64,000 nt of DNA from an uncultured Gammaproteobacteria bacterium (GTDB lineage Bacteria; Pseudomonadota; Gammaproteobacteria; Arenicellales; JAANXG01), in contig CALZGZ010000120.1 in NCBI GenBank assembly GCA_945787105.1, positions 3,159 to 67,158 of the forward strand, written 5' to 3'. The translations under genes were made by a program, and so were the position numbers. Shown here piece after piece: positions 1 through 64,000 of the stretch. Below the pieces are notes generated by a model. The model did not search any database and was not told where the DNA came from. It worked only from the letters and a program-made list of their open reading frames with translations. The first letter of the stretch is position 1, and the number at the start of each line of letters is the position of its first letter.

Positions 1-2065
1 GTGGTTGCGCCTGATTGTGCAGATATTGGACGAAGTAGCTGCCGGTAACGTAACCTGGTTCTATGCTTGCCTGAATCTGATTGCGCGCGAAGTGGGCCGC
101 CAAGGCCTGGCGCCCGCACTCATGGCTCTGCGCGGCGGCGAAGTGTTTCGTGTTTGCAGGGTCACGATGGTACAGCACATCCGCGATGTGCCCGATGCTT
201 GCTTCCCCGAATTGGTCGAGGACTTTCAGTGTGAGATCATAAGTCTCACAGCCATTGACAGCGCCTATGCCCCCCAAGTCACGCCACGTATCGGCGCGTA
301 TGAGACAAAAGCGGCCTAGGTAAGGCACTGACCTCAACAGGTCCAAATTGAAATCGGGTTTAAACCTGGGATTATGGCGTTTGCCATCCACGTCGATTTC
401 ATCCTCATCCGTGTAAATGAGCCGCCAGTGCCGATGTAGGTCCATATACGCGGCACAGGTCATCAGCGAATGCGGAGACAAGCGGTCTCCGGGATCGAGA
501 ACTGCTACCCAGTTGCTCTTGGTTCTCTCCACGATGCGGTTTATGGCGCCTACTGGATCACCATGGTGAATGATGCTGCGCACCCGCTTGTGCGGCGCGT
601 CCGCCCGGCGGCGTGCGAATGCGCAGATGACGGTCAAGCGCCAGTTCTCGTATAGCTGGCCGCGCAACGACGCTACCGTCCTCGCCACTGCTGCATCGTT
701 TTCGTCCTCAACCACCATGAGCACCTCAATCTTGCGCCGAGACTGGGGCTTTTTTGCCGATCTCCCGGCACGGATCCGTCGATGAGGCTCCGGCCACGCA
801 TGTTTGTCCATCCACAATCGGTACAACTCCACAGAATCCGACTGCCCCGATGCAGCGTTGCGCAAACTCTGTTGGCGTCTTAATCGATCCAGCGTCAACG
901 CTCTGGTCTGCTGCACGGTGGCGTCAGTAACGGCATAGCGTCGGTAGATCTCTGCATACGGATCGGGAGATTCGTGTTCCGCGGCATACACCGGCTGATG
1001 GATCTCGACAGTGACCCTGGGCATGTGTGTAAACTCGAGCTGTGCGCTGTACCTGAGCAACAAGTCCCAATCTTCGCCAGCAGTTAGTTCTTGATCAAAG
1101 GCCCCCAATGCATCAACGCAAACCCGGCGGTGTGCGCAGGACGTGATCGGAATATAGTTTTGGATCAATAAATTATCCCGACTAAATTCGATACCTTGAA
1201 AGGGCAGATCGGTAAATACCGCAGTCCGTTGCCCATCCTTTACCGCCTCCGTTACCCACCGGGCATCCGTATACACAAAAACCGCTCGCGTCCCCTGCAT
1301 CAGCGCCACCACCGCGGACAGGTGATCCGGAAGATAGAGGTCTGTGGGATTCAAGTAACAGATGATCTCTCCACTGGCTGCATGTATAGCGGCGTTCCTA
1401 TCGGCCGCGGCATTGAAGGGCACACAACGATTGAGATGCAAAACCCGTCTACTGCCGCTGAATTCGGAGCTCGTCGGAACATCCGCACTTTCGTCGCCGA
1501 CGACAATGATCTCCCAGTTTTCATAGTCCTGCGCGAACACCGACCGCAGGGCGTGTCGCAAAAACAGTGCCTGGCCGTGCACAGGGATGACCACAGTGAC
1601 TAGGGGTTGTTCACCAAGCGGTGGCACCGACCTGATTTGGTCACGCGGCGAACGTCGGGACGCGGCCATCGATTTCTCATTACAGGACTGACCTTTGGAT
1701 TCGATCCCGCTAGGTCGTTGTGGTACCGTTTCAGTCGATCGTCGCTTGCGGTAGGCCGTGTGCAGATTCTCCGCGTCCTCGGTCAAACCGAGTTCACGCA
1801 GCAGCGTACACGCGTTGTTCACGAGTTCGGCATGCCCAGAAGATAACTCCAATCCCTGGACAAAGTGTTGCAACGCACGATTCGTGTCACCGAGTTGCAG
1901 AAAACACACGCCGAGGTTATTCAACGTCTCGGGATTCTCGTCATTGATCGCGAATGCGTGTTCAAACTTGACTACGGCTTCGGAAATTTCACCCCGTTCA
2001 AAAAGCAATTCACCTTCACGGTTCAATCGTGAACAGGTTTCTTTTGTCGTTTCGTTATTGTTCAT
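1..2065 (-). CDS. TPR-repeat + family-2 glycosyltransferase multidomain protein (N-terminal ~688 aa; C-terminus runs off the window start)
   Basis: Minus-strand frame is open from ATG at 2065-2063 down to base 1. It is absent from the ORF track, presumably because it has no stop inside the window. My translation gives MNNNETTKETCSRLNREGELLFERGEISEAVVKFEHAFAINDENPETLNNLGVCFLQLGD (TPR-like), then PLVTVVIPVHGQALFLRHALRSVFAQDYENWEIIVVGDES (GT2 signature), then WVAVLDPGDRL...LIYTDEDEIDVDGKRHNPRFKPDFNLDLLRS. I checked the frame at three separate positions (codons at 1603, 370 and 319). The last block parallels aa ~965-1025 of the protein at 28374-33710. Confidence 0.8.
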   Translation of the reverse strand, partial: MNNNETTKETCSRLNREGELLFERGEISEAVVKFEHAFAINDENPETLNNLGVCFLQLGDTNRALQHFVQGLELSSGHAELVNNACTLLRELGLTEDAENLHTAYRKRRSTETVPQRPSGIESKGQSCNEKSMAASRRSPRDQIRSVPPLGEQPLVTVVIPVHGQALFLRHALRSVFAQDYENWEIIVVGDESADVPTSSEFSGSRRVLHLNRCVPFNAAADRNAAIHAASGEIICYLNPTDLYLPDHLSAVVALMQGTRAVFVYTDARWVTEAVKDGQRTAVFTDLPFQGIEFSRDNLLIQNYIPITSCAHRRVCVDALGAFDQELTAGEDWDLLLRYSAQLEFTHMPRVTVEIHQPVYAAEHESPDPYAEIYRRYAVTDATVQQTRALTLDRLRRQQSLRNAASGQSDSVELYRLWMDKHAWPEPHRRIRAGRSAKKPQSRRKIEVLMVVEDENDAAVARTVASLRGQLYENWRLTVICAFARRRADAPHKRVRSIIHHGDPVGAINRIVERTKSNWVAVLDPGDRLSPHSLMTCAAYMDLHRHWRLIYTDEDEIDVDGKRHNPRFKPDFNLDLLRSVPYLGRFCLIRADTWRDLGGIGAVNGCETYDLTLKVLDQFGEASIGHIADVLYHRDPANTKHFAAAQSHECGRQALAAHFARNQIQASIEPGYVTGSYFVQYLHNQAQP

Positions 2066-2306
2066 GTACCAAGGGCACTAGAACGCAAAAAATGGGATTG
2101 GAGTGAACAACTCCGACCCCAGTTTTTCTTTAGATAGAAGCCCAAGTGCAGGCATCGGAGATCGAGTTCGGGCCGGGATAGCCCCGCCTTAAATGATACC
2201 AAGCAACCCGGAGAATCGGATGTCGCTGTTGCCCGCGGAAGACGCTTCGGGTGTCCCCGGTGTGTAGCCATGAATAGGGGCGGGACGCCTCGGTGCAAAA
2301 TGCGGG

Positions 2307-3503
2307 TTAGATGAACTGGAACAGGGACAGGTTCTGAATGCGGGCGAAACTTTGTTGAGCCACCTCCAAGGCAAGCAATTGCCGGTTCAAACGGCTCACC
2401 GCTTCCGCGAGATCGACGTCTTCGATATCCGATATCGATTGCTGGAGCTGAACGCTCATACCCGCATTCAAATTGGATTGGTCATCCAGGACATTGAGCC
2501 TGGCGCCGATTTCGGAGCGCGTGCCAGTTACCTTGTTTAGGACCTGATCCAGGTTGATCAACGCACGATTAACGCCCTGGGTCACTGCGGCCAAGTCGGC
2601 GTCGTCCGACACCGGGATCCTCAGAGCCGTGATGAGGTCGGACACCGTAGTAAACATATCCTGATTCTGGCTCGGCTCAATCGAGAAACTATCGCCTGAC
2701 GCAGGCGCACCTGTGATACGCACTTCGATACCGCTAAAATTGATAGTGTCATTGACAACATACGTCCCACTCGTCACCAACCCCCCTCCACCGTCACGAA
2801 CTTCGTAGGAGTTCGGTGTGATAAATGTGACGGAGTACGTATCCGGAATCCAGAGAGTCGGATCCATGACACTACCGTTGTCCATCACCCCCGATCCCAT
2901 ATTCAGCGCACTCGCACTCACCGTAAACGTGCCATTTCCGGTTCTAATGTCGCGGAAGATTTCCGCTCCCGAATCGGTGACTGGAATCTGTAGCGAAGGG
3001 CTGACCCGTAGATGGCGTTGACCTTCGTCGCCATTATAGTCAAAACCAGATCCCGAGTTCGGCGTAAACGACCGCGTACGGGCTTGAAATCCGGAAAAGA
3101 TGTATTCACCGTTGCTGGCCCTGGTATTGGCGAGCGCCAACAACTCGTTCAGCCGCTCATCAAGCTCCACGGCCATCACAAATCGTTCCTCGTCGGTCAA
3201 CGTACCATTGTTTGCCCCGACTGCGAGTTCACGAACACGCTGCAAAACGTCACTCACGTTCCCCAATACCGACTCCTCGAGAACGATAGAGTTGCGCGCG
3301 CTCATAATGTTTAATTCGTACTGCTCCGTTTGTGCGAGCATATCCCTCTTGTTGAGCGCCTTTGTGGCTCCCGTTGGATCGTCGGACGCCGTTAAGATCC
3401 GTTTCCCGGTGGCGACCTCAATTTGCGTACGGGCCGCACTCGATTGCTGTTTGAGGATCGCGTCCAGGCCCTGGGTAAAAATCTGCGAGGTACTAATGCG
3501 CAT
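2307..3503 (-). CDS. flgL: flagellar hook-associated protein 3 (hook-filament junction) FlgL
   Basis: 398 aa. N-terminus MRISTSQIFTQGLDAILKQQSSAARTQIEVATGKRILTASDDPTGA and a flagellin-like C-terminal helix. Starts 3 nt after the flgK stop. Confidence 0.9.
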   Translation of the reverse strand: MRISTSQIFTQGLDAILKQQSSAARTQIEVATGKRILTASDDPTGATKALNKRDMLAQTEQYELNIMSARNSIVLEESVLGNVSDVLQRVRELAVGANNGTLTDEERFVMAVELDERLNELLALANTRASNGEYIFSGFQARTRSFTPNSGSGFDYNGDEGQRHLRVSPSLQIPVTDSGAEIFRDIRTGNGTFTVSASALNMGSGVMDNGSVMDPTLWIPDTYSVTFITPNSYEVRDGGGGLVTSGTYVVNDTINFSGIEVRITGAPASGDSFSIEPSQNQDMFTTVSDLITALRIPVSDDADLAAVTQGVNRALINLDQVLNKVTGTRSEIGARLNVLDDQSNLNAGMSVQLQQSISDIEDVDLAEAVSRLNRQLLALEVAQQSFARIQNLSLFQFI

Positions 3504-3506
3504 GGC

Positions 3507-5465
3507 TTATCCCCTTACGGCAGCCAATAGTTCCTGAAAGATTTCATTGGCAACGACAATCACCCGTGCCGACGCTTGGTAGGCTTGTTGATAGCGAAGT
3601 AGGTCGGCCGCTTCCTCGTCCAGATTGACCCCCGAGAAAGATTCACGGGTTTCGAGAATAAAATCGCGAGCGCTCTGTTGCGTGTCGCGACTGATTTCCG
3701 TTTGCCTGGTCATCAACCCGCTGTCCCCCACCAGCTGAATGTAAGCGTCCTGGTAGGATGCGCTGCCATTGCTCAACGTCAAGGCATCGCGCAGTTCCGC
3801 CAACATCAATACGTTGCGATTATCTCCGACGCCGTTGATGTTGTCCTGCAGCACGAAGTAGTCGCCTGCAACGGGGATCCCGGAAATCGTGAATGAAAGG
3901 CCGCCGAACGGCGGCGCCAACACGAAAGTCTTGCCGGCACTCTCGGTAGCCGGATCATAGGCCAAGGTGCCGCCTGGACCCCCAGCGACAACAAAGCCCG
4001 GGACCCCGGCACCCATTGCGTCGGGATCAAACGTCAAGGTGATGTCGCCGCCGTTGGAAGACAATGGTATCGACGTTGTATCGGTCACAATCACGTTTGA
4101 AATCGCCCCGGTTCCAAGGTTCGCGGACACCGACTCGCCGCGTACCGGGGACGCTGCCGCGATCCTATCCGGATCGGTAATCGCTTGCGTGATCTGCCCC
4201 GCAACAGCACGTGTGGGTCTGACCAGAAATCGATAGTCATCACCGGCCACTGCACCGAGCGCTTGCACACTGATGCTCAACCCGTCGGCGACAAATGGAT
4301 CGGCATCGGTACCGGTGCCACTCATTGATACCGGCTGGCCGTTTGACTGGCGCGTCAGACTCCATACGGCACCATCGAATCGCAGCAAGTAGTCCGATAC
4401 GGTGAGCTGACCGACATCCGTAATTGTCACCGTCGGGCCACTGGCAGTGGTGTTTTGGGGATGCGGCAATAGCTCCGGACCGGCGGTGTTGAAAAACACC
4501 TGCCCCAGAACGCCATCCAGGTCCTGGCCAAGCTGATGCTGTTGATTGAACGTCTCGGCCAGCCCGATGGCTACACGGCCCAACCCGTTGAAAGCGGGAT
4601 CAAGCATTTGATCGCGAAACCCGAGCAAACCTCCAATGCGTCCGCCGGTCAGTGACTCGGTTATCTCGGTGCCAAACCCGACGGTCATCTCCAACCGTGA
4701 TGGATCGAGAGGGTTATTCGTCACCGAAAGCGGCTGACTCTCGAATCCAAGCACCAGCGATTGCCCGTTTCCAACAGACACCGAGACCGAGCCGTCATCC
4801 AGAGCGACGGTTGATACATCGACGAGTTTGGACAGCTCCAGGATCAATTGGTCACGTTTGTCTAACAGATCGTTGGGGGGCTGATTTGATGCCCGACTCT
4901 GCGCGAACACGATATCGCGATTTATCTTAGCGATGGAGTTTCCGAAGCTGTTGATTTCACTGACTACATTCCTAAGCTCGCCATTGAGTTCCGATCCGAT
5001 GCTTTGCAAGGCTTGATGAAGCAGGTGAAACTGGCCGACCAGCATTTGTCCGCTTCCAACCATGGCACTGCGTGCTGCGAGTGACGACGGGTCGTTGGCG
5101 ACGGTTTCCACCGCGCTGAAGAAATCGTTGAATGTTTGGTTCAAGCCGGTGTCGGGGTCGCCCAACACGGATTCGACACGGCGCGCGAATCCATACAGCA
5201 TGTCGAAATACTCAAACGTGCTGGTATTACTTCGTATCTCCACTTCAAGGAACTGGTCGCGCATGCGCTTCACGGTCGCGATGTCAACGCCATTACCAAT
5301 AAAACCGGCGGCACTGCCGCTCGTGGGCCGTGAAACCAGTTCGGCACGCTGGACGCTGTACCCTTCGGTGTTGACGTTTGCGATATTATGACTGGTCGTG
5401 GCCAGCGCGCGTTGAAACGTCAGCAGCGCAGAAACGCTATTTCCCAGTAAGTCACCAATTGCCAT
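3507..5465 (-). CDS. flgK: flagellar hook-associated protein 1 FlgK
   Basis: 652 aa. N-terminus MAIGDLLGNSVSALLTFQRALATTSHNIANVNTEGYS; C-terminal LDEEAADLLRYQQAYQASARVI axial-protein motif. Confidence 0.95.
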   Translation of the reverse strand: MAIGDLLGNSVSALLTFQRALATTSHNIANVNTEGYSVQRAELVSRPTSGSAAGFIGNGVDIATVKRMRDQFLEVEIRSNTSTFEYFDMLYGFARRVESVLGDPDTGLNQTFNDFFSAVETVANDPSSLAARSAMVGSGQMLVGQFHLLHQALQSIGSELNGELRNVVSEINSFGNSIAKINRDIVFAQSRASNQPPNDLLDKRDQLILELSKLVDVSTVALDDGSVSVSVGNGQSLVLGFESQPLSVTNNPLDPSRLEMTVGFGTEITESLTGGRIGGLLGFRDQMLDPAFNGLGRVAIGLAETFNQQHQLGQDLDGVLGQVFFNTAGPELLPHPQNTTASGPTVTITDVGQLTVSDYLLRFDGAVWSLTRQSNGQPVSMSGTGTDADPFVADGLSISVQALGAVAGDDYRFLVRPTRAVAGQITQAITDPDRIAAASPVRGESVSANLGTGAISNVIVTDTTSIPLSSNGGDITLTFDPDAMGAGVPGFVVAGGPGGTLAYDPATESAGKTFVLAPPFGGLSFTISGIPVAGDYFVLQDNINGVGDNRNVLMLAELRDALTLSNGSASYQDAYIQLVGDSGLMTRQTEISRDTQQSARDFILETRESFSGVNLDEEAADLLRYQQAYQASARVIVVANEIFQELLAAVRG

Positions 5466-5514
5466 TGAGCTTGCGTCTTCTCAAATCATCGCCCGGTCCG
5501 GGCCTTTGTTCGCG

Positions 5515-6582
5515 TTAAGTCGAAGCAGAGCCGGCTCCGTCAGGTTCAAGCTCCGCGATATTGCTCCGCATGATCGATTTAATCTTACTCGCATAGTTCG
5601 GATCGGTAGCAAATCCGGCCCGCTGCAGTGCGCCCGCAAAGGCTTCCGGTTCATCGGCAACCCTCAATACCTCGCGATAACGAGGATTGCCCTTCAGAAA
5701 GTTCACATAGTCGTCGAAACTCTCCGCAAACGAGTCGTAGGCCCTAAACGCCGCGGTCCTCGAAATGTACTGACCGTCGATGACCTCCCGCGTATGCGCA
5801 GTAATCTGCTCACCGTGCCAATTTCCGCCGGCCTTGATGCCAAAGAGATTGTGCGCACTGGTGCCGTCTGCGCGTTGCATTACGGAGCGCCCCCAGCCGG
5901 TTTCCAATGCCGCCTGCGCCAGCAACACGTTGGGGGACACACCGAGTTGCTCTCCGGCGCGTTCGGCCAAAGGCCACAGAGCGCGGACAAATGCTTCCTG
6001 TGAACCAGCGATTTCATGGGCGGACACATCGCTGTCTGCTTCACCGCTGCCGGGCTCCGGTGCGTGAATTGCCGGTCCGCGTCCAGCATTGTGCGTTTCG
6101 GTCTGCTTTGGAGTCTCATCAGCGCGATACAGGTTCTGGACATCTATGTATCGATTAACGGCATGGGTGGACGCGTTCTTTAGCGTTTGTGTCTCGCCGC
6201 GCTGAGATGGGTGTTCCCCCAAGCCGTTGTCGCCGCCGTACGAGCCCGTTTGCGCTCTCAGCTGGCGGGCAATGACATCGGCCAGGCCCAGGTTTTTACC
6301 ACTTACGCTCATAGTCAAGGCAATCTGCTGATCCAGCAGTCCCTGATAAAAACGACTCTGGTCGTTGTCCAGCAGGCCGTCGTCGAAACTGGTCTGCCGC
6401 ATCGCTTTGAGTGCAAACTGGAGGAATATGGACTCGAACTGCGATGCAATCTGCTCCACGGCCTGCGTCGATCCACTTCGCGCCATCGAGCGCAGTCCAT
6501 GAAAGCCGGAAAAATCCAGATAGAAGCGCGCCGTCGGATCAGCTTCGATCAAACTGTTTGTACCTCCGAGTCCTAACATCAC
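5515..6582 (-). CDS. flgJ: flagellar rod assembly protein / peptidoglycan hydrolase FlgJ
   Basis: 355 aa. N-terminal rod-binding region ([17 protein letters not shown]) and C-terminal glucosaminidase ([31 protein letters not shown]). Overlaps the flgI stop by 4 nt. Confidence 0.9.
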
Positions 6583-7682
6583 ATGACCACCAGCTTCGCA
6601 CGTAACGCCCCGGCTTCTCTCAACGCCTCCATAATGGCGACCAGGTCTCCCGGCGCGGCGCCAACTTCGTTGACGGCGCGAACAATCTCGTCCAGGGTGA
6701 CCCCGGGTTGAAATAGGAACATACGGTTTCCCTCTTCGCTGATTTCGATTTCGCTGCGCGGCACGACCACCGTATCACCCTCGGAGAATGGACGGGGTTG
6801 ACTGACGATAGGATCGCTGGTGATGGTCACCGTCAAATTGCCGTGGGAAACTGCCGCCGGGAGGACGCGTACGTGCTGACCGATTACCACCGTGCCGGTG
6901 CGCGCGTTGATGATGACCTTGGCCGGGGATTCCCCAGGATCGATGGTCAAATTCTCGACAACGGAGACAAACTCGACACGGCGGGCCGGGTCCACGGGGG
7001 TCATAACCTCAACGGTCGAACCGTCGATGGCTCGTGCCTGTCCCGCTCCAACCACGGCGTTGATCGTATCGGTCATGCGTTTAGCGGTGGTAAAATCCAT
7101 GTCGTGCAGCTGCAACACGAGGCGATCATTGAATACAAACGGACTCGGTACGCCGCGTTCCACAATAGCGCCGTTGGGAATTCGCCCGGCACTCGGTACG
7201 TTTACGGTGATGCTCGATCCATCGGCTTCGGCGCCAAAACCACTCACGATCAGCTCGCCCTGTGCAATCGCGTACACGCGACCATCGATACCCTTGAGGG
7301 GTGTCATTAGTAAGCTACCACCCCGCAGGCTCTTGGCATTACCCAGCGATGATACCGTCACATCGATGGTGTGGCCGGATTTTGCAAACGGCGGCAACGT
7401 GGCGTGAACGACTACCGCCGCGATATTTTTTGTTTGCGGATCCCTGTTCGGCGGCAGGTTGACTCCGAACTTCTTCAAGAAACTTTTGAGGCTCTGGGTC
7501 GTGAACGGGGTCTGACTGGTCTGATCACCACTCTGATCCAGACCCACCACCAGCCCGTATCCGATCAACTGATTCGTGCGCACGCCGGCGATATTGGCCA
7601 GATCCTTGATTCTTTCAGCCTTGGCGGGTACTGCCAACAGCGCTAGCACCACAAAACCTGTCCACATCCTTTTTCCTTTCAT
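6579..7682 (-). CDS. flgI: flagellar P-ring protein FlgI
   Basis: 367 aa. Signal peptide ([16 protein letters not shown]) followed by [26 protein letters not shown], typical of FlgI. Confidence 0.95.
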
Positions 7683-7705
7683 TTCATTTCACCTTGGTAC
7701 CGGCG

Positions 7706-8416
7706 TCAGTACGGCCATATCGGGGACAGGAAGAAACGCGTTAACCAGCCCAACTTGCTCGCGCTCGCTACCGGACCCTTGCCTTGATATACGATCCGGG
7801 CATTGGCTACCTGGGTGGACAAAACGGTATTTTCAACGCTGACATCCTCAGGGCGGACTATCCCGGCGATCTGGATATACTCGTTGTCCTGATTGAGGCT
7901 GATCCACTTCTGACCACGAACGACCAGGTTTCCATTCAGTAACACGTTTGCCACCGTCACGGTAATTGTGCCGGTCATTGAGTTTCCCTGCTTGCGTTTT
8001 CCTTTCCCGCTAAATTCCTGTGACGATTTGAGCTCCTGGTCAAGGGTGAAGGTCGCGTTACCCCGGGGCAAGGTATAGCCGAACAACTTGGGACTATCGA
8101 TATCGATGTCATTTTCTTTACTGGTATTGGCCTCGGATTCGTTGTCGGCGCTGATCTCTTCGTTGAGAATGACGGTGATCACATCACCAACACCTCTCGC
8201 TCTGCGATCCTCAAACAAATACAGCCTCGTGTAACCCTCCCGGTAGATTGCGCCGTTGATCTGCGGTAGCGGTGTCGCCGTCTCGGGATACGTAACCTCG
8301 AAACCAGACTTCGGTTCGTAATAACTCGCGCACCCAGTCACGACCAGCACGGCCCCCACACACGTCAAACGAAGACATCGACGGACGCCCATCAAACCCG
8401 CTCCGCAAATCGTCAC
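7706..8416 (-). CDS. flgH: flagellar L-ring lipoprotein FlgH
   Basis: 236 aa. Lipobox LVVTGC. FlgH-like blocks [10 protein letters not shown] and [10 protein letters not shown]. The GTG start overlaps the flgG stop; an internal start (MGVRR) is possible. Confidence 0.9.
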
Positions 8417-9198
8417 AGGTTGTTGTTCACGTAAGCGAGCATTTGATCCGTCGCCGATATCGCCTTCGAATTCATTTCGTAGGCCCTTTGGGTTTCAATC
8501 ATATTGACCAGCTCCTCCACCACATTGACGTTGGAACTCTCCACCGACCCTTGGACCAACGTGCCCAAACCGTTCAGACCGGGGGTGCCGGTCTGTGGAG
8601 AACCGCTCGCCGCCGATTCCAGAAACAAGTTCTGACCAACTGCCTGTAACCCGGTCGGATTGATGAAATCCGCGAGCTGAATACTCCCGACCTGGGTTGT
8701 CGCCGCGGAACCTGGCGTCAGCACCGAGACGATGCCGTCGGAGCCCAAGGTTATGGTAATCGCGTTGTCCGAAACGGTAATACTGGGTTGTAACTGATAG
8801 CCGCCGGCGGTGACTATCTCGCCGTCCGCGTTGACCTGAAACGACCCATCCCGGGTATACGCGAGATTGCCGTCGGGGAGTAGGATCTGGAAAAAACCGC
8901 GCCCCTGTATCGCCATATCGAGTGGATTATCGGTTTGTTCGAGATTGCCCTGGCTGTGCAGTTTTTCGGTGGCGACCACGCGCACGCCGGTCCCCAGCGC
9001 GAGACCGGAGGGCAACTGCGTATCCTGCGAGGACTGCGCCCCAACCTGGCGGATGTTTTGATACAACAGATCCTCGAACACGGCGCGATCACGCTTGAAT
9101 CCCGTGCTATTCACGTTTGCGAGATTGTTGGAGATCACCGACATCCGCGTCTGCTGAGCATCCAATCCCGTCTTCGCGATCCACAGTGCTGGGTTCAT
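8413..9198 (-). CDS. flgG: flagellar distal rod protein FlgG
   Basis: 261 aa. [36 protein letters not shown]-terminus; C-terminal [24 protein letters not shown]. Confidence 0.95.
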
Positions 9199-9239
9199 AA
9201 ATCTGCTCCTTTATTCGATCTGTTCGATGTTGCCGGGTG

Positions 9240-9980
9240 TTAACTTATCTGCATCAACTGGGTTGAGGCGCGATCGTTGTCCACGGCAATCTTCATGAGT
9301 TTGATCTGCATCTCGAATTGCCGCGATCGTTCGATAAGCCTGACCATTGCATCCACCGCATTGACATTACTGTTCTCCAGCGCGCCGATATCGAGCCGTA
9401 CGCCGCCATAAGCCGGTGCAATGCTACCGTCTTTGAGACGTATCAAACCGTCGACTCCCTTTGCCAGACTGTCCAGTGGCGGTTTCACCAGCTTGATTCG
9501 ACCGATGATAGCCAGGTTGGCGGGACCCTGGCCGCGTGGCTGGATGGAGATCGTGCCGTCGGGAGCGATCTCCAGCTTCTCGGATGGAGGTATGGCGATC
9601 GGCCCGGCGTCTCCGAGAACCGGATGCCCGGCGCCGGTTTGCAGCAGTCCGTTCGGGGTTAAGCGCAAGTCGCCGGCCCGCGTATACGCCTCTTTACCAT
9701 CCGCACCCTGAACCGCGATCCATCCCGCACCCTGAACCGCGATATCCAGGTCGCGACCGGTCCGTTGCAGACTGCCCGCTGACAAGTCGGCGACCGGTGG
9801 TTCGACGACGCCGTAGACACGCGTTGGATGGCCGGGTCCGAACACCGGCTTGCTGCGGAACGCCGTCAGATCGGCGCGAAATCCCGGAGTACTGACGTTC
9901 GCTAGATTTTGACTGGTCACCGCCTGGTCCAGCATCGCCTCAGTGGCACCGGTCATTGCGATGTAGATCATGTGATCCAT
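9240..9980 (-). CDS. flgF: flagellar proximal rod protein FlgF
   Basis: 246 aa. MDHMIYIAMTGA...SQNLANVSTPGFRADL; C-terminal ENSNVNAVDAMVRLIERSRQFEMQIK. Confidence 0.9.
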   Translation of the reverse strand: MDHMIYIAMTGATEAMLDQAVTSQNLANVSTPGFRADLTAFRSKPVFGPGHPTRVYGVVEPPVADLSAGSLQRTGRDLDIAVQGAGWIAVQGADGKEAYTRAGDLRLTPNGLLQTGAGHPVLGDAGPIAIPPSEKLEIAPDGTISIQPRGQGPANLAIIGRIKLVKPPLDSLAKGVDGLIRLKDGSIAPAYGGVRLDIGALENSNVNAVDAMVRLIERSRQFEMQIKLMKIAVDNDRASTQLMQIS

Positions 9981-10007
9981 GTCAAAACTCCTCGTTGCGG
10001 GTCAAGA

Positions 10008-11297
10008 TTATCTGAGATTGACGATGGTCTGCGTGACGTCGTCGGCGGTGCGGATCACCTGGGCGTTGGCCTGGAAATTGCGCTGGGAGACAATCAGTTT
10101 TACCAGTTCCAAGGTCAGTTCCACATTGGAGTCCTCCAGCGCGCCCGACTGAATCACGCCTAGGCTGGCGGTTGCCGGTGCGCCCAACAGCGCCGGTCCG
10201 GAGTCGGTGGATTCCGCCCACACCGTCTCCGACAGGGGCCGCAAACCCTCTTGATTCGAAAAATTGGCCAGCGCGACCTGGCCCAACACCTGGAGTTCGC
10301 CGTTGGTGTATCGTGCGATCAACTGGCCAGTGTCGTCGACCTCGATGCCACTCAATCGACCAGTGGTGAAGCCGTCCTGTACCAGGGCATTGACGCCGAA
10401 CGCGCTTCCAAATTGCGTAACCTCGGAGAGATCCAGGGCGAAATTGAGGTCCGCAGCGCCACTTCCGACCGGGATGGCGGCATAGTTCAACTCACCAAGC
10501 GGCGGCCCGGCTGGCACGATGACGTTACCGACGTTATCGAACTGAAGGTTGATGCCTTCCGCCGGGACGGTAAACGCCTGATTGTCGATGGACATCTGCA
10601 TTTCCCAATCATTGTCGGCATTCTTGCGGAAATACAACGACCCGCTATGCGGAACGCCGAGGCTGTCGAACACCTGAAACGTCGCCGTGTGGTTGTAGCT
10701 GCTGGGGTCGGGCGATTCGAATCGCGCCGGCACAAAGGGATTACCGTTTGCGTCCAACAAAGGCACGCCCATGGCAAGCACGGGATCACTGGCGATCTTG
10801 GCGTTTTCACCGGCGTCCAGATTGGCGACGAATTCCACATTTGTCGTCGTCTTCGGCGCACTGTCGGCGGCGTCAATCTGCAGATCCTCCACGATGCCGC
10901 TGATGTTGCCGTTTTCAGCGCCAAACCCGGTCAAGCGCATGCCCGACGCGTTGACGACATAGCCCGCCTCATCGACGCCGAAGGCCCCTGCCCGTGAGTA
11001 GATAATCTCGCCACCATTGCTCAGGCGAAAAAAACCGGCACCGTTGATCGCCAGGTCCAGATTATTGTTGGTAAAGGTGGTAGCTCCCTGGGAAAACTGT
11101 TGTCTAACATTGTTGAGGCGGACACCGCCGCCAATCGCGAACGAGCTTGCCCCGAACTGGCTCGCCGGGTACACGTCGGCAAACTCGGCGCGCGACGATT
11201 TGAATCCCGTCGTGTTGCTGTTCGCAACATTATTGCTGATGACCTTTAGGTCGGATTGCGCGGCACTCAGTCCACTCACTGCGGTACGAAAAGGCAT
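10008..11297 (-). CDS. flgE: flagellar hook protein FlgE
   Basis: 429 aa. MPFRTAVSGLSAAQSDLKVISNNVANSNTTGFK; C-terminal LEDSNVELTLELVKLIVSQRNFQANAQVI. Confidence 0.95.
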   Translation of the reverse strand: MPFRTAVSGLSAAQSDLKVISNNVANSNTTGFKSSRAEFADVYPASQFGASSFAIGGGVRLNNVRQQFSQGATTFTNNNLDLAINGAGFFRLSNGGEIIYSRAGAFGVDEAGYVVNASGMRLTGFGAENGNISGIVEDLQIDAADSAPKTTTNVEFVANLDAGENAKIASDPVLAMGVPLLDANGNPFVPARFESPDPSSYNHTATFQVFDSLGVPHSGSLYFRKNADNDWEMQMSIDNQAFTVPAEGINLQFDNVGNVIVPAGPPLGELNYAAIPVGSGAADLNFALDLSEVTQFGSAFGVNALVQDGFTTGRLSGIEVDDTGQLIARYTNGELQVLGQVALANFSNQEGLRPLSETVWAESTDSGPALLGAPATASLGVIQSGALEDSNVELTLELVKLIVSQRNFQANAQVIRTADDVTQTIVNLR

Positions 11298-11526
11298 GAT
11301 CTACCCCCTATAAGGTTGACTGTCGGTGTATTTGCACTAGCCGGCCTTACTCACCGGATCCTATCGCGAGGGACCGCAGGGGCGCGTGGATACAAGGCGT
11401 GCGACAGTTCAGGCGCGCAGACGTACTCGACGGTACGTGGCGCACCCGGAACGAGCGCAACGCAGCAGACATGCGCGCTTGCGGTTCCGCAGCAAGGAGC
11501 TGGGGAGAAATGCGGACTGGGTTCAT

Positions 11527-12210
11527 TTACAAGATCTCATCGACATCAGCCAATGATACGGGACCCACTCCCGCGACATTGAGGGTGATGTCCTGCGCAC
11601 TTCCCTGTCCAAGACTGACGCTTTCGACTTTGGACGCGATCAATGTCGGCACCGCCGACACCTCTCCATCCACCATCGCATCCACACGGATTCGATAATT
11701 GCCGGGCGCGAGCGGCTGGCCAGTATCGCTCAAACCGTCCCAGGTAAACTTCACCTGACCTTCCGGCTGTGGACCGAGTTCAAAGCTGCGCACGGTCTGA
11801 CCGGATTTATCCTGGATGCTCACCGTTGTTGCGGTGGCCGTGGAAGGGACAACCGCCGCGCCCTGGACCACACCGCCCGCTTCCAGGGCCGCTTGATCTC
11901 CGTGCACCATCACTGAGCGACCCACCAGACCGGAGGCTTGCAAGGCTCTATTCGACTGCAGCGAACTCGCGAAATCGTTGAACGCCTCGCTCAAATCCTG
12001 AATGCCGCTAACCGTACTGAATTGGGCCATTTGTCCAATGAATTCTCCATTCTCCAATGGCTTGAGTGGATCTTGATGGCGAAGTTGCGCCAACATCAAC
12101 TGCAGAAAGTCTTCCTGGCCCAGCTTGTTACTAGGCTTGGCGTCATCCTGCTTTAATCCAATTCCAAGACCTTCAAAGGGAGAAGAACTTTTATCGATCG
12201 GGTTCACCAT
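11527..12210 (-). CDS. flgD: flagellar hook capping/assembly protein FlgD
   Basis: 227 aa. LGQEDFLQLMLAQLRHQDPLKPLENGEF motif and a C-terminal beta-rich domain. Confidence 0.9.
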   Translation of the reverse strand: MVNPIDKSSSPFEGLGIGLKQDDAKPSNKLGQEDFLQLMLAQLRHQDPLKPLENGEFIGQMAQFSTVSGIQDLSEAFNDFASSLQSNRALQASGLVGRSVMVHGDQAALEAGGVVQGAAVVPSTATATTVSIQDKSGQTVRSFELGPQPEGQVKFTWDGLSDTGQPLAPGNYRIRVDAMVDGEVSAVPTLIASKVESVSLGQGSAQDITLNVAGVGPVSLADVDEIL

Positions 12211-12244
12211 GGCCGTATCCAGTGCGTTCGTTTGGATTTTCTGC

Positions 12245-12676
12245 TCATTGCCCCAAAGCTAGCGTACGTAGCAATAATTGTTTCGATGTACTGATCAACT
12301 CCACATTCGTTTGGTACGTGCGCGAAGCGGACATCATGTTCGCCATCTCCTCGATAGTGTTTACATTGGCATGGAAAACATAACCCTCGTCGTCCGCAAG
12401 CGGATGTTCAGGTTGGTAACGCCGGTGCGGCGGGGCGTCGCTCTCAACTATGCCTGCGACTCGGACACGGGCTAACGACTGCGCATCGAAATCGTTCATC
12501 ACGTCGATAAAACGAGGCGTCTCTGCAGCAAACACCGGATGTCGCGCACGATAGACCTGGCTGCTGTTTCCGGCCACCGCATCCGCATTGGCAAGGTTGC
12601 TCGCGATCACATTCAATCGCAACGCCTGGGCGCTCATCCCGGATCCCGCAACATCAAACACCGATAATAAGGACAT
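12245..12676 (-). CDS. flgC: flagellar basal-body rod protein FlgC
   Basis: 143 aa. SLLSVFDVAGSGMSAQALRLNVIASNLANADA; C-terminal SNVNTIEEMANMMSASRTYQTNVE. Confidence 0.95.
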   Translation of the reverse strand: MSLLSVFDVAGSGMSAQALRLNVIASNLANADAVAGNSSQVYRARHPVFAAETPRFIDVMNDFDAQSLARVRVAGIVESDAPPHRRYQPEHPLADDEGYVFHANVNTIEEMANMMSASRTYQTNVELISTSKQLLLRTLALGQ

Positions 12677-12678
12677 AC

Positions 12679-13089
12679 CTAATCCCCCTTAACCGCACTG
12701 AGCATCGACTTGAACTTACCTCCCAGCAGCCGCAGGCTGACCAGATAAGCAACGGAGTTCTTGGTAAACTCGCTTCGTTCCACGTCGGCATCCACAGTAT
12801 TCCCGTCCAACGAAGCTTGGGTAGGCACCCGGTATAACGCAGTCGTTCCAAACCACGACTGACCTGCGCCAGTGACATGGTTGGCGTGAGTCCGGATCAG
12901 GCGAATCGATTTTGCAACGTCGGTGTCCGGCTGGGATTGTCGCAGGACATCCTTGAAGTCGAGATCACGTGATTTGTAGTGCGGCGTATCAGCGTTGGCG
13001 AGGTTCGACGCCAGAATCTCGGCCCGCCGCACCCGGATGAGCAGGGCGTCGTCGTGTATTCCCATGGCGCTATCTAAGCTTATTCCCAT
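12679..13089 (-). CDS. flgB: flagellar basal-body rod protein FlgB
   Basis: 136 aa. LLIRVRRAEILASNLANADTPHYKSRDLDF. GGAGA Shine-Dalgarno 4-5 nt upstream of the ATG. Confidence 0.95.
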   Translation of the reverse strand: MGISLDSAMGIHDDALLIRVRRAEILASNLANADTPHYKSRDLDFKDVLRQSQPDTDVAKSIRLIRTHANHVTGAGQSWFGTTALYRVPTQASLDGNTVDADVERSEFTKNSVAYLVSLRLLGGKFKSMLSAVKGD

Positions 13090-13127
13090 CAGTGTCTCCG
13101 CGTATTGAAATCCACGCTAGAGACAAA

Positions 13128-13142
13128 GCAAGTAGCGTGCCA
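13128..13142 (-). promoter_or_regulatory. sigma54 (-24/-12) promoter for flgBCDE...
   Basis: The minus strand reads TGGCACGCTACTTGC, an exact fit to TGGCAC-N5-TTGC. It lies 39-53 nt upstream of the flgB ATG. Confidence 0.75.
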
Positions 13143-13279
13143 ATGCTAAGATCGGGGCGAATTCTGGTGCCGGCCTCACGCAAACCCGCGTGGATTCCCG
13201 CACAGCGGCAAAGAATTACCGCCGGAACGGCAACGCCGAGACGCTCTGGGATAGGGCTGCGTGCATTTCACGCGAACAA

Positions 13280-13894
13280 CTACTTGGGCTTTTCGTGTCG
13301 AAGTTTTGCCGCCTGGCACTTTAGTATGTGTTTAATGAGGATGTCTCGATCGCTCTCATTGATCACTTCGAATTCAACCGCAATCCGATAAGGATGCGTG
13401 GGCAGATACCTCGATCGTCGCTCGCTGCGCACGACGGTCCCTCTGCACATAAGCGCAACGCAGGAGGACATCAGCAACAACTTCAGTTGCAGGTAAACAC
13501 CCGGGCTAATTCTCTCACCGGCGTAGAACGCCAGACCTCCGCCACTCAGACTTGCTTCCTTAACGCTGCCGTAGCCGGTTTCAACTTCCTGCAAAAGCAA
13601 CAGCCGGTACATCTCGTCCACACGAGACTCAAGATGCCGCAGATACTGCGCAACATCGGGCGATTGCTGCTCAATGCGAGAAAGTATCAAATCCTGGTTC
13701 CCGAGCAGACGCTTGGAGCCGCCCCGCAGTGAGTATAAGTCATCGGTATCGCCGTGATCGTCCTGCGCTTCACTGATGACGCGGTATTTGATGACGACTT
13801 GATCAGTGATCCTGAAATAACGCCGCCGCTCGCAACCCTCAAGATCCCCGTCCCGGTTGCGTGCTTGAACAGATTTTTCGATTCCGGTACTCAC
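13280..13894 (-). CDS. PilZ-domain (c-di-GMP receptor-type) protein with a long insertion between the two binding motifs
   Basis: 204 aa. RRxxxR motif (RRRYFR, aa 23-28) and a D/NxSxxG-like motif (SLSGGG, aa 115-120). Starts 20 nt after the motB stop, on the same strand. Confidence 0.7.
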   Translation of the reverse strand: MSTGIEKSVQARNRDGDLEGCERRRYFRITDQVVIKYRVISEAQDDHGDTDDLYSLRGGSKRLLGNQDLILSRIEQQSPDVAQYLRHLESRVDEMYRLLLLQEVETGYGSVKEASLSGGGLAFYAGERISPGVYLQLKLLLMSSCVALMCRGTVVRSERRSRYLPTHPYRIAVEFEVINESDRDILIKHILKCQAAKLRHEKPK

Positions 13895-13914
13895 TTACTA
13901 GTGCCCCAAAAAAG

Positions 13915-14919
13915 TCAATCGGTTTGCGTCGACCCGGTAGAGTTACGCGGCCGATCCTCGCCCCGATCCATGGAGTTGATCATCTCGTCAACGATTCTGG
14001 TGTTTGCCTCCAGGATTCCAAGCGTATTGACCCGAGGGGTACCCGGCGCGCTGACTGAGAAGGCTTCGCCCTGTTTGTCGTCACCACGGATGATCGTCAG
14101 CTCGACACGACGATTCTTTGCGCGTCCAGCTGCAGACTTGTTCTCGCCTATGGGCCGGGTGTCGGCGAATCCGGCTACCTGGAAACGTACCGGATCGAGC
14201 TTTCGGTCGTGGAGCAACTCATGCAGAACAGTCACCGCGCGGGCTGCCGATAACTCCCAGTTGGACCGGTACCGCGCAGTCTTTATCGGTACGTTGTCGC
14301 TATGTCCGGCAATGGTCACCTCGCCCGGGGTGTACTCGAGCACCGCTGCGATCTTTCCCAGAATCGGCTTGAACTGTTGCATCAATTGGGCGCCGCCGGA
14401 TGGAAACGCACCCTTTTCGCGGATGCGGATGACGAGTTTTTTCTCTTCAGTGTCGAGCTCGATCAACCCGCGATCGATCTCCGCCTGCAGCGCATTTTCG
14501 ATCTGCTTTAGCTCGGCGTCGGTCTGGTCACCCGCTCTGGGATCGGCCTGGGTGACGTTGACCTGCGGGTCTCGCTTTGCGCGCATATAGTCCGGCACAT
14601 CCAGGTAATGCTTGAGGTGATCCACCGTCTGTTGCCTGACCCGATTCAGTATGGTTGGATTGGGGCGCCCGGCACTGAATTCTTGGGCAATTACGTTTAC
14701 CCCACGGGGCGGATCCTTGGTTTTCACTTCGCGTTGCAAGCCGAATGCCTCCCGCAGGGAACCCGCCATCTGCTTGTATTTGATCAGGTCCATCTCGGAG
14801 AAACTCAAGATCAAAACAAAGAAACACATCAACAGCGTGGCCAGGTCTGCAAAGGTCGTCATCCACATCGGCGCACCGCCGCCGCCGTCGTTTTTCGGTA
14901 ATGCAACTGGCTCGTCCAT
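13915..14919 (-). CDS. motB: flagellar stator protein MotB/MotD/PomB type (OmpA-like C-terminal domain)
   Basis: 334 aa. N-terminal PMWMTTFADLATLLMCFFVLILSF contains the conserved stator Asp. C-terminal OmpA-like block GHSDNVPI...NWELSAARA...NRRVEL. Confidence 0.85.
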   Translation of the reverse strand: MDEPVALPKNDGGGGAPMWMTTFADLATLLMCFFVLILSFSEMDLIKYKQMAGSLREAFGLQREVKTKDPPRGVNVIAQEFSAGRPNPTILNRVRQQTVDHLKHYLDVPDYMRAKRDPQVNVTQADPRAGDQTDAELKQIENALQAEIDRGLIELDTEEKKLVIRIREKGAFPSGGAQLMQQFKPILGKIAAVLEYTPGEVTIAGHSDNVPIKTARYRSNWELSAARAVTVLHELLHDRKLDPVRFQVAGFADTRPIGENKSAAGRAKNRRVELTIIRGDDKQGEAFSVSAPGTPRVNTLGILEANTRIVDEMINSMDRGEDRPRNSTGSTQTD

Positions 14920-14967
14920 ATTTCGTCGTCACGTGTAATAAGGTTTAAAACCGGGAGATAAGCTGAA

Positions 14968-15744
14968 TCAAGCCGCTTTCTTGGCGTTACGCTGGCTGAC
15001 CGGTAAGTATGTTTTGAGCAAATCCTCCATTACGTGTGGATTAAGGCCTTCTTGTATGGCGCCAACCGTTTCCAGAATAAGGGATTTGTTCGTCCGCTCT
15101 TCTTTGCTGCGGTGTGCCAGTTTCGCCGCGATCGGAATCGCAATGGCGTTCGCGATGACTGCGCCATAAAGCGTCGTGAGCAGTGCGACGGCCATGGCCG
15201 GCCCGATTTTTTTCGGGTCGTCCATGTTGGAAAGCATTTGCACCAAACCCACCAATGTCCCAATCATCCCCATGGCCGGGGCGACATCAGCAATGGCTTT
15301 GAAAATTGCCTGCCCTTCATCGTGGCGTTCGATGGTCAGATTGATGTCTTTCGCCAGCAATCGCCGCACCAACTGTGGATCGTGGCCATCGACGCACAAC
15401 TGAATCCCCTGGCGCAGGAAATCGTTACTGACGTTGGCGTCCTCCAAAGCCAGCAAGCCGCCCTTGCGCGCAATATTGGCAAGTTCAACACCGTTCTTTA
15501 TGAGTTCGTCTGGTTTCTCTGATTTGTGAAAGAAGGCCTTGACCGCGACCTTGAACGCACCCAGCGTGGTGGCCAACGGAAACTTGACCAGGGTCGCCAT
15601 AAAGGTCCCACCTAACACGATAAACAGCCCCGGCAGATTGACGAATATCAGGGCATTTGGCCCCATCAACACGGCGGCGCTAATAATCGACAAACAACCG
15701 ATCAAGCCAATTAATGTTGCGGGATCCACATTTTTCTCCACCAA
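14968..15744 (-). CDS. motA: flagellar stator protein MotA/MotC/PomA type
   Basis: 258 aa (PomA/MotC-like length). Four predicted TM segments. PAMGMIGTLVGLVQML and ALLTTLYGAVIANAIAIP motifs. Confidence 0.9.
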   Translation of the reverse strand: MVEKNVDPATLIGLIGCLSIISAAVLMGPNALIFVNLPGLFIVLGGTFMATLVKFPLATTLGAFKVAVKAFFHKSEKPDELIKNGVELANIARKGGLLALEDANVSNDFLRQGIQLCVDGHDPQLVRRLLAKDINLTIERHDEGQAIFKAIADVAPAMGMIGTLVGLVQMLSNMDDPKKIGPAMAVALLTTLYGAVIANAIAIPIAAKLAHRSKEERTNKSLILETVGAIQEGLNPHVMEDLLKTYLPVSQRNAKKAA

Positions 15745-15876
15745 AACACACGATCATCACCGGCATAATGAGCCAGCATTGTTGGCTCGGCGTGGTTGGC
15801 GCGCGAACCTTTGTACACGCATGCAACCGGGGTGCTGAACAACCTCCATCCCCGCCAGCCGCTAACCTCGTTTGTG

Positions 15877-15904
15877 TTATCGGGAGCGGATGGGAATTTC
15901 TTTA
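15877..15904 (-). promoter_or_regulatory. candidate sigma28 (FliA) promoter for the motA-motB-PilZ operon
   Basis: The minus strand reads TAAAGAAA-N12-CCCGATAA (consensus TAAAGTTT-N11-GCCGATAA), 133 nt upstream of the motA ATG. The spacer is 1 nt long. Confidence 0.45.
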
Positions 15905-15989
15905 GCCCGCATATCGCACCAGCAAATCCGGAATCGTTGCAACAGGATCCTCAGTGCAAATTGCGGGTTGAGTCTTCCATCGTCATTGA

Positions 15990-16005
15990 TGGCATGAAGA
16001 TTGCT
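15990..16005 (+). promoter_or_regulatory. candidate sigma54 promoter for the FliK-like gene at 16050
   Basis: TGGCATGAAGATTGCT has correct GG-N10-GC spacing. It ends 45 nt upstream of the ATG. Confidence 0.55.
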
Positions 16006-16049
16006 TAACACTCCAAACAAACATTTAACGAACGGACCTGGAGATTCTC

Positions 16050-16964
16050 ATGAACTATCTACTTTCCCCGCTGATTGGATCGAACACGCAGACTGCGGTG
16101 CCGGCGAGCGGAGCGGAAGCCGCTGTCCAGGCTGCGCGTTTGAACGAAGGGCAACTGCCGTTCCATTCACTGTTCAATCAGCAACTTCAGTTACTGCAGC
16201 AGCCTGGAATATTGGCGGGTCAGTCTCCTGCCATGATGGCACCCGCACCGTGGCAACCCTTTGCCATGGGCGGCCAAAGCTTGCCGCTGTCGTCCGCTGG
16301 CATAACGCCGTCTTCGGGTATCACTATAGAATCAGTGACCTACTCACGGATTTCAATGAACGGAAACGGAATTCTCAACACGGTCTACGATGGCTTGGAA
16401 CGGGATCCACAAAACGCCCTTGCCCAATTGCTGGCAAATATCGGTGAACCACCATCCAACGAACTATTGGTTACCGGGAAACCGGAAGGGGTAGCGTCGC
16501 ACACCGAGGCCGAGAAGTCGGATGCCAAGGCGGTGAACCGGTTGGCGCCCGGCTCCGACGAACTGAAGAACCCGGAATATCTCGGTGAAAAGATCGCGAA
16601 GGCGGTCGCCAATATCTCTACCGCGCAAGTTCCAAACGCCCAATTCGCTGTCGACCACCCAACGTATGGGCACGTTGAAGCAAGGGTCGATATCACGGAC
16701 GAGTCCGTCGATTTAGCGTTTGCGGTCCAGGACCCGGAGCTGCGCGCGGCACTCGAAGCGGCGAAGACGGCCATTGAACTCGCTCTGAGCAAACAAGGGT
16801 TAACCCTCGCCAAACTTGAAGTGGGGCCACCCCAGGACGTACCCGAAGTGATCACTCCGGGGACCCGCGAAGAATTGTTTGCATCCTACACTTCGCAACT
16901 CGACGCGGCATTGAACCGTATCATCAGTGACCTGGCGCTGGGTGTCCCCGACAATCGTGCGTAG
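16050..16964 (+). CDS. FliK-like protein (C-terminal flagellar hook-length control 'Flg_hook'-type domain)
   Basis: 304 aa. Low-complexity Q/P/A-rich N-terminal half. C-terminal GHVEARVDITDESVDLAFAVQDPELRAALEAAKTAIELALSKQGLTLAKLEVG resembles the FliK C-terminal domain. GGAG Shine-Dalgarno 7 nt upstream. Confidence 0.6.
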   Translation: MNYLLSPLIGSNTQTAVPASGAEAAVQAARLNEGQLPFHSLFNQQLQLLQQPGILAGQSPAMMAPAPWQPFAMGGQSLPLSSAGITPSSGITIESVTYSRISMNGNGILNTVYDGLERDPQNALAQLLANIGEPPSNELLVTGKPEGVASHTEAEKSDAKAVNRLAPGSDELKNPEYLGEKIAKAVANISTAQVPNAQFAVDHPTYGHVEARVDITDESVDLAFAVQDPELRAALEAAKTAIELALSKQGLTLAKLEVGPPQDVPEVITPGTREELFASYTSQLDAALNRIISDLALGVPDNRA

Positions 16965-16993
16965 CCGCATTGTTTCGCCCCGTATCACCGAAA

Positions 16994-17009
16994 TGGCACA
17001 AATTTTGCT
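16994..17009 (+). promoter_or_regulatory. sigma54 (-24/-12) promoter for flgA
   Basis: TGGCACAAATTTTGCT is an exact fit to TGGCAC-N5-TTGCW, 60 nt upstream of the flgA ATG. Confidence 0.75.
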
Positions 17010-17068
17010 GCTATCAACTGCGTAGCGACCGAAACGCCGGAATTTCGACACCGGGATAGGTATTCAAC

Positions 17069-17824
17069 ATGAACAACGGACCTAGCCACATGAGAACTGC
17101 ACGGACTTGGCGACCACACTGGGTTACCGCCCTGATCGTGGCAATGTGTATCGGTGATGGCATCGTATCCCACGCGTCCACTACCGCCTATGCAGTGCAC
17201 GATCTGGACGAGGTGCGCAAAGCGGTGAGCGAGTTTCTTTATTCCAGCAACGGCAGCGTCGCGTCACCGGACCACGTGGAAGTGGGGGTCATCGACTCGC
17301 GATTACGGCTTGCGCGTTGTGGCCAGCCGCTGAAGTTGTTTTTTTCTGCGGGCGGGGCGACTTCCGGAAATACGACCGTTGGCGTACGTTGTCTTGGCCC
17401 ATCGCCGTGGCTGATCTACGTGCCGGGTCGGATCAAAGTGTACCGTACGGTGGTGATAACCACGCGTGCCGTTCCGCGCAAGACCGTCGTCAGTAAAGAC
17501 CACATCAAGCTGGAACAGCGGGACGTATCGAATCTTACCGCCGGTTATCTTGAGGAGACCGACCAGGCCCTGGGTCACGTCACGAGGCGGCCGATGCCGA
17601 TCGGAAGTGTGATCGAACCGGCAGCGCTGGAAAAGCAGCGGCTGGTCAGACGCGGGGAACGGGTGACGATTCTTGCCGATGCCGGTCGGCTAACGGTGCA
17701 AATGAAGGGCAAAGCGTTGATGGATGGCGCCTCTGGAGATCACGTACGAGCAAAGAATCTCAGTTCCGGGCGGGTCGTCGAGGGTACGGTGACCGCCGCC
17801 GGGACAATCCATGTTCGGCATTGA
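17069..17824 (+). CDS. flgA: flagellar P-ring formation chaperone FlgA
   Basis: 251 aa. Signal-like N-terminus. C-terminal RGERVTILADAGRLTVQMKGKALMDGASGDHVRAKNLSSGRVVEGTV is typical of FlgA. An internal start at 17090 is possible. Confidence 0.85.
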   Translation: MNNGPSHMRTARTWRPHWVTALIVAMCIGDGIVSHASTTAYAVHDLDEVRKAVSEFLYSSNGSVASPDHVEVGVIDSRLRLARCGQPLKLFFSAGGATSGNTTVGVRCLGPSPWLIYVPGRIKVYRTVVITTRAVPRKTVVSKDHIKLEQRDVSNLTAGYLEETDQALGHVTRRPMPIGSVIEPAALEKQRLVRRGERVTILADAGRLTVQMKGKALMDGASGDHVRAKNLSSGRVVEGTVTAAGTIHVRH

Positions 17825-17857
17825 GTGTAACCCCTGGATGTTAAATGGGAATCAAGC

Positions 17858-17884
17858 TAAAGTTCTCCCCGAACCGGCCGCTAA
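17858..17884 (+). promoter_or_regulatory. sigma28 (FliA) promoter for flgM-flgN
   Basis: TAAAGTTC-N11-GCCGCTAA (consensus TAAAGTTT-N11-GCCGATAA). It ends 30 nt upstream of the flgM ATG. Confidence 0.7.
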
Positions 17885-17913
17885 TATACATGAACAGCTA
17901 GGAGAAAAAAGCC

Positions 17914-18243
17914 ATGTCCGTCAATGATATTGGTTCCCCTACCACCGGCGCACCCGCTGCGCGCGTCGGGGACGGGTCCGGTGCAGAGCCAAAATCTCAA
18001 CCCACCAGCGAGTCCAGCCGGGGTTCGGGTGAAGCGGGCACAGACGATCGTGTGAGCCTCACATCCACGGCCACCGCACTCCAGCAGGTCGAAGAACAAT
18101 TGGCCAAGCTGCCCGATGTTGACAGTAAGCGGGTTGAAGCCATAAAGCAGGCGATTGAAAATGGGAGTTTTGAGATCGATTCGAACCAGGTTGCCGAAAA
18201 GCTCGTAGCATTCGACAGCGCGCTCGGCAATCGTGGACGCTAA
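17914..18243 (+). CDS. flgM: anti-sigma-28 factor FlgM
   Basis: 109 aa. C-terminal VDSKRVEAIKQAIENGSFEIDSNQVAEKLVAFD is the FlgM signature. GGAG Shine-Dalgarno. Confidence 0.85.
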   Translation: MSVNDIGSPTTGAPAARVGDGSGAEPKSQPTSESSRGSGEAGTDDRVSLTSTATALQQVEEQLAKLPDVDSKRVEAIKQAIENGSFEIDSNQVAEKLVAFDSALGNRGR

Positions 18244-18739
18244 GCTCTCACCGGACCAAATCGCACGTTACGCGGAGTCGCTTCTGACCTTATTCCAGCG
18301 GGAGCATGAGCTCTTGTGCTGTTTGCTTGAATCCATTGATTTGGAATTGGCCGCACTCCAGGCAACCGATGTTGCGGAGATTGAAAACGCCGCCGAGAGT
18401 AAACATCGCCTCATAGAAGAGTTGGAGCAACAGGACAAGGTACGTCGGGCACTGCTGACTGAGGCTGGGTTTATGTCCAATCCTTCCGGCATCGATCAGT
18501 TCATACTGCGATGCGACCCCGAACTCCGTCATGCTTTAAGAGGCACCTGGGACGAGATCCAGGCGCTAATCAGACGCTGTCAAAATGACAATACGAGAAA
18601 TGGTGAACTCAACGCCCTGTCTCAACGGATTGTGAAGCATATGTTGTCTTTTCTACGTGGAGAGTCGCCCGACAACAACGTCTATAACCAGGACGGTCAA
18701 GTTCCAGATATCACACAGAAAGTTTTGGGACGCGTCTAA
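18233..18739 (+). CDS. flgN: flagellar export chaperone FlgN family
   Basis: 168 aa helical protein. Its GTG start overlaps the flgM stop. The FlgN-like N-terminal coiled region and the gene order support the call. Confidence 0.75.
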   Translation: MDAKLSPDQIARYAESLLTLFQREHELLCCLLESIDLELAALQATDVAEIENAAESKHRLIEELEQQDKVRRALLTEAGFMSNPSGIDQFILRCDPELRHALRGTWDEIQALIRRCQNDNTRNGELNALSQRIVKHMLSFLRGESPDNNVYNQDGQVPDITQKVLGRV

Positions 18740-21090
18740 CGAGCCCGGTTGTAAAACGCGTCGATATTTTGTGCCGTGAGCGGCAACGGCCGGGCGACAC
18801 CAAATCCTTGCGCGAAGTTGACGCCTATACGGCGTAACATGTCCAACGCCGGTTTACTCTCCACGTATTCCGCTATGGTCTGCTTCCCCATCAACTGACA
18901 GATTTGATTGATTGCCTTCACCATCGCAAATTCAATTGGATCTTCCTCGATGTTCTTGATGAACAAGCCGTCGATTTTCACATAGTCGACCGGCAACGTC
19001 TTGAGATATGCGAACGACGATAAACCACTGCCGAAGTCATCTAGGGCGAACCGGCAACCGCGTGCTTGAAACACCTGCATGAACGATGCGGTATTGGTGA
19101 GATCGGCGACCGCGGCAGTTTCCGTGATTTCGAAGCAGATCCTGTCCGCAGGAATGCCTTTTTGGTCGAACTGTTCTTCGAGAAAAGTGAGAAACTCGCG
19201 ATCACCGATTGAGTGTCCGGAAAGATTGATCGAACACGAACGCAGCTTTTCAACATGACCAGGATGCTCGACCAACCACGTCAGGCTGGCATCCACGACC
19301 CAGCGATCGATGCGGGTTGACATGGAATAATGTTCGGCGGCGGGCAGGAATTCACCGGGCATTATCAGCTTCCCCGCCTCGTCCCGCATTCTGACCAGGA
19401 TTTCGTATCTGATACCTTGTTCGTAGTAAGGCAGTACGCTGACAATGGGCTGGAAAACAAGCTGAAACCGGTTTTCCTCCAAAGCCCGAGTGATCTCGGA
19501 GACCCACAGCATTTCGCGCCTCCGGCGCACCAACTTTACACCGTGTTCGTCATTGATATGGATGCGATTGCGCCCTTCGCTCTTCGCCACATAGCATGCC
19601 GTATCCGCGGCGCTGAGCACACTCGTAACGCTTTTCGTATGTTCGTTTATCGGAACCACGCCGATGCTGACACCCAAGCTGAATACGGAGGAATCCCAGG
19701 AAAACCGGAATGTTTGGATAGCTTGATACAATGAGTTGGCGATACGCGTCGCGTCTTCGGCTGAACAGTTTTTGATTAGCAATCCGAACTCATCCCCACC
19801 GAGTCTCGCAAGCACGTCTTCTCTCCGGACTTGTTTTGGCAACGACTGTGCCAGTCGACATAACAACGCGTCACCCGCCTCATGTCCACACGTATCGTTG
19901 ATGACCTTGAACTGATCCAGGTCAAGATAACAAAGGTAGTGCACGGATCGATGATTCTTCGTCTCTGCGATGAGCTGCTGCAGATTGACCTCAAACTGCT
20001 GCCTGTTTAACAGGCCAGTCAACGGATCGTGGATCGCGTTATAGGCGAGTTCATCCGATAACTTGTGCGTTTCGGTGACATCCTGGCCGGCACCACGGTA
20101 ACCACGAAACACCCCGTCTTTATCGTAAACCGGCTTTCCATTGACACTCAGTATTCGCGAGTTGCCGTCAGGCCAGCTTGCGACAAACTGGAAGTTTTTG
20201 AAGGGCCGGTGCAGTTCCAGGTCATGGACATGTTTTCCCCATCCTTCGATCTCGTTGTGGTTGGGGATGAATTGGTAGGGTTGCCCGATGACGGTGTGTG
20301 GATCGATGCCGGTGACCCGTTGATAGCGTTCCGAGAGGAAGGTCACGCCGAGATCCGGTCCGGTTTCCCAGAACCAGTCTGCGGCCACCTCAGCGAAGTC
20401 CTGGAAGCGCTCCTTGGCGTCGCGCACCTGGTTTTCGATCCGTTTGCGAACCTCGATTTCCTGCCTCAGGCGATCATTGGCATCGGCGATTTCGCGAGTC
20501 TTCGCATCAACCAGAGATTCCATATCATTGAACAGCCGATGGCTTTTCATCATCTGCCCGAGAAAGCTGCTGAACACCACAAGGGTGCGCCGGCGTGATG
20601 CTTGCTGATCACCCGGATCACGACTGTAGGCGTGGATGACCGCAACCTCGCCGCCGAAAATGCGGACCGGGACACACGCTGGATCATCGGCTTCATGGAG
20701 ACATTTCTGGAATGTTATCGGCGGATCGCCGAGACAGTCTCCGCACAGCGGCGAGAGCTCAACATCCGACAAACATGTTGGGTCGTCACCGGAATCCGCC
20801 GGTGCCAGGTCAGATTGACCACCGGGCTCTGTACATTGCGCATGCACATTGACAACAGTTTCAGCCTGGCAGTCACGCAGCAGAATGAACTTGCAGCGCT
20901 CGAAATCCAGACGTTCGACCACGGCCTCCGCGGCGCACGACAACAGTTCACGTTCCGTCACATTCCGCAGATCGATATCGGACAGCGCCCTGATCGCCGA
21001 TAAGGCCTCGACCAGTGTGTAATACTCAGTGCGAATACGACGTGCCGCCTCAATGCTCGCTAACGAACCGGATATGTGCGTCCTGGTCAT
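18736..21090 (-). CDS. GAF-like/PAS-GGDEF-EAL c-di-GMP turnover protein
   Basis: 784 aa. GGDEF motif RLGGDEFGLL. EAL-domain blocks YEILVR, FEITE, DDFGSGLSS, KIDG and QGF are all present. A PAS-like region (WFWETGPD...) sits upstream. Confidence 0.9.
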   Translation of the reverse strand: MTRTHISGSLASIEAARRIRTEYYTLVEALSAIRALSDIDLRNVTERELLSCAAEAVVERLDFERCKFILLRDCQAETVVNVHAQCTEPGGQSDLAPADSGDDPTCLSDVELSPLCGDCLGDPPITFQKCLHEADDPACVPVRIFGGEVAVIHAYSRDPGDQQASRRRTLVVFSSFLGQMMKSHRLFNDMESLVDAKTREIADANDRLRQEIEVRKRIENQVRDAKERFQDFAEVAADWFWETGPDLGVTFLSERYQRVTGIDPHTVIGQPYQFIPNHNEIEGWGKHVHDLELHRPFKNFQFVASWPDGNSRILSVNGKPVYDKDGVFRGYRGAGQDVTETHKLSDELAYNAIHDPLTGLLNRQQFEVNLQQLIAETKNHRSVHYLCYLDLDQFKVINDTCGHEAGDALLCRLAQSLPKQVRREDVLARLGGDEFGLLIKNCSAEDATRIANSLYQAIQTFRFSWDSSVFSLGVSIGVVPINEHTKSVTSVLSAADTACYVAKSEGRNRIHINDEHGVKLVRRRREMLWVSEITRALEENRFQLVFQPIVSVLPYYEQGIRYEILVRMRDEAGKLIMPGEFLPAAEHYSMSTRIDRWVVDASLTWLVEHPGHVEKLRSCSINLSGHSIGDREFLTFLEEQFDQKGIPADRICFEITETAAVADLTNTASFMQVFQARGCRFALDDFGSGLSSFAYLKTLPVDYVKIDGLFIKNIEEDPIEFAMVKAINQICQLMGKQTIAEYVESKPALDMLRRIGVNFAQGFGVARPLPLTAQNIDAFYNRAR

Positions 21091-21093
21091 GGC

Positions 21094-21969
21094 TTACACA
21101 AACACATCGACCAATTCCAGAACACTTGCGAGCTCCTTTACCGTTCGTTGCGAGACGGCGGCGACCTCATCCGGGGTTATCCGTAACTTCACCAGATCGG
21201 GAAACCGCAGCTCCGCGTCATCATCGCGGTTTAGTATTTGTGAGGCGACATTAGCGCTTGCGCCTACCAGCATACACGATGACCAAAATGTCCCCCAGTA
21301 ATCAACGTCCCGGTGCTTCTCGATCACCGTGCGTACATCTGACGAAAGCTGCCACCGTCGCGCCAATACACCACCGGCCTGTGTGTGATCGAACCCAAGC
21401 ATCTTGGATTCCGCGTCCATCAACGTGCATGCAGGATCTTGCGCTGCCTCTGCGAAGACCATGGACATATCGTCAGGGCACAAATGAGCCAGGACCAGCA
21501 CTCCGATGTTGTGCAGCAGACCGCACAGATAGCACTCATCCGGGTGGGGTCTGTGGAGCGGCGCAGTAATCCTTGCCAGCGAACGCGCCAGGGTTGCGCT
21601 CAACACGGCGCTTGACCAGAAAAGCCGTGAGTTGAAACCGGGGCATCGTCCCGGAGGAAACGAACCGCTCATAATTATGCCGATTACCAAACTCTTGACG
21701 AGGCTGAACCCGAGCACCCGCACGATCGCATCGTGAATCGACCGGCACGGGATACGCTGGGCGAAATACGCCGATCGGGCGAGCCCTAGGATCCGCGCCG
21801 CGACCTCAGGACAGGTCTCGATCGCGTCGGCGAGATCCCGGGCATTCGTGTCGTCGTTCAACACGCTCATCAAACGTTGATGACTTTCGTGTACCGGAGG
21901 GAGTTCGCGCCAACGGCGAATCCCATTCGCTATCTCCAGAGGGAGAACTGTCGAATGCATTGCGTTCAT
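21094..21969 (-). CDS. HDOD-domain signalling protein
   Basis: 291 aa. LPPVHESHQRLMSVL...ADAIETCPEVAARILGLARSAYF...LLHNIGVLVL blocks are typical of HDOD. Its stop lies 3 nt from the start of the GGDEF-EAL gene. Confidence 0.85.
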   Translation of the reverse strand: MNAMHSTVLPLEIANGIRRWRELPPVHESHQRLMSVLNDDTNARDLADAIETCPEVAARILGLARSAYFAQRIPCRSIHDAIVRVLGFSLVKSLVIGIIMSGSFPPGRCPGFNSRLFWSSAVLSATLARSLARITAPLHRPHPDECYLCGLLHNIGVLVLAHLCPDDMSMVFAEAAQDPACTLMDAESKMLGFDHTQAGGVLARRWQLSSDVRTVIEKHRDVDYWGTFWSSCMLVGASANVASQILNRDDDAELRFPDLVKLRITPDEVAAVSQRTVKELASVLELVDVFV

Positions 21970-22073
21970 CCGGACCTCAAACCTTTTTATCGTTAGCGGC
22001 CCCAGGATCCGGATCTTGAGCGCCTTACTACTCGGACTACTCCGATAGTCGAAGCGCTCGATTCGGCGACGGC

Positions 22074-22100
22074 TTTAGTTTTCGTCCAACTGGCCGACTA
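22074..22100 (+). promoter_or_regulatory. weak sigma28-like promoter candidate
   Basis: TTTAGTTT-N11-GCCGACTA, scoring 6/8 and 6/8 against the consensus with correct spacing. It ends 55 nt upstream of ATG 22155. Confidence 0.35.
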
Positions 22101-22154
22101 CTCTCATTAAAGAGCCGCATCGCGAAAAAGTCATCGACCTGAGAGGGATAGGGC

Positions 22155-22502
22155 ATGAATCGGGCTAACCATTGTCAAAACGACACCGACTTAGTGGCGA
22201 ACATCGCACGCATTCGGGGATGGAGTGAATTCGACGTCTTTAAGGCCGCACATAGGGACTGGTTCGAAACCCCCGCAACCGATCGGGAGATCGAGCGCTT
22301 CTTTGTGCCGTATCTGTTTTATCAAGAGGCGCCGCACTGGGTCCGTCATTACGCACGAAATGCTCAACCTAAACCGTCCAGCGACGCGTCCGTCCGCGAG
22401 TTTGACTCCTGTTTCGCGGTGGTCTGCGTGTGGGTGGCCTTGGCCAACGTAATTCGAACGTGCTTGCGGCAATCGAAATCGGACGCACTGCTGGTCGCCT
22501 GA
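22155..22502 (+). CDS. hypothetical small protein (C-terminal hydrophobic segment)
   Basis: 115-aa ORF with a GAGAGGGATAGGG purine-rich stretch just upstream of the ATG. I recognised no family. It is co-directional with the downstream FliK-like/FlhB-like pair. Confidence 0.4.
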   Translation: MNRANHCQNDTDLVANIARIRGWSEFDVFKAAHRDWFETPATDREIERFFVPYLFYQEAPHWVRHYARNAQPKPSSDASVREFDSCFAVVCVWVALANVIRTCLRQSKSDALLVA

Positions 22503-22620
22503 TGCCCGTAGATGCCACGCGCCGGGTCAACCCGATCCATAGTGCCGCACAGACACTGCGCGTTCAAAAACCTTGTATTGAACTGTATGCGTGTCGAGAT
22601 AACACCATGAGACCGTAGTC

Positions 22621-23802
22621 ATGGAATCCATATCAAACTCACTCGTCACCCAGCAGCTGCTCACGGTGTCGTCGAACCATGCCCAGCTCCGTGGGCTCGC
22701 GATCGGGCAGCAGCTCACGGGCACCGTTCTCACTGTGGCGCAACAGGGCACGGTTACACTCCAGGTGAACCAATCCACGTTCAACGCACGGACCACCTTA
22801 CCGTTGATTGCCGGTCAGACCCTGACGCTGGTTGTCGACAAGATTGGCCCGGAGATCCGGCTCAGAATACTGGACCAACAACTTCATTCCTCGAGTCTGG
22901 TCCAGGCAATTCGGCAACAACTGCCGAGACAGGGATCGGTCATTATGTTGTTGATGAATCTTCATCGTATCGCGCGTCAAACCGGCGGGATGCGACTACC
23001 CGGTTCGATTACGCAATTGGCCCGCCAGATCACGCAGGGACTGATGGAGGTCAGCGGTTCTTTGTCCGGGGAAATCGTGAAGCAGGCATTGTTGAACAGC
23101 GGTCATTTCCTGGAGCAACGCTTGTCGAAGCTACTTTCCGAGTTGCGTGACGGCACGTTGGAACGCGATTTCAAGGCAGGCCTAATGCGTCTGCGTACGG
23201 CGCTGTCGAGTGCTCTAGAGCAGATCAGGGCCCAATCCGGGCGTCACGAGAAAAAAACCAGCGTGCCTTCACGGCCGGGCCAACAAACGCGAGGGCCGGC
23301 AAATCCCAATCCGGTTTCGGCACGGGAAGCCGCGTCTCTCAAGGCATTGATCGAATTATCGCAACAGGTGGAAAGTGCGCTTGCCCGAATTCAACTGCAT
23401 CAACTCACCTCCTTGATCGAACAGGAGGGCGCGCGGTCCGTTTGGATGCTGGAACTGCCGGTGCGGGATGGCGAAACGGTACAACTCGTGCGTTTTCGTA
23501 TCGAAAAAGAGCAATCGCGGGACGAACAACAGCCAGATGGGTCTTTTTCTATCGTATTTTCGGTCCAATTACAGGCGCTTGGTGGGGTGCAGGCGCGGCT
23601 TACCTTGTCGGGCAGTTCGATTTCGGTGGTGTTGCAGGCGGAGCGCGATGGGACGGTAAAACTTGCCCGGGCCCATCTCGATGACCTGTGCGGACGCCTG
23701 CAGCAAACCGGGCTGACAGCGGAATCTGTCGTGTGTCTGCATGGACTTCATCTCGAGGAAACCCCAGACTTCCATACACCACTGGTGGATATTCAGGCGT
23801 GA
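22621..23802 (+). CDS. FliK-like hook-length-control family protein (second copy, different subfamily)
   Basis: 393 aa. C-terminal VWMLELPVRDGETVQLVRFRI...FSIVFSVQLQALGGVQARLTLSGSSISVVLQAERDGTVKLARAHLDDLCGRLQQTGL resembles the Flg_hook domain. Confidence 0.65.
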   Translation: MESISNSLVTQQLLTVSSNHAQLRGLAIGQQLTGTVLTVAQQGTVTLQVNQSTFNARTTLPLIAGQTLTLVVDKIGPEIRLRILDQQLHSSSLVQAIRQQLPRQGSVIMLLMNLHRIARQTGGMRLPGSITQLARQITQGLMEVSGSLSGEIVKQALLNSGHFLEQRLSKLLSELRDGTLERDFKAGLMRLRTALSSALEQIRAQSGRHEKKTSVPSRPGQQTRGPANPNPVSAREAASLKALIELSQQVESALARIQLHQLTSLIEQEGARSVWMLELPVRDGETVQLVRFRIEKEQSRDEQQPDGSFSIVFSVQLQALGGVQARLTLSGSSISVVLQAERDGTVKLARAHLDDLCGRLQQTGLTAESVVCLHGLHLEETPDFHTPLVDIQA

Positions 23803-24086
23803 ATAAGAACCGGCACAATGAGTATCGCAACGCGGTCGCGCTTCAGTATGAACGTGACCAAGGTGCGCCCCGGGTGGTGGCGAAGGGACGGGGACTGATC
23901 GCCGAACAAATCATCGGCATCGCCAAACAAGCGGGCGTGCCGCTGCACGAAGATCCCGAACTGGTCGGCCTGCTCGCGCAAGTCGAACTCGATGCCGAAA
24001 TCCCGGTGCAACTCTACCAGGCTGTGGCCGAAGTGTTGGCGTTCATCTACCAGCTGGAAAAATACCAGAACCCTTCAGCAATCTGA
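23799..24086 (+). CDS. free-standing FlhB C-terminal (FlhB_CC)-like protein
   Basis: 95 aa from a GTG that overlaps the upstream stop (GTGA). AVALQYERDQGAPRVVAKGRGLIAEQIIGIAKQAGVPLHEDPELVGLLAQVELDAEIPVQLYQAVAEVLAFIYQL aligns with the FlhB segment just after the NPTH cleavage site. NPTH itself is replaced by NEYR, and there is no TM region. Confidence 0.8.
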   Translation: MNKNRHNEYRNAVALQYERDQGAPRVVAKGRGLIAEQIIGIAKQAGVPLHEDPELVGLLAQVELDAEIPVQLYQAVAEVLAFIYQLEKYQNPSAI

Positions 24087-24289
24087 TAGCGATTTCAACG
24101 ATTCAGATTCTTTGGAAACTGCCGATGTTACCGATATCGGTGCAGTAGTAAATCAGCACCCAGGAACCTAATCCGCATTTCTCTCCAGGAATCCGGATGC
24201 CGCCGTCGTATTCGCGCCGGTGTGCGAGGCGCCGTGGGCTGACGCCGCTGGGTGAGAAATGTGAGCTGACCATTATACGGGGAATCGTG

Positions 24290-24858
24290 ATGACGACCGG
24301 CCGTCAAGCCTCTACAGGATCGAGCACATCGTCGGCAGCTCGCCAGATACTCTGGGGCCATTTCCTGGATCCCGAGTTCTGCCGGCACCCGACGCGGTAT
24401 ATCGCGCAGTGCGGCATCGCAACGCTGACGATATTCATTGTCTTGTTGCTGTTGGACTCGGTGAAACAAACGGTGCTGATTGCCTCGCTGGGAGCAAGCT
24501 CCTTCATCGCCTTCACCATGCCCCATGTCAACGCATCGAAGCGACGCTACCTCATTGGTGGGTACATCGTCGGCACCTGCGTGGGCTGCTTGTGGGCGGG
24601 CACCGCCTCCTTGCTCATGCAAACGGGTATCTGGACCAGCACCGGACCGCTACTCATCGTGTTCGGAGCCGTCGCGACAGGCAGCCGATCCTCGCCATGG
24701 TCGTCACTAAGACCGAACACCCCTCGGCCGCAGCCTTGGCCTTAGGATACGTTCTGAATGAGTGGGATTTCAGCACGATTCTGGTCATCCTGGCCGGGAT
24801 CGTCGCGATCTCAATAGTGAAGGAAGTCTGCAAACCTTTTTTGATCAATCTGTTATAG
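24290..24858 (+). pseudogene. HPP-family membrane protein, reading frame broken by an apparent 1-nt frameshift near 24675-24690
   Basis: Frame A (24290-~24680) gives LIASLGASSFIAFTMPHVNASKRRYLIGGYIVGTCVG. Frame B (to 24858) gives ILAMVVTKTEHPSAAALALGYVLNEW. Together they make one HPP-family protein. Confidence 0.6.
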
Positions 24859-25020
24859 AAATCGGTTTTCTTGGGCGCAATTCGGGGCGTGGCCACGGTG
24901 TTGCCAGCAACCCGATTGACGGTGGATGCACGTCGAAGATTTGCCGCGCCAGGCAACCCTTTGCCGCTTTGGCGCGTCAAATCCTTGACGTATTGCGGAC
25001 CAGCCCGCAGTTTCCAGCAG

Positions 25021-25036
25021 TGGTACGGAACTTGCA
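25021..25036 (+). promoter_or_regulatory. candidate sigma54 promoter for the sugar-modification/glycosyltransferase operon
   Basis: TGGTACGGAACTTGCA has correct GG-N10-GC spacing and one mismatch to TGGCAC. It ends 41 nt upstream of the only available in-frame start (TTG 25077). Confidence 0.55.
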
Positions 25037-25076
25037 CTCGTGAGGATGAAACCAACGGAACAAAAAGACAACGCAA

Positions 25077-26282
25077 TTGGTTCTGCCCGCACCATCGCCG
25101 GCTCATCCTTCGCCACGCCTAGTTGACACCGGTCGCCGGGGCGCCGAGGCGTTTCTAGTCTTTGGCGGGACCAATCTGAGGGCAATTATTGCATTTTGCC
25201 GCGAATTGGAACGGCTGGGGCGGAGTTTTTCGATTATTACCCGCGGCGTAGAAGACGCGTTGCAAAAGACATGCTTCAAGAGCCACATCCATGCAGTGCG
25301 GCGTAAAGACCAGTTGGACTGGACCGATATCTCCCGCGCCATCACCCAGGCTCAACACCAAAGCGGCAAGCATTCCTTTTGTATCTGCCCCTCCTCCGAG
25401 GCGCTCAACCGGTTTTTGCTGGACCATCGCACCGAACTCGCGAAACTCGGATGCACACTGCCGCTCGTGAATGCCGAGACCTATCATCGGATATCCGATA
25501 AGTACAGCTTCCAGTCGATCTGCCAATCCAAAGGACAGCCCGTGCCACGCATGTACTTATCCGTTAATGCTCTCGAATTCCCCTGCGTGGCAAAGCCGTA
25601 TCGGAATCTCGTTGATGGCCGGATTCTGTATCCGGTGATATTGCGCGGCGATACCGACCTTCAGGCGTTCCACCACCAGTGCGATGCAGGAGAGTATTTC
25701 TATCAGGCTTACGTTGCCGGGCCCAGCCACTATCTTTTGTTCTATGTCCGGCGGGACGGAAGCGATGTCCGGTTTTCGCAGGAGAATCTGTTGCAACAGG
25801 CCGGAGGTAAATCGATCGTCATGGCGCGCAGCGCGAATCTGCATCAAGCGCCCATCGCCGAAAGCTACAAGTCCATATTAATCGGACTCGAATTTCACGG
25901 CCTGATAATGATCGAACTGAAAGGAGGCGGCGGTCACTATACGATGATCGAGGCCAACCCGAGGTTGTGGGGACCGCTGCAATTGTCAATGGACGGCGGT
26001 AGCAATCTCGTGCGGGCTTTCATACAGGATCAGTTGGCTGTCCGCGCAATGAGTTCGGGGGCCACCGATATCCGCAGCGCGCGATATTTCTGGCTGGGCG
26101 GCGTACTGCAAAACCTGCTATCACAACATGCTCTGCAGAAACACCCTGATAATCGTCGGCTGCGCTTTTCGGACATTGCTTGTGGCGTGTGCTCCGATAT
26201 CTACCTGCGTCCGGGCACCGCGCGATTATTTCTTCACGAGATCATCCACACGTTCACGATGCGAAGACGGAGGGAAATATGA
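25077..26282 (+). CDS. ATP-grasp fold ligase-like protein
   Basis: 401 aa. N-terminal Rossmann-like FLVFGGTNLRAIIAFCREL; central PCVAKPY...YFYQAYVAG...HGLIMIELKGGGGHYTMIEANPRLWG resembles ATP-grasp. TTG start with a weak RBS. Confidence 0.65.
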   Translation: MVLPAPSPAHPSPRLVDTGRRGAEAFLVFGGTNLRAIIAFCRELERLGRSFSIITRGVEDALQKTCFKSHIHAVRRKDQLDWTDISRAITQAQHQSGKHSFCICPSSEALNRFLLDHRTELAKLGCTLPLVNAETYHRISDKYSFQSICQSKGQPVPRMYLSVNALEFPCVAKPYRNLVDGRILYPVILRGDTDLQAFHHQCDAGEYFYQAYVAGPSHYLLFYVRRDGSDVRFSQENLLQQAGGKSIVMARSANLHQAPIAESYKSILIGLEFHGLIMIELKGGGGHYTMIEANPRLWGPLQLSMDGGSNLVRAFIQDQLAVRAMSSGATDIRSARYFWLGGVLQNLLSQHALQKHPDNRRLRFSDIACGVCSDIYLRPGTARLFLHEIIHTFTMRRRREI

Positions 26283-27154
26283 GGGCGGCGACCGACCTGA
26301 TAACGGAGTTGCGTGCGCTGTACTTCGATGGATCGAAACACACCTCGTATCAGAACGTGCCCGCCTTCGTTGAGGACGCGTTAGGCTTTCAGGTTTCGAT
26401 TGATGAGTGCTGGCGCAGTGACAAACCCCGCTACCGGTATCTGTTGGAACATTGTCCCCCGCAACCTGGTGAGCACGTCATCGACATCGGGGCAAATACC
26501 GGCTATTTCGCACTGAGCCTTGCACAACGCTTTACAAAGTGCCGCTTCACTGCTTACGAGTTCCATCCACAACACGTGGGATTCATGAGGCTTGTGCGCA
26601 TCGCATTTCAGCTGCACAACCTCGAAATCGAACCGAAACCGGTCAAGGTGGCGGATTCACACCGTCTGCCGCCCTACGATCTGGTGCTGTTTATGAACGT
26701 ATTGCACCACCTGGGTTGCGACTTCGACATCGACGTCGGGCGGAGCAACGACGAGTTCCGGGAAATGGCGGTGGCGATGCTAGGCGGTTTGAGGCAAGCG
26801 GGAAACCGAATGCTATTTCAGATGGGCACGAATCGTGGGGGGGATAAGTCCAATCCGATTGTCGACGCCCGAGACGAACCGCGCAAACTCGCCTATCTTA
26901 CCGACCTGCTCCTGGCCGCCGGGTGGGACATTGACCACATCGCCTTTGCACAAAAGCTCCCAGACGGTGACATCCGATTTCGAAACCTTCCGCGGACCCT
27001 GATCAAAGAAATCTGCGACCGGGCTCGCTCGTCCTCGGCAATCACTGCGAAGACCTTGCACGCACGAGCACCGTGGCTCGACCTGGACTGCTTTCCCGGT
27101 GAGTTTTACCGGCGGCCACTGATCGCATGCCGGGCGGTCGGAGGACCATCGTGA
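26279..27154 (+). CDS. class I SAM-dependent methyltransferase
   Basis: I moved the start to ATG 26279, which forms an ATGA overlap with the upstream stop and has GGAGGG 6 nt upstream. SAM motif VIDIGANTGYFALSLAQ; FMNVLHHL block. Confidence 0.75.
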   Translation: MRAATDLITELRALYFDGSKHTSYQNVPAFVEDALGFQVSIDECWRSDKPRYRYLLEHCPPQPGEHVIDIGANTGYFALSLAQRFTKCRFTAYEFHPQHVGFMRLVRIAFQLHNLEIEPKPVKVADSHRLPPYDLVLFMNVLHHLGCDFDIDVGRSNDEFREMAVAMLGGLRQAGNRMLFQMGTNRGGDKSNPIVDARDEPRKLAYLTDLLLAAGWDIDHIAFAQKLPDGDIRFRNLPRTLIKEICDRARSSSAITAKTLHARAPWLDLDCFPGEFYRRPLIACRAVGGPS

Positions 27155-28377
27155 GCATCAAGCGGCTCACCTTGTTCGGCGGTGATCCGGAATTCAGCCG
27201 CACGCTCCATGTCGGTACGCCAAACATCGGCGACACCAAGCGATTTCTAACGCGGGTCGAAAACCTGCTGAACAGGCGCGTACTCACCAACCGCGGTCCA
27301 CTGGTCCGCGAACTGGAGAGTCGCATGACTGAGCTGCTGAGCGTCAAACACTGCGTAACCATGAGCAACGGTACCGCGGCATTGGAAATCGCCACACGGG
27401 CCCTCAATTTCAAGGGCAACGCAATCGTCCCCGCACTGACGTTTGTCGCCACCGCCCATGCGTTGGAATGGCAACGCGTGCGGCCGATATTCGCGGACAT
27501 CATGCCCACCACACACCATCTGGACCCCCGCTGGATCAGACGCTTGGCCACTTCACTGACCAGCGGTGTCATCCCGGTGAATCTGTGGGGGCGCACCGTG
27601 GACATCGACGCGGTCGTGGCAGAGGCTACTATGCGCGACCTGGCCGTCGTGTTTGACTCCTCTCACGCTTTCGGTTGCACCTACAAGGGAAAGCCAGTCG
27701 GTGGATTCGGCGATGCGGAGATTTTTAGCTTCCACGCCACCAAATTCGTCAACACCTTCGAGGGCGGCGCGGTCACAACTAACGACGACGCGTTGGCGGA
27801 ACGGATCAGGTTGATGCAGAACTTCGGTTTCGCGGATCGCGATGAAGTCATACACGTGGGCATCAATGGAAAAATGAATGAAGTCCAAGCCGCCATGGGT
27901 CTCACGTCGGTAGAGGCAATGAAAGGCTTTATCTCACACAATCACGAGAACTATTGTGCCTATCTCGAGGGCCTCAGATACCTGGACGGTATCAACCTCA
28001 TTGAATATGACGCAGCGGAACGAAACAATTACCAGTACATAGTGATTGAAGTCGATGACGTCGTGACCGGACTACACCGGGACCAACTCATGCAGGTGCT
28101 ACATACCGAGGGCGTGGACGCCAGGCGTTACTTCTACCCGGGGTGTCATCGTATGGAACCCTACCGCTCGCGGCCAAAACCCAATGGCCAGGATCTTAAG
28201 CTGACGGACGAGATGCTTGCTCGCGTTTTGACACTGCCCACCGGGACCGCGGTGACCACGGGTGATATACGTCGCGTCGTTGCGCTGATGCAACGCATAC
28301 ACGAACGGCGAAACGACATCTCCCGCAAACTCGCGAAAAACGACCGCACTACTAGATTGACGAACTCGAGAAGGTGA
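27151..28377 (+). CDS. DegT/DnrJ/EryC1/StrS-family PLP-dependent sugar aminotransferase
   Basis: I moved the start to GTG 27151, which forms a GTGA overlap and has GGAGG 7 nt upstream. SNGTAALEIA and FDSSHAFG...EIFSFHATKFVNTFEGGAV are present, the latter holding the PLP-lysine context. Confidence 0.9.
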   Translation: MSIKRLTLFGGDPEFSRTLHVGTPNIGDTKRFLTRVENLLNRRVLTNRGPLVRELESRMTELLSVKHCVTMSNGTAALEIATRALNFKGNAIVPALTFVATAHALEWQRVRPIFADIMPTTHHLDPRWIRRLATSLTSGVIPVNLWGRTVDIDAVVAEATMRDLAVVFDSSHAFGCTYKGKPVGGFGDAEIFSFHATKFVNTFEGGAVTTNDDALAERIRLMQNFGFADRDEVIHVGINGKMNEVQAAMGLTSVEAMKGFISHNHENYCAYLEGLRYLDGINLIEYDAAERNNYQYIVIEVDDVVTGLHRDQLMQVLHTEGVDARRYFYPGCHRMEPYRSRPKPNGQDLKLTDEMLARVLTLPTGTAVTTGDIRRVVALMQRIHERRNDISRKLAKNDRTTRLTNSRR

Positions 28378-31300
28378 ACGACATGGCAGGTCAAATACTC
28401 GTAACCGTGGTGATTTCGACCTACAACCACGAACATTTCATCGGCCGCTGCATTGAAAGTGTTCAACTGCAGAACGTTTCGCCAATGGAGATCATTATTC
28501 TGGATGACTACTCCTCGGACAACACCCCCGGCGTCATCGAAGATTTCCGATGTGACAAACGAATCACCTACGTAAGAAACCCGGAAAACATCGGACCACG
28601 CCTGAACAACACCCGCGCCCTCGAAGTAGGGAGCGGACGATATCATGTCTGGTTGCATGGGGACGACTACCTGCTCCCCGGCCACCTCGAGCGGATCATC
28701 GGTGGTCTCGAACAACGTCCCGAGTGTTCCCTGGGATACGCGCCGCCGGTGTTTGTCGATGCGGCCGGGGAGACCTTACAAACCCCGGACCATCCCGGCC
28801 GTTCCAAACAGGATTATGCCGGTGGCCGCAATGAACTGGCGTTACTGCTCATTCATGACAACTATATTGTCCCTTCGTCCGTGGTGTTCCGGCGGAGCGA
28901 GTTAAACCGGGTCGGCAACTTCCATCCATCCATACCTGGCGCCGACTGGGACCTGTACACGCGTGTCGCGATACAAAATCCCAATTTCTACTACACGAAC
29001 ACCCTCGGCGTCGGCTATCGTTTTCACCCGGGGCAAGTATCGGTGCAGTTCTACGCCAATACCGATCCGCTCAAGGCACATCTCCATGTGGTAGAACAGG
29101 CCATGTATTCCAAAGCCGCCGGCCGGTTGCAGGGTCGCGAACTGGAGATCCTGGACTATCTCAACCGGCGCATCCAATCCTTTGGCGCGGCGGCCTGGAC
29201 ACAAGACCAAGACATACGCCGCGTCCGGGGAATGCTTGCGCGGCACTCATCAGTGCGAACGCCGGCGGCTGTTGGCCGAACGCCAACGATCAGTATCGTT
29301 ATTCCCTGCTACCGGCAGGCGCAGTACCTGACCGACGCGTTGGACAGCGTACTGGCTCAGGGCTTTGAAGACTGGGAGTGCCTGGTTGTCGATGATGGGA
29401 GTCCGGACGACACGGCGCAGGTAGTGACCAGATTCATTAAAGACCACGGCGAATCCAGAATCCGCTTGATCACCAAATCTAACGGCGGGCTCGCCAGCGC
29501 CCGTAACGCCGGCGCCGCGGAATCCCGCGGCCGCTACATCCTGCCGCTGGATGCTGACGACAAACTGCATCCGGACTACCTTACAGAAACGGTAGCCGTT
29601 CTTGATCGCGACCCTGAGACCGATATCGTTTATGTGGACGAACAGAATTTTGGTTTGGCCGGCCACGTGCATGTCAAAACCCAGGTATCCCTGGAAGCGC
29701 TCAAACAGCACAACGTCCACGACTATTGCAGCCTGTACCGCCGCAAAGTCTGGGAGCAAATCGGCGGATATTCGCCGGCCATGTATCTGGGCGGCGAAGA
29801 CTGGCAATTCTGGCTCGCGGCGTCGGCTCACGGTTTCCGGTCGCACCATCTGCGCAAGCCGCTGTTTTTGTACCGAAACCGCGAGCACACCATGGTCAGC
29901 GAGACCCAGGCACATCTCGGTCTCGTACGTGCACAGCTTGTCCTGCATCATCCAGGGATAGTTGGATCCGGTGAGATTCGCGCTGCAGAAGACACTGTGA
30001 AACGGACCCCGGCCCCACTTCGGGAAAAACTCCGGCAGGCGCTGCTTAAGCATACGGACAATCCTTTGTTGTGCCGGTTCAGCCAGCTGGCCGATGCGGG
30101 CGCACGAGACGCCCCGCTGGAACTGCCGTCACTCATTGATCCGCCGCTGGTTTCGGTCATCGTGACGACCATGGACCGTCCGGAGTTTTTAAAGGACGCG
30201 GTAGACTCGTTGGTGAGGCAAACCTACGAGAATTGGGAGGCGATCATCGTCAACGACGGTGGGGATGATATTGGCGATTGGATTACCACCGCCGATCCAA
30301 CCGGCCGGATTCATTACATTCGACATCCGCAAAATTGTGGGCTGTCGGCGGCACGGAACACCGGCATTTCGCTGTCCTCGGGAGAGATTCTGTGCTACCT
30401 GGACGACGATGACCGTTTGTTTCCGGACCACCTTGAAACCATTGTCGACGCCATGCAGACGAACAATACCAGTCTGGTCTATACCGAGGCCGAGTACGTG
30501 CGGGAACTCATCGAAGACGGCCAGCGCAGAGACCTGTCGCGCACGTCGCCGTATTCGCATATCGATTATTCCTTGGAACGGTTGCATATCGGTAACTTCA
30601 TCCCGGTAAACACCTGGGCCCACCGGCGGGAGCTGATCGCTTACGCCGGGGACTTCGACGTGACGCTCCATGCCCTCGAGGACTGGGACCTGTTGCTGCG
30701 GCTCGCGCGCATTACCACACCTGAGCACATCCCGAGGATCACGGCAGAGGTGCGGCTCCGTCCGGGAACGGTGAACGATAACATGAGCCAAAGAGCGCGC
30801 GGCGACTTACCCGCCCTGCATCGCAAGATCTATGCCCGCTACGCAATGCCGGGAAACCACAATGTGGACCGGCAACGAGAACGAATGCTAAAGCAACTCG
30901 AGACGGATCCGGCACCAACCAAACCCGCTGCAGCCACGCAACACCGCTATGACCAATGGCGGCAACGCCACACGCTAACTGAGAGCCAGGCACAGTACAT
31001 GGCGGAGCGAATGATGCTGACGTGGCAGGTACGGCCAAGCATTCAACTTATCGTCACCCACCAGGCGGGACAGGAGGACGCACTGGCCGACACCCTCGAC
31101 AGCCTGGGCCAGCAGTTGTACAAAGGGTGGGGCCTCAGCGTTGTGTCTCCGTGTCCCTGCCCCGACGACAGCTTCAATCGATTACCCAACCTGGAGTGGG
31201 TGGAGGCGCAAGGCGACCGCATCGCCGGTATAAACGGTGTCGTCGGCGATTCTCAGGCTGACTGGATCGTTCAACTCGACGCAGGCACGCGTTTTTCCCC

Positions 31301-33710
31301 GGACGCACTGTTTCGATGGGTCGATTACATCAATCTGCATCCGCATTGGCAGTTGTTCTACTGTGATGAGGACCGCGTTTCGGCCGATGGGATACACCAT
31401 GACCCGCTGTTCAAACCGGACTTTAACTTGGATCTATTGCGATCGACATCCTATATGGGAGATGTGGTACCAGTGCGACGCGAGTTGCTGGCCCGGCTCG
31501 ACGGCTACGGCAGGAGAACGGGTGCTGGTGTCTACGACATGGCGCTGCGCGTGCTCGATGCCGAGGGCGAGTCGATCATCGGTCACATTCCGGAGGTGTT
31601 GATTCACTGCAGAGACCGCCCGGACCCGCAACGCGACGAACAGACCGTCGCCGAGAATCGGCGTCTCACCGTTGAAGACCATTTGCAGCGCAACCACATC
31701 CGGGCAACCGTTGGCCACAATCTGGTCCCCGGTACGTTCTTCGTCGACTATGCCTTAAGCGAGTCGCCGATGGTGTCGATCATCATCCCCTACGGGGACC
31801 AAATCGACCCATCGCGGTTGTGTCTATCGAGCGTACTCGAAAAGACCGACTATCCCCACTACGAGGTCATCGTGGTCGACGATCGTGGTTCGGATTCGGT
31901 CGCCACAAGCGAAATTGGAATGATCAACCAAAGCGCGCGAAACGTACGCGTGGTGCGGAATCCCGAGCCGGGAGGGATCCCGGCGATGCTCAATTTTGCC
32001 GCGCGCGAGGCGCAGGGAGTGTTCCTATTGCTGTTGGATCCCGGAACCCAAGCCATACATGCCGAATGGTTGGCTCGCATGGTGGCGGTCGCACTACGGC
32101 CCGAAGTCGGCGCGGTGGGCGCCAGACTGGTCGATCTCAATGGCCGTATCAAACAGGCGGGACTCGTACTCGGCATGCAGGACGGCGTGGGCCGCCCGTT
32201 CGCCGGAGCCGACATGCAGGCCGCCGGATACCTGGGACGCCACCAGGTGACGCAGAATTACTCCGCGCTTGAAGCGGGGTGCATGCTTGTCAAGCGTGAT
32301 CAGTTCTTACAGCTCGGCGGCTTGAACGCGCAAGAATTCAAGCAATCGTATTTTGACGCCGATTTCTGCCTACGATTGCAGGACGTGGGATGCAAGTTGG
32401 TGTGGACGCCGTTTGCAACCTTGCTGCACCACGGGACCACGGCGGTGCAGGGACAACCGAGCCCTGCGCACAGCAATACCCTTGCTGCGGAACTCACCGC
32501 CTTCCAGCAGCGTTGGCTAACCAGGCTCGCCAGCGATCCGGCGCACAACCCCAATCTGTCACTGGTGGAACAGACTATGCAAATCGAGGTCGAGCTCGCC
32601 GTTCCGTGGCTCGACAGACATCATCCCCGCCCACGGATCTGGGCCTTCCCGCTCAACGACCAGGGTGTCGGACAGTACCGGGTGCGTCAACCGCTTGACG
32701 CTTTGGATCGTGCGGCGCTCGCCGAGCATGCGTTGTTGCCACCCCACGAAAGGGTCGAAAGGGCACGCGTGCCAACGGTGTGCGAACTCGCCCGGGCCGA
32801 TGCCGATACGTTACTGATTCAACACGGATTCAGTGATCTGTTTCTGCGCTGGCTGCCAAAATATCGTGCACTGGATATCGCGTTTCTGGTATTCGGGTTG
32901 GACGATAACCTGCTCGAGATCCCCGAAACAAACGACCGGCGCGATAAACTACCGGCGGATCTCGAGCGGCGCATTCGGGAGGCCTTGTCCCATTGTCACC
33001 GGCTCATCGTGCCGACAGAACCTCTGGTAGAGGTTTACCGGAGATTCATCGACGACGTTCGCGTCGTTCCCAACCAACTTGAACAATGGCGGTGGCAACA
33101 CCTGCGGCCAGACCGTCGGCCAATGAAGGGCAGCGGCGGAAAGCCGCGCGTGGGCTGGGTCGGCGCCCAGCAGCACCGCGGTGATCTGGCTTTGCTGGCG
33201 CCGGTAATGAAGGCCCTGCACGAGGACGTCGATTGGGTCATGATGGGGATGTGTCCCGCGGCGCTTCGGCGCTACGTGCGCGAATTTCACCAACCTGTGC
33301 CCTATAGCCGTTATCCGGAAAAGCTGTCCTCGTTGAACCTGGATCTGGCCGTGGCGCCCCTGGAAATCAATGTGTTCAACGAATGCAAAAGCGATCTGCG
33401 CATCCTCGAGTACGGGGCGCTCGGCTGGCCGGTCGTTGCCACGGACATACATCCGTACCGTGGTAAACCGGTCACCCGCCTGTCGAATAGCGCAACCTTG
33501 TGGATCGACACGATCCGCGAGCGGATCAATGATCTAGAGGCGCTGGCCGCCGAGGGCAGAGCGCTGCGCGAGTGGGTTCACCAACATCGCTTCCTGGAAC
33601 ATCAGCTCATGCCGTGGTTCGAGGCAATGTTATCTGATGCGGTGCTCGGGCGCTTTCCGATGACTTATGGGAACGAGCAGAATGGTATTCCTTCCGCCGT
33701 GGCAAGATGA
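28374..33710 (+). CDS. giant multi-module glycosyltransferase (five GT2/GT-A-type modules + one GT-B-like C-terminal module)
   Basis: 1778 aa. The GTG start overlaps the aminotransferase stop (GTGA). Repeated GT2 signatures: VVISTYN..ILDDYSSDNT..HGDD; SIVIPCY..VVDDGSPDDT..LDADD; SVIVTTM..IVNDGGDD..LDDDD; LDAG..YCDED..FKPDFNLDLL; SIIIPYG..VVDDRGSD. The C-terminal CKSDLRILEYGALGWPVVATD is GT1/GT4-like. Confidence 0.9.
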   Translation: MNDMAGQILVTVVISTYNHEHFIGRCIESVQLQNVSPMEIIILDDYSSDNTPGVIEDFRCDKRITYVRNPENIGPRLNNTRALEVGSGRYHVWLHGDDYLLPGHLERIIGGLEQRPECSLGYAPPVFVDAAGETLQTPDHPGRSKQDYAGGRNELALLLIHDNYIVPSSVVFRRSELNRVGNFHPSIPGADWDLYTRVAIQNPNFYYTNTLGVGYRFHPGQVSVQFYANTDPLKAHLHVVEQAMYSKAAGRLQGRELEILDYLNRRIQSFGAAAWTQDQDIRRVRGMLARHSSVRTPAAVGRTPTISIVIPCYRQAQYLTDALDSVLAQGFEDWECLVVDDGSPDDTAQVVTRFIKDHGESRIRLITKSNGGLASARNAGAAESRGRYILPLDADDKLHPDYLTETVAVLDRDPETDIVYVDEQNFGLAGHVHVKTQVSLEALKQHNVHDYCSLYRRKVWEQIGGYSPAMYLGGEDWQFWLAASAHGFRSHHLRKPLFLYRNREHTMVSETQAHLGLVRAQLVLHHPGIVGSGEIRAAEDTVKRTPAPLREKLRQALLKHTDNPLLCRFSQLADAGARDAPLELPSLIDPPLVSVIVTTMDRPEFLKDAVDSLVRQTYENWEAIIVNDGGDDIGDWITTADPTGRIHYIRHPQNCGLSAARNTGISLSSGEILCYLDDDDRLFPDHLETIVDAMQTNNTSLVYTEAEYVRELIEDGQRRDLSRTSPYSHIDYSLERLHIGNFIPVNTWAHRRELIAYAGDFDVTLHALEDWDLLLRLARITTPEHIPRITAEVRLRPGTVNDNMSQRARGDLPALHRKIYARYAMPGNHNVDRQRERMLKQLETDPAPTKPAAATQHRYDQWRQRHTLTESQAQYMAERMMLTWQVRPSIQLIVTHQAGQEDALADTLDSLGQQLYKGWGLSVVSPCPCPDDSFNRLPNLEWVEAQGDRIAGINGVVGDSQADWIVQLDAGTRFSPDALFRWVDYINLHPHWQLFYCDEDRVSADGIHHDPLFKPDFNLDLLRSTSYMGDVVPVRRELLARLDGYGRRTGAGVYDMALRVLDAEGESIIGHIPEVLIHCRDRPDPQRDEQTVAENRRLTVEDHLQRNHIRATVGHNLVPGTFFVDYALSESPMVSIIIPYGDQIDPSRLCLSSVLEKTDYPHYEVIVVDDRGSDSVATSEIGMINQSARNVRVVRNPEPGGIPAMLNFAAREAQGVFLLLLDPGTQAIHAEWLARMVAVALRPEVGAVGARLVDLNGRIKQAGLVLGMQDGVGRPFAGADMQAAGYLGRHQVTQNYSALEAGCMLVKRDQFLQLGGLNAQEFKQSYFDADFCLRLQDVGCKLVWTPFATLLHHGTTAVQGQPSPAHSNTLAAELTAFQQRWLTRLASDPAHNPNLSLVEQTMQIEVELAVPWLDRHHPRPRIWAFPLNDQGVGQYRVRQPLDALDRAALAEHALLPPHERVERARVPTVCELARADADTLLIQHGFSDLFLRWLPKYRALDIAFLVFGLDDNLLEIPETNDRRDKLPADLERRIREALSHCHRLIVPTEPLVEVYRRFIDDVRVVPNQLEQWRWQHLRPDRRPMKGSGGKPRVGWVGAQQHRGDLALLAPVMKALHEDVDWVMMGMCPAALRRYVREFHQPVPYSRYPEKLSSLNLDLAVAPLEINVFNECKSDLRILEYGALGWPVVATDIHPYRGKPVTRLSNSATLWIDTIRERINDLEALAAEGRALREWVHQHRFLEHQLMPWFEAMLSDAVLGRFPMTYGNEQNGIPSAVAR

Positions 33711-33719
33711 AATGAAAAC

Positions 33720-33745
33720 GGGGTTGCAGTGATGACTCCGACCCC
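33720..33745 (+). terminator. candidate terminator hairpin after the glycosyltransferase operon
   Basis: GGGGTTGCAGT-gatg-ACTCCGACCCC forms an 11-bp stem with 2 mismatches, 10 nt after the stop. It is followed by ATATTCTCC, which is only a weak U-tract. Confidence 0.4.
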
Positions 33746-33846
33746 ATATTCTCCTATGGATCTCGCTCCAGGCGCGGCCTCAGCTGCACGCGTCCTGCGC
33801 CAGCATCCGGGAGCCTGGTGAGCAATGCGGGCGGACCGGTCGTTGC

Positions 33847-36324
33847 TTATCTCCCGCGCGCCGCGGCTGTTTGCGGGGACAGTGTGACAAGCTTTTTCTG
33901 ATAGTCAGACCTTGAACGGCTGGTGTTTTTCTCGTAGCTGAACCGTCCGACCATTTGTTGGAGATTGACGGCCGTCTTGGACAGTTCGACGGCCGCCTGC
34001 TGCGCCTGTGTCGCGCCGCTCAGGGTATCTTGTGCAACCTGGCTCACGCTGGTGATGCTGTGGGCGATCTCGGCACTGCCGGTCGCGGCCCCGGCCAATA
34101 CACGCATGATTTCATCGGTTGTTGTCGCCTGCTGCTCCACACCGCTGGCGATACCTTCCTGTATTTCATGGATCTTGCCAATAATTTCGCCGATCTTCTC
34201 TATTGCCTCGACCGCGCTTCGGGTATCCACCTGAATGGCCTCGATCTTTCTGCTGATGTCATCCGTGGCCTGACCGGTTTCCTTGGCCAGGTCCTTCACT
34301 TCGTTGGCCACCACCGCGAACCCCTTTCCGGCCTCGCCGGCGCGGGCGGCCTCGATGGTTGCGTTCAACGCCAGCAGATTGGTCTGTTCGGCGATGGTCG
34401 TGATCATCTTGATGACGTTGCCGATCTCGTTGCTGCTCTCACCCAGCTTCGCCACCGTGGCGTTGGCGGTTCTTGCGATCTCGACCCCCTGGGTCGCGAC
34501 ACTGGAAGCTGCGTCGGCGCTATCAGCCACAACTCGGATGCTGGCATTCATCTGTTCCGCCGCCGCGGCCACGGTCTCCACGCTGTTGCTCACCTCTCCG
34601 GCAGCCGCCGACACCGCACTCGCCCGATCGGAGGTCGTCTCCGCGTTGTCACTGATCTGCTGTCCGATCGAGGTCAACTGTTCCGATGATGCGGTAAGTC
34701 CCTGGGCATTCAGCGCGATGGTGCCGATGTTGTGTCGTAGTTCCGTTAGAAATCCTTGCAAACCATCTCCCATCTGACCAATTGCGTCCGAACCCAGCAC
34801 CTTTACTTCTTTGGTCAGATCGCCCTTTGCCGCGGCACTGACCACGGAAAGCAATTGATCCACCTTGCTGCGCAGCTTGGCGTTGTTCTGCTCCAGAGCC
34901 ATGGATTGCGTTACCGCCCGCAGACTTACGCCTATATGCACCGCAGCGTGTTTGAGAAAACGTTTTTCCGCCTCACTCGGATCAGCCGCAAACATAAGCA
35001 TCAGTGTGACGGTTTGATTGTCGTCCGGATTCAGCACACTGGTATAGATCTTCTGACCCGAGGCGTGTCCCCGAATTTCCGTCCACTGACCATCACCGTG
35101 GCTCGATACCTCATTCGAAGTACCAACTTCGCCGACCAGCGCGTCGTCACCGTCGCCGTACACCGCCAGTACTGAAGTTTCGTCACCCACCCGGCGTCGC
35201 ACCCAGGCCCCGACCAGGTCGAGCCGTTCATACAAGAACCCGACAGCCTGGTCGAGGAGTTCCTCAATCTGCGCTTCTTCCTGTATCGCTTCCGCTATGA
35301 GACGCAGACTCTCGTTCGTCCAGTTTTCCTGCTCAGCCTGCGCCTGCGCCTTCCGGGCTATCTCGGTCTGCGCCTTTCCCTCACTAACGAGCTTGGCCAG
35401 GTTTCTTCCCATCCGTCCCACCGCCTCCGCGACACCACCGATTTTATCCTTGGAGGTCACCTCGATATGTGCGTCAAGGTCCCCGTCGGCAATGCGTTTT
35501 GCGTATGCCACCACGCGACCCAGACGCCGGTCCAGTAACCGGTATAGCAACAGCATAGCGGCTACGACCACGAGGAGATTAACACCGAGACTCCAACCCG
35601 CACCGTGCTCGACATTACGGAGTATGGCGTGTTGCGCCGCCACGTTGTGGCGCGCTTTGGAAGTGTTTGCCGACGCGAGGTGGGTCCAGCGTTTACTTTC
35701 GGCCTCCAATTGCGTCGCGGCCTGCCTGATGGTCGACTGCAACTGTTGCTGCATATCCTCGGCGTCGTAAAGTAAATCGAACCGTTCATTGTGATCCTCA
35801 GTCGCCAGCAGCTCGTCGGTCATCATCACCATCACCCTGGTATATTCCTTGAGGTCCGCCAGCAACTTCTCTGACATTAGGCTATCGTCGACCAAATCAA
35901 GCGCCTGCAACGTCTGCTGGATCTTGCCTGAGGCAGTGGCCAAAGCCTCGGGGTCACGGTCGGTGTCGATCACCAACATCTCAAATTCAAAGCCATGGAA
36001 TTGCACTGCGTGCTTGAGGTGGTTCAATGACCGCATCATCGGCAGCAAAGCCTGACCCAGCTTACCTACGTTGCGATCGGTCTTCTCGATCAATTCGAGG
36101 TTTTCCCTGGCGTGTTTAGAGGCTTCATCGAGTTTGGTGGCAACATACAGACCACCCACCACGGCGATTAACACCATCACAAACAGGGCAGCACCGATTG
36201 ACCAGGTGACGGCGACTCCCCTTTTGGTTCCGTGAGCCGGCGCGCCGGCATTGATTGGGGCTTTTGCAGGCGCGGTCTCGATGACTTCCTTTGTTTCCGC
36301 TTCGGCTGTGTTTCGATCAGTCAC
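33847..36324 (-). CDS. methyl-accepting chemotaxis protein (periplasmic helical domain, HAMP, cytoplasmic GAF-like insert, MCP signalling domain)
   Basis: 825 aa. Two TM segments flank a helical region of ~200 aa. HAMP (IADGDLDAHIEVTSKDKIGGVAEAVGRM). Hairpin-tip block [35 protein letters not shown]. Confidence 0.9.
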   Translation of the reverse strand: MTDRNTAEAETKEVIETAPAKAPINAGAPAHGTKRGVAVTWSIGAALFVMVLIAVVGGLYVATKLDEASKHARENLELIEKTDRNVGKLGQALLPMMRSLNHLKHAVQFHGFEFEMLVIDTDRDPEALATASGKIQQTLQALDLVDDSLMSEKLLADLKEYTRVMVMMTDELLATEDHNERFDLLYDAEDMQQQLQSTIRQAATQLEAESKRWTHLASANTSKARHNVAAQHAILRNVEHGAGWSLGVNLLVVVAAMLLLYRLLDRRLGRVVAYAKRIADGDLDAHIEVTSKDKIGGVAEAVGRMGRNLAKLVSEGKAQTEIARKAQAQAEQENWTNESLRLIAEAIQEEAQIEELLDQAVGFLYERLDLVGAWVRRRVGDETSVLAVYGDGDDALVGEVGTSNEVSSHGDGQWTEIRGHASGQKIYTSVLNPDDNQTVTLMLMFAADPSEAEKRFLKHAAVHIGVSLRAVTQSMALEQNNAKLRSKVDQLLSVVSAAAKGDLTKEVKVLGSDAIGQMGDGLQGFLTELRHNIGTIALNAQGLTASSEQLTSIGQQISDNAETTSDRASAVSAAAGEVSNSVETVAAAAEQMNASIRVVADSADAASSVATQGVEIARTANATVAKLGESSNEIGNVIKMITTIAEQTNLLALNATIEAARAGEAGKGFAVVANEVKDLAKETGQATDDISRKIEAIQVDTRSAVEAIEKIGEIIGKIHEIQEGIASGVEQQATTTDEIMRVLAGAATGSAEIAHSITSVSQVAQDTLSGATQAQQAAVELSKTAVNLQQMVGRFSYEKNTSRSRSDYQKKLVTLSPQTAAARGR

Positions 36325-36338
36325 GGGGAGATCCGCTG

Positions 36339-37202
36339 TTAGAATTGGAATACCAGGTTGTCTGAGACCGTGTGGTCATCGTCGGCCGAGTGGTCGTAAA
36401 TGGCGATGCCGCCGACCAGCGTGCCACTGGTTGGAAATACGACGTCGTCCGGGTGACCGGTGTCGCGCTTGCGGCGGATCTCCAAACACCATTTGCCGTT
36501 TTGCCACTTCCCTTTGACCTTGACGTCGGCTACCGAACCCTGCGGGTCATTGGCAAGCAAATACTTGGGCATCACGTCTTTCTCGAACTTGGCGTAACGC
36601 TTGGTCGTGTACAACTTGTCCCCGGCGTCGCTGGGACGCGATATATAGACCTTTGCGCCGTTGGCACCGGGAAAATCCCGCGACTTCGTCAGCTTCTTGG
36701 TGCTGATGAACGTCTGTTTATCGTGAATCAGGCCCAGGGGATTGGAGCGCACAGACTTCCAATGCCACATGTCGGCCTTGTACTCCTTGCCCGACAGCCA
36801 GTCGGTCGAATACTCCCCGTCCATCACGAACTGCATTGCGAAACGGTCCTCGCGCTGGGGCCCCGCGACGTATTTGCCTGTTTCCTTGTCCCACACCCAC
36901 GGTTTGTGGACCTTGTCTTCGCTGGAGTCCTCCCACTCAACCAAGAAATAGACATAGTCGCGGTGTAAGCCGCCCTTTACATCGACGCTGTTCACCGCGG
37001 TGGTTACGCCGGACCTGCTCGGCTTAAGCGCGACGCGGGTGACCGGCACATCCGCCCACTCCTTGCCGTCTCCGTCCAGCGCCGGTTCGGACGTCAGCGC
37101 ATGCATGGTGACGGTTGTGGCCACCGCATCCGCCGCCGGCGCCAAAGTGGACGAAAATCCCAAAATCAAACAAATGGTAAAGCTGCTTCGCATCGTAGAC
37201 AT
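36339..37202 (-). CDS. secreted EB_dh/DOMON-like (ethylbenzene-dehydrogenase gamma-like, putative haem- or ligand-binding) protein
   Basis: 287 aa. Signal peptide MSTMRSSFTICLILGFSSTLAPAADA. The blocks LDGDGKEWADVP, EDRFAMQF and ADMWHWKSVRSNPLG resemble my memory of the EB_dh family. Ends 14 nt before the MCP start. Confidence 0.6.
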   Translation of the reverse strand: MSTMRSSFTICLILGFSSTLAPAADAVATTVTMHALTSEPALDGDGKEWADVPVTRVALKPSRSGVTTAVNSVDVKGGLHRDYVYFLVEWEDSSEDKVHKPWVWDKETGKYVAGPQREDRFAMQFVMDGEYSTDWLSGKEYKADMWHWKSVRSNPLGLIHDKQTFISTKKLTKSRDFPGANGAKVYISRPSDAGDKLYTTKRYAKFEKDVMPKYLLANDPQGSVADVKVKGKWQNGKWCLEIRRKRDTGHPDDVVFPTSGTLVGGIAIYDHSADDDHTVSDNLVFQF

Positions 37203-37292
37203 CGGTTGGGTACCTCCTTACCTGGAAATTGCATAATCGACCCAGCCCGGGCATCCCCAACGCCGGGTCGTACGACGTGATATTTAGTAGGG

Positions 37293-37319
37293 CTATCGGC
37301 ACCGACGTGCCTAACTTTA
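37293..37319 (-). promoter_or_regulatory. sigma28 (FliA) promoter for the EB_dh-like/MCP operon
   Basis: The minus strand reads TAAAGTTA-N11-GCCGATAG (7/8 + 7/8, exact spacing), ~90 nt upstream of ATG 37202. Confidence 0.65.
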
Positions 37320-37697
37320 GGACCTGTTCTGCGGTCATCCGACCCCCGCCCGAATACCATTGAACTGCACCCGGACCCCGTGATCCGGCTACAAGCCGGG
37401 AGCGTAGTCTAGGTGCCAACGTTTTGATCAAGTTTCCCGTCGGGCGACCGATATACTTCATTGAACCGATCGCGGCGCGGTCCATACCGTGACGACGCCA
37501 CGATTCCGCCCGCATATCGAACCGGGACAAGTACTGGAAACGCACACAAAGCATTCGACGTAAGTAGTGGGATAGCCGGTAATTCGGAAACCAAGGGGGC
37601 CGAATTGAGTTTAGACCCCAGCTTCCCGAACCCACGAGGACACTGAAATCCATGATAATGAAGCGATTACTGAGTGCGTCGTTGAAGGAGGTGCCCA

Positions 37698-39008
37698 ATG
37701 CGTCAGGCTAGAGCGCCCGCATCATCCAACGAGGCGCATGCGCCACATACCCTCGATCAGGCAGAATCCATTACCGGTGCGGATACCGCAACCATACGGC
37801 GATTCAAGCAGTTCGCGGTACTTTCGGATTCGGCGCTTACTGCAATCGCTGCGCAGTCGGTGGTCGAGAAGATACCGGCGGGACAGCAACTGATGGAAAT
37901 CGGAACCCGCGGAGACTCGGTCTTGTTTCTGTTAACGGGGCGCTTGGAGATGACCTCCGCGAACGGCGCGCCACACGAGATCGAGGGTAGTAGCGCTGAA
38001 GCCGATTACGCGATCTCGTATCTGCAACCACACCGTTATACGGTCACTACCAGCTCGCCCGCGGTGATCCTGCGCGTCAACCGCACCACCTTGGAAAAGT
38101 ATGTCAACGAACGGAATTCCTCCACCTACGACGTCGAGGAGATCGAAGCTGGTGAACAACTCCGCGACAGCCTGTTGTTTCATGAGTTGTACGAAGGTTG
38201 CCGCTCCGATCGCTTGAGGTTGCCGAGTCTGCCGGATATCGCCTTCAAGGTTCGAAAGGCATTCGAAAATAAGCGCTCGGATTTGTGGAGCATCGCGTTG
38301 ATCATCGACTCTGATCCGGCCATCGCGGCAAAGTTAATCCGGGTGGCGAACAGCGCCAACTATCGCGGAGAAAATCCGGCCGACACCACGACCGGGGCAG
38401 TCATCCGCCTGGGCGCGGCGACAACCAAAGAACTGGTCATGAGCTTTGCTATGCGTGAGCTCTTCAACACCCGCTCCGCAACGCTCAATCAGCGCATGCA
38501 CAGTCTATGGAAACACAGTATCGATATAGCGGCGACGTGTTTTGTGGTCGCCGGCAGAACCGCTGATTTCGAGCCGGAAACCGCGTTACTCGCCGGCTTG
38601 CTCGAGTATATCGGCGCCATAGCAATCATCAGCTATGCGGAGAAGTATCCGGAGATCACCGATAACTCAGCCGAGCTCGAGAGAGTAATCAACACGCTGC
38701 ATCCCCATGTCGGTGGGATGATTTTGCATTCCTGGGGATTGCCCGAAAACATTTCCATCGTGCCCGCCGCATCGGAAGACTGGTTCCGGTGCTCAACACA
38801 TACCCCTGATTATTGCGCTCTGGTCATGTTCGCGAAACTGCTCAACCGGCTGCGGCGGGACCAGCATGCGGACGCTCTCCCGCCGATACACGAGTTGCCA
38901 TGCCTGGCGGCCTTGGGTTTCGGCGACTTGACGGTCGAATCCACCTTAGCGATGGCCGCCACGATCAAGGATCAGATCGACAAAATGCGGCGGCTGTTGA
39001 ACACGTAA
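37698..39008 (+). CDS. cyclic-nucleotide-binding-like domain + HDOD domain protein
   Basis: 436 aa. GAAGGAGG Shine-Dalgarno. N-terminal CAP-effector-like IPAGQQLMEIGTRGDSVLFLLTGRLEM. C-terminal HDOD (LPSLPDIAFKVRKAF...DPAIAAKLIRVANSANY...LLEYIGAIAI). Confidence 0.8.
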   Translation: MRQARAPASSNEAHAPHTLDQAESITGADTATIRRFKQFAVLSDSALTAIAAQSVVEKIPAGQQLMEIGTRGDSVLFLLTGRLEMTSANGAPHEIEGSSAEADYAISYLQPHRYTVTTSSPAVILRVNRTTLEKYVNERNSSTYDVEEIEAGEQLRDSLLFHELYEGCRSDRLRLPSLPDIAFKVRKAFENKRSDLWSIALIIDSDPAIAAKLIRVANSANYRGENPADTTTGAVIRLGAATTKELVMSFAMRELFNTRSATLNQRMHSLWKHSIDIAATCFVVAGRTADFEPETALLAGLLEYIGAIAIISYAEKYPEITDNSAELERVINTLHPHVGGMILHSWGLPENISIVPAASEDWFRCSTHTPDYCALVMFAKLLNRLRRDQHADALPPIHELPCLAALGFGDLTVESTLAMAATIKDQIDKMRRLLNT

Positions 39009-39098
39009 GCCATCCCGTATCGTCACCGTCCTCCCCGCATGGCGTTTAGCCGTGCAATCCCTTCGCCATCACCCGGGATCATTGGTGCAATATGCGCG

Positions 39099-39491
39099 CT
39101 ACAGGGCGAAACCCAGTTCTATCAGTTTTTCGCGCAGCTCGTCTTTTGAAAACGGTTTCGTTAAATAATCGGTCGCGCCCAAGCTGATCGCCTCCAGCAT
39201 TTCGTCCAGCTCATTGCGCGTGGAGATCATCAGAATACTCATTCTCTGGTAATTAGGCTTTGCACTCAGGGCGGTAAGCAAACTCAACCCGTTCATCACC
39301 GGCATATTCCAATCAACCATCGCCAGGTCGTAAGGACCGTGAGCGGCGCAACAATTGAGCGCTTCCTGTCCTTGGGTGGCTTCATCCACCTTGAACCCCA
39401 GATCCTCCAAAGTCCGGCGAACGAGCATACGCGTGGCGCTGCAGTCGTCCACGACGAGTGTACAGCGTTTGTAACTAGAATTATTGACCAT
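39099..39491 (-). CDS. single-domain CheY-like response regulator
   Basis: 130 aa. TLVVDDCSATRMLV...DLAMVDWNMPVMNG...MISTRNE...YLTKPF. GGAGA Shine-Dalgarno. Confidence 0.9.
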   Translation of the reverse strand: MVNNSSYKRCTLVVDDCSATRMLVRRTLEDLGFKVDEATQGQEALNCCAAHGPYDLAMVDWNMPVMNGLSLLTALSAKPNYQRMSILMISTRNELDEMLEAISLGATDYLTKPFSKDELREKLIELGFAL

Positions 39492-39576
39492 AACTGTATC
39501 TCCTGGAGCCGAATTAAGGCTTGATTACTCGCAAGGAAGCGTCATCAACCACGCCGACAAGCGGCGGCCATACGGT

Positions 39577-39604
39577 CTATCGGCATCATCGGCGCCTGGC
39601 TTTA
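39577..39604 (-). promoter_or_regulatory. weak sigma28-like promoter candidate upstream of the CheY-like gene
   Basis: The minus strand reads TAAAGCCA-N12-GCCGATAG, 86 nt upstream of ATG 39491. The spacer is 1 nt long and the -35 match is weak. Confidence 0.35.
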
Positions 39605-39650
39605 ATTGCGGTGACGACTCTGCCGATCCAAACGTGTCGCGCGGCGCCAC

Positions 39651-40022
39651 TCAGGATCTATTTTTCCGCATACGCTCCAACAGCATTGCATCGTACTTCT
39701 GCTCCTCTTCCGGAAACTGTGCGACGAATTCCTTGGCCTTAGAACCCAACGTTCGGTGATAAAGTTTATACACTTCACACGCGACACAGTTGCGCTCCTT
39801 TTGCGCCACACTGCCCTGGACCACGCCGCCGCACAGCGTACCCGCGATGGCCCAGCAGCTGTGGCCCAGGCCCTCGATCGCGGCAATACACTCGCCTAAC
39901 TCAGTCACTTTTGCGCCGCCGCTTTCACGCCCACATTGTTTGATATCCCAGCAATTCTTCAACAATTTCGTCATCGTAATTCTGCCTTTTGGTTTGCAAT
40001 ATGTTGATTCATCGGCGCGCAT
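39651..40022 (-). CDS. small Cys-rich 'two-CW'-type domain protein
   Basis: 123 aa, or 107 aa if it starts at ATG 39974. NCWDIKQCGRESGG...GECIAAIEGLGHSCWAIAGTLCGG...RNCVACEVY has 7 Cys and two C-W dipeptides. GAGGG Shine-Dalgarno 6 nt before ATG 40022. Confidence 0.6.
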   Translation of the reverse strand: MRADESTYCKPKGRITMTKLLKNCWDIKQCGRESGGAKVTELGECIAAIEGLGHSCWAIAGTLCGGVVQGSVAQKERNCVACEVYKLYHRTLGSKAKEFVAQFPEEEQKYDAMLLERMRKNRS

Positions 40023-40071
40023 TACTGACCCTCGCGGGCAGGCAACTCAAGGACGCACCGCAACACGTTTG

Positions 40072-40098
40072 TTATCGACATGAAGCGCGAAAACTTGA
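40072..40098 (-). promoter_or_regulatory. sigma28 (FliA) promoter for the two-CW gene (and possibly the CheY-like gene)
   Basis: The minus strand reads TCAAGTTT-N11-GTCGATAA (7/8 + 7/8, exact spacing), ~50 nt upstream of ATG 40022. Confidence 0.6.
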
Positions 40099-40213
40099 AT
40101 CCGATTCCCGCCCTCCAGCCCGGCTTTCTAGAAACAAAGGCCAGCGTTAGCCGAGACCCACGAGTCCCGCGTCTGCGTTTGGAATCCGGGTGACAAATGT
40201 GAGCGCCACACCT

Positions 40214-40240
40214 TAAAGGCTCGTTCGAAGCTGCCGATAT
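40214..40240 (+). promoter_or_regulatory. sigma28 (FliA) promoter for the MCP at 40311
   Basis: TAAAGGCT-N11-GCCGATAT (exact spacing, -10 element 7/8), ~70 nt upstream of the start. Confidence 0.6.
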
Positions 40241-40310
40241 CAGCAATAAGTCACGAACATATACGTCTCCAGCCTGCCTCTCGAAATACTGGTAGACCCA
40301 TGAGGAGGCG

Positions 40311-42923
40311 TTGCTGGCTATGACGCGACGAGGTTCCTATAAACCGGGAGATAACACATTGAAGAACGTTCGTCCCGCACAGGGATCATCTGCATCCGGT
40401 TCGACCACCCCAAATCGGGCCGGCGTATTAGGTATCCGAGGCAAGCTGCTCACGGCCTTCCTGGTCATGGCGGGTACCACCGTGATTGCCAGCGCCGTCG
40501 GTCTGGTGTCCTACAGCAAATTGGGGGACCGCTTCACGCATATCACCAAGGAAAGCGTACCGACCATGTTCCACGCCCTCGAACTCGCAGAATATGGCGC
40601 CAAGTTTGACAAAGGCATCGCCGCGTTTGTCGAATCCGCAACCGACGACGAGCGCCAACACCGGTTGATGATGCTCAGAGAAATCTCCGACGGAATTGTC
40701 GAACACTCGGGACATATTCATAGCCAACGGCATCCCAAACACGACGAAGTCTCCGAGGAAATCGTCGCACCCACGGAACATAGTGTCAGCGAACAGGCGG
40801 CCGTCCACAGCGAACCCTCCTATGCAACCGTGGAACACACCAGCCCTGGTCCCAGCGAACCGGGATCCATCCACAGTAATGCATTGTTGCCGGTCGTCCT
40901 GGCGCGAATCGATCACTTGGGCAAAGAGCGGATACCCACCATCATCGCCTCCCTGGACGAACTGGTGCGGACACGTGTGACGACCAAGGGCGCTCTTGCG
41001 GGACGCCTTGGGGCGCTACGCGCCGACCACGTCGACCTGTCTCAATACCTGAATATCGCCATTTCGGACGCGGTGATGGCCGGCGTGCCGGTAAGCGAAG
41101 TCCAGCAATCGGACCCCCGCCCGGGATTGCTGATGGCGTTACTGGAGACCCAGGCGAGCGTAAACCTGATTCTCAGCGCGTTGTTAGAGGAGAGGTATCT
41201 CCCTGTCGACGCCGACGCCGAGCCCTTGCGGGCACGCTTTGAGGCCGCGATTGGCGCGGTTCGGATGGCGGGGGATAACCTGAAGACCACCGAGCCGGGC
41301 CGGCTCGCCTATGAAAAAACTCTCGCGTTCCTCAACTATGGGTCGGGAGAAAACAACATTGTCGATCTGCGCGTCGCGGAACTCGCCGCCATCGACCGGC
41401 TCACGGCATCGCGCAAAGATCATTCGTCGACTATCGCGAATTACAAGTCCCTGGTCTCCGATCTTATTGCCACCAGTAACACCCAGGTGGACGAAAATTT
41501 CGCCCGGGTCGAGGTGATGATTGCCAATGGCAAGCTGCTGCTGCTGGCGCTCGCCGGGCTCAGCATGCTGATTGCAGCGCTGTTGGGCTGGTTGTACGTC
41601 GGCCGTAATCTCTTGGGCAGGCTGGCCCGCATCACCGGTCAAATGCGCCGCCTGAGTCAGGGGGATTTGGGGTCGCAAATCCGCGTATCCGGGAGCGATG
41701 AACTCGGCGAAATGGCCGTCATCGTTGAGGATTTTCGATTGAAAGGACTAGAGAACCGGCAATTACAGGAGCAACGGCAGATCGCCGCGGCGGAGCGCGA
41801 AAAGGCTGTCGCGGAGACACAACAACAGGAAGAAGCGCGCCTCGAAGCGGAGCAACGTCACCGACACGTCGTACAACAGGCCGCCGAGCGCGAGCAACAC
41901 AAAGCCGCAACGCTGCGGGCTAAGGTGGACGCGCTGCTGGAGGTGGTCAACGCGGCCGCGGAGGGCGACTTGACGGGCAAGGTATCGGTCGGTGGCGATG
42001 ACGCCATCGGCAGGATGAGTAGGGGTCTCGCAGAATTTATCCAGAAACTGCGCACCAACATTGAGACCCCCGCAGAAAACGCGGTTGCGCTGACCGGTTC
42101 CGCAAACGAATTAACCAAGATCCGCGAGAACATAAGCATCAATGCGGAGCAAAACTCCGCCAAGGCCACAGCGGTATCCAACACAGCGCAACAAGTCAGC
42201 AAGAACGTGGAAACCGTGGCAACAGCTGCGGAAGAGATGGATACCAGCATCCGCACCATCGCGAACAACGTTGTACATGCCTCGGAGGTCGCAACCTCCG
42301 CGGTGGACATCGCCAGAGAAACTAATGCCAGTGTTAGCCAGCTGGGCGAGAGCAGCGCCGAAATCGGTAATATCAGCAAGGTCATCACCTCCATCGCGCA
42401 GCAGACTAACCTGCTTGCCCTCAACGCGACCATCGAAGCGGCCCGCGCCGGTGAGGCCGGGAAAGGATTCGCCGTCGTCGCCGGCGAAGTCAAGGACCTC
42501 GCCAAGGCGACCAGCCGGGCAAGCGAGGATATCAGTAAAAAGATCGAAACCATTCAAAAAGACACGGAAACCGCAGTGAAGGCGATCGCGAAAATCGGCA
42601 CGATCATTGATCAAGTCAACGATATCCAAGTGGGTGTGTCTGGAGGCATGGAGGAGCAGACCAAGGTGGCCCGTGACATTGCCAAGGCGGTGTCGGAAGC
42701 GGCGATCGGAAGCGCCGAGATTGCACACAATATATTGAAGGTCAGCGAGACCGCCGGCGGGACGTTGAAGGCCGTCAATGAGGCACGGACCTCACTGAGG
42801 GAGCTGGCGCAAATGGCTACCCAGCTACAGGATTTCGTCGCCCGTTTCAAATATCAAACACACCCGGAGCCCATCCATCTTACCCAGCATCCAGCCTTGA
42901 GCTCCGCAGCCGCGGAAGGTTAG
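40311..42923 (+). CDS. methyl-accepting chemotaxis protein with a large periplasmic domain carrying a His-rich insert
   Basis: 870 aa. TM1 at ~aa 47-68 and TM2 at ~aa 405-430. HAMP ([22 protein letters not shown]). Tip block [35 protein letters not shown]. The start is TTG 40311 or ATG 40320, after a GAGGAGG Shine-Dalgarno. Confidence 0.9.
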
Positions 42924-43229
42924 CCCGAATACTACACCAAGGCGGCAAAAAGAGGCGCCATCAATTTGTTTGCGATGAGGACTTCAATTATTGTTGCGCG
43001 CCACGTTTCGCACCTGGAGCTGGGCCTACTCTAACGCTGGCTTGGTCTCGAACGCCTAACCTTGCACTTCACTCTACCCTTTACCGCGATGCAATTCGCT
43101 CAAGGGGGCGCTTGTCCCCGCCTTGTCCCCGCACAGCAGGGGAACAGCAGGGGGAACCAGCCATCCGATCCGATCGCTATCATCCGGGGTCCTGGGCGCA
43201 CTAGGCGTATTACCAATCTGCCAAAGTGC

Positions 43230-44078
43230 CTACGTAAGCATCTTCGCAAGATCGATAATCGACTGCACTTCCTGGTGGGCGCTGTCGATCACCGCGTTCA
43301 GATCTCCGGCATCCATCTTAAGTTCGCCGACCGCCGTCGTGTCTAGCCGCACGTCGGCCGCTCCCGCGAGGGACTGCCGGGTCCATTCGGCGCATACTCT
43401 TGTTAGCATGCACGCAGGCCATTGCGGGCCCCGGTAGTCCAACGTAGCGAAATTACCAATATTGGTCTGGATCGTATCGGGCATCCCCCACTGCGCAGCG
43501 ATTAACACCCCTGCCTGCCGGTGGTCCAGGCCGATCATCTGTGTTTCGATGTCGTGCAATGGCCGTTCCGGTTCGCGCTTTGCGAGTGTAAACACTGCGT
43601 CCATCTCCTCAGGTGAGACGTGGGCCAGCGCGATCACCCCGATGTTATGGAGGAGTCCATTCAAATAGGCGTCCTCCGGATCCGGCGCCCCCTCGATCCC
43701 AATCACCCGCGCGAGCCTGCGCGCAAGATGGGCGGTAAGTAACGCGCTGCACCAGTACTGATGGGTATCGAAACCGGGACATTTGTCCGTCCGGAAGCTA
43801 GAGCTCGCCGCGAGCGCGACGACCAGACTTCGCACCAGGTCCAGGCCGAGCACGCGAATGATGGCATCCTTGACTGAATTGGCGCGCGAGGGCAGACCGT
43901 AAAAAGCGGAATTTGCCACCTTGATGATACGCGCCGCGATCGGGGGGCTCGACTCGATAACCTTGGCAAGCTCCTGGAAATCCACATTATCGTCGCTCAC
44001 TGCTTTCAGCATCGACTGCATCTCAGCAAGCGGCGGAATTTCCTTGAGCCTGCGAACCAGTGGCTCTACGTCGGACAT
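43230..44078 (-). CDS. HDOD-domain signalling protein (paralog of 21094-21969)
   Basis: 282 aa. IESSPPIAARIIKVANSAFYG...DAIIRVLGLDLVRSL...LLHNIGVIALAH. Collinear similarity to the HDOD protein at 21094-21969. Confidence 0.85.
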   Translation of the reverse strand: MSDVEPLVRRLKEIPPLAEMQSMLKAVSDDNVDFQELAKVIESSPPIAARIIKVANSAFYGLPSRANSVKDAIIRVLGLDLVRSLVVALAASSSFRTDKCPGFDTHQYWCSALLTAHLARRLARVIGIEGAPDPEDAYLNGLLHNIGVIALAHVSPEEMDAVFTLAKREPERPLHDIETQMIGLDHRQAGVLIAAQWGMPDTIQTNIGNFATLDYRGPQWPACMLTRVCAEWTRQSLAGAADVRLDTTAVGELKMDAGDLNAVIDSAHQEVQSIIDLAKMLT

Positions 44079-44169
44079 CTGCCTATCTCGCGCATGGTGT
44101 CGTTAATATATTTCTCTACACATGCGCGAAAGAGTACCAGATAAACGGCGAAATTTGTTCCGCTTTTAC

Positions 44170-44196
44170 TAAATTTTCCAACTCTCGGGTCGATAA
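44170..44196 (+). promoter_or_regulatory. sigma28 (FliA) promoter for the cheA operon
   Basis: TAAATTTT-N11-GTCGATAA (7/8 + 7/8, exact spacing), ~150 nt upstream of the cheA ATG. Confidence 0.65.
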
Positions 44197-44347
44197 CTAA
44201 CTTAGACAACGGCATTCATCAATTCTTGAGGCAGCCAGGTGTGCCAGAGAATAATCCAAGCGAAACCGGGGTTTTAAAACAATTGAAAACTCGGGGCCTG
44301 TGTTTGCGTACACACAGTCTCCAACCGATTGGACACAATTAGGTGTA

Positions 44348-46675
44348 ATGGCGAACAACGAAAACCTACTCGACGGAATGGAAGAGGTGATCCAGGAGTT
44401 CCTCGCCGAGAGCGTGGAAGGACTGGATCAGATGGACAACGATCTTGTTGCCCTGGAAGCCGATCCCGGCGATCCGGACTTGCTCGCCAACATCTTCCGC
44501 ACCATCCACAGCATCAAGGGTACCTGCGGTTTCTTCGGCTATGCCAAGCTGGAGTCGGTCTCCCATGTCGGCGAGAGTCTACTCAGCCAGCTGCGGGACG
44601 GTGAACTGGTGCTAACCCAGGAAATCGCCACGGTGTTACTCAATCTGGTGGACGCGATACGGGAAATGCTGACGGCGATCGAGTCCACGGGTACCGACGG
44701 CGAAAACAAGTACGTGGACCTGGTTGCGACACTGGGGCGACTGAAGGACGGGGCGTCGGCGACACCCGGCCCCCCGGCCAGTAAGTCGAAGAAAGCAAGC
44801 AACCACGCTAAAACAACCCGTAAAAATAAATCGAGCGATACCGAAGCGGCAACGGCCGAGGACGAACAGGCTCCGAGCGTCAAGCCGCAGCGAACCGGAA
44901 AGGACAGCCCTAAACCTGACGCCACAAGCGGCGAACAACCAAACCAGTCGACGCGCGGTGTTGTGTCCGTAGCGGAAAGCGCGATCCGGGTCGATGTGGA
45001 CATACTCGACAACCTAATGAATCTGGTAGGTGAGCTGGTGTTGGCGCGCAACCAGATCCTGGCATCTCCGGTTACCCAAGAAGACCCACTACTCACCAAC
45101 GCCTGCCAACGGTTGAACCTGATAACCAGTGAGCTTCAGCAGGACGTGATGAAGACCCGGATGCAGCCCATCAACACCATATGGAACAAATTCCCGCGGG
45201 TCGTCCGCGACATTGCCAAGGCCTACGGCAAACAGGCCAAGGTGGAAATGGAGGGTAAAGAAACCGAACTCGACAAGAGCCTGATCGAGGCGATGAAGGA
45301 TCCGCTCACTCACCTGATCAGAAATGCGGTGGATCACGGAATTGAAACGCCCGACGAGCGCGTGGCAAATGGGAAACCCGCCGAGGGGCGTGTTGCACTC
45401 ACCGCCTATCATGCGAGCGGCCAGGTGATCATCGAAATCGCTGATGACGGCGCTGGTATCAACGTGGCCCGGATCCGGGAGAAGGCCATCGAACTGGGAT
45501 TGATCACCTCCACCCAGGCATCCCAGATGAGCGAGCGCGATATCACTCGGTTGATATTCGCCCCGGGTATGACGACCTCGAAAAAGGTCACCAATATTTC
45601 CGGCCGCGGGGTAGGCATGGACGTCGTCAGGACCAACCTCGAAAAAATTGGTGGTTTTATTGAACTCGACAGCACACCGGGTCGTGGTTCGAGTTTTCGC
45701 ATCCAGCTGCCGTTGACGCTGGCCATCATCCCCGCGCTGCTGGTACGTAGCGGCAATGAATCTTTTGCTATTCCCCAGGGCAGCATCCTGGAGCTCATCC
45801 GCATAAATCAAGACGACTCCAGTTCCAGCATTGAGATGATTCACGGCGTTCCGGTATTCCGCCTGCGCGGCAAGCTGTTGCCGTTGGTCTACCTGAACCG
45901 CGAGTTGGAGCTGGGCGACACGCGCCAGCCGGACGGCATGTTGAACATCGTCGTGCTTCAAGTTGATCAGAGGAAATTCGGGCTCGTCGTCGAAGCGGTG
46001 GATGACTCCACGGAGATCGTGGTCAAGCCGCTGTCAGAAATCTTAAAGGCAATCCCGGTCTACGCCGGGGCAACAATCACCGGTAACGGTAAGGTGGCAC
46101 TTATTCTCGACGTGCTGGGTCTGGCGCAGCGTGCCAAGCTACTCTCGGAAAGTCAGGATCGATATATGGACGCGAACGCCGAGTCAACGACGCACGGTGG
46201 AGAGGCGGATCGTCGACCGTTCATCATCGCGAACACCACGGACGGTGGACACATTGCCATCCCCGTGGATTCCGTCGTCAGACTGGAGGAGTTCAAACGC
46301 GGTTGCCTGGAACAAGCCGGCAGCCGGACGGTTGTTCAGTACGGCGGCAAGATACTCCCGCTTATCAACCTGGCGGAATTGCTACAGGAGCGGCGCCGAA
46401 AACCCAGGAAAATAGTCGGCCAAGATACCAAGACCGCAAACGACGTCGTGCATGCCATCGTCTATTCCGTGGACGGCTACTCGGTAGGACTGATTGTCGA
46501 CCGAATCCAGGACATCGTGGATCACTCGCAAACAATGCAGGGCCCTCCCACACGCAAGGGAACGCTGGGCACCATAGTCATCCAGGAACGGATCACCGAG
46601 GTGTTCGACGTGGGATCGCTGCAGCGGGAAATCTGCTCCATGCACAAAACACCCCAACGCGCCGCGGGAGGATAG
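44348..46675 (+). CDS. cheA: chemotaxis histidine kinase CheA
   Basis: Hpt motif FRTIHSIKGTCGFFG. HATPase blocks HLIRNAVDHGIE, DDGAGI and GRGVGMDVV. C-terminal CheW-like domain. I placed the start at ATG 44348 (MANNENLL...); the ORF-track GTG at 44300 is also possible. Confidence 0.93.
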   Translation: MANNENLLDGMEEVIQEFLAESVEGLDQMDNDLVALEADPGDPDLLANIFRTIHSIKGTCGFFGYAKLESVSHVGESLLSQLRDGELVLTQEIATVLLNLVDAIREMLTAIESTGTDGENKYVDLVATLGRLKDGASATPGPPASKSKKASNHAKTTRKNKSSDTEAATAEDEQAPSVKPQRTGKDSPKPDATSGEQPNQSTRGVVSVAESAIRVDVDILDNLMNLVGELVLARNQILASPVTQEDPLLTNACQRLNLITSELQQDVMKTRMQPINTIWNKFPRVVRDIAKAYGKQAKVEMEGKETELDKSLIEAMKDPLTHLIRNAVDHGIETPDERVANGKPAEGRVALTAYHASGQVIIEIADDGAGINVARIREKAIELGLITSTQASQMSERDITRLIFAPGMTTSKKVTNISGRGVGMDVVRTNLEKIGGFIELDSTPGRGSSFRIQLPLTLAIIPALLVRSGNESFAIPQGSILELIRINQDDSSSSIEMIHGVPVFRLRGKLLPLVYLNRELELGDTRQPDGMLNIVVLQVDQRKFGLVVEAVDDSTEIVVKPLSEILKAIPVYAGATITGNGKVALILDVLGLAQRAKLLSESQDRYMDANAESTTHGGEADRRPFIIANTTDGGHIAIPVDSVVRLEEFKRGCLEQAGSRTVVQYGGKILPLINLAELLQERRRKPRKIVGQDTKTANDVVHAIVYSVDGYSVGLIVDRIQDIVDHSQTMQGPPTRKGTLGTIVIQERITEVFDVGSLQREICSMHKTPQRAAGG

Positions 46676-47173
46676 GTGAACGCATTGCGGCAAGTTTGCA
46701 CATTCATCGTCGATAGCCACCTGATCGGGTTGGACACGAAACATGTCCGCGAGGTGCTTCGGTTTCAAGAGCTGACCAACGTGCCTCTGTCGCCGCTTAC
46801 GGTCAGTGGGCTCATTAACCTCCGCGGTGAGATCGTAACCGCATTAGATCTGCGCATACGCCTGGAGCTACCCCCGCGGGCCAGCGATCAACCTCCCATC
46901 AACGTCGTAGTGCGGAACAACAGCGAGACGGTGAGTCTGCTCGTCGATGAAATCGGTGACGTGCTCGAAGTCACAGAGGATACCTTTGAACCAGCACCGG
47001 AGCACCTCGAAGGGGCAGCGCATGACCTAATCGTGGGAACCTATCAACTGGAGGATAAGCTTTTGCTCATGCTGAACTTGAAAAACACCATGGATCTCAG
47101 CGATTCGACGACTTCCACACGCAGTGTACACGCCAGTCGAGTCGCGGAAACAGACCTGAGGCAAACACAATGA
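46676..47173 (+). CDS. cheW: chemotaxis coupling protein CheW
   Basis: 165 aa. [22 protein letters not shown]...[15 protein letters not shown]. The GTG start follows the cheA stop immediately. Confidence 0.9.
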
Positions 47174-49338
47174 ACAGGATGCTTGTCCAAATCGGGAATC
47201 TCGGACACTCAACCAAGATACTTATCATCTCAGCAGTCAGCGGTTGTATGATTTTGACCGGCTTTGTGCTCACAGCTTATCGACTGTCCGGATCACAGGA
47301 GGAACCGATCACGCTGCTTCTGGGATTGGGCGCATGGGTGTTACTGATGGGTCTACCGGTGGCAATCGCCGCGCACCGATTCGCACGGCGGATTCGGCCA
47401 GTCACAGGGGCCCTGAAGGCGTTGGCCGCCGGGGACCTGAGTCCCAGAATCGGGTACACGGGGCACGACGAACTCGGTCAAATGGCCGAGGCCGTCAACG
47501 AAACCAATGCCACATTAGGTGAAGTATTCCGCGCGACGAGAGTCGATTGGGGCGAAATCACATTACAAAGTAACGAGTTGTTGCGATTTATGGCGATGAT
47601 AGAAAGTGCATCGGTGAATTTCATCTATGCCGATCGAGATCTCGTGATCCGTTACCTCAATCCATCATCCCGACACACGCTGGCGAAGCTCGCGCCGCAT
47701 ATCTCCCACCCGGTGGATGCGCTGATAGATCAGCCTCTAAAAATACTCCACGCGAAGCTTGAGCCAATCTGGGAGGCACTCGTAGAGCCCAAGGATGCGC
47801 CAGAGCATATGTCGCTGGAATTCGGTCCCGAATCGGTCCGCATCGCGGCATCGCCGGTTTACGAAGCCGATGACAAATGCATCGGAGTCTTGCTGAGTTG
47901 GGAATTGAATACGGATATGCTCAACATGGAGAGCCAGATGCGGGCGTTGCGTGATCAAGAGCGCCTTCTGAATGACGATCTACGAAACAAGCTCGGCAAT
48001 ATTCTGGAAGTGGTACGATCCGCCAACGACGGTGACCTGACCAAGGAAGTGTCATTCACGGGCGAAGACACGGTGGGGCAACTGGGTGAGGGCGTGAGAA
48101 AACTAGTCAGCGGCATGCGTAGCCGGCTGTCCGCCATCGACGAAAGCGCGGATGCAGTCACCTCGTCGTCGGATAGCCTGATGCACATCAGCAAACACAT
48201 ATCGACCACTGCCAACGAGGTCCTCGATGGTGTTAACACGGTGTCCGCCACAACCTTGAACTTGAATGAACGGGTCCAATCCGTGGCTGCCGCAACCGAG
48301 CAGATGACAGCGAGCGTTGCCGAGATCTCAAAAAACGCCGGAAACGCCCTATCGGTCGCGGTAACCGCCATGCAGGCGGCGGAAGACACCAACGAGACGA
48401 TCGGCCGTCTGGGTCAACGGGGCGCGGAAATCGGTGACGTCGTAAAGATGATCACCGCGATCGCCGAACAGACCAACCTACTTGCCCTTAACGCCACTAT
48501 CGAAGCCGCCCGGGCGGGTGACGCGGGCAAGGGATTTGCGGTGGTCGCCAACGAAGTCAAGGAACTCGCGAAACAGACCGCCTGCGCCACCGAGGATATC
48601 GGACAGAAGATCGCCGGTATCCAAGTCGACACCAACATGGCGGTGGACGCCATCGGCGAGATCCACGACATTGTCAATCAAATCAATGATATTCAGACCA
48701 GCATCGCGACCGCAATGGAGCAGCAGATGGTGGTGACTAAAACGATAGCCAAGGATGTTGCCGAGGTCGCCAAAGGCGGTACGCAGATCCCCTCCAACCT
48801 GTCAGGTTTGGCGGAGGCCGCCCAAGGCCCAGTGGATGGCAGCCGGGGAATCGAAGCGGAAGCCGAGCGTCTGACCCGCATGACCTCCGAGTTGAAGGCC
48901 CTGATCAGGCATTTCAGATTCCAGGACGATTTTCAGCCGTCGATTATGTGGGAAGAGGAACTATCGATCGGCGTAGACTCGCTGGACCGGCAACATGAAG
49001 CGCTTGCCAGTTTGATCAACCAGCTCAACCAGGCTGCGGGCGCCGGTCAATCAGCAGACCGACTGATCATGATCCTCGGGATCATTGCCGAGCAGGTGGA
49101 TTCTCACCTCGACCATACGAAAGATCTAATTCGGGAGCTCGGCGATAACGACAGTGACACACCCCTCCCCGAGCACGAGCAATTCGCGCGGGAGTGCTCG
49201 ACGCTGCACCAACAATGTCTGCAAGGTGAGACAACCGTAGACGGAAACTTGGTAGATGTCATCACGCAGCGTTTCCGGTCACATCTGTGCGAAGACAAGA
49301 CCCTGTCAACTCGATTGGTTCACTCACACGCTGCCTGA
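47170..49338 (+). CDS. methyl-accepting chemotaxis protein: TM hairpin-HAMP-PAS-MCP signalling domain-C-terminal hemerythrin-like domain
   Basis: 722 aa. ATGA overlap with cheW. HAMP ([22 protein letters not shown]). PAS-like ([19 protein letters not shown]). Tip block [36 protein letters not shown]-terminal [27 protein letters not shown]...FRSHLCEDK. Confidence 0.9.
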
Positions 49339-49364
49339 TTATCGGATACCCAAGGATCACAAAT

Positions 49365-50489
49365 ATGGAACCCACTCGAGTGCTATTAGTCGATGACGAC
49401 AAGACGGTGACGCGGCTGCTCGTCATGCTGCTGACGGAGGACCCGGAGATCGAAGTGGTCGGCACCGCGCTAAACGGTTTGGAAGCGCTCGCGAAGGTCC
49501 CCGAATTACATCCGGATGTGATCATTCTGGACGTCGAGATGCCGGTCATGGATGGCCTGGAAACGGTGTCTGTGCTTCATAAACGGCATCCGCACGTGAT
49601 CGTCATAATGTTCAGCACATACACCCAACGTGGCGCATCTCAGACCCTGAAGGCCCTCGCACGGGGCGCGAGCGATTACATAACAAAGCCCACCACCGGA
49701 TTGGACGAGGCACGAAACGTCATAAATTTGGAGCTGCGGCCGAAAATCACGGCACTGATGGACCACAAGGTGGGACTAACAAAAAAGTACTCGGTACAAA
49801 ACATCGAGAAACCCAAGGTTCCGGTAGTTGCGCCTGCACCTGTTACGGCCGTCCCCTACCGGCCGACTACGACACCCACGGTGCTGGTGATCGGCGCTTC
49901 CACCGGGGGACCGCAGGCGCTCAGCACGTTATTCGCCACACTACCACCGACTTTCCCGGCCCCGATACTAGTCGTACAACATATGGCGGCGACGTTCACG
50001 CGCTTGTTCGCCCAGCGCTTGGCGCAAAGTTGCGCGATCCCGGTCTCCGAAGGTGCAGACGGCGACCTTGTTCGACCCGGTTGCGTTGTCATAGCACCCG
50101 GCGACTACCACATGGAGCTCGGGAAAAACGGCGAGCAGATCACCGTAAGCTTGAACCAGGCACCGCAACAGAACTTCTGCCGGCCGTCGCTGGACCCCTT
50201 ATTTGTTTCCGCCGCCAGACAATACGGACGCCGCGTGTTAGCAGTAGTCCTCACCGGTATGGGACACGACGGCCTGCGGGGTTGTCAGGCGGTGCGTGAT
50301 GCCGGTGGCCAGGTACTGGTGCAAGACGAAGCGAGCAGCGCGGTGTGGGGAATGCCGAAACACGTTGCTAAAGCAGGACTCGCCGACAAGGTCTTGACGC
50401 TCGATGACCTGGCCCCGTCGATTATGAACATCATGGCGCCGACAGGTACCGCCGGATGGAGCCGGGTAAGCGACGATGCGGCGTCATGA
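49365..50489 (+). CDS. cheB: chemotaxis response regulator protein-glutamate methylesterase CheB
   Basis: I moved the start to ATG 49365 (MEPTRVLLVDDD...). REC domain (DVIILDVEMPVMDG). Esterase blocks VIGASTGGPQAL and GMGHDG. Confidence 0.9.
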   Translation: MEPTRVLLVDDDKTVTRLLVMLLTEDPEIEVVGTALNGLEALAKVPELHPDVIILDVEMPVMDGLETVSVLHKRHPHVIVIMFSTYTQRGASQTLKALARGASDYITKPTTGLDEARNVINLELRPKITALMDHKVGLTKKYSVQNIEKPKVPVVAPAPVTAVPYRPTTTPTVLVIGASTGGPQALSTLFATLPPTFPAPILVVQHMAATFTRLFAQRLAQSCAIPVSEGADGDLVRPGCVVIAPGDYHMELGKNGEQITVSLNQAPQQNFCRPSLDPLFVSAARQYGRRVLAVVLTGMGHDGLRGCQAVRDAGGQVLVQDEASSAVWGMPKHVAKAGLADKVLTLDDLAPSIMNIMAPTGTAGWSRVSDDAAS

Positions 50490-51357
50490 CATCCACTACA
50501 TCTGCGATCTAATCAGATCGTGTGCGGGGATTGAACTCGACGCAAAAGAGTATCTGATGGAACAACGTCTGCAGCCGCTGTGTTACCGTGAAAAGCTGGA
50601 CACCATTGAACAGTTGGTTGCTGTCATGCGTTCACAGACCGATGGGGACTTACTGGATCGGGTGGTCGACGCGTTTACGAACAACGAAACATCGTTCTTT
50701 CGTGATGTGCGCCCGTTTGAGGTATTGTCATCGTCGGTACTACCGGAGATCTTCGAGCGCGTGTACGGGGGACGGGTCAATATCTGGTCCGCCGGCTGCT
50801 CGGCCGGACAGGAAGCATACAGCATCGCCATGTCGCTCAAAGAGCGTTTCACGTCCGCGCAACGACGTCGCGTTCGCATTCTCGCCAGCGACATCTCAGC
50901 GACCATGATCGCACTGGCCAAGAACGGCGTGTACAGCGATTACCAAATTAGCCGGGGTCTCGCTCCTGAATTCAAAGACAAATACTTTGGAAATGATGGC
51001 GGGCTTTGGCGCGTCAACCGCACACTCGCTTCGATGATTGATTTTCGAAAAATCAATTTTCTGGCGCTACCGCCTGACCTGCCGAGAATGGATGTGGTGT
51101 TCCTGCGTAACGTGTTGATATATTTTTCCGAGGAAACCCGCATGCGTGTATTGACACAAATCCACGAGATCCTGCGTCCAGGAGGTTACCTCTTTCTCGG
51201 TGTTCCTGAAACAAACGTCAAGGCGATGGGCAAGTTTGAGAGAATAATCGAGAACAAGACGATGTATTTTCGAGTACCCAACCCATCGGTTGCGACCATC
51301 GATAAAGATTCGCGGCCGACGACCGATAATCCCATTAAAGGTCAGAACACGGGATAG
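50476..51357 (+). CDS. cheR: chemotaxis protein methyltransferase CheR
   Basis: 293 aa. TNNETSFFRD, IWSAGCSAGQEAYSIAM and VFLRNVLIYF blocks. Overlaps cheB by 14 nt. Confidence 0.9.
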   Translation: MRRHDIHYICDLIRSCAGIELDAKEYLMEQRLQPLCYREKLDTIEQLVAVMRSQTDGDLLDRVVDAFTNNETSFFRDVRPFEVLSSSVLPEIFERVYGGRVNIWSAGCSAGQEAYSIAMSLKERFTSAQRRRVRILASDISATMIALAKNGVYSDYQISRGLAPEFKDKYFGNDGGLWRVNRTLASMIDFRKINFLALPPDLPRMDVVFLRNVLIYFSEETRMRVLTQIHEILRPGGYLFLGVPETNVKAMGKFERIIENKTMYFRVPNPSVATIDKDSRPTTDNPIKGQNTG

Positions 51358-51377
51358 ACCGACAAGCTGGAGAAGCC

Positions 51378-51740
51378 ATGAAGATACTGATCGTAGATGA
51401 CAGCAAAGCAATGCGCCTGCTCGTGAAGCGCACCTTGCGAATGGCGGGATTTGGCGACCACGACACCATCGAAGCCACCAACGGCGCGGAGGCGATCGGC
51501 GTGGTGCAGAAGGAGAAACCCGATCTCGTACTTTCCGATTGGAACATGCCGGAGATGAACGGCATCCAGTTGTTGCAGGCACTCAGAGATCAGGGCACCG
51601 ACGTAAACTTCGGATTCGTGACCACAGAGGCCTCCGACGAGATGCGGAAGATGGCCACCGAGGCGGGTGCCAGTTTCTTTATCACCAAGCCGTTTACGCC
51701 GGAATCCATGGAACAGACGTTGGCGCCGGTTATCGGCTAG
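51378..51740 (+). CDS. cheY: chemotaxis response regulator CheY
   Basis: 120 aa. MKILIVDDSKAMR...DLVLSDWNMPEMNG...ITKPF. GGAGA Shine-Dalgarno. Confidence 0.95.
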   Translation: MKILIVDDSKAMRLLVKRTLRMAGFGDHDTIEATNGAEAIGVVQKEKPDLVLSDWNMPEMNGIQLLQALRDQGTDVNFGFVTTEASDEMRKMATEAGASFFITKPFTPESMEQTLAPVIG

Positions 51741-51825
51741 CCCGTATTCCTTGTACAGGCAAGCCGGTAAAATAGACCGGGGATCCGTGAACCGATTCAT
51801 CATTCGATTGTGAGGATTTACCGCT

Positions 51826-52302
51826 ATGGGTGGGGTTTTTTCGTTTCCAAGCTTGAATGAAATTGCCAAGACGTTGACCCTGCTTTTGGGCAAGGACGTT
51901 TCCGTGGCTGCAGGGACACCAATCACCACATCACCGAAGATCGCTGGCGCGTATATCGATCCGCAGGGACAACTCGGCGCGCTGGGTCTGGTCGATCTTC
52001 CCCTGGCCAGCTACAGCGGAGCGGCGCTGACCATGATCCCCTGTAACATGGCTACCACAAACATCAACGCCGGTAAGCTGTCGGATGAGATCCGCGACAA
52101 CCTCCAGGAGGTCTTCAACGTTATGGTCGCCTTCTTTAATCAGGGCGATGTACCGCATATTCGCTTCTCCGAAATGCATATCACGCCACCGGCGTTGCCT
52201 GGCGACATTGATGCGTTATTGGGCGGGGCAGTGCAGCATGCCGACCTCGATGTTGACATTTCGGGATACGGTGGGGGTAAGCTATCGCTGTACGCCATAT
52301 GA
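51826..52302 (+). CDS. CheX/CheC-family CheY-P phosphatase-like protein
   Basis: 158 aa. Contains an exact D-X3-E-X2-N-X22-P motif (DNLQEVFN + 22 aa + P, with E95 and N98). Last gene of the che operon. Confidence 0.55.
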   Translation: MGGVFSFPSLNEIAKTLTLLLGKDVSVAAGTPITTSPKIAGAYIDPQGQLGALGLVDLPLASYSGAALTMIPCNMATTNINAGKLSDEIRDNLQEVFNVMVAFFNQGDVPHIRFSEMHITPPALPGDIDALLGGAVQHADLDVDISGYGGGKLSLYAI

Positions 52303-52325
52303 CGCAAGGCGGCGCGAAAGAATCC

Positions 52326-52356
52326 GGGTCGAAGTGGGACGCTTCGACCCTTTTTT
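52326..52356 (+). terminator. rho-independent terminator of the che operon
   Basis: GGGTCGAAG-tgggacg-CTTCGACCC is a perfect 9-bp stem with a 7-nt loop, followed by TTTTTT. It begins 24 nt after the stop at 52302. Confidence 0.85.
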
Positions 52357-53188
52357 ACGCTGCATCGGTGCTCTGCTGCCGGGCCCCGCAATGGGGACAA
52401 TATGCGAACCGGACCTCGATGGACCTACCGCAGAGCGTGCATTGCGTGCGATTGGTCATCGTGCTGGCGATCTTGTACGACACCACGCCAGTAATCATGG
52501 CAAACATGGCGATCCCCATGATCATCAACAGGGCGGCCAGCAGCTTGCCCGCGGTGGTGTGCGGCACGATGTCGCCATACCCAACCGTGGTCATCGTCAC
52601 TAGGCTCCACCATACACCGCCGAAGGCGTTGGCGACGGTTTCCGGTTCAAGCAGATAAATCACGTTGCCCGCCATCAGCACCGCGACCCCGATGCTGGCG
52701 ACGGCAACCAAAACGATTTCGACGACATCGCGCATGGATGCGATAAACAGCCACAAGGTGCTGAGGTAACGCGCCAGCTTCAGCAGGCGGACGATTCTCA
52801 ACAAGCGCAGTGCGAGCGCCGGATCTCCGGTAAGCAGTAACGGCAATACCGTGAACAGATCCACCAGTCCAAAGAAACCGAAGGCGTATTCTCGACGCCG
52901 CTGGGCGGCGTACAATCGCAGCAGGTATTCGACGGCAAATGCACCCGTTATCGACACCTCTGCGATCCAGATCATCCGGCCCCATCGATGGTGAATTTCC
53001 GGCACAGTGGCCAGCATGGACAGCAGTACCCCACCGATGACAACAAAAATAATAAAGAGATTGACGTTACGGCCGACGGGGTTCTTGAGGTCAAAAAGCA
53101 ACCGGTTGAGCCGTGCACGCAGCGCGCCGAAAAACCCCACCAGGGTTGCTCGGCTTGACGGGACGCGTTCCATGGCACCGCGGTTCAT
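52355..53188 (-). CDS. voltage-gated-type (6TM) potassium channel with C-terminal zinc-ribbon
   Basis: Selectivity filter TTVGYGD. S4-like LRLLRIVRLLKLAR. C-terminal CTLCGRSIEVRFAYCPHCG. The ORF-track start (53419) adds a non-channel-like, R/G-rich 77 aa, so I used internal ATG 53188; 53173 is also possible. Confidence 0.8.
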   Translation of the reverse strand: MNRGAMERVPSSRATLVGFFGALRARLNRLLFDLKNPVGRNVNLFIIFVVIGGVLLSMLATVPEIHHRWGRMIWIAEVSITGAFAVEYLLRLYAAQRRREYAFGFFGLVDLFTVLPLLLTGDPALALRLLRIVRLLKLARYLSTLWLFIASMRDVVEIVLVAVASIGVAVLMAGNVIYLLEPETVANAFGGVWWSLVTMTTVGYGDIVPHTTAGKLLAALLMIMGIAMFAMITGVVSYKIASTMTNRTQCTLCGRSIEVRFAYCPHCGARQQSTDAA

Positions 53189-53645
53189 CGGACATGACCG
53201 GCCGTTGGAGCTCGACGGCCTACATGGCCTACCACCCAGCCCGGTTGCCCGAGCAAAGCAGCGACCGAATCCCGGATTCCAAACAACGTGCCAACCTCGC
53301 TTGCGTGCGGTTTTTGTGAAATTTGTGGGCCGGCGCGGACTCCCACTTTCCGGCTCCCATAATCCATTATCGGCCCGGTGGACAGCGAGCTTTAGCACTA
53401 TTAGTCCTAACCCGCGCATCGCACTAAGGCGGCGAAAAAAACAGCGGTTACATTGACTCCAACCGGCAAGAAAATGAGGTCTGAATTGAAATCAACCGCC
53501 GATTCTCAAAGCGTCGGTGATGGGAGGGAATCAAGAGACAGCGGTAGGTCACCGGCGGGCGCAGGGTGTTCAGATATGGCCAGGTATCGTAACCTCAATT
53601 GTCATCGCACGCAGCTTCCCGGCCCCGGGGGTCGCGCCATCCAGA

Positions 53646-54104
53646 TCATTCCGCAATCGGGCTGTCGATTGCGTTGCCGGCGGAATCGAAAAATCGCACC
53701 GTGTAACAACGATCCTGATCGTATAGATACTCCTCGTAGGACGTCAGTTTACCCTGCGGATCAACGTAATCTCCCCTGGTGGGCCGACCATTCTCATTGA
53801 GCTTGTAGCGTTTGTTGTAGACTGGGCTTTTGTGCTTGTCAAAAACGGACATCGACGACTCATGGATGTTGTTCCCTGCGTAGCGATATGTCGCGAAATG
53901 ATCCACCTCTCCGTTATCCAGGTACTTTACATACTCGGTTAGACGTCCTTTGTCATCGTACACACAGATCGTGTGATTCTTCATGACATGCCGCGCGTCG
54001 TAGTTGGCTATGTGTACCTTCAAACCACTCGCGTTACGGGTTATCACCGTGTGCGCGCCATCCTCCCACTCGTGTACCTCTGTGCTCATGTCCGGAGAAC
54101 GCAT
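53646..54104 (-). CDS. hypothetical protein with YD-repeat-like motifs
   Basis: 152 aa with no signal peptide. ICVYDDKGRLTEYVKY, ATYRYAGNNI and YLYDQDRCYTVRFFDSAGN resemble YxYDxxGRL repeats. Lies in a locally AT-richer, coding-sparse stretch. Confidence 0.45.
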   Translation of the reverse strand: MRSPDMSTEVHEWEDGAHTVITRNASGLKVHIANYDARHVMKNHTICVYDDKGRLTEYVKYLDNGEVDHFATYRYAGNNIHESSMSVFDKHKSPVYNKRYKLNENGRPTRGDYVDPQGKLTSYEEYLYDQDRCYTVRFFDSAGNAIDSPIAE

Positions 54105-54875
54105 CTCTACTCACGTACCTTTGTTCGTCTCACTCATTTGGTTTCTGATTTTTACCTTATGCGTAGAGGCTGCAGTGTTAACCGCTAACGCGCTCCGCAT
54201 TGCATGCCCGTATATAGCAAACGATCAATAAACTTCAACTTTGCAGTACTTCCCGCTGCTGCAAACGCGCGGAACATGCAGATCAACACCATCCGGCGGC
54301 AGAGGTATCATCGCGTCCTCCCATTGCCCGCATCACACCAAACACGTGAGAGCTAACTGATTGTCAGTTATTATTAATCCGTTCTTGAGGGGAAAGTTTT
54401 TCATCATTTTGAACAGCGGTGCCGCTAGCGCCGACTGCGGATTTCCAATTACCCGCGTGGATTGTCTCCGACCTTCCGCATTTACCACGCATCGGTAAAA
54501 AGCTATCGTTCATCAATTCGCTGCCACGTGCCTAATCTACGCGCTAGAGATAACCTCCTGTTATTGAGTGAAGTTTTTGCCGAGCAAAATAGTTATTCAA
54601 TTTTCTGAAAATGCGGTGACGGACATCGCCGCATCCACCTTCGATCTCATGACCATTCCATCAACCCGCGGATTGGCAAACGTATTTCCTCCCCCGGGCT
54701 ATGCCCACGCATACAACGAATTGGGGAGACGCCCGGTGGGCAATGATTCGCTTTATTATCTCGCTACGGGCGACACCGTCGATGTCGCCGGCGTGAATGG
54801 CGAACTCAATAAATGTGGCGGGTGTACTAATCGAGGACTACGAGCAACTAAAATGACGAATCGGACACCCCCAGG

Positions 54876-55316
54876 TCAGTGACCTAAGCGATTGGCTCTC
54901 TCCCTTGCCGCGCGTGCCTTAACCGGGTCCCCCGCACCCTGGTGGGCATCGGCGATCAACCACCAGTTAGCTGCTTGCAGGCGTCTATCCCGGGACAATG
55001 CATTGGACTTCGCCGCGAGCTGCACCGCTTGATGATAGCGTTGTTGCTGGATGCGGACTTTTGCCAATTCATGCCATAACCAGGCATTGCGAGGCTCGAT
55101 GCGCAACGCCTGCTCCAGGGCGAGCACCGCTTGCGAATACTGTCCGGCAGCCGAAGATTGTGTCGAGTCGCGCATTAGGTTGAGCACTACCGGCTTGGCG
55201 GACGCCGGTGCCGGCTCCGGGGCGGGGCTGGTCGGCGTGCCCACGGTCACGCAGCCCGCCAGCGCCGCGATGATCAACAAGGAAACTTGGTGCGATATGC
55301 AGGCCGGATGTCTCAT
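54876..55316 (-). CDS. TPR-repeat lipoprotein
   Basis: I moved the start to ATG 55316 (MRHPACISHQVSLLIIAALAGC, with a lipobox), which shares 1 nt with the PBP1B stop (TGATG). TPR-like AVLALEQALRIEPRNAWLWHELAKV. Confidence 0.65.
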   Translation of the reverse strand: MRHPACISHQVSLLIIAALAGCVTVGTPTSPAPEPAPASAKPVVLNLMRDSTQSSAAGQYSQAVLALEQALRIEPRNAWLWHELAKVRIQQQRYHQAVQLAAKSNALSRDRRLQAANWWLIADAHQGAGDPVKARAARERANRLGH

Positions 55317-57697
55317 CAGCGGCGGAACAGCCGTTCTAACCAATTACGTAGTTTGCCGCCAACCTTACCGTTGACTTGCGGCGCCGCACAGGGCGCCCGC
55401 TCGGTAGGCGCAGAGCCCACGATGAACGGCAACTCGATCACGTTCTCGCAGTGCTTATCTGCCAGACGGCCGGTGCCCGGGTCCACCGCCACCAATTCTA
55501 CATCCAGCGGCAGCGGGAACTCCTCGCGGTGTAAATCCAGCCGGTGCATGATGTCGGCCCACACCAACATCGCACCGGATGCACCGCTCAACCCAACCGG
55601 CTCGTTGTCGTCGCGACCCAACCATACCACCGTTAGATAGCCGCCCGCGTAGCCCGCAAACCAGCTATCCCGGTAGTCGTCGGTGGTTCCGGTCTTACCC
55701 GATACCCGTATAGCTTCAGGGAACCGTCCGCGCAAGACCCGGGCCGTGCCAGAACGCACCACTTCCTGCAAGCCATAGTTCAACAACGCCATGGGGCCGG
55801 GCTGTATGACCTGCTCGACCGACAATGGATAGCGCGCCAGCGGCTGTTGGTCTTGGGACAAGACCGAGCGGATTGATCGCAACGGGGTACGAAAACCACC
55901 GCTGGCAAAAGTGAGATACATCTGCGCCACCTCTACTGGAGTCAACTCTATGGCGCCCAATAACAAAGACGGAAACGGCTGCAAGCGGCGACTGATACCG
56001 AGTTGCCTCATTTCCGCAATGACTGCGTCGACCCCCACTGCCATACCCAATCGCGCCGTCGACACGTTATAGGATTGCGCCAGCGACTGAATCAATAACA
56101 CTTGGCCATGAAATTGTTCATCATAGTTCTTCGGCGTCCAAACCGGACTACCGGCTTGCTTGACACGCAGCGGGGCGTCCTCCAATAAGGTTGCCAAGGT
56201 ATAACGCTGCGGCTGCTGCAGCGCAGCCAGATAGACCACCGGTTTGATCAACGAACCCACCGGCCGCTGCGCATCCAGTGCCCGATTGAAACCCGCGAAC
56301 CGGGACTTTCGCGCGCCCACCATTGCCGCGACCTCACCGCTGTCACTGCGAATCACCACCGCCGCCGCCTCCAACGTGCCGTCCGGCAGTTTGCGGGCGC
56401 GCTCAATAGCTGTGACACGCCGCCGCACCGCGCTTTCGGTTGCTCGCTGGACATCGGGATCAAGCGTGGTAAATATGCGCAGTCCCTCGGTTCTCAGGTC
56501 TTGTTCCCGGTAATCCTGGCGCAACTGCTGACGCACGAAACCCAGATAGGCGGGATACGCGAGTGCCGACTGCACGCCTTCGCTGGAAACGCCCAGCGGC
56601 GCTATCTTCGCCCGTTGTGCGGTCTTATGATCAATAAATCCCAACTCGTTCATCTTGTCCAGTACCAGATCGCGCCGCTCGCGGCTACGCTCGGGGCGGC
56701 GATAAGGATTATAGTGTGAGGGCCCCCGCACCAGGCTCACCAACAGCGCGATCTCGGGAAGCTTAAGTTCGCGTAACGGGCGTCCGAAATAAAACAAACT
56801 GCCAAGACCAAAACCATGGATCGCACGGCTGCCGACCTGGCCCAAGTAGACTTCGTTTAGATAGGCCTCCAGGATCTCGTTTTTTTCATAATGGATTTCC
56901 AGCAACACCGCCATCAGCATTTCATTCAGTTTGCGCGTGAATGTCCGCTCAGCGGTGAGGTAAAAATTCTTGACCAGTTGTTGGGTGAGCGTGCTGCCTC
57001 CCTGGACGACGCGCCCGGCGCTAAGGTTGGCCCACAACGCACGAGCAAGTCCTCTGGGATCTATTCCAATATGACGGTAAAAATCCCGGTCCTCGACGGT
57101 CAGCAGGGCATGAATCAATTCCGGTGGAACCTGATCGAGTTGCACTAGGGTTCGGTCTTCGTGATCTAGCGAAGACACACTGCCAAATAAACGCGGCTCG
57201 AGACGCAACAGGTCAATGGGTCCACCGTCACCAGTCAAACGATCCACTCTACCGCCGCGAAACTGAACTTCAAACGGCAGCTCCGGCCGGGCACCATCCC
57301 AGAAAACAAACGGCCGCGCCATCACTTGTATGACGTTGTTTCCCATCGCATAGCTTCCCTGCTGCTGGGCGTTCTCAACACGGCGGTATCCCAATTCCTG
57401 CAGCTCTTCGATAAAGCGTTCGCGACTGAGGCGTAGTCCCTGGTACAGCTCTAACGGGCGCGTGTAGACATGAGCCGGGATCGGCCAGCGTTGACCCTCG
57501 AAACGATTGCGGATGGTGATATCGAGGTAAACGATATAGGCAAGACACATCACCGCCAGCGCAATACCAAGACGCGAGATCACATAACCCGCACCCGGCC
57601 GGCGCCGGCGGGAAGCGCTTTTACGGCGTCCTCGACGTCGTTTGGTGGTTTTGCTTGTTCTCTTGCTCGACGCGGTGCGTTTCTTGGCTATGGGCAT
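55316..57697 (-). CDS. mrcB: bifunctional penicillin-binding protein 1B (glycosyltransferase/transpeptidase)
   Basis: 793 aa. N-terminal basic tail plus a TM segment. GT51 blocks EDRDFYRHIGID and GGSTLTQQLVKN. Transpeptidase motifs SLIKP, SYN and KTGT. Confidence 0.9.
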   Translation of the reverse strand: MPIAKKRTASSKRTSKTTKRRRGRRKSASRRRRPGAGYVISRLGIALAVMCLAYIVYLDITIRNRFEGQRWPIPAHVYTRPLELYQGLRLSRERFIEELQELGYRRVENAQQQGSYAMGNNVIQVMARPFVFWDGARPELPFEVQFRGGRVDRLTGDGGPIDLLRLEPRLFGSVSSLDHEDRTLVQLDQVPPELIHALLTVEDRDFYRHIGIDPRGLARALWANLSAGRVVQGGSTLTQQLVKNFYLTAERTFTRKLNEMLMAVLLEIHYEKNEILEAYLNEVYLGQVGSRAIHGFGLGSLFYFGRPLRELKLPEIALLVSLVRGPSHYNPYRRPERSRERRDLVLDKMNELGFIDHKTAQRAKIAPLGVSSEGVQSALAYPAYLGFVRQQLRQDYREQDLRTEGLRIFTTLDPDVQRATESAVRRRVTAIERARKLPDGTLEAAAVVIRSDSGEVAAMVGARKSRFAGFNRALDAQRPVGSLIKPVVYLAALQQPQRYTLATLLEDAPLRVKQAGSPVWTPKNYDEQFHGQVLLIQSLAQSYNVSTARLGMAVGVDAVIAEMRQLGISRRLQPFPSLLLGAIELTPVEVAQMYLTFASGGFRTPLRSIRSVLSQDQQPLARYPLSVEQVIQPGPMALLNYGLQEVVRSGTARVLRGRFPEAIRVSGKTGTTDDYRDSWFAGYAGGYLTVVWLGRDDNEPVGLSGASGAMLVWADIMHRLDLHREEFPLPLDVELVAVDPGTGRLADKHCENVIELPFIVGSAPTERAPCAAPQVNGKVGGKLRNWLERLFRR

Positions 57698-57730
57698 GAG
57701 TCAGTGGGCACAAATTAACTCGCCATCTCG

Positions 57731-58036
57731 CTATGGCCGTAATGCACCACAACTCCAGCATAAATCAAATGTTTCGGGATTCTGCTCGCCACAGTGCGCG
57801 CATGTAAACGATTTCAGTGGCCCTTGGGGCTGCTCAAACCGCTCAACGATCCCACGGGCGCGCTCCACATCATAATCCTCCACCCAAAGTTCGGGGTAGG
57901 TGTGGGTGAACGGTAACTCGCCGACACCACCTTGCGCATTTTCGTTGAATACCTGCGCTGCTATCCCCTCGGTTTCCAGCATATGCAACAGCAAGTACGC
58001 TTCGGGTAGATTGCTGGCTGTGTATAATCGTCGCAT
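57731..58036 (-). CDS. DUF2007-like small protein with C-terminal zinc-ribbon
   Basis: 101 aa. LYTASNLPEAYLLLHMLETEGI... followed by CAHCGEQNPETFDLCWSCG. Confidence 0.55.
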   Translation of the reverse strand: MRRLYTASNLPEAYLLLHMLETEGIAAQVFNENAQGGVGELPFTHTYPELWVEDYDVERARGIVERFEQPQGPLKSFTCAHCGEQNPETFDLCWSCGALRP

Positions 58037-58108
58037 GCGAGCGTATCTTCTGTGATGCGTTAGTTTAACCCAGTCACGGCGGTACTGACTAAATCCAGAG
58101 ACCAGTGC

Positions 58109-58711
58109 ATGAACAATACCATTGAATTCTATTTCGACTTTTCGTCACCTTATGGTTACATCGCCAGCACGCAAATCGATGCATTGGCCAACCGCTTTGA
58201 CCGTACCGTGGTATGGCGACCGTTTCTGGTCGGCGCTTCGTTCAAACTCACGGGCCGCAAGCCCTTGCTCGAAGTGCCATTGGTCAGAGAATACATGGCG
58301 CATGACATTGAACGCTTTGCGCGGTTACTAGAGATACCCTTCACGCTTCCCGATCGATTCCCGATCGCCGCAATCACCGCGAGCCGTGGTTTTTACTGGT
58401 TGGAAGAGCAGGATGCCGAGCTTGCCAGATCCTTCGCAAAACGGGTTTACCACGCATACTTCGCCAAGAATCTGGACATCACCAGCAAGGAAGAACTGGC
58501 GGAATTGGCAACATCGTTACGGGTGGATCGCGATCAATGGATCGCGGCAGTGCAATCACAGTCGATCAAAGACCGGTTCCGCGAGGAGAACGATCGCGCA
58601 TTGGAGCGGGGTATCTTCGGATCGCCATTCATCATCATCGATGACGAGGCATTCTGGGGCGCCGATCGTCTACCGCAGGTCGAACAGTGGCTCTCGCGCG
58701 GTGGATGGTAG
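58109..58711 (+). CDS. 2-hydroxychromene-2-carboxylate isomerase family (DsbA-like) protein
   Basis: 200 aa. IEFYFDFSSPYGY N-terminus and C-terminal GIFGSPFIIIDDEAFWGADRL. Confidence 0.85.
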   Translation: MNNTIEFYFDFSSPYGYIASTQIDALANRFDRTVVWRPFLVGASFKLTGRKPLLEVPLVREYMAHDIERFARLLEIPFTLPDRFPIAAITASRGFYWLEEQDAELARSFAKRVYHAYFAKNLDITSKEELAELATSLRVDRDQWIAAVQSQSIKDRFREENDRALERGIFGSPFIIIDDEAFWGADRLPQVEQWLSRGGW

Positions 58712-58740
58712 TAGTTTTTTGTCGCACTGCGATCGGTTAT

Positions 58741-60015
58741 TCAGTCGGCGCCATAGATATACTTTCTCGACCACGGTAGGCGATTATCGTCGCCACGACT
58801 GAACAGCAGTTGAAACAATTGCAGGTCACCGAGCTTGAATGCGCAGATAGATCCGGTTAGATACAGGCGCCATGCACGGACGAAGCGTTCATCGAACTCC
58901 TCGGATATGCCCACGCGATGCTCTTCGAAACGCTGCAACCAGTGCTCAAGTGTCTTAGCGTAGTGCAGACGCAGGTTTTCAATATCGAGAATCGACAAAT
59001 CATAAGGCTCGAAAATGCTCATCATCTCGCTCAGGGCCGGTGGATACGCACCTGGAAAAATTCTCTTTTCGATCCAACGGTTCATTAGCCGTGGCGCGTT
59101 GCGCCCAATGGAGTGGATCAGCCCGCGGCCGTGGGATTTGAGGCAGCGGTCAATTACGCCGCCGAGGGCCCTATAGTTTCGTCTTCCCACATGTTCCAAC
59201 ATGCCGACGGAAACAAAAACGTCGTATTCACCGGTGATATTGCGATAGTCCTCCTCGATATACTCGACCTTTCCTTGCAAACCGGACAGTTTGGCCTTTT
59301 CGATCGCAAAGCTGACCTGCTCGTGGGAAATGTTGTAGGCCCGCACCGTTACCCCGTAACGCTCCGCCATATAGTGCGCCAAGCCGCCCCAGCCACAGCC
59401 TGCCTCGACAACCGTGTCACCCGGTTTGAGCTGCAACTTCCGGCATACGTGTTCCATCTTTGCTACTTGAGCATCCTCCAGGATCATGGCCGGATCGGGA
59501 AAATAGGCGCAGGTATACTGCATATATTGGTGGTCCAACCACAACCGGTAAAAATCGTTACCCAGGTCATAGTGATGGTGAATGTTGTGCCGCGACGCCT
59601 TCAGGTTATTGGTGCGCGGGGTAGGGGCCAACAGCCTTATTGACAGTCCCAGTGGACCGGTCTCGCCGACCAGCTGTGGCCGGTGGAGGGTGGCCAGTTC
59701 GATCATGCGCAACAGATCACCGTCCACCTCGATAGTGCCGTCACTGTAAGCATCGCCGAAATACAGATCCGGATTGGCCAAGATCCCCCACAAAGCTTGG
59801 GGTTCCTTGATGTGCAGGGTCACCTCGGAGGGCTGTGAGGAACCATGTATCTGTTCGCCACTCCATAGTCTCAAGGTCAGCGGCGGATCGCGCATTGCCT
59901 TTAATAATCTGCGCAACAGCCATTTCTCTATCCCGAAGGCGGGACGTGAATTGGCCGCGAATCGCCTCGAACGAGGCTCAAGATTTAACGGTACCTCTTT
60001 GGTCTTAGTGGTCAT
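58741..60015 (-). CDS. cyclopropane-fatty-acyl-phospholipid synthase family SAM methyltransferase
   Basis: 424 aa. HYDLGNDFYRLWLD, VVEAGCGWGGLAHYMAE and SVGMLEHVG blocks. Confidence 0.85.
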   Translation of the reverse strand: MTTKTKEVPLNLEPRSRRFAANSRPAFGIEKWLLRRLLKAMRDPPLTLRLWSGEQIHGSSQPSEVTLHIKEPQALWGILANPDLYFGDAYSDGTIEVDGDLLRMIELATLHRPQLVGETGPLGLSIRLLAPTPRTNNLKASRHNIHHHYDLGNDFYRLWLDHQYMQYTCAYFPDPAMILEDAQVAKMEHVCRKLQLKPGDTVVEAGCGWGGLAHYMAERYGVTVRAYNISHEQVSFAIEKAKLSGLQGKVEYIEEDYRNITGEYDVFVSVGMLEHVGRRNYRALGGVIDRCLKSHGRGLIHSIGRNAPRLMNRWIEKRIFPGAYPPALSEMMSIFEPYDLSILDIENLRLHYAKTLEHWLQRFEEHRVGISEEFDERFVRAWRLYLTGSICAFKLGDLQLFQLLFSRGDDNRLPWSRKYIYGAD

Positions 60016-60093
60016 CGGTCCGGAATCCTTAGCGCAAATATCCTATAGCGAACTTGCGCCACTGACAACACACATCGGTCAACGCAACGCGCT

Positions 60094-60465
60094 TTATTCG
60101 TTGTCCAGTACTTCCAGCCGTTCCCTGGCACCCAACATCACGCGCCGCCCATCGACGGTTCGCAGGTGTCTACCCTCGATCGAGTGGCGAAAGACCTGAT
60201 AAGTGGCAAGGTTTCCGGTGCCACTGTCGATCACCCGGACCGACACCACTTGCCGCTGTGACTGCCAGTGGAAATAGTAGGCCACGGCGGAGATCAAAAT
60301 GAGTACGCCGGCAAAGCCATAACTGACCAGTCGTCCAAAGCGGTTATCCGCATGGTTGTCTGGTTTCGCGGGCTGCGGCCCAGTCCGGCTCCGAAACCGG
60401 TATAGCGCATACACCCCGGCAACGACGAGTGCAGTAAACAACAGCTTGGTAAGCATAGCGCGCAC
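60094..60465 (-). CDS. hypothetical membrane protein (2 TM)
   Basis: 123-aa ORF with two hydrophobic segments (LLFTALVVAGVYALY; VSYGFAGVLILISAVAYYF). I recognised no family. Confidence 0.45.
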   Translation of the reverse strand: MRAMLTKLLFTALVVAGVYALYRFRSRTGPQPAKPDNHADNRFGRLVSYGFAGVLILISAVAYYFHWQSQRQVVSVRVIDSGTGNLATYQVFRHSIEGRHLRTVDGRRVMLGARERLEVLDNE

Positions 60466-60489
60466 CCTAGCATACTTGCCCGTGGATAC

Positions 60490-61086
60490 TCAGCTGAGCA
60501 GCGCGAAAACTCTTGCCCTGACGGTAAACATGCGGTGGTGAGGCAGGCCCCGCCGCAACGCATCGACACGCGCCAACGTGGCGGCCAGCGCCGTCCATTC
60601 GTCATCGACCGGATCGTATCGCAGCAAACGGCCCGACGGGCCGTCGCCGCCGACTGCGAAGATATAGCCGCCCAAGGGAACCGCGGTGCCCGCGTAACGC
60701 GGCTCCGGCATCGATGCAAGGATTGCCCATTTATCGGTGTTGGGGTCGTACGCCCACGCGGTATTGGTAGCACGCCAATTATCGTCGGCGCCGCTAAATA
60801 CGAAGATTCTTCCGCCGTGGGCCGCCACCATCAAGTGGTGTCGACCCGCGGGTAGCGGCGCCAACCCTTGCCAACTATCGGTGGCGATATCATAGGCCTC
60901 AAACGTGCGCATTCCGCCGAGCCCGCCGGGCACGTAGATCTTTCCCTGCCAGTAGGCCGCGGCCATCTCCGAGCGGGGCGTTGGCATAGCTGCCAGTTCC
61001 TCCCAACCCGCCAACGCGGAACCGAGCATCATCCACAGGACGACGCCAGTGCCGCAAGCTGACCCCATAATCACAAATCTTGGCAT
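60490..61086 (-). CDS. Kelch-repeat protein (short, ~3-4 blades)
   Basis: 198 aa. Signal/TM-like N-terminus. Repeated P.PR...aa....g.i.v.GG pattern (MPTPRSEMAAAYWQGKIYVPGG; LPAGRHHLMVAAHGGRIFVFSG; MPEPRYAGTAVPLGGYIFAVGG). Confidence 0.7.
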   Translation of the reverse strand: MPRFVIMGSACGTGVVLWMMLGSALAGWEELAAMPTPRSEMAAAYWQGKIYVPGGLGGMRTFEAYDIATDSWQGLAPLPAGRHHLMVAAHGGRIFVFSGADDNWRATNTAWAYDPNTDKWAILASMPEPRYAGTAVPLGGYIFAVGGDGPSGRLLRYDPVDDEWTALAATLARVDALRRGLPHHRMFTVRARVFALLS

Positions 61087-61275
61087 CGAATCAGGCCTCG
61101 AATCGGAATGGTCGGGGAACCCTTAATCAATCGATTCCGCAACATAACAGACCACACGATCGATGAACCGTTCCTATGTCTATAGCACTGCGCACGGTCA
61201 TCGATCATGCTGAAGGTGTATCGCAGGTGAGCGAAAGTGGCATCACGCGCAAACGTGAGACACCGATAAAATGAA

Positions 61276-61761
61276 TCATTTCCCCCGGGTATGGTCGACA
61301 CGGTAATCCCAATTCAGATTGCCCTTGGGACGCATGTTGGCGAACACAAATTGGTCGGTGATATCCCGCGCCTGCAGTGGCGGTATCACGATATGGATCT
61401 GTTTGGATTGCTGACCGATAACTTCACATTGAACCGAACCCTCGGTAGCGGCGCAGTCGGAGGCAATGACGGTCAGCGCAAAGCGAGTAAGAGTGCGGTC
61501 GGGCGCGGTATTCTTGACCCGCGCTTTGAGTTCGTAGCTACCACCATAAGCCGGCGTCATCTTAGTATTTATGAGTTGCACCGCCGCCACCGGTATCAAA
61601 TCGGATTTTTCTTCGACGCCGACTTCCGCATACCAAATTAAACCGACAATTGATACCAAGACCACCGCCAAGATCAGCAAGATCGACCAACGCAGTCCAA
61701 GCACAATTACCAGTGTCGCCACGGTGAGAGCCGCAGCGATAATCAACAGCACCCAAGCCAT
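61276..61761 (-). CDS. hypothetical membrane protein
   Basis: 161-aa ORF. Two N-terminal TM segments followed by a beta-rich soluble region. I recognised no family. Confidence 0.5.
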   Translation of the reverse strand: MAWVLLIIAAALTVATLVIVLGLRWSILLILAVVLVSIVGLIWYAEVGVEEKSDLIPVAAVQLINTKMTPAYGGSYELKARVKNTAPDRTLTRFALTVIASDCAATEGSVQCEVIGQQSKQIHIVIPPLQARDITDQFVFANMRPKGNLNWDYRVDHTRGK

Positions 61762-61953
61762 TCTTAGTTTTCTATGCTAATTGTTTTGTGTCGCCTTTTC
61801 CGGCTCATCTATGCTTTTTATATTACAAAGCGCGGCGCTAATTTCAAACAGGCTTCTTTCCCCGGGAGTTTACCCCAGCCCTGGATCAAGACGTGACCGT
61901 GATCTACTATCAGCATAACAGTCCGAGAATCATCTTACCGAAGGTAACACAGC

Positions 61954-63753
61954 TTGGTTACGACCTCTCCTGTTAAATCCAAGGACATCGACGACACCTT
62001 GTCGGTTCGTGGCCTACTCGAAGATCTGGTGGCGGACGCCATGATTTCGCCGGAGGAGGCCAAACGGGTGTACACGAACAGCCGAATGAAAGCCGATTCC
62101 ACCAACCATCCGCTAGTCATCATCGCGACATTGCAGCCGGCGGATGCGCGAAGTCCCGGCAAGATTCTGTTGTTGGAGCATCTCGTGGCCTGGTTGGCAA
62201 AGCGGATCGGCATGCCCTACGAACGTATTGACCCGTTGAAGGTCGACGTGCGCAAGGTCGCGCATTTGATTTCCTACGCGTACGCCGCGAAAAGAAATAT
62301 CCTGCCCATTCAGGTCTCCCGCGATACAGTGGTTATCGCCTGCGCCGACCCCTTCAAAGTCGACTGGAAAGACGAAATCAGTCAATTGCTGCGTAAGAAT
62401 GTGTCGTTGGTACTGTCCAATCCATTGGACATTGTACGCTACCTGGACGAATTTTATGACATCGCCCGATCCATCAAGCGGGCCACACGTGAAGGGGATG
62501 AGTCGGGACGACAGATCATCCAAAATCTGGAACAACTCATCGAGCTCGGCCGCCTGGGTCAACTCGATGCCGAAGATCACCATGTCGTTCACATTGTCGA
62601 CTGGTTGTTGCAATACGCGTTCGAACAACGCGCCAGCGATATCCATTTAGAGCCACGACGTGATCAAGGGGAAATCCGGTTTCGCATCGACGGCGTTTTA
62701 CATTCAGTGTATCAAGTGCCGCCTAATGTGATGAATGCCATTATTGGACGCATCAAGACCTTGGGCAGAATGGACATTGCGGAAAAGCGCCGACCCTTGG
62801 ACGGGCGGTTGAAAACTAAAACGCCGGAAGGCAGCGAGATAGAGTTGCGGTTGTCGACGGTCCCAACCGCTCTTGGCGAAAAGATGGTTCTGCGCATCTT
62901 CGATCCGGCGGTGATGCGGCGTAGCTTCGAGGACCTGGGATTATCCAGCCAAGAGTTGGACATCTGGGGAAGCCTGGTACAGCAGCCGCATGGCATTATT
63001 CTCGTCACCGGTCCCACCGGATCCGGTAAGACCACCAGCTTATATTCCACGCTCAAGCAGCTGGCCACCCCGGATGTCAATGTGTGCACCATTGAAGACC
63101 CCATTGAAATGGTGGAGCCGACTTTCAACCAGATACAAGCTCAGCCCAGTATCGACCTCAATTTTGCAGCCGGTGTGCGTGCGTTACTTCGCCAGGACCC
63201 AGATATCATCATGATTGGTGAGATACGTGATCTACAAACCGCGGAGATGGCCGTTCAGGCCGCACTGACGGGCCACCTGGTATTTTCCACCCTGCATACG
63301 AACGACGCACCTTCCGCGATAACCCGTTTGCTCGAGATCGGCGTGCCGGCATATTTGATCAATGCCACGTTATTGGGAGTGGTAGCACAACGCCTGGTGC
63401 GCACCCTCTGTTCGCACTGTAAAACCGAAATGCCGCTTGCAGAGGACGCTTGGCAGGTGTTGGTCGCCCCCTGGGACTTGTTGCTACCGATACCGGCATA
63501 CGGCCTCAAGGGATGCCTGGAGTGCCGGAATACGGGATATTTCGGCCGCATCGGACTGTTCGAAATCTTGCGCATGACGCCGATGCTGCGAAAGCGGGTG
63601 ATATCGTCCGCGGATATTGCCGCCATCCGCGAACAGGCGCTCAAAGATGGCATGCAGCCATTACGGATCAGCGGAGCGAAAAAGATAAGTGCCGGCGTAA
63701 CCACGCTCACGGAAGTCATGCGGGTGATACCCAAAGAAAAACCGGAAATCTAA
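61954..63753 (+). CDS. GspE/PilB-family secretion/pilus assembly ATPase
   Basis: 599 aa with a TTG start. T2SSE N-terminal-type domain. Walker A GPTGSGKTT; Asp box and Walker B (DPDIIMIGEIRD); tetracysteine CSHC...CLEC. Confidence 0.9.
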   Translation: MVTTSPVKSKDIDDTLSVRGLLEDLVADAMISPEEAKRVYTNSRMKADSTNHPLVIIATLQPADARSPGKILLLEHLVAWLAKRIGMPYERIDPLKVDVRKVAHLISYAYAAKRNILPIQVSRDTVVIACADPFKVDWKDEISQLLRKNVSLVLSNPLDIVRYLDEFYDIARSIKRATREGDESGRQIIQNLEQLIELGRLGQLDAEDHHVVHIVDWLLQYAFEQRASDIHLEPRRDQGEIRFRIDGVLHSVYQVPPNVMNAIIGRIKTLGRMDIAEKRRPLDGRLKTKTPEGSEIELRLSTVPTALGEKMVLRIFDPAVMRRSFEDLGLSSQELDIWGSLVQQPHGIILVTGPTGSGKTTSLYSTLKQLATPDVNVCTIEDPIEMVEPTFNQIQAQPSIDLNFAAGVRALLRQDPDIIMIGEIRDLQTAEMAVQAALTGHLVFSTLHTNDAPSAITRLLEIGVPAYLINATLLGVVAQRLVRTLCSHCKTEMPLAEDAWQVLVAPWDLLLPIPAYGLKGCLECRNTGYFGRIGLFEILRMTPMLRKRVISSADIAAIREQALKDGMQPLRISGAKKISAGVTTLTEVMRVIPKEKPEI

Positions 63754-63755
63754 AT

Positions 63756-64000
63756 CTACGCCTGGCAGCTGCGGTTGAACACCATCTCACGGGCTCGTTG
63801 CTCGATGTCGGCGCCAAACACCCGCCTGAGTACCAATGACAAAGCTATGGATCCGCCGGAAAGCAGCTGATCGTGAAAAGTACGCAGGTTAAAACCTGGG
63901 TTTTCCACGCGACAACGATCACGCGCCGCGTTTATCAAAGACCATCCGGTGGCATAGCCCAGGGGTACCGTCGGAGACCGGCTGTACCAGGTCAAGTCCG
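63756..64000 (-). CDS. DUF885-family protein, C-terminal fragment (N-terminus beyond window end)
   Basis: The frame stays open to base 64000, so the TTG 'start' in the ORF track is an edge artefact. PLGYATGWSLINAARDR...GFNLRTFHDQLLSGGSIALSLV resembles the DUF885 C-terminus. Confidence 0.55.
   Translation of the reverse strand, partial: DLTWYSRSPTVPLGYATGWSLINAARDRCRVENPGFNLRTFHDQLLSGGSIALSLVLRRVFGADIEQRAREMVFNRSCQA

What the first reader, a model, noticed from the sequence alone, without database searches (positions are those of the whole stretch)
1..2065. Hidden open-ended TPR-glycosyltransferase gene, paralogous to part of the giant GT 26 kb away
The ORF track shows only short plus-strand ORFs here. 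The minus strand, however, is open from ATG 2065 to base 1 and encodes TPR repeats, a GT2 module and a second module (LDPGD...YTDEDEIDVDGKRHNPRFKPDFNLDLLRS). That second module is collinear with aa ~965-1025 of the 1778-aa protein at 28374-33710 (LDAGT...YCDEDRVSADGIHHDPLFKPDFNLDLLRS). Two related multi-module GTs therefore bracket the flg genes. A TPR domain fused to a GT is the same design as the Caulobacter flagellin glycosyltransferase FlmG, where TPR binds flagellin and the GT domain modifies it.
Basis: partly seen in the sequence, partly recalled or inferred. Interest (0 to 1): 0.55.

Follow-up and report, generated by a model that had tools for sequence, protein, structure and literature searches.

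The report
Flagellin glycosyltransferase gene cut by window edge
The hidden reading frame is the first half of a 1311-residue sugar-adding enzyme encoded between flgL and the flagellin gene; it is related to the Pseudomonas flagellin glycosyltransferase FgtA, so it is a fairly ordinary new member of a known, widespread family.

Summary
The minus strand is open from ATG 2065 to base 1 (688 codons). It encodes three TPR repeats, a GT2 module and a second GT-A-fold module.

A near-identical public contig supplies the rest: a 1311-aa gene lying between flgL and a 282-aa fliC, followed by flaG-fliD-fliS-fliT.

Residues 141-1304 are collinear with residues 578-1755 of the 1778-aa GT at 28374-33710 (40% identity). 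Residues 445-1304 match the C-terminal half of the P. aeruginosa FgtA-position protein (40% identity, E = 1e-161), which sits at the same flgL-fliC position.

The shared core is widespread. In 54 of 70 representative-genome loci with enough flank, a flagellin gene follows on the same strand.

The conserved parts, a GT2 module and a GT4-like GT-B domain, lie beyond the window edge. TPR occurs in only about 5 of 41 flagellin-adjacent relatives.

The giant paralog belongs to a separate clade. It follows an ATP-grasp/methyltransferase/VioA-like cassette, echoing the P. syringae two-locus system.

Verdict: a real gene and a new member of a known kind. The FlmG analogy is loose; FgtA is the true relative.

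The parts
1..2065 (-). 5' 52% (codons 1-688) of a 1311-aa flagellin-locus glycosyltransferase gene. The remaining 623 codons lie beyond base 1 and were recovered as L001:13503-15374.
   Evidence: Open frame; identity to L001 and the full gene sequence; Pfam domains.
1733..2056 (-). N-terminal TPR domain, aa 4-111: six helices forming three TPR repeats.
   Evidence: Pfam TPR_2, TPR_1, TPR_11 and TPR_19. The AlphaFold model shows helices 4-23, 27-40, 45-57, 61-74, 79-91 and 95-111 with pLDDT about 90. PDB sequence hits are consensus TPR proteins and the OGT TPR region.
1616..1732 (-). Disordered linker, aa 112-150.
   Evidence: pLDDT below 50 for aa 113-137; 16% identity among orthologs.
986..1615 (-). 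Module A, aa 151-360: GT-A fold (GT2) with a decayed DXD motif (YLNPTD where relatives have YLDDDD). Probably non-catalytic.
   Evidence: PF00535. In the alignment to 9jma, its LDDDD pairs with LNPTD. The family motif table shows the orthologs reading YLNDT[DE] and VIISSHREAA. Lowest conservation of the GT modules, 46%.
746..985 (-). Helical connector, aa 361-440.
   Evidence: Model helices 361-438; 38% identity among orthologs.
2..745 (-). Its DXD position reads LDPGD. It keeps the subfamily motif YTDEDE...FKPDFNLDLLRS.
   Evidence: Sequence match to the K4CP A2 domain, E = 0.0034. Distant homologs are regular GT2 domains reading LLDHDDLL plus the same motif. The fold search hits the tandem GT-A polymerases K4CP and PmHS2 over about 640 columns, E = 1e-22. 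The DXD position is variable family-wide.
2066..2306 (-). Intergenic region between the flgL stop and the GT start. No promoter or terminator can be called.
   Evidence: No sigma-70-like site on the minus strand and only weak terminator-like hairpins. Sequence read directly. Not conserved in the orthologous loci.
2307..3503 (-). flgL (hook-filament junction protein), the upstream neighbour that defines the island's left border.
   Evidence: Pfam Flagellin_N and Flagellin_C. Same order in L001, L003, L004 and P. aeruginosa.
28374..33710 (+). Giant 1778-aa paralog: two extra N-terminal GT2 modules plus the A'-B'-C'-D' core. Module A' is intact (YLDDDD), module C' is decayed (LLDPGT), and the GT-B domain D' is intact.
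   Evidence: PF00535 in four stretches; 40% identity over 1190 residues to the target; motifs; the D' model is a GT-B fold; separate clade with L027, L020 and L076.
25077..28377 (+). Sugar-tailoring cassette directly upstream of the giant GT: ATP-grasp-like (25077-26282), SAM methyltransferase (26180-27154) and a DesI/VioA-like dTDP-4-keto-6-deoxyglucose aminotransferase (27127-28377).
   Evidence: TIGR04427 PLP_DesI at 474 bits, E = 3e-142, which is below the equivalog cutoff of 650. DegT_DnrJ_EryC1 at E = 3e-95, Methyltransf_12, and a weak ATPgrasp_Ter match. The same gene order occurs in L007 and L027.

Best explanation
Bases 1-2065 (minus strand) are the first 688 codons of a 1311-residue soluble, cytoplasmic flagellin O-glycosyltransferase of the FgtA type. 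It is encoded in the glycosylation slot between flgL and fliC of a Pseudomonas-like polar flagellar cluster.

Architecture: three TPR repeats, a linker, GT-A module A, a helical connector, GT-A module B, GT-A module C and GT-B domain D.

Shown here: the open frame, the domains, the synteny, homology to the FgtA-position protein, and the family-wide linkage to flagellin genes.

Inferred: modules A and B are pseudo-enzymatic scaffolds, because their DXD motifs are lost and the nucleotide-binding Asp of module A is not conserved in the clade. Module C (VDNDS, LLNNDT, NDVDLCL, HH) and the GT4-like domain D (GWAGAQQH, K1221, E1228, D1063/D1064) carry the activity. Before export, they would transfer sugars from nucleotide sugars, probably a deoxyhexose such as rhamnose at the protein-linked position, onto Ser/Thr of the flagellin's variable central region (about aa 130-200). 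The TPR domain would act as an accessory docking module for flagellin or a flagellar chaperone.

The distant giant paralog probably extends the glycan with a modified 4-amino-4,6-dideoxyhexose (viosamine-type) sugar. It has complementary intact modules and sits beside an ATP-grasp/methyltransferase/VioA-like cassette. This parallels the fgt1/fgt2 plus vioA-vioM-vioT split in P. syringae.
For: - Open frame and domains.
- Full gene and flgL-GT-fliC-flaG-fliD-fliS-fliT order. The same order occurs in orthologs with 56-60% identity.
- Target aa 445-1304 aligns to aa 851-1694 of the P. aeruginosa protein at the PA1091/FgtA position at 40% identity, E = 1e-161. pa1091 mutants make non-glycosylated flagellin (PMC11833859).
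- Family scan: 315 stretches in representative genomes. In 54 of 70 loci with at least 1.5 kb of downstream flank, a flagellin gene follows on the same strand, at a median gap of about 320 bp.
- 2,498 clusters at 50% identity carry domain D at E <= 1e-30. In nearly all of the 150 best hits it lies at the C-terminus of a 900-2500-aa protein.
- Motif and conservation analysis.
- D is a GT-B fold. The model, built on the paralog's D', has pLDDT 91.5, and the top hits are PglA, GlgM, MshA, PimB' and BshA.
- Modules A and B form a tandem GT-A pair like K4CP.
- No transmembrane segment is predicted.
- VioA-like genes lie inside flgL-fliC islands next to family GTs in L012, L038 and L045.
- The P. 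syringae two-locus precedent comes from PMC3927599.
- A B-C-only homolog in pNGR234a follows rfbB-rfbD-rfbA.
- Flagellin glycosylation is cytoplasmic and genetically linked to its substrate (PMC12645811).
Against: - No biochemical data exist for this organism, which is known only as a MAG. Glycosylation of its flagellin is not shown.
- TPR is absent from most family members, so its role is not defined by the family.
- In P. aeruginosa FgtA the GT2 module C itself lacks the catalytic Asp residues. Which domain performs the protein-linked transfer is therefore unresolved, even in the reference enzyme.
- No dTDP-rhamnose genes or other sugar-nucleotide genes lie next to the target.
- No conserved promoter links it to a flagellar regulatory class.
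- The domain D model was built on the paralog's copy (42-55% identical), not on the target's own.
- Motif decay suggests loss of activity but does not prove it.
Confidence: 0.8

Rival explanations
1. FlmG-like reading. The TPR domain is the flagellin-binding specificity module and the adjacent GT2 module is the enzyme that modifies flagellin, as in Caulobacter FlmG.
For: A TPR N-terminus is present and confidently folded. In FlmG the TPR domain is necessary and sufficient for flagellin binding (PMC7591256). The TPR region is moderately conserved among the four orthologs, at 52%.
Against: The GT2 module next to the TPR has lost its DXD motif, and in the orthologs also the nucleotide-binding Asp. 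Only about 5 of 41 flagellin-adjacent relatives have TPR. FlmG is TPR (313 aa) plus a single GT-B domain using CMP-pseudaminic acid. Here the TPR is about 110 aa, and none of the large ORFs scanned with Pfam in the window or its flank matched a nonulosonic-acid gene family. Sequence homology points to FgtA.
Confidence: 0.25
2. It is a polysaccharide (O-antigen or EPS) glycosyltransferase that merely happens to lie in the flagellar cluster and does not act on flagellin.
For: Database names for relatives include 'O-antigen biosynthesis protein'. B-C-only homologs sit in rhamnan/O-antigen-type clusters, for example after rfbBDA on pNGR234a. The best structural matches of modules A and B are polysaccharide polymerases.
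Against: The D-containing family is followed by a flagellin gene in 54 of 70 loci across Gamma- and Betaproteobacteria and Nitrospirota. [quoted passage not shown] There are no lipid-carrier, flippase or polymerase genes nearby, and no membrane segment is predicted.
Confidence: 0.07
3. It glycosylates another flagellar or surface protein (FlgL, FlgK, FliD or a pilin) rather than, or in addition to, the filament flagellin.
For: The gene lies directly after flgK-flgL. TPR domains can recruit diverse partners. A type II/IV secretion ATPase family gene (PF00437) lies elsewhere in the window.
Against: Conserved adjacency is to fliC on the downstream side; FlgL was detected upstream in only 16 of 80 loci. 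Characterised relatives act on flagellin.
Confidence: 0.06
4. The gene is a decaying, non-functional remnant.
For: Two of its four catalytic-type modules have lost canonical motifs.
Against: It is an uninterrupted 1311-codon frame, identical in two assemblies. Modules C and D are 67-77% identical among orthologs and keep all family-invariant residues.
Confidence: 0.03

Closest known systems
Pseudomonas aeruginosa FgtA (PA1091), the b-type flagellin glycosyltransferase
   Same: It occupies the same chromosomal slot: flgL, island, fliC, flaG, fliD, fliS, fleP/fliT, fleQSR. It shows 40% identity over about 860 residues covering modules B and C and the GT-B domain D. The gene is required for any flagellin glycosylation (PMC11833859).
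   Different: FgtA's N-terminal half is a CDP-glycerol-type phosphotransferase (PF04464), not TPR plus module A. FgtA's GT2 module C lacks the VDND and NND motifs that the target keeps. The FgtA island carries methyltransferase, HAD and NTP-transferase genes for a phospho-dimethylthreonine cap, which are absent here.
Pseudomonas syringae Fgt1/Fgt2 (flgL-fliC island) plus the separate viosamine island vioA-vioM-vioT
   Same: It has the same logic of two loci: large GTs beside fliC, and a second large GT (VioT, 1173 aa) beside a viosamine aminotransferase and a methyltransferase (PMC3927599). The flagellin is also short (282 aa in this MAG; I recall 282 aa for P. syringae, from memory). The size of VioT matches the roughly 1170-aa shared core.
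   Different: Sequence homology to Fgt1, Fgt2 or VioT could not be tested because no sequence was reachable. Here acylation would be by an ATP-grasp enzyme rather than the VioB/VioS/VioR/ACP route. Here there is one GT at the fliC site rather than two. No TPR is reported for those proteins.
Caulobacter crescentus FlmG
   Same: An N-terminal TPR is fused to a glycosyltransferase that ends in a GT-B fold domain, and the enzyme is a cytoplasmic flagellin O-glycosyltransferase.
   Different: FlmG is 596 aa, with a 313-aa TPR domain and a single GT-B domain transferring pseudaminic acid. The target is 1311 aa, with about 110 aa of TPR and three GT-A modules between the TPR and the GT-B domain. No nonulosonic-acid genes were found nearby. 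No sequence comparison was possible.
Tandem GT-A polymerases K4CP (chondroitin polymerase) and PmHS2 (heparosan synthase)
   Same: They are the best structural matches of modules A and B, as two GT-A domains in tandem (E = 1e-22). There is also weak sequence similarity.
   Different: Those enzymes have two active DXD sites and polymerise polysaccharide. Here both DXD motifs are lost, and the similarity is in fold only (14-15% identity).
Maf-type flagellin nonulosonic-acid transferases
   Same: They are cytoplasmic flagellin glycosyltransferases encoded near flagellin genes.
   Different: No Maf domain was reported by Pfam in the target or in any window ORF scanned. The donor class is different.
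Burkholderia cenocepacia FlmQ (BCAL0111)
   Same: It is a predicted flagellin glycosyltransferase required for flagellin glycosylation and full motility (PMC4462625). From memory, it is described as carrying GT2 and TPR elements and transferring a viosamine derivative.
   Different: Its architecture and homology were not verifiable with the tools at hand.

Membership tests
FgtA-type flagellin glycosyltransferases (B-C-D core family) | Significant full-core sequence homology to P. aeruginosa PA1091/FgtA | tested here: met
   40% identity; target aa 445-1304 against aa 851-1694 of the FgtA-position protein; E = 1e-161. The reference protein was identified as PA1091 by its flgL-MTase-HAD-NTPtransferase-X-fliC(b-type) context, which matches PMC11833859.
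FgtA-type flagellin glycosyltransferases (B-C-D core family) | Encoded between flgL and fliC in the polar flagellar gene cluster | tested here: met
   L001 gene order; the same order in the orthologous loci L003 and L004; 54 of 70 family loci have a flagellin gene downstream.
FgtA-type flagellin glycosyltransferases (B-C-D core family) | Conserved C-terminal GT-B domain with the family invariants (GWAGxxxH, FNxxKSNLRxxEYG, DD) | tested here: met
   Invariant residues are present in the target. The GT-B/GT4-like fold was shown for the paralog's copy. 2,498 clusters match at E <= 1e-30.
FgtA-type flagellin glycosyltransferases (B-C-D core family) | The gene is required for O-glycosylation of flagellin | not testable with these tools
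   This needs genetics or mass spectrometry. The organism is known only as a MAG (GCA_945787705.1).
FlmG-type flagellin glycosyltransferases (Caulobacter) | N-terminal TPR domain that binds flagellin | tested here: inconclusive
   Three TPR repeats are present, against a 313-aa TPR domain in FlmG. Binding is untestable here. TPR occurs in only about 5 of 41 flagellin-adjacent relatives.
FlmG-type flagellin glycosyltransferases (Caulobacter) | Two-domain TPR plus single GT-B architecture of about 600 aa | tested here: not met
   The target is 1311 aa, with three GT-A modules between the TPR and the GT-B domain.
FlmG-type flagellin glycosyltransferases (Caulobacter) | Linked to a pseudaminic or legionaminic acid pathway (CMP-nonulosonate donor) | tested here: not met
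   None of the large ORFs scanned in the 64-kb window or in the 10-kb flank matched a nonulosonate synthase or cytidylyltransferase family. The aminotransferase matches DesI/VioA (474 bits) far better than PseC (198 bits). Such genes could lie elsewhere in the genome.
P. syringae Fgt1/Fgt2/VioT | Sequence homology to Fgt1, Fgt2 or VioT | not testable with these tools
   AB061230, AB499894 and AF332547 are not in any reachable collection, and the original papers are not held.
P. syringae Fgt1/Fgt2/VioT | Two-locus organisation: a GT at flgL-fliC plus a large GT beside vioA and a methyltransferase | tested here: met
   Target at the flgL-fliC site. Giant paralog directly after the ATP-grasp/MTase/VioA-like genes. 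Published arrangement in PMC3927599.
Maf flagellin glycosyltransferases | Maf (MAF_flag10) domain | tested here: not met
   Pfam scans of the full protein and its neighbours report no such family.
Canonical active GT2 (GT-A, inverting) for the in-window modules A and B | DXD metal-binding motif and nucleotide-binding Asp | tested here: not met
   Module A: LNPTD aligns to LDDDD of 9jma, and the orthologs read VIISSHREAA and VVIAGHNST at the nucleotide site. Module B: LDPGD aligns to LDSDD of K4CP and to LLDHDD of the subfamily consensus.

The most novel reading that the evidence does not exclude
In the whole FgtA family the protein-linked (initiating) sugar may be added by the invariant C-terminal GT4-like GT-B domain, not by the GT2 module that gives these enzymes their annotation. 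P. aeruginosa FgtA attaches exactly one deoxyhexose, yet its modules B and C lack the DXD and nucleotide-binding Asp residues and no other GT is detectable in it. The TPR-bearing clade would then be a convergent 'TPR plus GT-B' protein O-glycosyltransferase, like FlmG and OGT, with pseudo-GT-A modules as spacers. The two paralogs in this genome (target: A dead, C intact; giant: A' intact, C' dead) would divide the labour of building one flagellin glycan.
Probability: 0.3. Interest if true: 0.5.

Novelty: new member of a known kind. Interest (0 to 1): 0.3.

Why it matters
Flagellin glycosylation affects motility, surface behaviour and immune or phage recognition. The Pseudomonas-type island between flgL and fliC is a textbook case. 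This window shows the same system in an uncultured gammaproteobacterium.

The family survey shows that the FgtA core is a large modular family of about 2,500 clusters at 50% identity, whose N-termini swap tailoring modules: GT2, GT1, methyltransferase, sulfotransferase and TPR. For annotation, the practical value is that a 'hidden' edge ORF can be named and its distant paralog linked to the same pathway.

The one point of wider interest is a hypothesis that mutagenesis could test. The motif pattern, including in P. aeruginosa FgtA itself, suggests that the GT-B domain rather than the GT2 module may be the flagellin-directed transferase.

Tried and rejected
- **Full-length homolog search.** It returned only 26 hits because candidates were swamped by generic GT2/TPR words. 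Searching with the C-terminal domain alone gave 383 hits, but mostly short unnamed fragments. Neither search returned a characterised protein.
- **Original Pseudomonas papers.** The P. syringae and P. aeruginosa papers (PMC262107, PMC1482937) are not held. Fgt1, Fgt2, VioT, OrfN, FlmQ and FlmG sequences could not be obtained, so those homologies remain untested.
- **OrfN to PA1091 link.** A literature search for this link gave no usable statement.
- **Promoter and terminator analysis of 2066-2306.** There is no sigma-70-like site on the coding strand, and only weak hairpins. By eye there are only poor sigma-28-like and sigma-54-like matches. The intergenic DNA does not align among orthologs. 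No regulatory class could be assigned.
- **Sequence search of domain D against the PDB.** Nothing was found. The fold was resolved only by structure prediction.
- **Maf or nonulosonic-acid system.** No supporting domains or genes were found among the ORFs scanned, so this was rejected.
- **Recent tandem-type duplication.** This was rejected because the two paralogs fall in different clades, and the target is closer to fliC-adjacent GTs of other genera (46-53%) than to its in-genome paralog (about 43% in the core).
- **Another GT domain in the N-terminal half of P. aeruginosa FgtA.** Nothing was found beyond the phosphotransferase domain. This does not exclude an undetected fold.
Full report
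**Observation.** Translating the minus strand from 2065 to 1 gives 688 codons without a stop. An in-frame TAG lies four codons upstream of the ATG, and Met1 is invariant in the orthologs. The ORF lister shows only short plus-strand ORFs here because it omits ORFs that run off the window. Pfam finds TPR repeats (aa 15-100) and a GT2 domain (aa 157-281, E = 6.9e-21).

**Recovering the whole gene.** The exact FlgL protein encoded next door (2307-3503, minus strand) is on record on two MAG contigs. L001 (GCA_945787705.1, CALZIS010000001.1) matches the window with 1 mismatch in 13,503 bases and none in the gene fragment. There the gene is 1311 codons long. It lies between flgL and a 282-aa flagellin gene, followed by flaG, fliD, fliS, fliT, a WD40 protein and a sigma-54 activator. 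Three orthologs at 56-60% identity exist. The two whose contigs were read (L003, L004) occupy the same slot, followed by fleQ/fleS/fleR-like genes. Over its full length, residues 141-1304 are collinear with residues 578-1755 of the giant GT at 40% identity.

**Anatomy.**
- A model of the in-window 688 residues has mean pLDDT 84.5. It shows six helices forming three TPR repeats (aa 4-111), a disordered linker (113-137), an alpha/beta module A (156-358), a helical connector (361-438) and an alpha/beta module B (446-681).
- Its best structural matches are the tandem two-GT-A-domain polymerases K4CP and PmHS2, aligned over about 640 columns with E = 1e-22. Module B, which has no Pfam hit, is therefore a GT-A fold.
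- Beyond the window edge come module C, a regular GT2 (PF00535, aa 691-867), and a roughly 350-residue C-terminal domain D with no Pfam or PDB sequence match.
- A model of the paralog's copy of D, built with 66 sequences, has pLDDT 91.5 and pTM 0.90. It is a complete GT-B fold closest to GT4-type enzymes: PglA, GlgM, MshA, PimB' and BshA at the top, with TarM and SdgB further down. There are 243 PDB hits at E <= 1e-3.
- Neither paralog has a predicted membrane segment.

**Which modules look active.**
- Module A: LDDDD of the solved GT2 enzyme 9jma aligns to LNPTD.
- Module B: LDSDD of K4CP, and LLDHDD of the wider subfamily consensus, align to LDPGD.
- Module C: the DCD and DSD motifs of K4CP align to NND.
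- Across 80 family members, module C (VDNxS, LLNNDT, NDVDLCL, HH) and domain D (GWAGAQQH, FNEAKSNLR) are nearly invariant. Module A, where present, normally reads VVNDGG...YLDDDD, and module B's DXD position is free to vary.
- The target and its orthologs have YLN[PD]T[DE] in module A, and some have also lost the nucleotide-binding Asp (VIISSHREAA).
- Mean identity among the four orthologs is 74-77% for D, 67% for C, 53% for B, 52% for the TPR and 46% for A.
- I infer that A and B are pseudo-enzymatic scaffolds and that C and D carry the catalysis. Both of the modules visible in the window are therefore probably inactive.

**The giant paralog shows the opposite pattern.** Its module A' is intact (NDGG, YLDDDD), as is one extra N-terminal GT2 (LDADD). 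Its module C' reads LLDPGT, and its ortholog L027 reads LDPET. The two copies are not recent duplicates. The target clusters with L003-L005. The giant clusters with L027, L020 and L076. Of these, L027 and L020 carry a VioA-like gene. None has a detected flagellin gene in its flank, though L076 is only 3.4 kb long.

**Link to flagellin.**
- A profile-guided scan of one genome per species found 315 stretches encoding the core, and 80 loci were fetched.
- Of 70 loci with at least 1.5 kb of downstream flank, 54 have a flagellin gene downstream on the same strand. The median gap is about 320 bp, and 36 lie within 1 kb. The flagellin gene is usually followed by flaG-fliD-fliS.
- The domain D profile finds 2,498 clusters at 50% identity with E <= 1e-30. 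In nearly all of the 150 best hits it lies at the C-terminus of a 900-2500-residue protein.
- Family members range from 899 to 2974 residues. Among 41 flagellin-adjacent members, the N-terminal extensions carry extra GT2 (30 members), GT1 (about 9), methyltransferase (about 7), sulfotransferase (3), GT9 (3) and TPR (about 5). TPR is thus an occasional accessory.

**Link to a characterised enzyme.** A tblastn search of annotated plasmid records hit a P. aeruginosa record. Its region reads flgK, flgL, SAM-methyltransferase, HAD phosphatase, NTP-transferase, a 1694-aa protein, fliC (B-type flagellin), flaG, fliD, fliS, fleP and fleQSR. This is the published pa1088-pa1091 island, in which pa1091 (FgtA) combines glycosyltransferase and phosphotransferase activities. 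Its disruption gives non-glycosylated flagellin, whereas pa1088-1090 mutants retain the core deoxyhexose (PMC11833859). Target residues 445-1304 align with residues 851-1694 of that protein at 40% identity, E = 1e-161. The target is therefore a homolog of FgtA in the same genomic slot.

**An open question in the reference enzyme.** In FgtA, module C lacks the catalytic Asp residues (LVASGP, LSLGAGV) and module B reads IHAGD, while domain D is conserved. The N-terminal half shows only the phosphotransferase domain. FgtA adds a single deoxyhexose, so the GT-B domain is the best candidate for that transfer. This is an inference, and it underlies the 'novel case'.

**The second locus.** Directly upstream of the giant GT lie three genes:
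- an ATP-grasp-like gene;
- a SAM methyltransferase;
- an aminotransferase whose best model is DesI, the dTDP-4-dehydro-6-deoxyglucose aminotransferase that makes viosamine (474 bits, E = 3e-142, below the equivalog cutoff).

The same four-gene order recurs in L007 and L027. VioA-like genes sit inside flgL-fliC islands next to family GTs in L012, L038 and L045. This mirrors P. syringae pv. tabaci, where fgt1/fgt2 lie upstream of fliC and a separate viosamine island holds vioA, vioM and the 1173-aa transferase vioT (PMC3927599). A B-C-only homolog on pNGR234a follows rfbB-rfbD-rfbA, which hints at rhamnose as a donor for this module type.

**Comparison with FlmG.** FlmG is 596 residues, with a 313-residue TPR domain that binds flagellins and one GT-B domain that transfers pseudaminic acid (PMC7591256). 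The target shares the idea of a TPR fused to a flagellin glycosyltransferase that ends in a GT-B domain. It differs in size and in having three interposed GT-A modules. It also differs in the likely donor chemistry, and its relatives usually lack TPR. The design analogy is acceptable as a lead; membership is not supported.

**Substrate and regulation.** The flagellin is 84-86% identical between the target's MAG and the two ortholog loci L003 and L004. It varies mainly between residues 130 and 200, where 12 Ser/Thr lie. No promoter could be assigned upstream of the GT. The rest of the window holds flagellar, chemotaxis, c-di-GMP and envelope genes, and no sugar-nucleotide genes other than the cassette.

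**Verdict.** This is a real gene, truncated by the window edge. It is a new member of the FgtA-type flagellin glycosyltransferase family, with a minority TPR N-terminus and two decayed GT-A modules. It is paired with a distant paralog in a viosamine-type cassette. It is ordinary in kind, with one testable mechanistic idea.

Noticed in passing
L001:19180-20571 (minus strand); also L003:17858-19246 and L004:17751-19199: A 462-482-aa WD40 beta-propeller protein (PF00400, 261 bits, 7 repeats) is conserved between fliT and the fleQ-like sigma-54 activator in all three related flagellar clusters. This is an unusual resident of that position.
   Followed up: no
L085:6451-11532 (P. aeruginosa NZ_CP131792.1): The FgtA-position protein, described in the literature as a GT2 enzyme, lacks the nucleotide-binding Asp and the DXD motif in its GT2-like module (LVASGP, LSLGAGV). 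It keeps the C-terminal GT-B domain intact.
   Followed up: partly
window 28374-33710 compared with window 1-2065 plus L001: The two paralogs show reciprocal motif decay. The target has module A dead (LNPTD) and module C intact (LNNDT). The giant GT has module A' intact (LDDDD) and module C' dead (LDPGT).
   Followed up: yes
window 16050-16964 (+) and 22621-23802 (+): Two separate ORFs carry a FliK-type hook-length-control domain (PF02120).
   Followed up: no
window 13280-13894, 18736-21090, 21094-21969, 37698-39008, 43230-44078: There is dense second-messenger wiring around the flagellar genes: a PilZ protein next to motAB-like genes, a PAS-GGDEF-EAL protein, and three stand-alone HDOD proteins, one of them with a cNMP-binding domain.
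   Followed up: no
NZ_CP131792.1 (L085): An 847-kb record labelled as a conjugative plasmid carries the core P. aeruginosa flagellar cluster from flgJ to fleR. It may be a misassigned chromosomal segment or a chromid-like element.
   Followed up: no
window 25077-26282 and 26180-27154: As listed from their TTG starts, the ATP-grasp and methyltransferase ORFs overlap by about 100 nt. The true starts are probably further downstream. The ATP-grasp assignment is weak (E = 9e-5, below the Pfam cutoff).
   Followed up: no
L053:2961-11885 and L060:3006-11816 (Azospira): These family members reach 2936-2974 residues, among the largest single-chain glycosyltransferases seen here. Flagellin genes lie about 3.6 kb downstream.
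   Followed up: no

Follow-up and report, generated by a model that had tools for sequence, protein, structure and literature searches.

A tPilZ-type PilZ protein encoded behind pomA and pomB in Gammaproteobacteria, a candidate c-di-GMP-sensing stator partner

The PilZ proteins of the tPilZ type (tetramer-forming PilZ, with XCC6012 as the archetype) are marked by an insert of about 60 aa that forms two helices (alpha2 and alpha3) between the strands b1 and b2, and by the interlock motif [DENH]x[KR]h[DEN]; the family comprises more than 3,000 proteins (Galperin & Chou, bioRxiv 10.1101/814665). XCC6012 of Xanthomonas campestris (PDB 3PH1, 3RQA) is encoded within a cluster of flagellar genes, and the knockout mutant is less motile. 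PA2989 of P. aeruginosa, a tPilZ protein with Ser in the second c-di-GMP motif, binds c-di-GMP with a Kd reported as 188 nM or 2.88 uM, and for PA2989-type proteins a distance of about 90 residues between the two motifs, the change from D/N to S, and c-di-GMP binding have been described. Altered motility is among the phenotypes reported for PA2989 mutants, and effects on exopolysaccharide or biofilm formation have been reported for PA2989 and PlzB. In the literature that we searched, we found no molecular target for tPilZ proteins outside the Campylobacterota (XCC6012, PA2989, PlzB), no stator partner of PA2989 or PlzB, and no report that XCC6012, PA2989 or PlzB is encoded in a stator operon.

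A motor role has been defined for FlgX, a tPilZ protein of Campylobacter jejuni, which is a positive, c-di-GMP-independent structural factor for the stator ring. FlgX is located beneath the pentamer of MotA, and its charged C-terminal helix alpha4 contacts MotA and is needed for function (PMC11725899). The FlgX homologs have lost both c-di-GMP motifs, and the gene, which is flagellar-linked in the order ubiA-flgX-flgW, has been reported in Campylobacterota only; the authors of the FlgX study named the association of tPilZ proteins with stators in other phyla as an open question. YcgR, FlgZ and MotI are flagellar brakes and clutches of a different architecture, with two domains (PilZN-PilZ). 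The clutch MotI, which binds MotA, and FlgZ have the stator proteins MotA and MotC as their targets, and for the YcgR-type brakes contacts with the rotor and with the stator have both been reported; no YcgR, FlgZ or MotI gene in a stator operon was reported in the searched literature. The preliminary description of the present locus had stated more generally that stator operons do not encode any of the known brakes, which is contradicted by MotL, a stand-alone PilZ protein of Shewanella putrefaciens: the gene lies right after motAB, 34 bp downstream of motB, the c-di-GMP motifs of the protein are intact, and its slowing of the motor depends on c-di-GMP (PMC8203827). Three elements of the present case were known before, namely the tPilZ type of protein, c-di-GMP binding by tPilZ proteins and the placement of a PilZ gene within a stator operon.

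The locus described here lies in a 64-kb stretch of DNA, which we analyzed as a whole and refer to as the window. Three genes follow each other head to tail on the minus strand, namely pomA/motA (15744-14968), pomB/motB (14919-13915) and a PilZ gene for a protein of 204 aa (13894-13280). The intergenic distances are 48 nt and 20 nt, and this layout agrees exactly with the one noted previously. The first gene product scores 367.7 bits with the NCBIfam PomA equivalog, above the cut-off of 341, and also matches Pfam MotA_ExbB (E 9e-31). The longest open reading frame starts with TTG at 15744 (258 aa), but the true start is probably the GTG at 15729 (253 aa), which is preceded by GGAG, because the homologs and the NCBIfam PomA model begin there; the match to the model begins at residue 7. 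The second gene encodes 334 aa with a MotB_plug and an OmpA-like peptidoglycan-binding domain and belongs to the NCBIfam MotB family PRK08944 (343.9 bits, cut-off 259). For the PilZ gene, the GTG at 13894 is the sole in-frame start upstream of the first c-di-GMP motif.

About 150 nt upstream of pomA lies a sigma28 (FliA)-type motif, TAAAG-N16-CCGATAA (TAAAGAAATTCCCATCCGCTCCCGATAA; 15877-15904, minus strand). The pattern TAAAG-N14-17-CCGATAA has three matches in the window, compared to 0.01 expected by chance, and the motif is also found ahead of pomA in other lineages: it is present at an equal distance to pomA in the related loci L001 and L002, and AAAGTTT-N11-12-CCGATA precedes pomA in L012, L015, L017, L018, L020, L021, L028, L034 and L038. 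A scan of positions 12500-16500 for sigma70 promoters yielded no match, and a candidate sigma54 promoter directly upstream of pomA was rejected, as the spacing of its GG and GC elements is unsuitable. Downstream of the PilZ gene, a weak terminator-like hairpin (13218-13234, minus strand), which is a consensus match only, with a 7-bp stem and a poor T run, is located 45 nt past the stop codon. It is followed by an exact sigma54 promoter core before flgB (TGGCAC-N5-TTGC, 0 mismatches; 13128-13142, minus strand), which delimits the stator operon on its downstream side. A second exact match to the sigma54 core is found upstream of flgA (16994-17008, plus strand). The tight gaps, the conserved upstream sigma28-type motif and the separate sigma54 promoter of flgB support the view, already held in the preliminary description, that the three genes form a single operon. 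As further context, a gene for a PAS-GGDEF-EAL protein of c-di-GMP turnover (18736-21090, minus strand) adjoins flgN and is followed by a gene for an HDOD protein (21094-21969); the synteny of the PAS-GGDEF-EAL, flgN and HDOD genes is retained in L001 and L002.

The product of the third gene is a stand-alone protein of 204 aa with no fused domains. The match to Pfam PilZ (PF07238; E 6e-8, 33 bits, cut-off 22.5) covers aa 90-190 only. AlphaFold2 predicts the PilZ topology with a mean pLDDT of 81 and values above 90 in the barrel, with strands at residues 29-40 (b1), 111-116 (b2), 120-125, 134-141, 146-159 and 169-178, followed by a helix at 180-200. Of the two c-di-GMP-binding motifs, the first, RxxxR, is represented by RRRYFR (aa 23-28; 13811-13828, minus strand) and stands immediately ahead of b1. 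The second, [D/N]hSxxG, is represented on b2 by SLSGGG (aa 115-120; 13535-13552, minus strand), in which the hydrophobic position (Leu), S117 and G120 are present and Ser replaces the usual D/N. The positions of the two motifs and the 86 residues between them are as first described. Ahead of RxxxR, there is no Pfam match to a YcgR_N or YcgR_2 (PilZN) domain at E <= 1 and just about 22 residues, which are of low confidence or disordered, in line with the previously noted absence of a YcgR-type N-terminal domain. The window contains no second copy of a tPilZ gene, of which one per genome is expected.

An alignment of 63 sequences with 25-35% identity to the window protein was used to assess conservation. 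R23, R24, R28 and G120 are invariant, S117 and G119 are conserved in at least 90% of the sequences, and at the D/N position of the second motif N is commonest and S is frequent. Both c-di-GMP motifs are kept under strong conservation; hardly any variation occurs in RxxxR and xLSGGG, which represent the most conserved positions of the family. The helical insert proposed earlier to fill the space between the motifs is also found in the model. It comprises about 70 residues between b1 and b2 (aa 41-110; 13565-13774, minus strand), that is, a disordered loop, short helices at 55-63, alpha2 at 67-77 and alpha3 at 79-106, with low AlphaFold2 confidence for aa 41-64 at the start of the insert. An insert of similar size is present in all 63 aligned relatives. 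Residues 81, 85, 88, 92, 95 and 99 form a hydrophobic stripe with a heptad-like 3-4 spacing along alpha3, and the same helix carries the interlock motif ESRVD (aa 89-93; 13616-13630, minus strand), whose central residue (position 91) is K or R in no fewer than 90% of the 63 sequences. The barrel is followed by an amphipathic basic C-terminal helix (ESDRDILIKHILKCQAAKLRH; aa 180-200; 13295-13357, minus strand; pLDDT above 90), for which the same alignment shows at least 90% conservation of D182, L186, H189, Q194 and R199 and which is a candidate for the partner-binding surface.

The two-helix insert between b1 and b2, the ESRVD motif, the basic C-terminal helix and XCC6012 chains as the best structural matches identify the window protein, on the basis of its predicted structure, as a tPilZ protein. 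In a Foldseek search against the PDB, ranks 1-7 were all XCC6012 chains (3RQA/3PH1; E 5.5e-6 to 1.4e-4, TM 0.44-0.55), with alignments of 175-195 columns, whereas canonical PilZ proteins matched the barrel alone (about 100 residues); the large rmsd (8-14 A) results from the comparison of a monomer model with a chain out of a tetramer. At the sequence level, hmmscan yielded no match at E <= 1 to the Pfam tPilZ model PilZ_2 (PF16823), and the homologs likewise match only PF07238; tPilZ sequences have been described as too divergent for detection from sequence alone. XCC6012 was not among the matches when the PDB sequences were searched with the profiles A1 and A2, and coiled-coil noise (haemagglutinin HA2) was returned; the best match of the 63-sequence profile (A2) was MotI (E 2.7e-6), across the barrel and the C-terminal helix. 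The predicted link to XCC6012 is one of fold and motifs. The architecture, which had been called atypical, is that of a known type, and the wide motif spacing and the D/N-to-S change, regarded as unusual at first, are both described for the c-di-GMP-binding PA2989-type proteins. The assignment as xPilZ, which had been considered for the insert, was rejected, since that term is used for divergent PilZ-like domains at the N-terminus of two-domain proteins, unlike the window protein; structure prediction and fold search both give tPilZ. A search for the tPilZ family returned 582 clusters at E <= 1e-30.

The window protein thus has the features of XCC6012 and PA2989, that is, a stand-alone chain of about 190-205 aa with a PilZ barrel, the two-helix insert of about 60 aa, the interlock motif and the basic C-terminal helix. 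Its identity to XCC6012, in which the c-di-GMP motifs are lost, is only 11-13%, whereas, like PA2989, the window protein keeps RxxxR and has Ser at the D/N position. Because PA2989 with the same Ser variant binds c-di-GMP, we infer that the window protein binds it as well, and it presumably forms a homotetramer. With YcgR, FlgZ and MotI it shares a c-di-GMP-type PilZ barrel and a C-terminal helix, but it has the tetramer-suited helical insert instead of a PilZN/YcgR domain. The resemblance to MotL lies in the lack of a YcgR-type N-terminal domain and in the position of the gene immediately after motB; however, MotL has 144 aa, its motifs are about 40 residues apart (R33 to D73), and it lacks an insert of tPilZ size, in contrast to the 204 aa and the 70-aa insert of the window protein. 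MotL also serves a proton-driven lateral system and not a PomAB-type stator. FlgX has the same fold, a likeness at the level of fold, but the window protein differs from it in the retained c-di-GMP motifs, the pomAB context and the occurrence in Gammaproteobacteria.

We lean, by a modest degree, towards the interpretation that pomA-pomB-tPilZ is a sigma28-dependent late flagellar operon with a c-di-GMP-sensing, stator-docking tPilZ tetramer as its third product. The precedent of FlgX, the sole tPilZ protein with a defined motor role, could also be taken to mean that the tetramer is a constitutive scaffold that assembles or stabilizes the PomAB units, with no regulatory role for c-di-GMP, and co-transcription with the stator genes would suit a partner made in matching amounts. 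We regard this as unlikely: if ligand binding were dispensable, RxxxR and xLSGGG would not be expected to be the most conserved positions of the family, and in the FlgX homologs these motifs are indeed gone. The gene for the PAS-GGDEF-EAL protein beside the flagellar cluster also speaks against a scaffold that has no use for c-di-GMP.

The conservation of gene order was analyzed in 38 loci. They were found by exact match to two peptide patterns from a 12-sequence alignment, so that the sample is biased and does not amount to a census. The relatives found are from Gammaproteobacteria, and the source organisms of the three-gene arrangement are uncultured MAGs. In 21 of the 36 assessable species-level loci, pomA-pomB is located directly upstream of the tPilZ gene on the same strand. 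In a rough tree, the linked loci are spread over several of the deep branches; the placement of L007 in this tree is meaningless because its tPilZ sequence was not cleanly extracted, possibly due to a frameshift or an assembly error. The adjacency persists at 26-35% protein identity, the distance between pomB and the tPilZ gene is 12-20 nt in many loci of divergent Gammaproteobacteria, and the three genes occur in at least three different, unrelated wider gene contexts, some of which lack other flagellar genes (msrB..dcd-mrp-metG). In the remaining 15 of the 36 loci, mainly from Methylophaga and Piscirickettsiaceae, the tPilZ gene adjoins a PIN-PhoH gene with no stator gene nearby; locus L033 has kept the tPilZ gene without pomAB. 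We found no description of a pomA-pomB-tPilZ module in the searched literature. Because the gene order is conserved across distant lineages, an association of the tPilZ protein with the stator, as put forward in the preliminary description, is strongly suggested. Since the gene travels with pomAB into contexts without other flagellar genes, it is the pairing with the stator that is conserved, and not a place in the flagellar regulon in general.

These distributions also bear on two other roles. The existence of one whole family clade without stator linkage, together with the reported effects of PA2989 and PlzB on exopolysaccharide or biofilm formation, would fit a general c-di-GMP receptor with a non-flagellar target in exopolysaccharide production or virulence, as suggested for PA2989, PlzB and XCC6012, whose adjacency to pomAB is a neutral legacy. 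Very short gaps and an adjacency that survives such sequence divergence and is found in at least three wider contexts make this quite improbable, as does the altered motility of PA2989 and XCC6012 mutants. Alternatively, the protein might be a c-di-GMP adaptor acting on another motor or chemotaxis component (FliG, FliM, FliN or a Che protein), co-expressed with the stator through their shared status as late genes. Although its gene follows motB, MotL captured the C-ring proteins FliG2, FliM2 and FliN2 in a pull-down and gave no two-hybrid signal with the stator (PMC8203827), and the YcgR-type brakes are reported to contact the rotor as well as the stator. An adaptor of this kind has little probability in our view, as the gene follows pomAB into the msrB..dcd-mrp-metG contexts that are devoid of other flagellar genes, and FlgX contacts MotA.

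For a c-di-GMP-sensing tetramer docked on the stator, which remains our preferred interpretation, the following mechanism may be proposed. The protein would tetramerize via a coiled coil of alpha3, and the tetramer would bind c-di-GMP at up to four sites, by analogy to PA2989. The C-terminal helix would dock on the PomA pentamer from the cytoplasmic side, in a FlgX-like manner. Upon binding of c-di-GMP, the RxxxR segment at the N-terminus would become ordered against the barrel, which would alter the hold of the tetramer on the stator unit, so that stator engagement or torque would be coupled to the c-di-GMP level. The direction of the effect is the least secure step; inhibition at high c-di-GMP, be it as a brake, as a clutch or by stator release, appears most likely because MotI, YcgR and MotL act in this way. 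A brake is one possible direction only, and homology with FlgX, a positive and c-di-GMP-independent factor, does not imply it.

The conserved operon provides independent gene-order evidence for an association of tPilZ proteins with stators in Gammaproteobacteria. Because the operon-encoded tPilZ proteins still carry the c-di-GMP motifs, it is also a testable candidate for a c-di-GMP route to PomAB-type stators, and it suggests where the function of PA2989 and PlzB may be sought. More tentatively, the tPilZ class as a whole might consist of cytoplasmic partners of 5:2 stator units, with the pomA-pomB-tPilZ operon representing the ancestral, c-di-GMP-sensing form from which FlgX arose in Campylobacterota. 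If this were true, Na+-type polar motors would respond to c-di-GMP via a four-site tetramer under PomA, and a function would be assigned to the more than 3,000 proteins of an orphan family to which PA2989, PlzB, Lpg1926 and XCC6012 belong.

Three genes on the minus strand of the window are located head-to-tail and encode stator proteins as well as a PilZ protein. The motA-family gene (pomA, 15744..14968) passes the cut-off of the NCBIfam PomA equivalog (367.7 bits vs. 341), the motB-family gene (pomB, 14919..13915), which encodes MotB_plug and OmpA domains, passes the PRK08944 MotB-family model, and the PilZ gene, a 204-aa ORF (13894..13280), has a Pfam PilZ match that covers residues 90–190 only (E 6e-8). 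The intergenic distances are exactly 48 nt and 20 nt. At its longest, the pomA ORF begins at TTG 15744; the true start is likely GTG 15729, which yields 253 aa, follows a GGAG and coincides with the beginning of both the PomA model and the called homologs. The motif RRRYFR (residues 23–28) of the PilZ protein is separated from SLSGGG (residues 115–120) by 86 residues. All factual statements of the preliminary description were thus confirmed.

About 150 nt upstream of pomA, there is a sigma28-type motif, TAAAGAAATTCCCATCCGCTCCCGATAA (15904..15877, minus strand). The pattern TAAAG-N14-17-CCGATAA has three matches in the window, compared with 0.01 expected from shuffles. The two closest relatives share this motif and its distance from pomA, and in at least nine less closely related loci, the canonical form, AAAGTTT-N11-12-CCGATA, precedes pomA by 100–160 nt. 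Past the stop codon of the PilZ gene, there is a weak hairpin, and flgB has a sigma54 core of its own, an exact match to the consensus TGGCAC-N5-TTGC (13142..13128, minus strand); a further exact sigma54 core is located ahead of flgA, on the opposite strand. The FliA-type motif, the hairpin and the separate sigma54 core of flgB indicate that pomA-pomB-PilZ probably forms a unit of its own with a putative FliA-type promoter, flanked by hook and basal-body operons that are driven by sigma54. This organization agrees with the regulatory hierarchy of Vibrio, where the stator genes depend on sigma28 (PMC9303241).

Additional motifs and genes were observed in the same region and elsewhere in the window. 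The FliK C-terminal Flg_hook domain is found in two separate ORFs (16050-16964 and 22621-23802, both plus strand). The first of them is oriented divergently to pomA, with a near-consensus sigma54 core at 15990-16004. A strict sigma28-type motif at 51303-51329 (plus strand), just past the cheA-MCP-cheB-cheR cluster (44300-51357), precedes small ORFs at 51378-51740 and 51826-52302. Another one (53367-53394, minus strand) falls within the 5′ end of the longest Ion_trans/Ion_trans_2 channel ORF (53419..52355), and therefore the true ORF may be shorter and the gene may belong to the FliA regulon.

To AlphaFold2, the PilZ protein was submitted with an alignment of 63 family sequences, and the model has a mean pLDDT of 81. 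It predicts about 22 disordered residues, the RxxxR motif, strand b1 (29–40), a poorly ordered loop, helices at 55–63, 67–77 and 79–106, strands b2–b6 (111–178) and a C-terminal helix (180–200). This topology corresponds to the tetramer-forming type, tPilZ (Pfam PilZ_2), whose published definition comprises a canonical barrel in which about 60 aa, folded into helices alpha2 and alpha3, are inserted after b1 and before b2, a C-terminal helix of basic character, and the interlock motif [DENH]x[KR]h[DEN] (Galperin & Chou; Chen et al.; Li et al.). In the window protein, the interlock motif is ESRVD (residues 89–93), the central K/R of which is kept in at least 90% of the relatives in the alignment, and the hydrophobic residues of the long helix are spaced 3–4 apart. 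In a Foldseek search of the PDB, the best seven matches were all chains of the archetype XCC6012 (3RQA/3PH1; E 5.5e-6 to 1.4e-4), with alignments spanning 175–195 columns, helices included, whereas the matches to MotI, MrkH and YcgR were confined to the barrel of about 100 residues. The Pfam PilZ_2 model did not match the window protein, and XCC6012 was not among the PDB entries found with family sequence profiles, so that membership in tPilZ rests on fold, topology and motifs; according to published work, this is usual for tPilZ proteins because of their divergence. The best solved relative by sequence, using the profile of the alignment against the PDB, is MotI/YpfA, the MotA-binding clutch of B. 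subtilis (5VX6, E 2.7e-6), and this alignment covers the barrel and the C-terminal helix. On these grounds, the window protein is best classified as an ordinary tPilZ member, and not as the atypical architecture proposed initially. The two supposed oddities, the wide motif spacing and the Ser in place of D/N, have both been described for PA2989-type tPilZ proteins, which have about 90 residues between the c-di-GMP motifs; for PA2989, the Kd for c-di-GMP is given as 188 nM or 2.88 uM.

Profile searches retrieved 131 relatives from a word-indexed database. In an exhaustive library, the number of clusters was 582 at E <= 1e-30 and rose to 2,356 at E <= 1e-10, with lengths almost always of 185–230 aa. 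Across the 63 aligned sequences, which are only 25–35% identical to the window protein, R23, R24, R28 and G120 are invariant; conservation of at least 90% was observed for S117 and G119 and, within the C-terminal helix, for D182, L186, H189, Q194 and R199. Such a pattern speaks for retained ligand binding in the family and for the C-terminal helix as a functional surface. Conservation of the c-di-GMP motifs also disfavors a constitutive scaffold resembling FlgX, the tPilZ protein of Campylobacter jejuni that is located beneath the MotA pentamer, is required for the stator ring and depends on a charged C-terminal helix (PMC11725899).

The gene order was compared across 38 loci, one genome per species, in a sample biased by the two peptide patterns used; the loci were sorted by tblastn with the window's proteins. 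Homologs of pomA-pomB are located directly upstream on the same strand in 21 of the 38 loci and are absent within 7 kb in 15, almost all from Methylophaga or Piscirickettsiaceae, while two loci were of insufficient length for a judgment. The pomB stop and the tPilZ start are 12–20 nt apart in many of the linked loci. The arrangement was found in at least three unrelated settings, that is, within a flagellar cluster with fliK-like/flgA genes on one side and flgB on the other (window, L001, L002), between msrB and dcd-mrp-metG (L012, L021, L027, L041), and beside a glnE-sized gene in Immundisolibacteraceae (L035, L037). In a rough neighbor-joining tree, the linked genes occupy several deep branches and the unlinked ones essentially one clade. 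Gene order kept despite divergence and rearrangements is, the biased sample notwithstanding, strong genomic evidence for functional pairing of tPilZ with the stator. The stator operon observation holds and is well beyond chance expectation. The depth and tightness of the linkage disfavor a target outside the flagellum, for which the adjacency to pomAB would be a leftover.

Several loci depart from this pattern. L033 (5873-7651) has the tPilZ gene in the msrB/dcd-mrp-metG setting without the pomA-pomB genes that are present in L012, L021, L027 and L041, which implies loss or relocation of the stator genes. In L038 (4242-6706), the pomB homolog is in two tblastn pieces about 1.7 kb apart, which may reflect an insertion in the stator gene or an assembly problem. 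In Methylophaga and Piscirickettsiaceae, a PIN-PhoH ATPase gene, often with metH before it, consistently precedes tPilZ in place of the stator genes (L005, L006, L008-L011, L013, L014, L016, L023, L025, L026, L030, L031, L043-L045), a second conserved neighborhood.

The preliminary description held that known brakes are not encoded in stator operons. This is contradicted by MotL of Shewanella putrefaciens, a stand-alone PilZ protein of 144 aa encoded 34 bp after the lateral motB, which binds c-di-GMP and slows the lateral motor (PMC8203827). Its partners in vitro are C-ring proteins, not the stator (PMC8203827), a precedent for an adaptor of the C-ring or of chemotaxis; the tPilZ module, however, moves with pomAB alone, and such a role is improbable. 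The initial interpretation is partly right: the three genes as an operon, the c-di-GMP competence of the PilZ protein and, as probable, its link to the stator are supported, whereas the architecture was already known and the claimed lack of precedent was wrong.

The analyses show a FliA-type operon that combines the stator with a tPilZ protein, in a pairing that spans distant lineages. The c-di-GMP motifs of this protein are intact and strongly conserved, and its basic C-terminal helix is conserved as well. In the most likely mechanism, the long helix would, by analogy with XCC6012 and FlgX, form a parallel four-helix core, resulting in a tetramer with four barrels and four exposed C-terminal helices. 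Each barrel would bind c-di-GMP, as in PA2989, and the tetramer would dock beneath PomA5B2 via the C-terminal helix, as suggested by FlgX and the gene order. Upon ligand binding, the N-terminal RxxxR segment would fold onto the barrel, as in canonical PilZ structures, and change docking, so that stator engagement or torque would track the c-di-GMP level. Inhibition at high c-di-GMP is favored by analogy with MotI, YcgR and MotL; a supporting role that c-di-GMP releases or strengthens would fit the data equally well.

A gene for a PAS-GGDEF-EAL protein (18736-21090, minus strand) directly adjoins flgN, on the margin of the flagellar cluster, beside a gene for an HDOD protein (21094-21969, minus strand). 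The pair is retained in the close relatives L001 and L002; it fits local c-di-GMP control without proving it, and may be a local source or sink of c-di-GMP for the tPilZ protein. Further nucleotide-signaling genes in the window encode an HDOD protein with a cNMP-binding domain (37698-39008, plus strand), a third HDOD protein (43230-44078, minus strand) and a T2SSE-family ATPase (61954-63753, plus strand) with an MshEN domain, a domain that binds c-di-GMP. Genes for an ATP-grasp-like protein and a DegT-type aminotransferase precede a 1,778-aa ORF (28374-33710, plus strand), possibly as a locus for glycosylation or modification in the vicinity of the flagellar genes.

The XCC6012 gene is likewise located in a flagellar cluster (fliC-fliD-fliS-unknown-pilZ...rpoN-fleQ in Xanthomonas), and its knockout reduces motility. 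The authors of the FlgX study considered that a tPilZ-stator link in other phyla was still to be established (PMC11725899). No account of an operon of the pomAB-tPilZ or motAB-tPilZ kind was found in full-text literature searches, and two large comparative PilZ studies do not report one; one does not mention stators, and the other mentions them for YcgR-type proteins only. A conserved stator-tPilZ operon thus appears to be undescribed, and it joins two known ideas, the tPilZ protein that binds c-di-GMP and the tPilZ protein that docks to the stator, FlgX.

Follow-up and report, generated by a model that had tools for sequence, protein, structure and literature searches.

The closest described counterpart of the locus analysed here is the fliK2-flhX operon of Pseudomonas putida (PP_4328-PP_4329), which is FliA-dependent and functionally uncharacterised. 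In the earlier literature, the name FlhX dates from 2005, Helicobacter pylori FlhX (HP1575) is reported to serve FlhB_CC as a "spare part", permitting flagellar export when FlhB_CC is deleted, P. putida PP_4329 has been called an orthologue of H. pylori FlhX, and a flhX-fliK pair has been mentioned in Nitratiruptor. The FlhB domain concerned is well described: in Salmonella, FlhB_CCD acts as the dock for early substrates and is removed in a FliK-dependent manner at the specificity switch (PMC13344023; this 2026 paper does not mention FlhX), and the residues of the early-substrate pocket are A286, P287, A341 and L344 (PMC9307174).

We analysed a 64-kb stretch of DNA from an uncultured gammaproteobacterium (henceforth the window), in which a flg/mot/che region contains the following features:

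22074-22100, + strand: sigma28 (FliA)-type promoter motif TTTAGTTT-N11-GCCGACTA, read from the sequence
22155-22502, + strand: orf115, encoding 115 aa
22621-23802, + strand: fliK2, encoding 393 aa (predicted N-terminal beta domain, predicted helical middle domain, T3S4 switch domain and PLVDIQA tail)
23799-23802, + strand: GTGA start/stop overlap with translational-coupling geometry, read from the sequence
23799-24086, + strand: flhX, GTG start, encoding 95 aa, a free-standing FlhB_CC paralogue
16050-16964, + strand: second Flg_hook gene, probably canonical fliK, encoding 304 aa, outside the operon

The arrangement is as the original prediction had described it, with three co-directional genes and a GTG start codon of the last gene that overlaps the stop codon of the FliK-like gene by 4 nt. 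The same three gene calls are found in the NCBI MAG record GCA_945787705.1, and all three genes are under purifying selection (dN/dS 0.31-0.44 for orf115, 0.18-0.24 for fliK2 and 0.19-0.22 for flhX). On the basis of the sequence comparisons below, the locus is very probably a late-class flagellar operon, orf115-fliK2-flhX, that corresponds to fliK2-flhX of Pseudomonas, an operon dependent on FliA.

In Pseudomonas, as in the window, a FliK-like gene with a C-terminal Flg_hook domain stands directly ahead of a gene for an FlhB_CC-like protein of ~100 aa; in P. aeruginosa the two overlap by 4 nt, and a FliA-type motif lies upstream (TAAAGTCG-N11-GCCGCTAT ahead of P. aeruginosa fliK2). The homology extends over full-length proteins, with 44% identity for FlhX and 29% for FliK2 (P. 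aeruginosa; aa 62-375, ~340 aa, E 1e-17 to 1e-19), and P. aeruginosa also has a separate canonical fliK and flhB besides the pair, just as the window has a canonical-type fliK. The two arrangements differ in that the window operon begins with a 115-aa gene absent from Pseudomonas, that Pseudomonas FliK2 has 492 aa compared with 393 aa here, and that the P. aeruginosa pair adjoins ccmA/ccm genes whereas the window pair is flanked by an HDOD/GGDEF-EAL pair on one side and a glycosylation island on the other. The window pair is thus a further copy of an already described operon. The prediction of an auxiliary module made of a FliK-like and an FlhB_CC-like protein was therefore right in its description and, given a second, canonical-type FliK gene in the window and the parallel situation in P. 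aeruginosa, in calling the pair auxiliary; its implied novelty did not hold, since the same pair had been published in P. putida and FlhX had been named earlier still. Its statement that the pairing has no established function is still true of the literature, the published P. putida operon included.

The 95-aa protein is a member of the FlhX / "flhB_rel" / YlqH family, as judged from sequence. It matches positions 261-335 of the 335-position Pfam model PF01312 (E 8e-22), i.e., only the last 75 positions, and in a phmmer search against the PDB its aa 12-90 align with residues 5-85 of the Salmonella FlhB chain 3b0z_B (E 1.5e-14), which is the post-cleavage fragment. In the phmmer alignment N7-E8-Y9-R10 stand opposite FlhB N269-P270-T271-H272, so that NPTH is replaced by NEYR; these four positions are variable among 81 FlhX family members. 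No hydrophobic segment was found in the protein (maximum KD19 1.2). These results agree in every respect with the original prediction of a protein that aligns to FlhB just past the autocleavage site, has lost NPTH and the membrane domain, and resembles a pre-cleaved, free FlhB_CC. The best NCBIfam model was TIGR00789 flhB_rel (96.9 bits, E 5.8e-28), below its curated cut-off of 117.35. BLASTP bit scores were 80.9 for Cupriavidus FlhX, 71.6 for Bacillus YlqH, 66.6 for P. aeruginosa FlhX and 59.3 for P. aeruginosa FlhB, which places the window protein closer to stand-alone FlhX proteins than to full-length FlhB, in terms of bit scores and not of phylogeny.

An AF2 model of FlhX of moderate confidence (mean pLDDT 73) is predicted to have the FlhB_CC fold: its top Foldseek matches were 3b0z_B, 3b1s_B, 5cul_B and 6ejp (all with probability 1.00, TM 0.54-0.65), the best PDB matches being the post-cleavage B chains of FlhB, PscU and YscU. 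Sequence identity to FlhB_CC reaches 45-48% in the best aligned stretches. All four pocket residues of FlhB are identical in the window protein (A23, P24, A77 and L80) and are kept in 80-81 of the 81 family members, so FlhX retains the residues with which FlhB docks early, rod/hook-type substrates. FlhX differs from FlhB in having no transmembrane domain, FlhB_CN, NPTH autocleavage site or C-terminal extension, and in being a separate polypeptide encoded behind a predicted late promoter; with no hydrophobic segment, no NPTH and a match to the end of PF01312 only, we ruled it out as FlhB / SctU proper. No full-length FlhB is encoded within the 64 kb of the window. FlhX is thus a soluble, stand-alone FlhB_CC paralogue that needs no cleavage and lacks the strand contributed by FlhB_CN. 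H. pylori HP1575, also a stand-alone homologue of FlhB_CC, belongs to this family too, and its gene is not known to be adjacent to fliK.

The 393-aa protein had been called FliK-like, and this is confirmed by a Pfam Flg_hook match (PF02120) at aa 301-374 with 40.7 bits (E 2e-10), above the curated cut-off of 29.8. Its middle domain carries the motifs NSGHFLEQRL and DFKAGLMRL, and its C-terminal PLVDIQA tail is of the [L/W]VDxxA type seen in the canonical FliK of P. aeruginosa, to which the protein as a whole gave no BLASTP match. In an AF2 model of moderate confidence (mean pLDDT 67), residues 11-84 are predicted to form a beta domain and residues 92-211 to form helices, with block pLDDT values of 54-85; residues 1-11 and 379-393 are predicted to be disordered. 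Foldseek placed the PscP switch domain (5cuk) and FliK_C (2rrl) at the top with weak scores (best E 0.02), and there was no match at E <= 0.001. We also built an HMM from 78 FlhX-adjacent FliK-like proteins, excluding that of the window, and this model covers aa 10-374 of the window protein (E 6e-20). Taken by sequence, FliK2 proteins form a family distinct from canonical FliK, with the T3S4 switch domain as the only shared part. We rejected FliK2 as the canonical FliK hook-length ruler: a long, largely disordered N-terminal ruler region was not predicted, and the model, of moderate confidence, gives folded domains in its place.

A better candidate for that role lies elsewhere in the window. 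The 304-aa protein has a Pfam Flg_hook domain at aa 192-259 and a low-complexity, Q/P/A-rich N-terminal half; it matches P. aeruginosa canonical FliK by BLASTP (E 5e-4) but not FliK2, and meets the FliK2-family HMM in the T3S4 domain only. Its gene lies upstream of flgA-flgM-flgN, a position kept in the related loci L091 and L092, and is probably the canonical fliK.

The co-occurrence and synteny survey that the original prediction had proposed was carried out on the best 80 of at least 574 FlhX relatives, all from other genomes and mostly Beta- and Gammaproteobacteria, with 78 scorable loci. The gene immediately upstream of flhX had a Flg_hook domain or was FliK-like in 75/78 loci, and in 62/78 the flhX start codon overlapped that gene by 4-35 nt; because these loci are a top-scoring subset dominated by two proteobacterial classes, the resulting 96% linkage should not be taken as a global figure. 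The very same 4-nt overlap is found in related loci L091-L093, in the P. aeruginosa pair and between Bacillus ylqG and ylqH. The [L/W]VDxxA tail is missing from most of the betaproteobacterial FlhX-adjacent FliK-like proteins and therefore cannot be a universal contact. Some Betaproteobacteria have the arrangement fliS/fliT-fliK'-flhX, and there a tblastn search for a canonical fliK besides the pair, on the unannotated Cupriavidus records, located one place only.

Bacillus YlqH is a 93-aa FlhB-like protein that is 49% identical to the window FlhX. Here the upstream gene encodes YlqG (567 aa, annotated as a glycosyl transferase) and the locus lies among housekeeping genes. A Flg_hook search of YlqG gave no match, and we rejected the idea of a hidden FliK-like protein after hhalign against the FliK2-family profile returned only a weak alignment in the N-terminal region with a probability of 0.8%. 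The lack of a detectable Flg_hook domain in the gene overlapping ylqH speaks against FliK2 as the partner of FlhX throughout.

A looser parallel is offered by HpaC and HpaP of injectisomes, cytoplasmic T3S4-domain proteins that act on the SctU C-terminal domain (HpaC is reported to bind HrcU_C; PMC3040844). They differ in acting on the full-length gate protein, with no free SctU_CC paralogue involved. Among the FlhX-adjacent FliK-like proteins, nine have a match to Pfam HpaP as well.

The first gene of the operon had been described as an orphan, which is contradicted by 287 cluster representatives at E <= 1e-3 in a full HMMER search (the family total being at least that), with a conserved N-terminal domain of the pattern SEFxxFxxAxxxWxxxxxxxxxxERxFVxYLFxxxxPxWVRH. 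The protein matched nothing in Pfam or NCBIfam; its hydrophobic segment at aa 86-104 (KD19 2.06) is probably, from its sequence, a C-terminal membrane anchor. The gene stands ahead of fliK2-flhX in four related genomes. Twenty-four metagenome loci with members of this family contained no FliK2, no FlhX and no enrichment in flagellar genes, and for one homologue the next gene downstream is unrelated to FliK2. Conversely, the genes that precede FliK-like genes in 67 loci, mostly FliT, FliS or DUF2802, included no relative of the 115-aa protein by phmmer. With its probable anchor the 115-aa protein was compared with Fluke (Flk), a tail-anchored switch inhibitor; as a general claim, a role as a module-specific Flk-like partner was rejected on both counts.

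The sigma28-like motif, already pointed out in the original prediction, lies 54 nt ahead of the first ATG (that of orf115). When four diverged orthologous upstream regions were aligned, conservation was confined to the two boxes of the motif and did not extend to the flanks. A relaxed sigma28 pattern has 2 matches in the 64 kb compared with 0.32 expected; the second match, in a chemotaxis region, likewise precedes a co-oriented gene by ~50 nt. We thus predict a sigma28 (FliA)-type promoter for the operon from the conserved motif, and in P. putida the fliK2 promoter has been shown to be FliA-dependent. A scan for sigma70 promoters found zero sites, and terminator-like sites were no more frequent than chance.

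What might such a pair do? If the identity of the locus is accepted, our tentative reading is that FlhX is a ready-made replacement FlhB_CC module and FliK2 its dedicated switch partner. At an export gate that lacks its own CC domain, or has lost it by ejection, FlhX would attach to FlhB_CN and so give back a docking site for early substrates, which is the "spare part" role that H. pylori FlhX is reported to play. FliK2, with its synthesis coupled to that of FlhX, would use its T3S4 domain and tail to bind FlhX and would govern whether FlhX is loaded or removed, much as FliK acts on FlhB_CC. The secretion-specificity switch would in this way gain a second layer of control, operating from the time that sigma28 becomes active. 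The timing that sigma28 dependence would impose is poorly suited to a spare part meant for the first hook-basal body.

Alternatively, and in our estimate rather unlikely, FlhX never docks at the gate and acts as a soluble decoy, as the original prediction had suggested, or as a buffer. With its conserved pocket and its FliK-binding surface it would, after the late genes have come on, sequester canonical FliK, FliK2 or any rod/hook-type substrates that are left, and so make the switch sharper or irreversible. The missing membrane segment, the retained early-substrate pocket and the late sigma28-type promoter are all compatible with this, as is synthesis coupled to that of a T3S4 protein, which suggests a stoichiometric soluble complex. 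By contrast, the flagellar export that H. pylori FlhX is reported to permit when FlhB_CC is deleted implies that FlhX can act at the gate. Moreover, Salmonella exports no early substrates after CCD removal (PMC13344023), and a decoy seems redundant when such export has already ended.

A variant of the replacement-module reading, which we regard as unlikely, is that the pair re-arms the gate: after canonical FliK has ejected FlhB_CC at hook completion, as in the Salmonella model (PMC13344023), sigma28-driven FlhX would re-occupy the vacant FlhB_CN site and return the early-substrate dock, and FliK2 would switch gates carrying FlhX to late mode again.

We think it a little more doubtful still that FliK2 is secreted in its own right, whether as a second ruler or as a late-class regulator, with FlhX as its dedicated cytoplasmic chaperone or targeting factor. 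In T3S chaperone pairs the gene of the small partner typically overlaps the substrate gene, a layout that flhX resembles, and FliK2 keeps the T3S4 domain and FliK-like C-terminal tail together with predicted disorder at both ends. However, its predicted folded N-terminal beta and helical domains are unlike the long disordered ruler of FliK, the predicted fold of FlhX is that of FlhB_CC and not of a T3S chaperone, and a second ruler has to be reconciled with the canonical-type FliK already encoded in the window.

Finally, even though Wand et al. are said to have seen little phenotype from deletion of flhX alone in H. pylori in 2006, it is scarcely credible that the pair is a functionless remnant of duplicated flhB and fliK or that the small ORF was mis-called, a reading already contradicted by sequence conservation: the low dN/dS of fliK2 and flhX, 1095 FlhX relatives at E <= 0.001 (the 120 listed spanning 89-119 aa), 24 invariant columns in the family alignment, and adjacency and overlap conserved across orders.

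On its own, the window locus adds little, being a further example, from an uncultured gammaproteobacterium, of a pair already named in Pseudomonas. The survey adds that the pair is close to obligatory, with coupled start/stop geometry, among the Beta- and Gammaproteobacteria sampled, that the FlhX-adjacent FliK-like proteins constitute a full-length family apart from canonical FliK, and that the early-substrate docking pocket of FlhB_CC is strictly preserved in FlhX. Should the re-arming variant be true, an old gate could again export rod/hook-type proteins for repair or regrowth, and a supposedly irreversible switch would be reversible in the many bacteria that have the pair. The 2026 paper describes the switch event as the loss of FlhB_CC under the action of FliK; seen in that light, FlhX, a separately encoded copy of FlhB_CC, and its FliK-like partner are a concrete, testable candidate for a module that modulates the switch or resets it.

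The three co-directional genes of the orf115-fliK2-flhX module could be read on the + strand where the original prediction had placed them, and the sigma28-like motif that it proposed was located ahead of them:

22074-22100: sigma28-like motif, TTTAGTTT-N11-GCCGACTA, 54 nt ahead of the first ATG
22155-22502 (+): ORF, 115-aa gene
22621-23802 (+): ORF, fliK2, 393 aa
23799-24086 (+): ORF, flhX, 95 aa, GTG start

The flhX start overlaps the preceding fliK2 stop as GTGA, also as predicted. Identical calls for all three genes are present in the NCBI MAG record GCA_945787705.1, which contains the window sequence, and the same module with an identical 4-nt overlap was found in four related genomes (the window and the loci L091, L092 and L093). 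Pairwise dN/dS values against the window were 0.31-0.44 for the 115-aa gene, 0.18-0.24 for fliK2 and 0.19-0.22 for flhX. Judged by these comparisons, the three genes are real. When the four upstream regions were aligned (mean identity 59%), the blocks that stood out as conserved were CTTyAGTTwT and CGACTA, separated by a constant distance, and the start-codon region. A relaxed form of the motif had two matches in the 64-kb window, where 0.32 were expected; by sequence, this footprint is the one expected of FliA promoters. The sole other match in the window (AGTTTTCGCGCTTCATGTCGATAA, minus strand, 40095-40072) precedes a co-oriented, Cys-rich 123-aa ORF (CWDIKQCGRE..., 39651-40022, minus strand) by about 50 nt, and a CheY-like response regulator gene (39099-39491, minus strand) comes next; together these may form another FliA-dependent operon.

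The 95-aa protein matched PF01312 (FlhB/YscU family) in the last 75 positions only (E = 8e-22), and its top NCBIfam model was TIGR00789, "FlhB-like flagellar biosynthesis protein" (96.9 bits; curated cut-off 117.35). Among PDB sequences, residues 12-90 aligned with 3b0z_B, the Salmonella FlhB post-cleavage fragment (E = 1.5e-14), with N7-E8-Y9-R10 falling on FlhB N269-P270-T271-H272, i.e., NPTH is replaced by NEYR as claimed. No hydrophobic segment was found in either the 393-aa or the 95-aa protein, in agreement with the predicted soluble protein resembling FlhB_CC (the part of FlhB after the NPTH autocleavage site). Relatives numbered 1095 at E <= 0.001; among the 120 matches listed, lengths were 89-119 aa and PF01312 was the sole domain in all. 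An alignment of 26 relatives, which start approximately 10-17 residues ahead of the AVAL strand, contained 24 invariant columns, and NPTH was absent from all 26. The PDB structures closest to the AF2 model (pLDDT 73) were B chains (post-cleavage fragments) from FlhB, PscU, YscU, EscU, Spa40 and SpaS. By alignment and predicted structure, the small protein is FlhX, a family name that reportedly goes back to Pallen et al. in 2005. These comparisons show FlhX to equal FlhB_CC without a membrane domain, without FlhB_CN (the part before the cleavage site) and without need for cleavage; lacking both the membrane domain and NPTH, it is not FlhB proper. FlhX is routinely counted among flagellar export components in the literature, and H. 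pylori HP1575 was reportedly found to be a "spare part" with which export continues despite deletion of FlhB_CC (Wand et al. 2006).

The FliK-like assignment of the 393-aa protein was borne out by a match to the FliK switch domain T3S4 (Pfam Flg_hook, PF02120; aa 301-374, E = 2e-10). Residues 62-375 were 29% identical to P. aeruginosa FliK2 (E = 1e-19), and no match to P. aeruginosa canonical FliK was found. A family HMM built from 78 FlhX-adjacent proteins, with the window protein excluded, covered aa 10-374 of the latter (E = 6e-20) and also matched P. aeruginosa FliK2 (E = 3.5e-13), while its match to a second Flg_hook protein of the window was confined to the T3S4 domain:

16050-16964 (+): second Flg_hook (T3S4) gene, 304 aa, N-terminal half Q/P/A-rich and of low complexity

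This 304-aa protein, probably a short canonical FliK, matched P. aeruginosa canonical FliK and did not match FliK2. For such a gene its location is unusual: it lies directly upstream of flgA-flgM-flgN, an arrangement that L091 and L092 share. FliK2, as delimited by profile, is a family of its own. AF2 (pLDDT 67, 13-sequence alignment) predicted the following layout:

aa 11-84: beta domain
aa 92-211: helices
between these helices and the long helix: disordered Pro-rich linker
aa 234-269: long helix
aa 274-374: T3S4 domain
C-terminal: disordered tail

With a predicted folded N-terminus and a separate family affiliation, FliK2 is not a canonical FliK. Foldseek recovered the PscP switch domain and FliK_C, none at E <= 0.001, and the N-terminal and middle parts matched no Pfam family. 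The tail (PLVDIQA) is similar to those of P. aeruginosa FliK (GLVDYYA) and FliK2 (RWVDETA); most betaproteobacterial members are missing such a tail.

We scanned the FlhX alignment against one genome per species and took the best 80 of at least 574 relatives, mostly from Rhodocyclales, Burkholderiales, Nitrosomonadales, Acidithiobacillus and Methylococcales, with a few Hydrogenedentota, one Latescibacterota and one Geomonas. Within this set, a co-directional ORF ended at the flhX start in 78 of 80 loci, and an flhX start codon overlapped it by 4-35 nt in 62 of the 78. Co-occurrence of small FlhB-domain and FliK-like genes, put forward as a check on the prediction, was pervasive, with 75 of the 78 upstream ORFs matching Flg_hook (9 also matched HpaP). 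P. aeruginosa carries a 492-aa "FliK" gene and a 111-aa "EscU/YscU/HrcU family" gene overlapping by 4 nt, with TAAAGTCG-N11-GCCGCTAT upstream, besides flhB and a canonical fliK ahead of fliL. In P. putida, PP_4328-PP_4329 are named fliK2-flhX, drawn as one transcription unit, FliA-dependent (class IV) and stated to be functionally uncharacterised. This pairing occurs widely and has been reported before. The Pseudomonas operon is the closest known system, and at the sequence level the window locus shares its defining features, differing in its extra first gene, shorter FliK2 and other neighbours. In Bacillus velezensis (ylqG-ylqH, L096, 3304-5285), the gene for YlqH, a 93-aa FlhB-like protein, shares a 4-nt overlap with ylqG just before it. 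YlqG (567 aa, C-terminal end RKVDVKI, glycosyl transferase by annotation) had no Flg_hook match; hhalign gave a weak resemblance of its N-terminus to the beta domain of the FliK2 family (probability 0.8%).

The gene ahead of the FliK-like gene varies across lineages (FliT 27, FliS 21, DUF2802 5 and PilZ 2 among 65 genes scanned at other loci). In most sampled Betaproteobacteria the pair directly follows fliS or fliT (48 of the 65 upstream genes); in Acidithiobacillus and a few others it follows a DUF2802 (FlrD-like) gene, the Acidithiobacillus order being PilZ, DUF2802, Flg_hook, FlhX. The window's 115-aa protein had been called an orphan, which did not hold: a full HMMER search returned at least 287 cluster representatives, sharing the strongly conserved N-terminal motif SEFxxFxxAYxxWxGxxAxxxxxERxFVxYLFxxxxPxWVRH and usually a C-terminal hydrophobic stretch (in the window protein, KD19, the score used for membrane segments, was 2.06). 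With no Pfam match, this appears from its sequences to be an undescribed family. Members elsewhere, including 24 metagenome loci (four of which, L104, L109, L112 and L121, carry two copies), do not adjoin FliK2, FlhX or flagellar genes; operon membership is therefore a lineage-specific feature.

Its gene content marks the window as a flagellar and chemotaxis region. Minus-strand flgL to flgD are followed by two ORFs in the usual flgC/flgB position (12245-13089), a PilZ gene (13280-13894) adjoining motB, then motA, the 304-aa gene, flgA, flgM and flgN, a divergent HDOD and GGDEF-EAL gene pair and the module; beyond it lie an HPP membrane protein gene, a glycosyltransferase island, MCP genes and cheA-cheW-MCP-cheB-cheR. 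The island (25077-33710, +; ATP-grasp-like, methyltransferase and DegT-type aminotransferase genes and a 1778-aa multi-GT2-domain protein) also occurs in L091 and L092; a role in flagellin glycosylation is possible. Three HDOD-domain proteins are encoded in the 64-kb region (18736-21969, minus; 37698-39008, plus; 43230-44078, minus), of which one is the partner of the GGDEF-EAL protein encoded divergently from the module and another carries a fused cNMP-binding domain; together, the HDOD, GGDEF-EAL and PilZ genes suggest dense c-di-GMP control of motility. At 33847-37202 (minus), an 825-aa MCP adjoins an EB_dh (ethylbenzene dehydrogenase-like, haem-binding) domain protein, a pair kept in L093. 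The best named relatives of the window PBP1B were Arenicellales, "Gammaproteobacteria bacterium" and Sulfuricaulis (54-57% identity), from which the DNA is assigned to an uncultured gammaproteobacterium.

In FlhB, A286, P287, A341 and L344 form a hydrophobic pocket docking rod/hook-type substrates (PMC9307174). Their aligned FlhX counterparts (A23, P24, A77 and L80) were conserved in 80-81 of 81 sequences, unlike the NPTH positions, which vary freely. A 2026 Salmonella study (PMC13344023), which does not mention FlhX, reports that export of early substrates depends on cleaved FlhB_CCD, which holds the gate in its early mode and is lost FliK-dependently at hook completion; the T3S4 fold and the last five FliK residues are implicated. 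Given the identities of the two proteins, we tentatively infer that FlhX would serve as a replacement CC domain seated at the FlhB_CN site, matching the H. pylori "spare part" behaviour, and that FliK2, made in coupled amounts, would be its dedicated T3S4 partner and govern FlhX loading or removal. That FlhX instead serves as a soluble decoy or buffer seems unlikely, and it is more doubtful still that FliK2 is secreted, with FlhX acting as the factor that targets it. A decayed remnant is scarcely credible, as it is contradicted by the conservation of the pair.

The locus is real and was correctly described, but it belongs to an already known, functionally uncharacterised kind and is not itself novel. 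Its interest lies in what FlhX and FliK2 do, a question that the CCD-ejection model sharpens.
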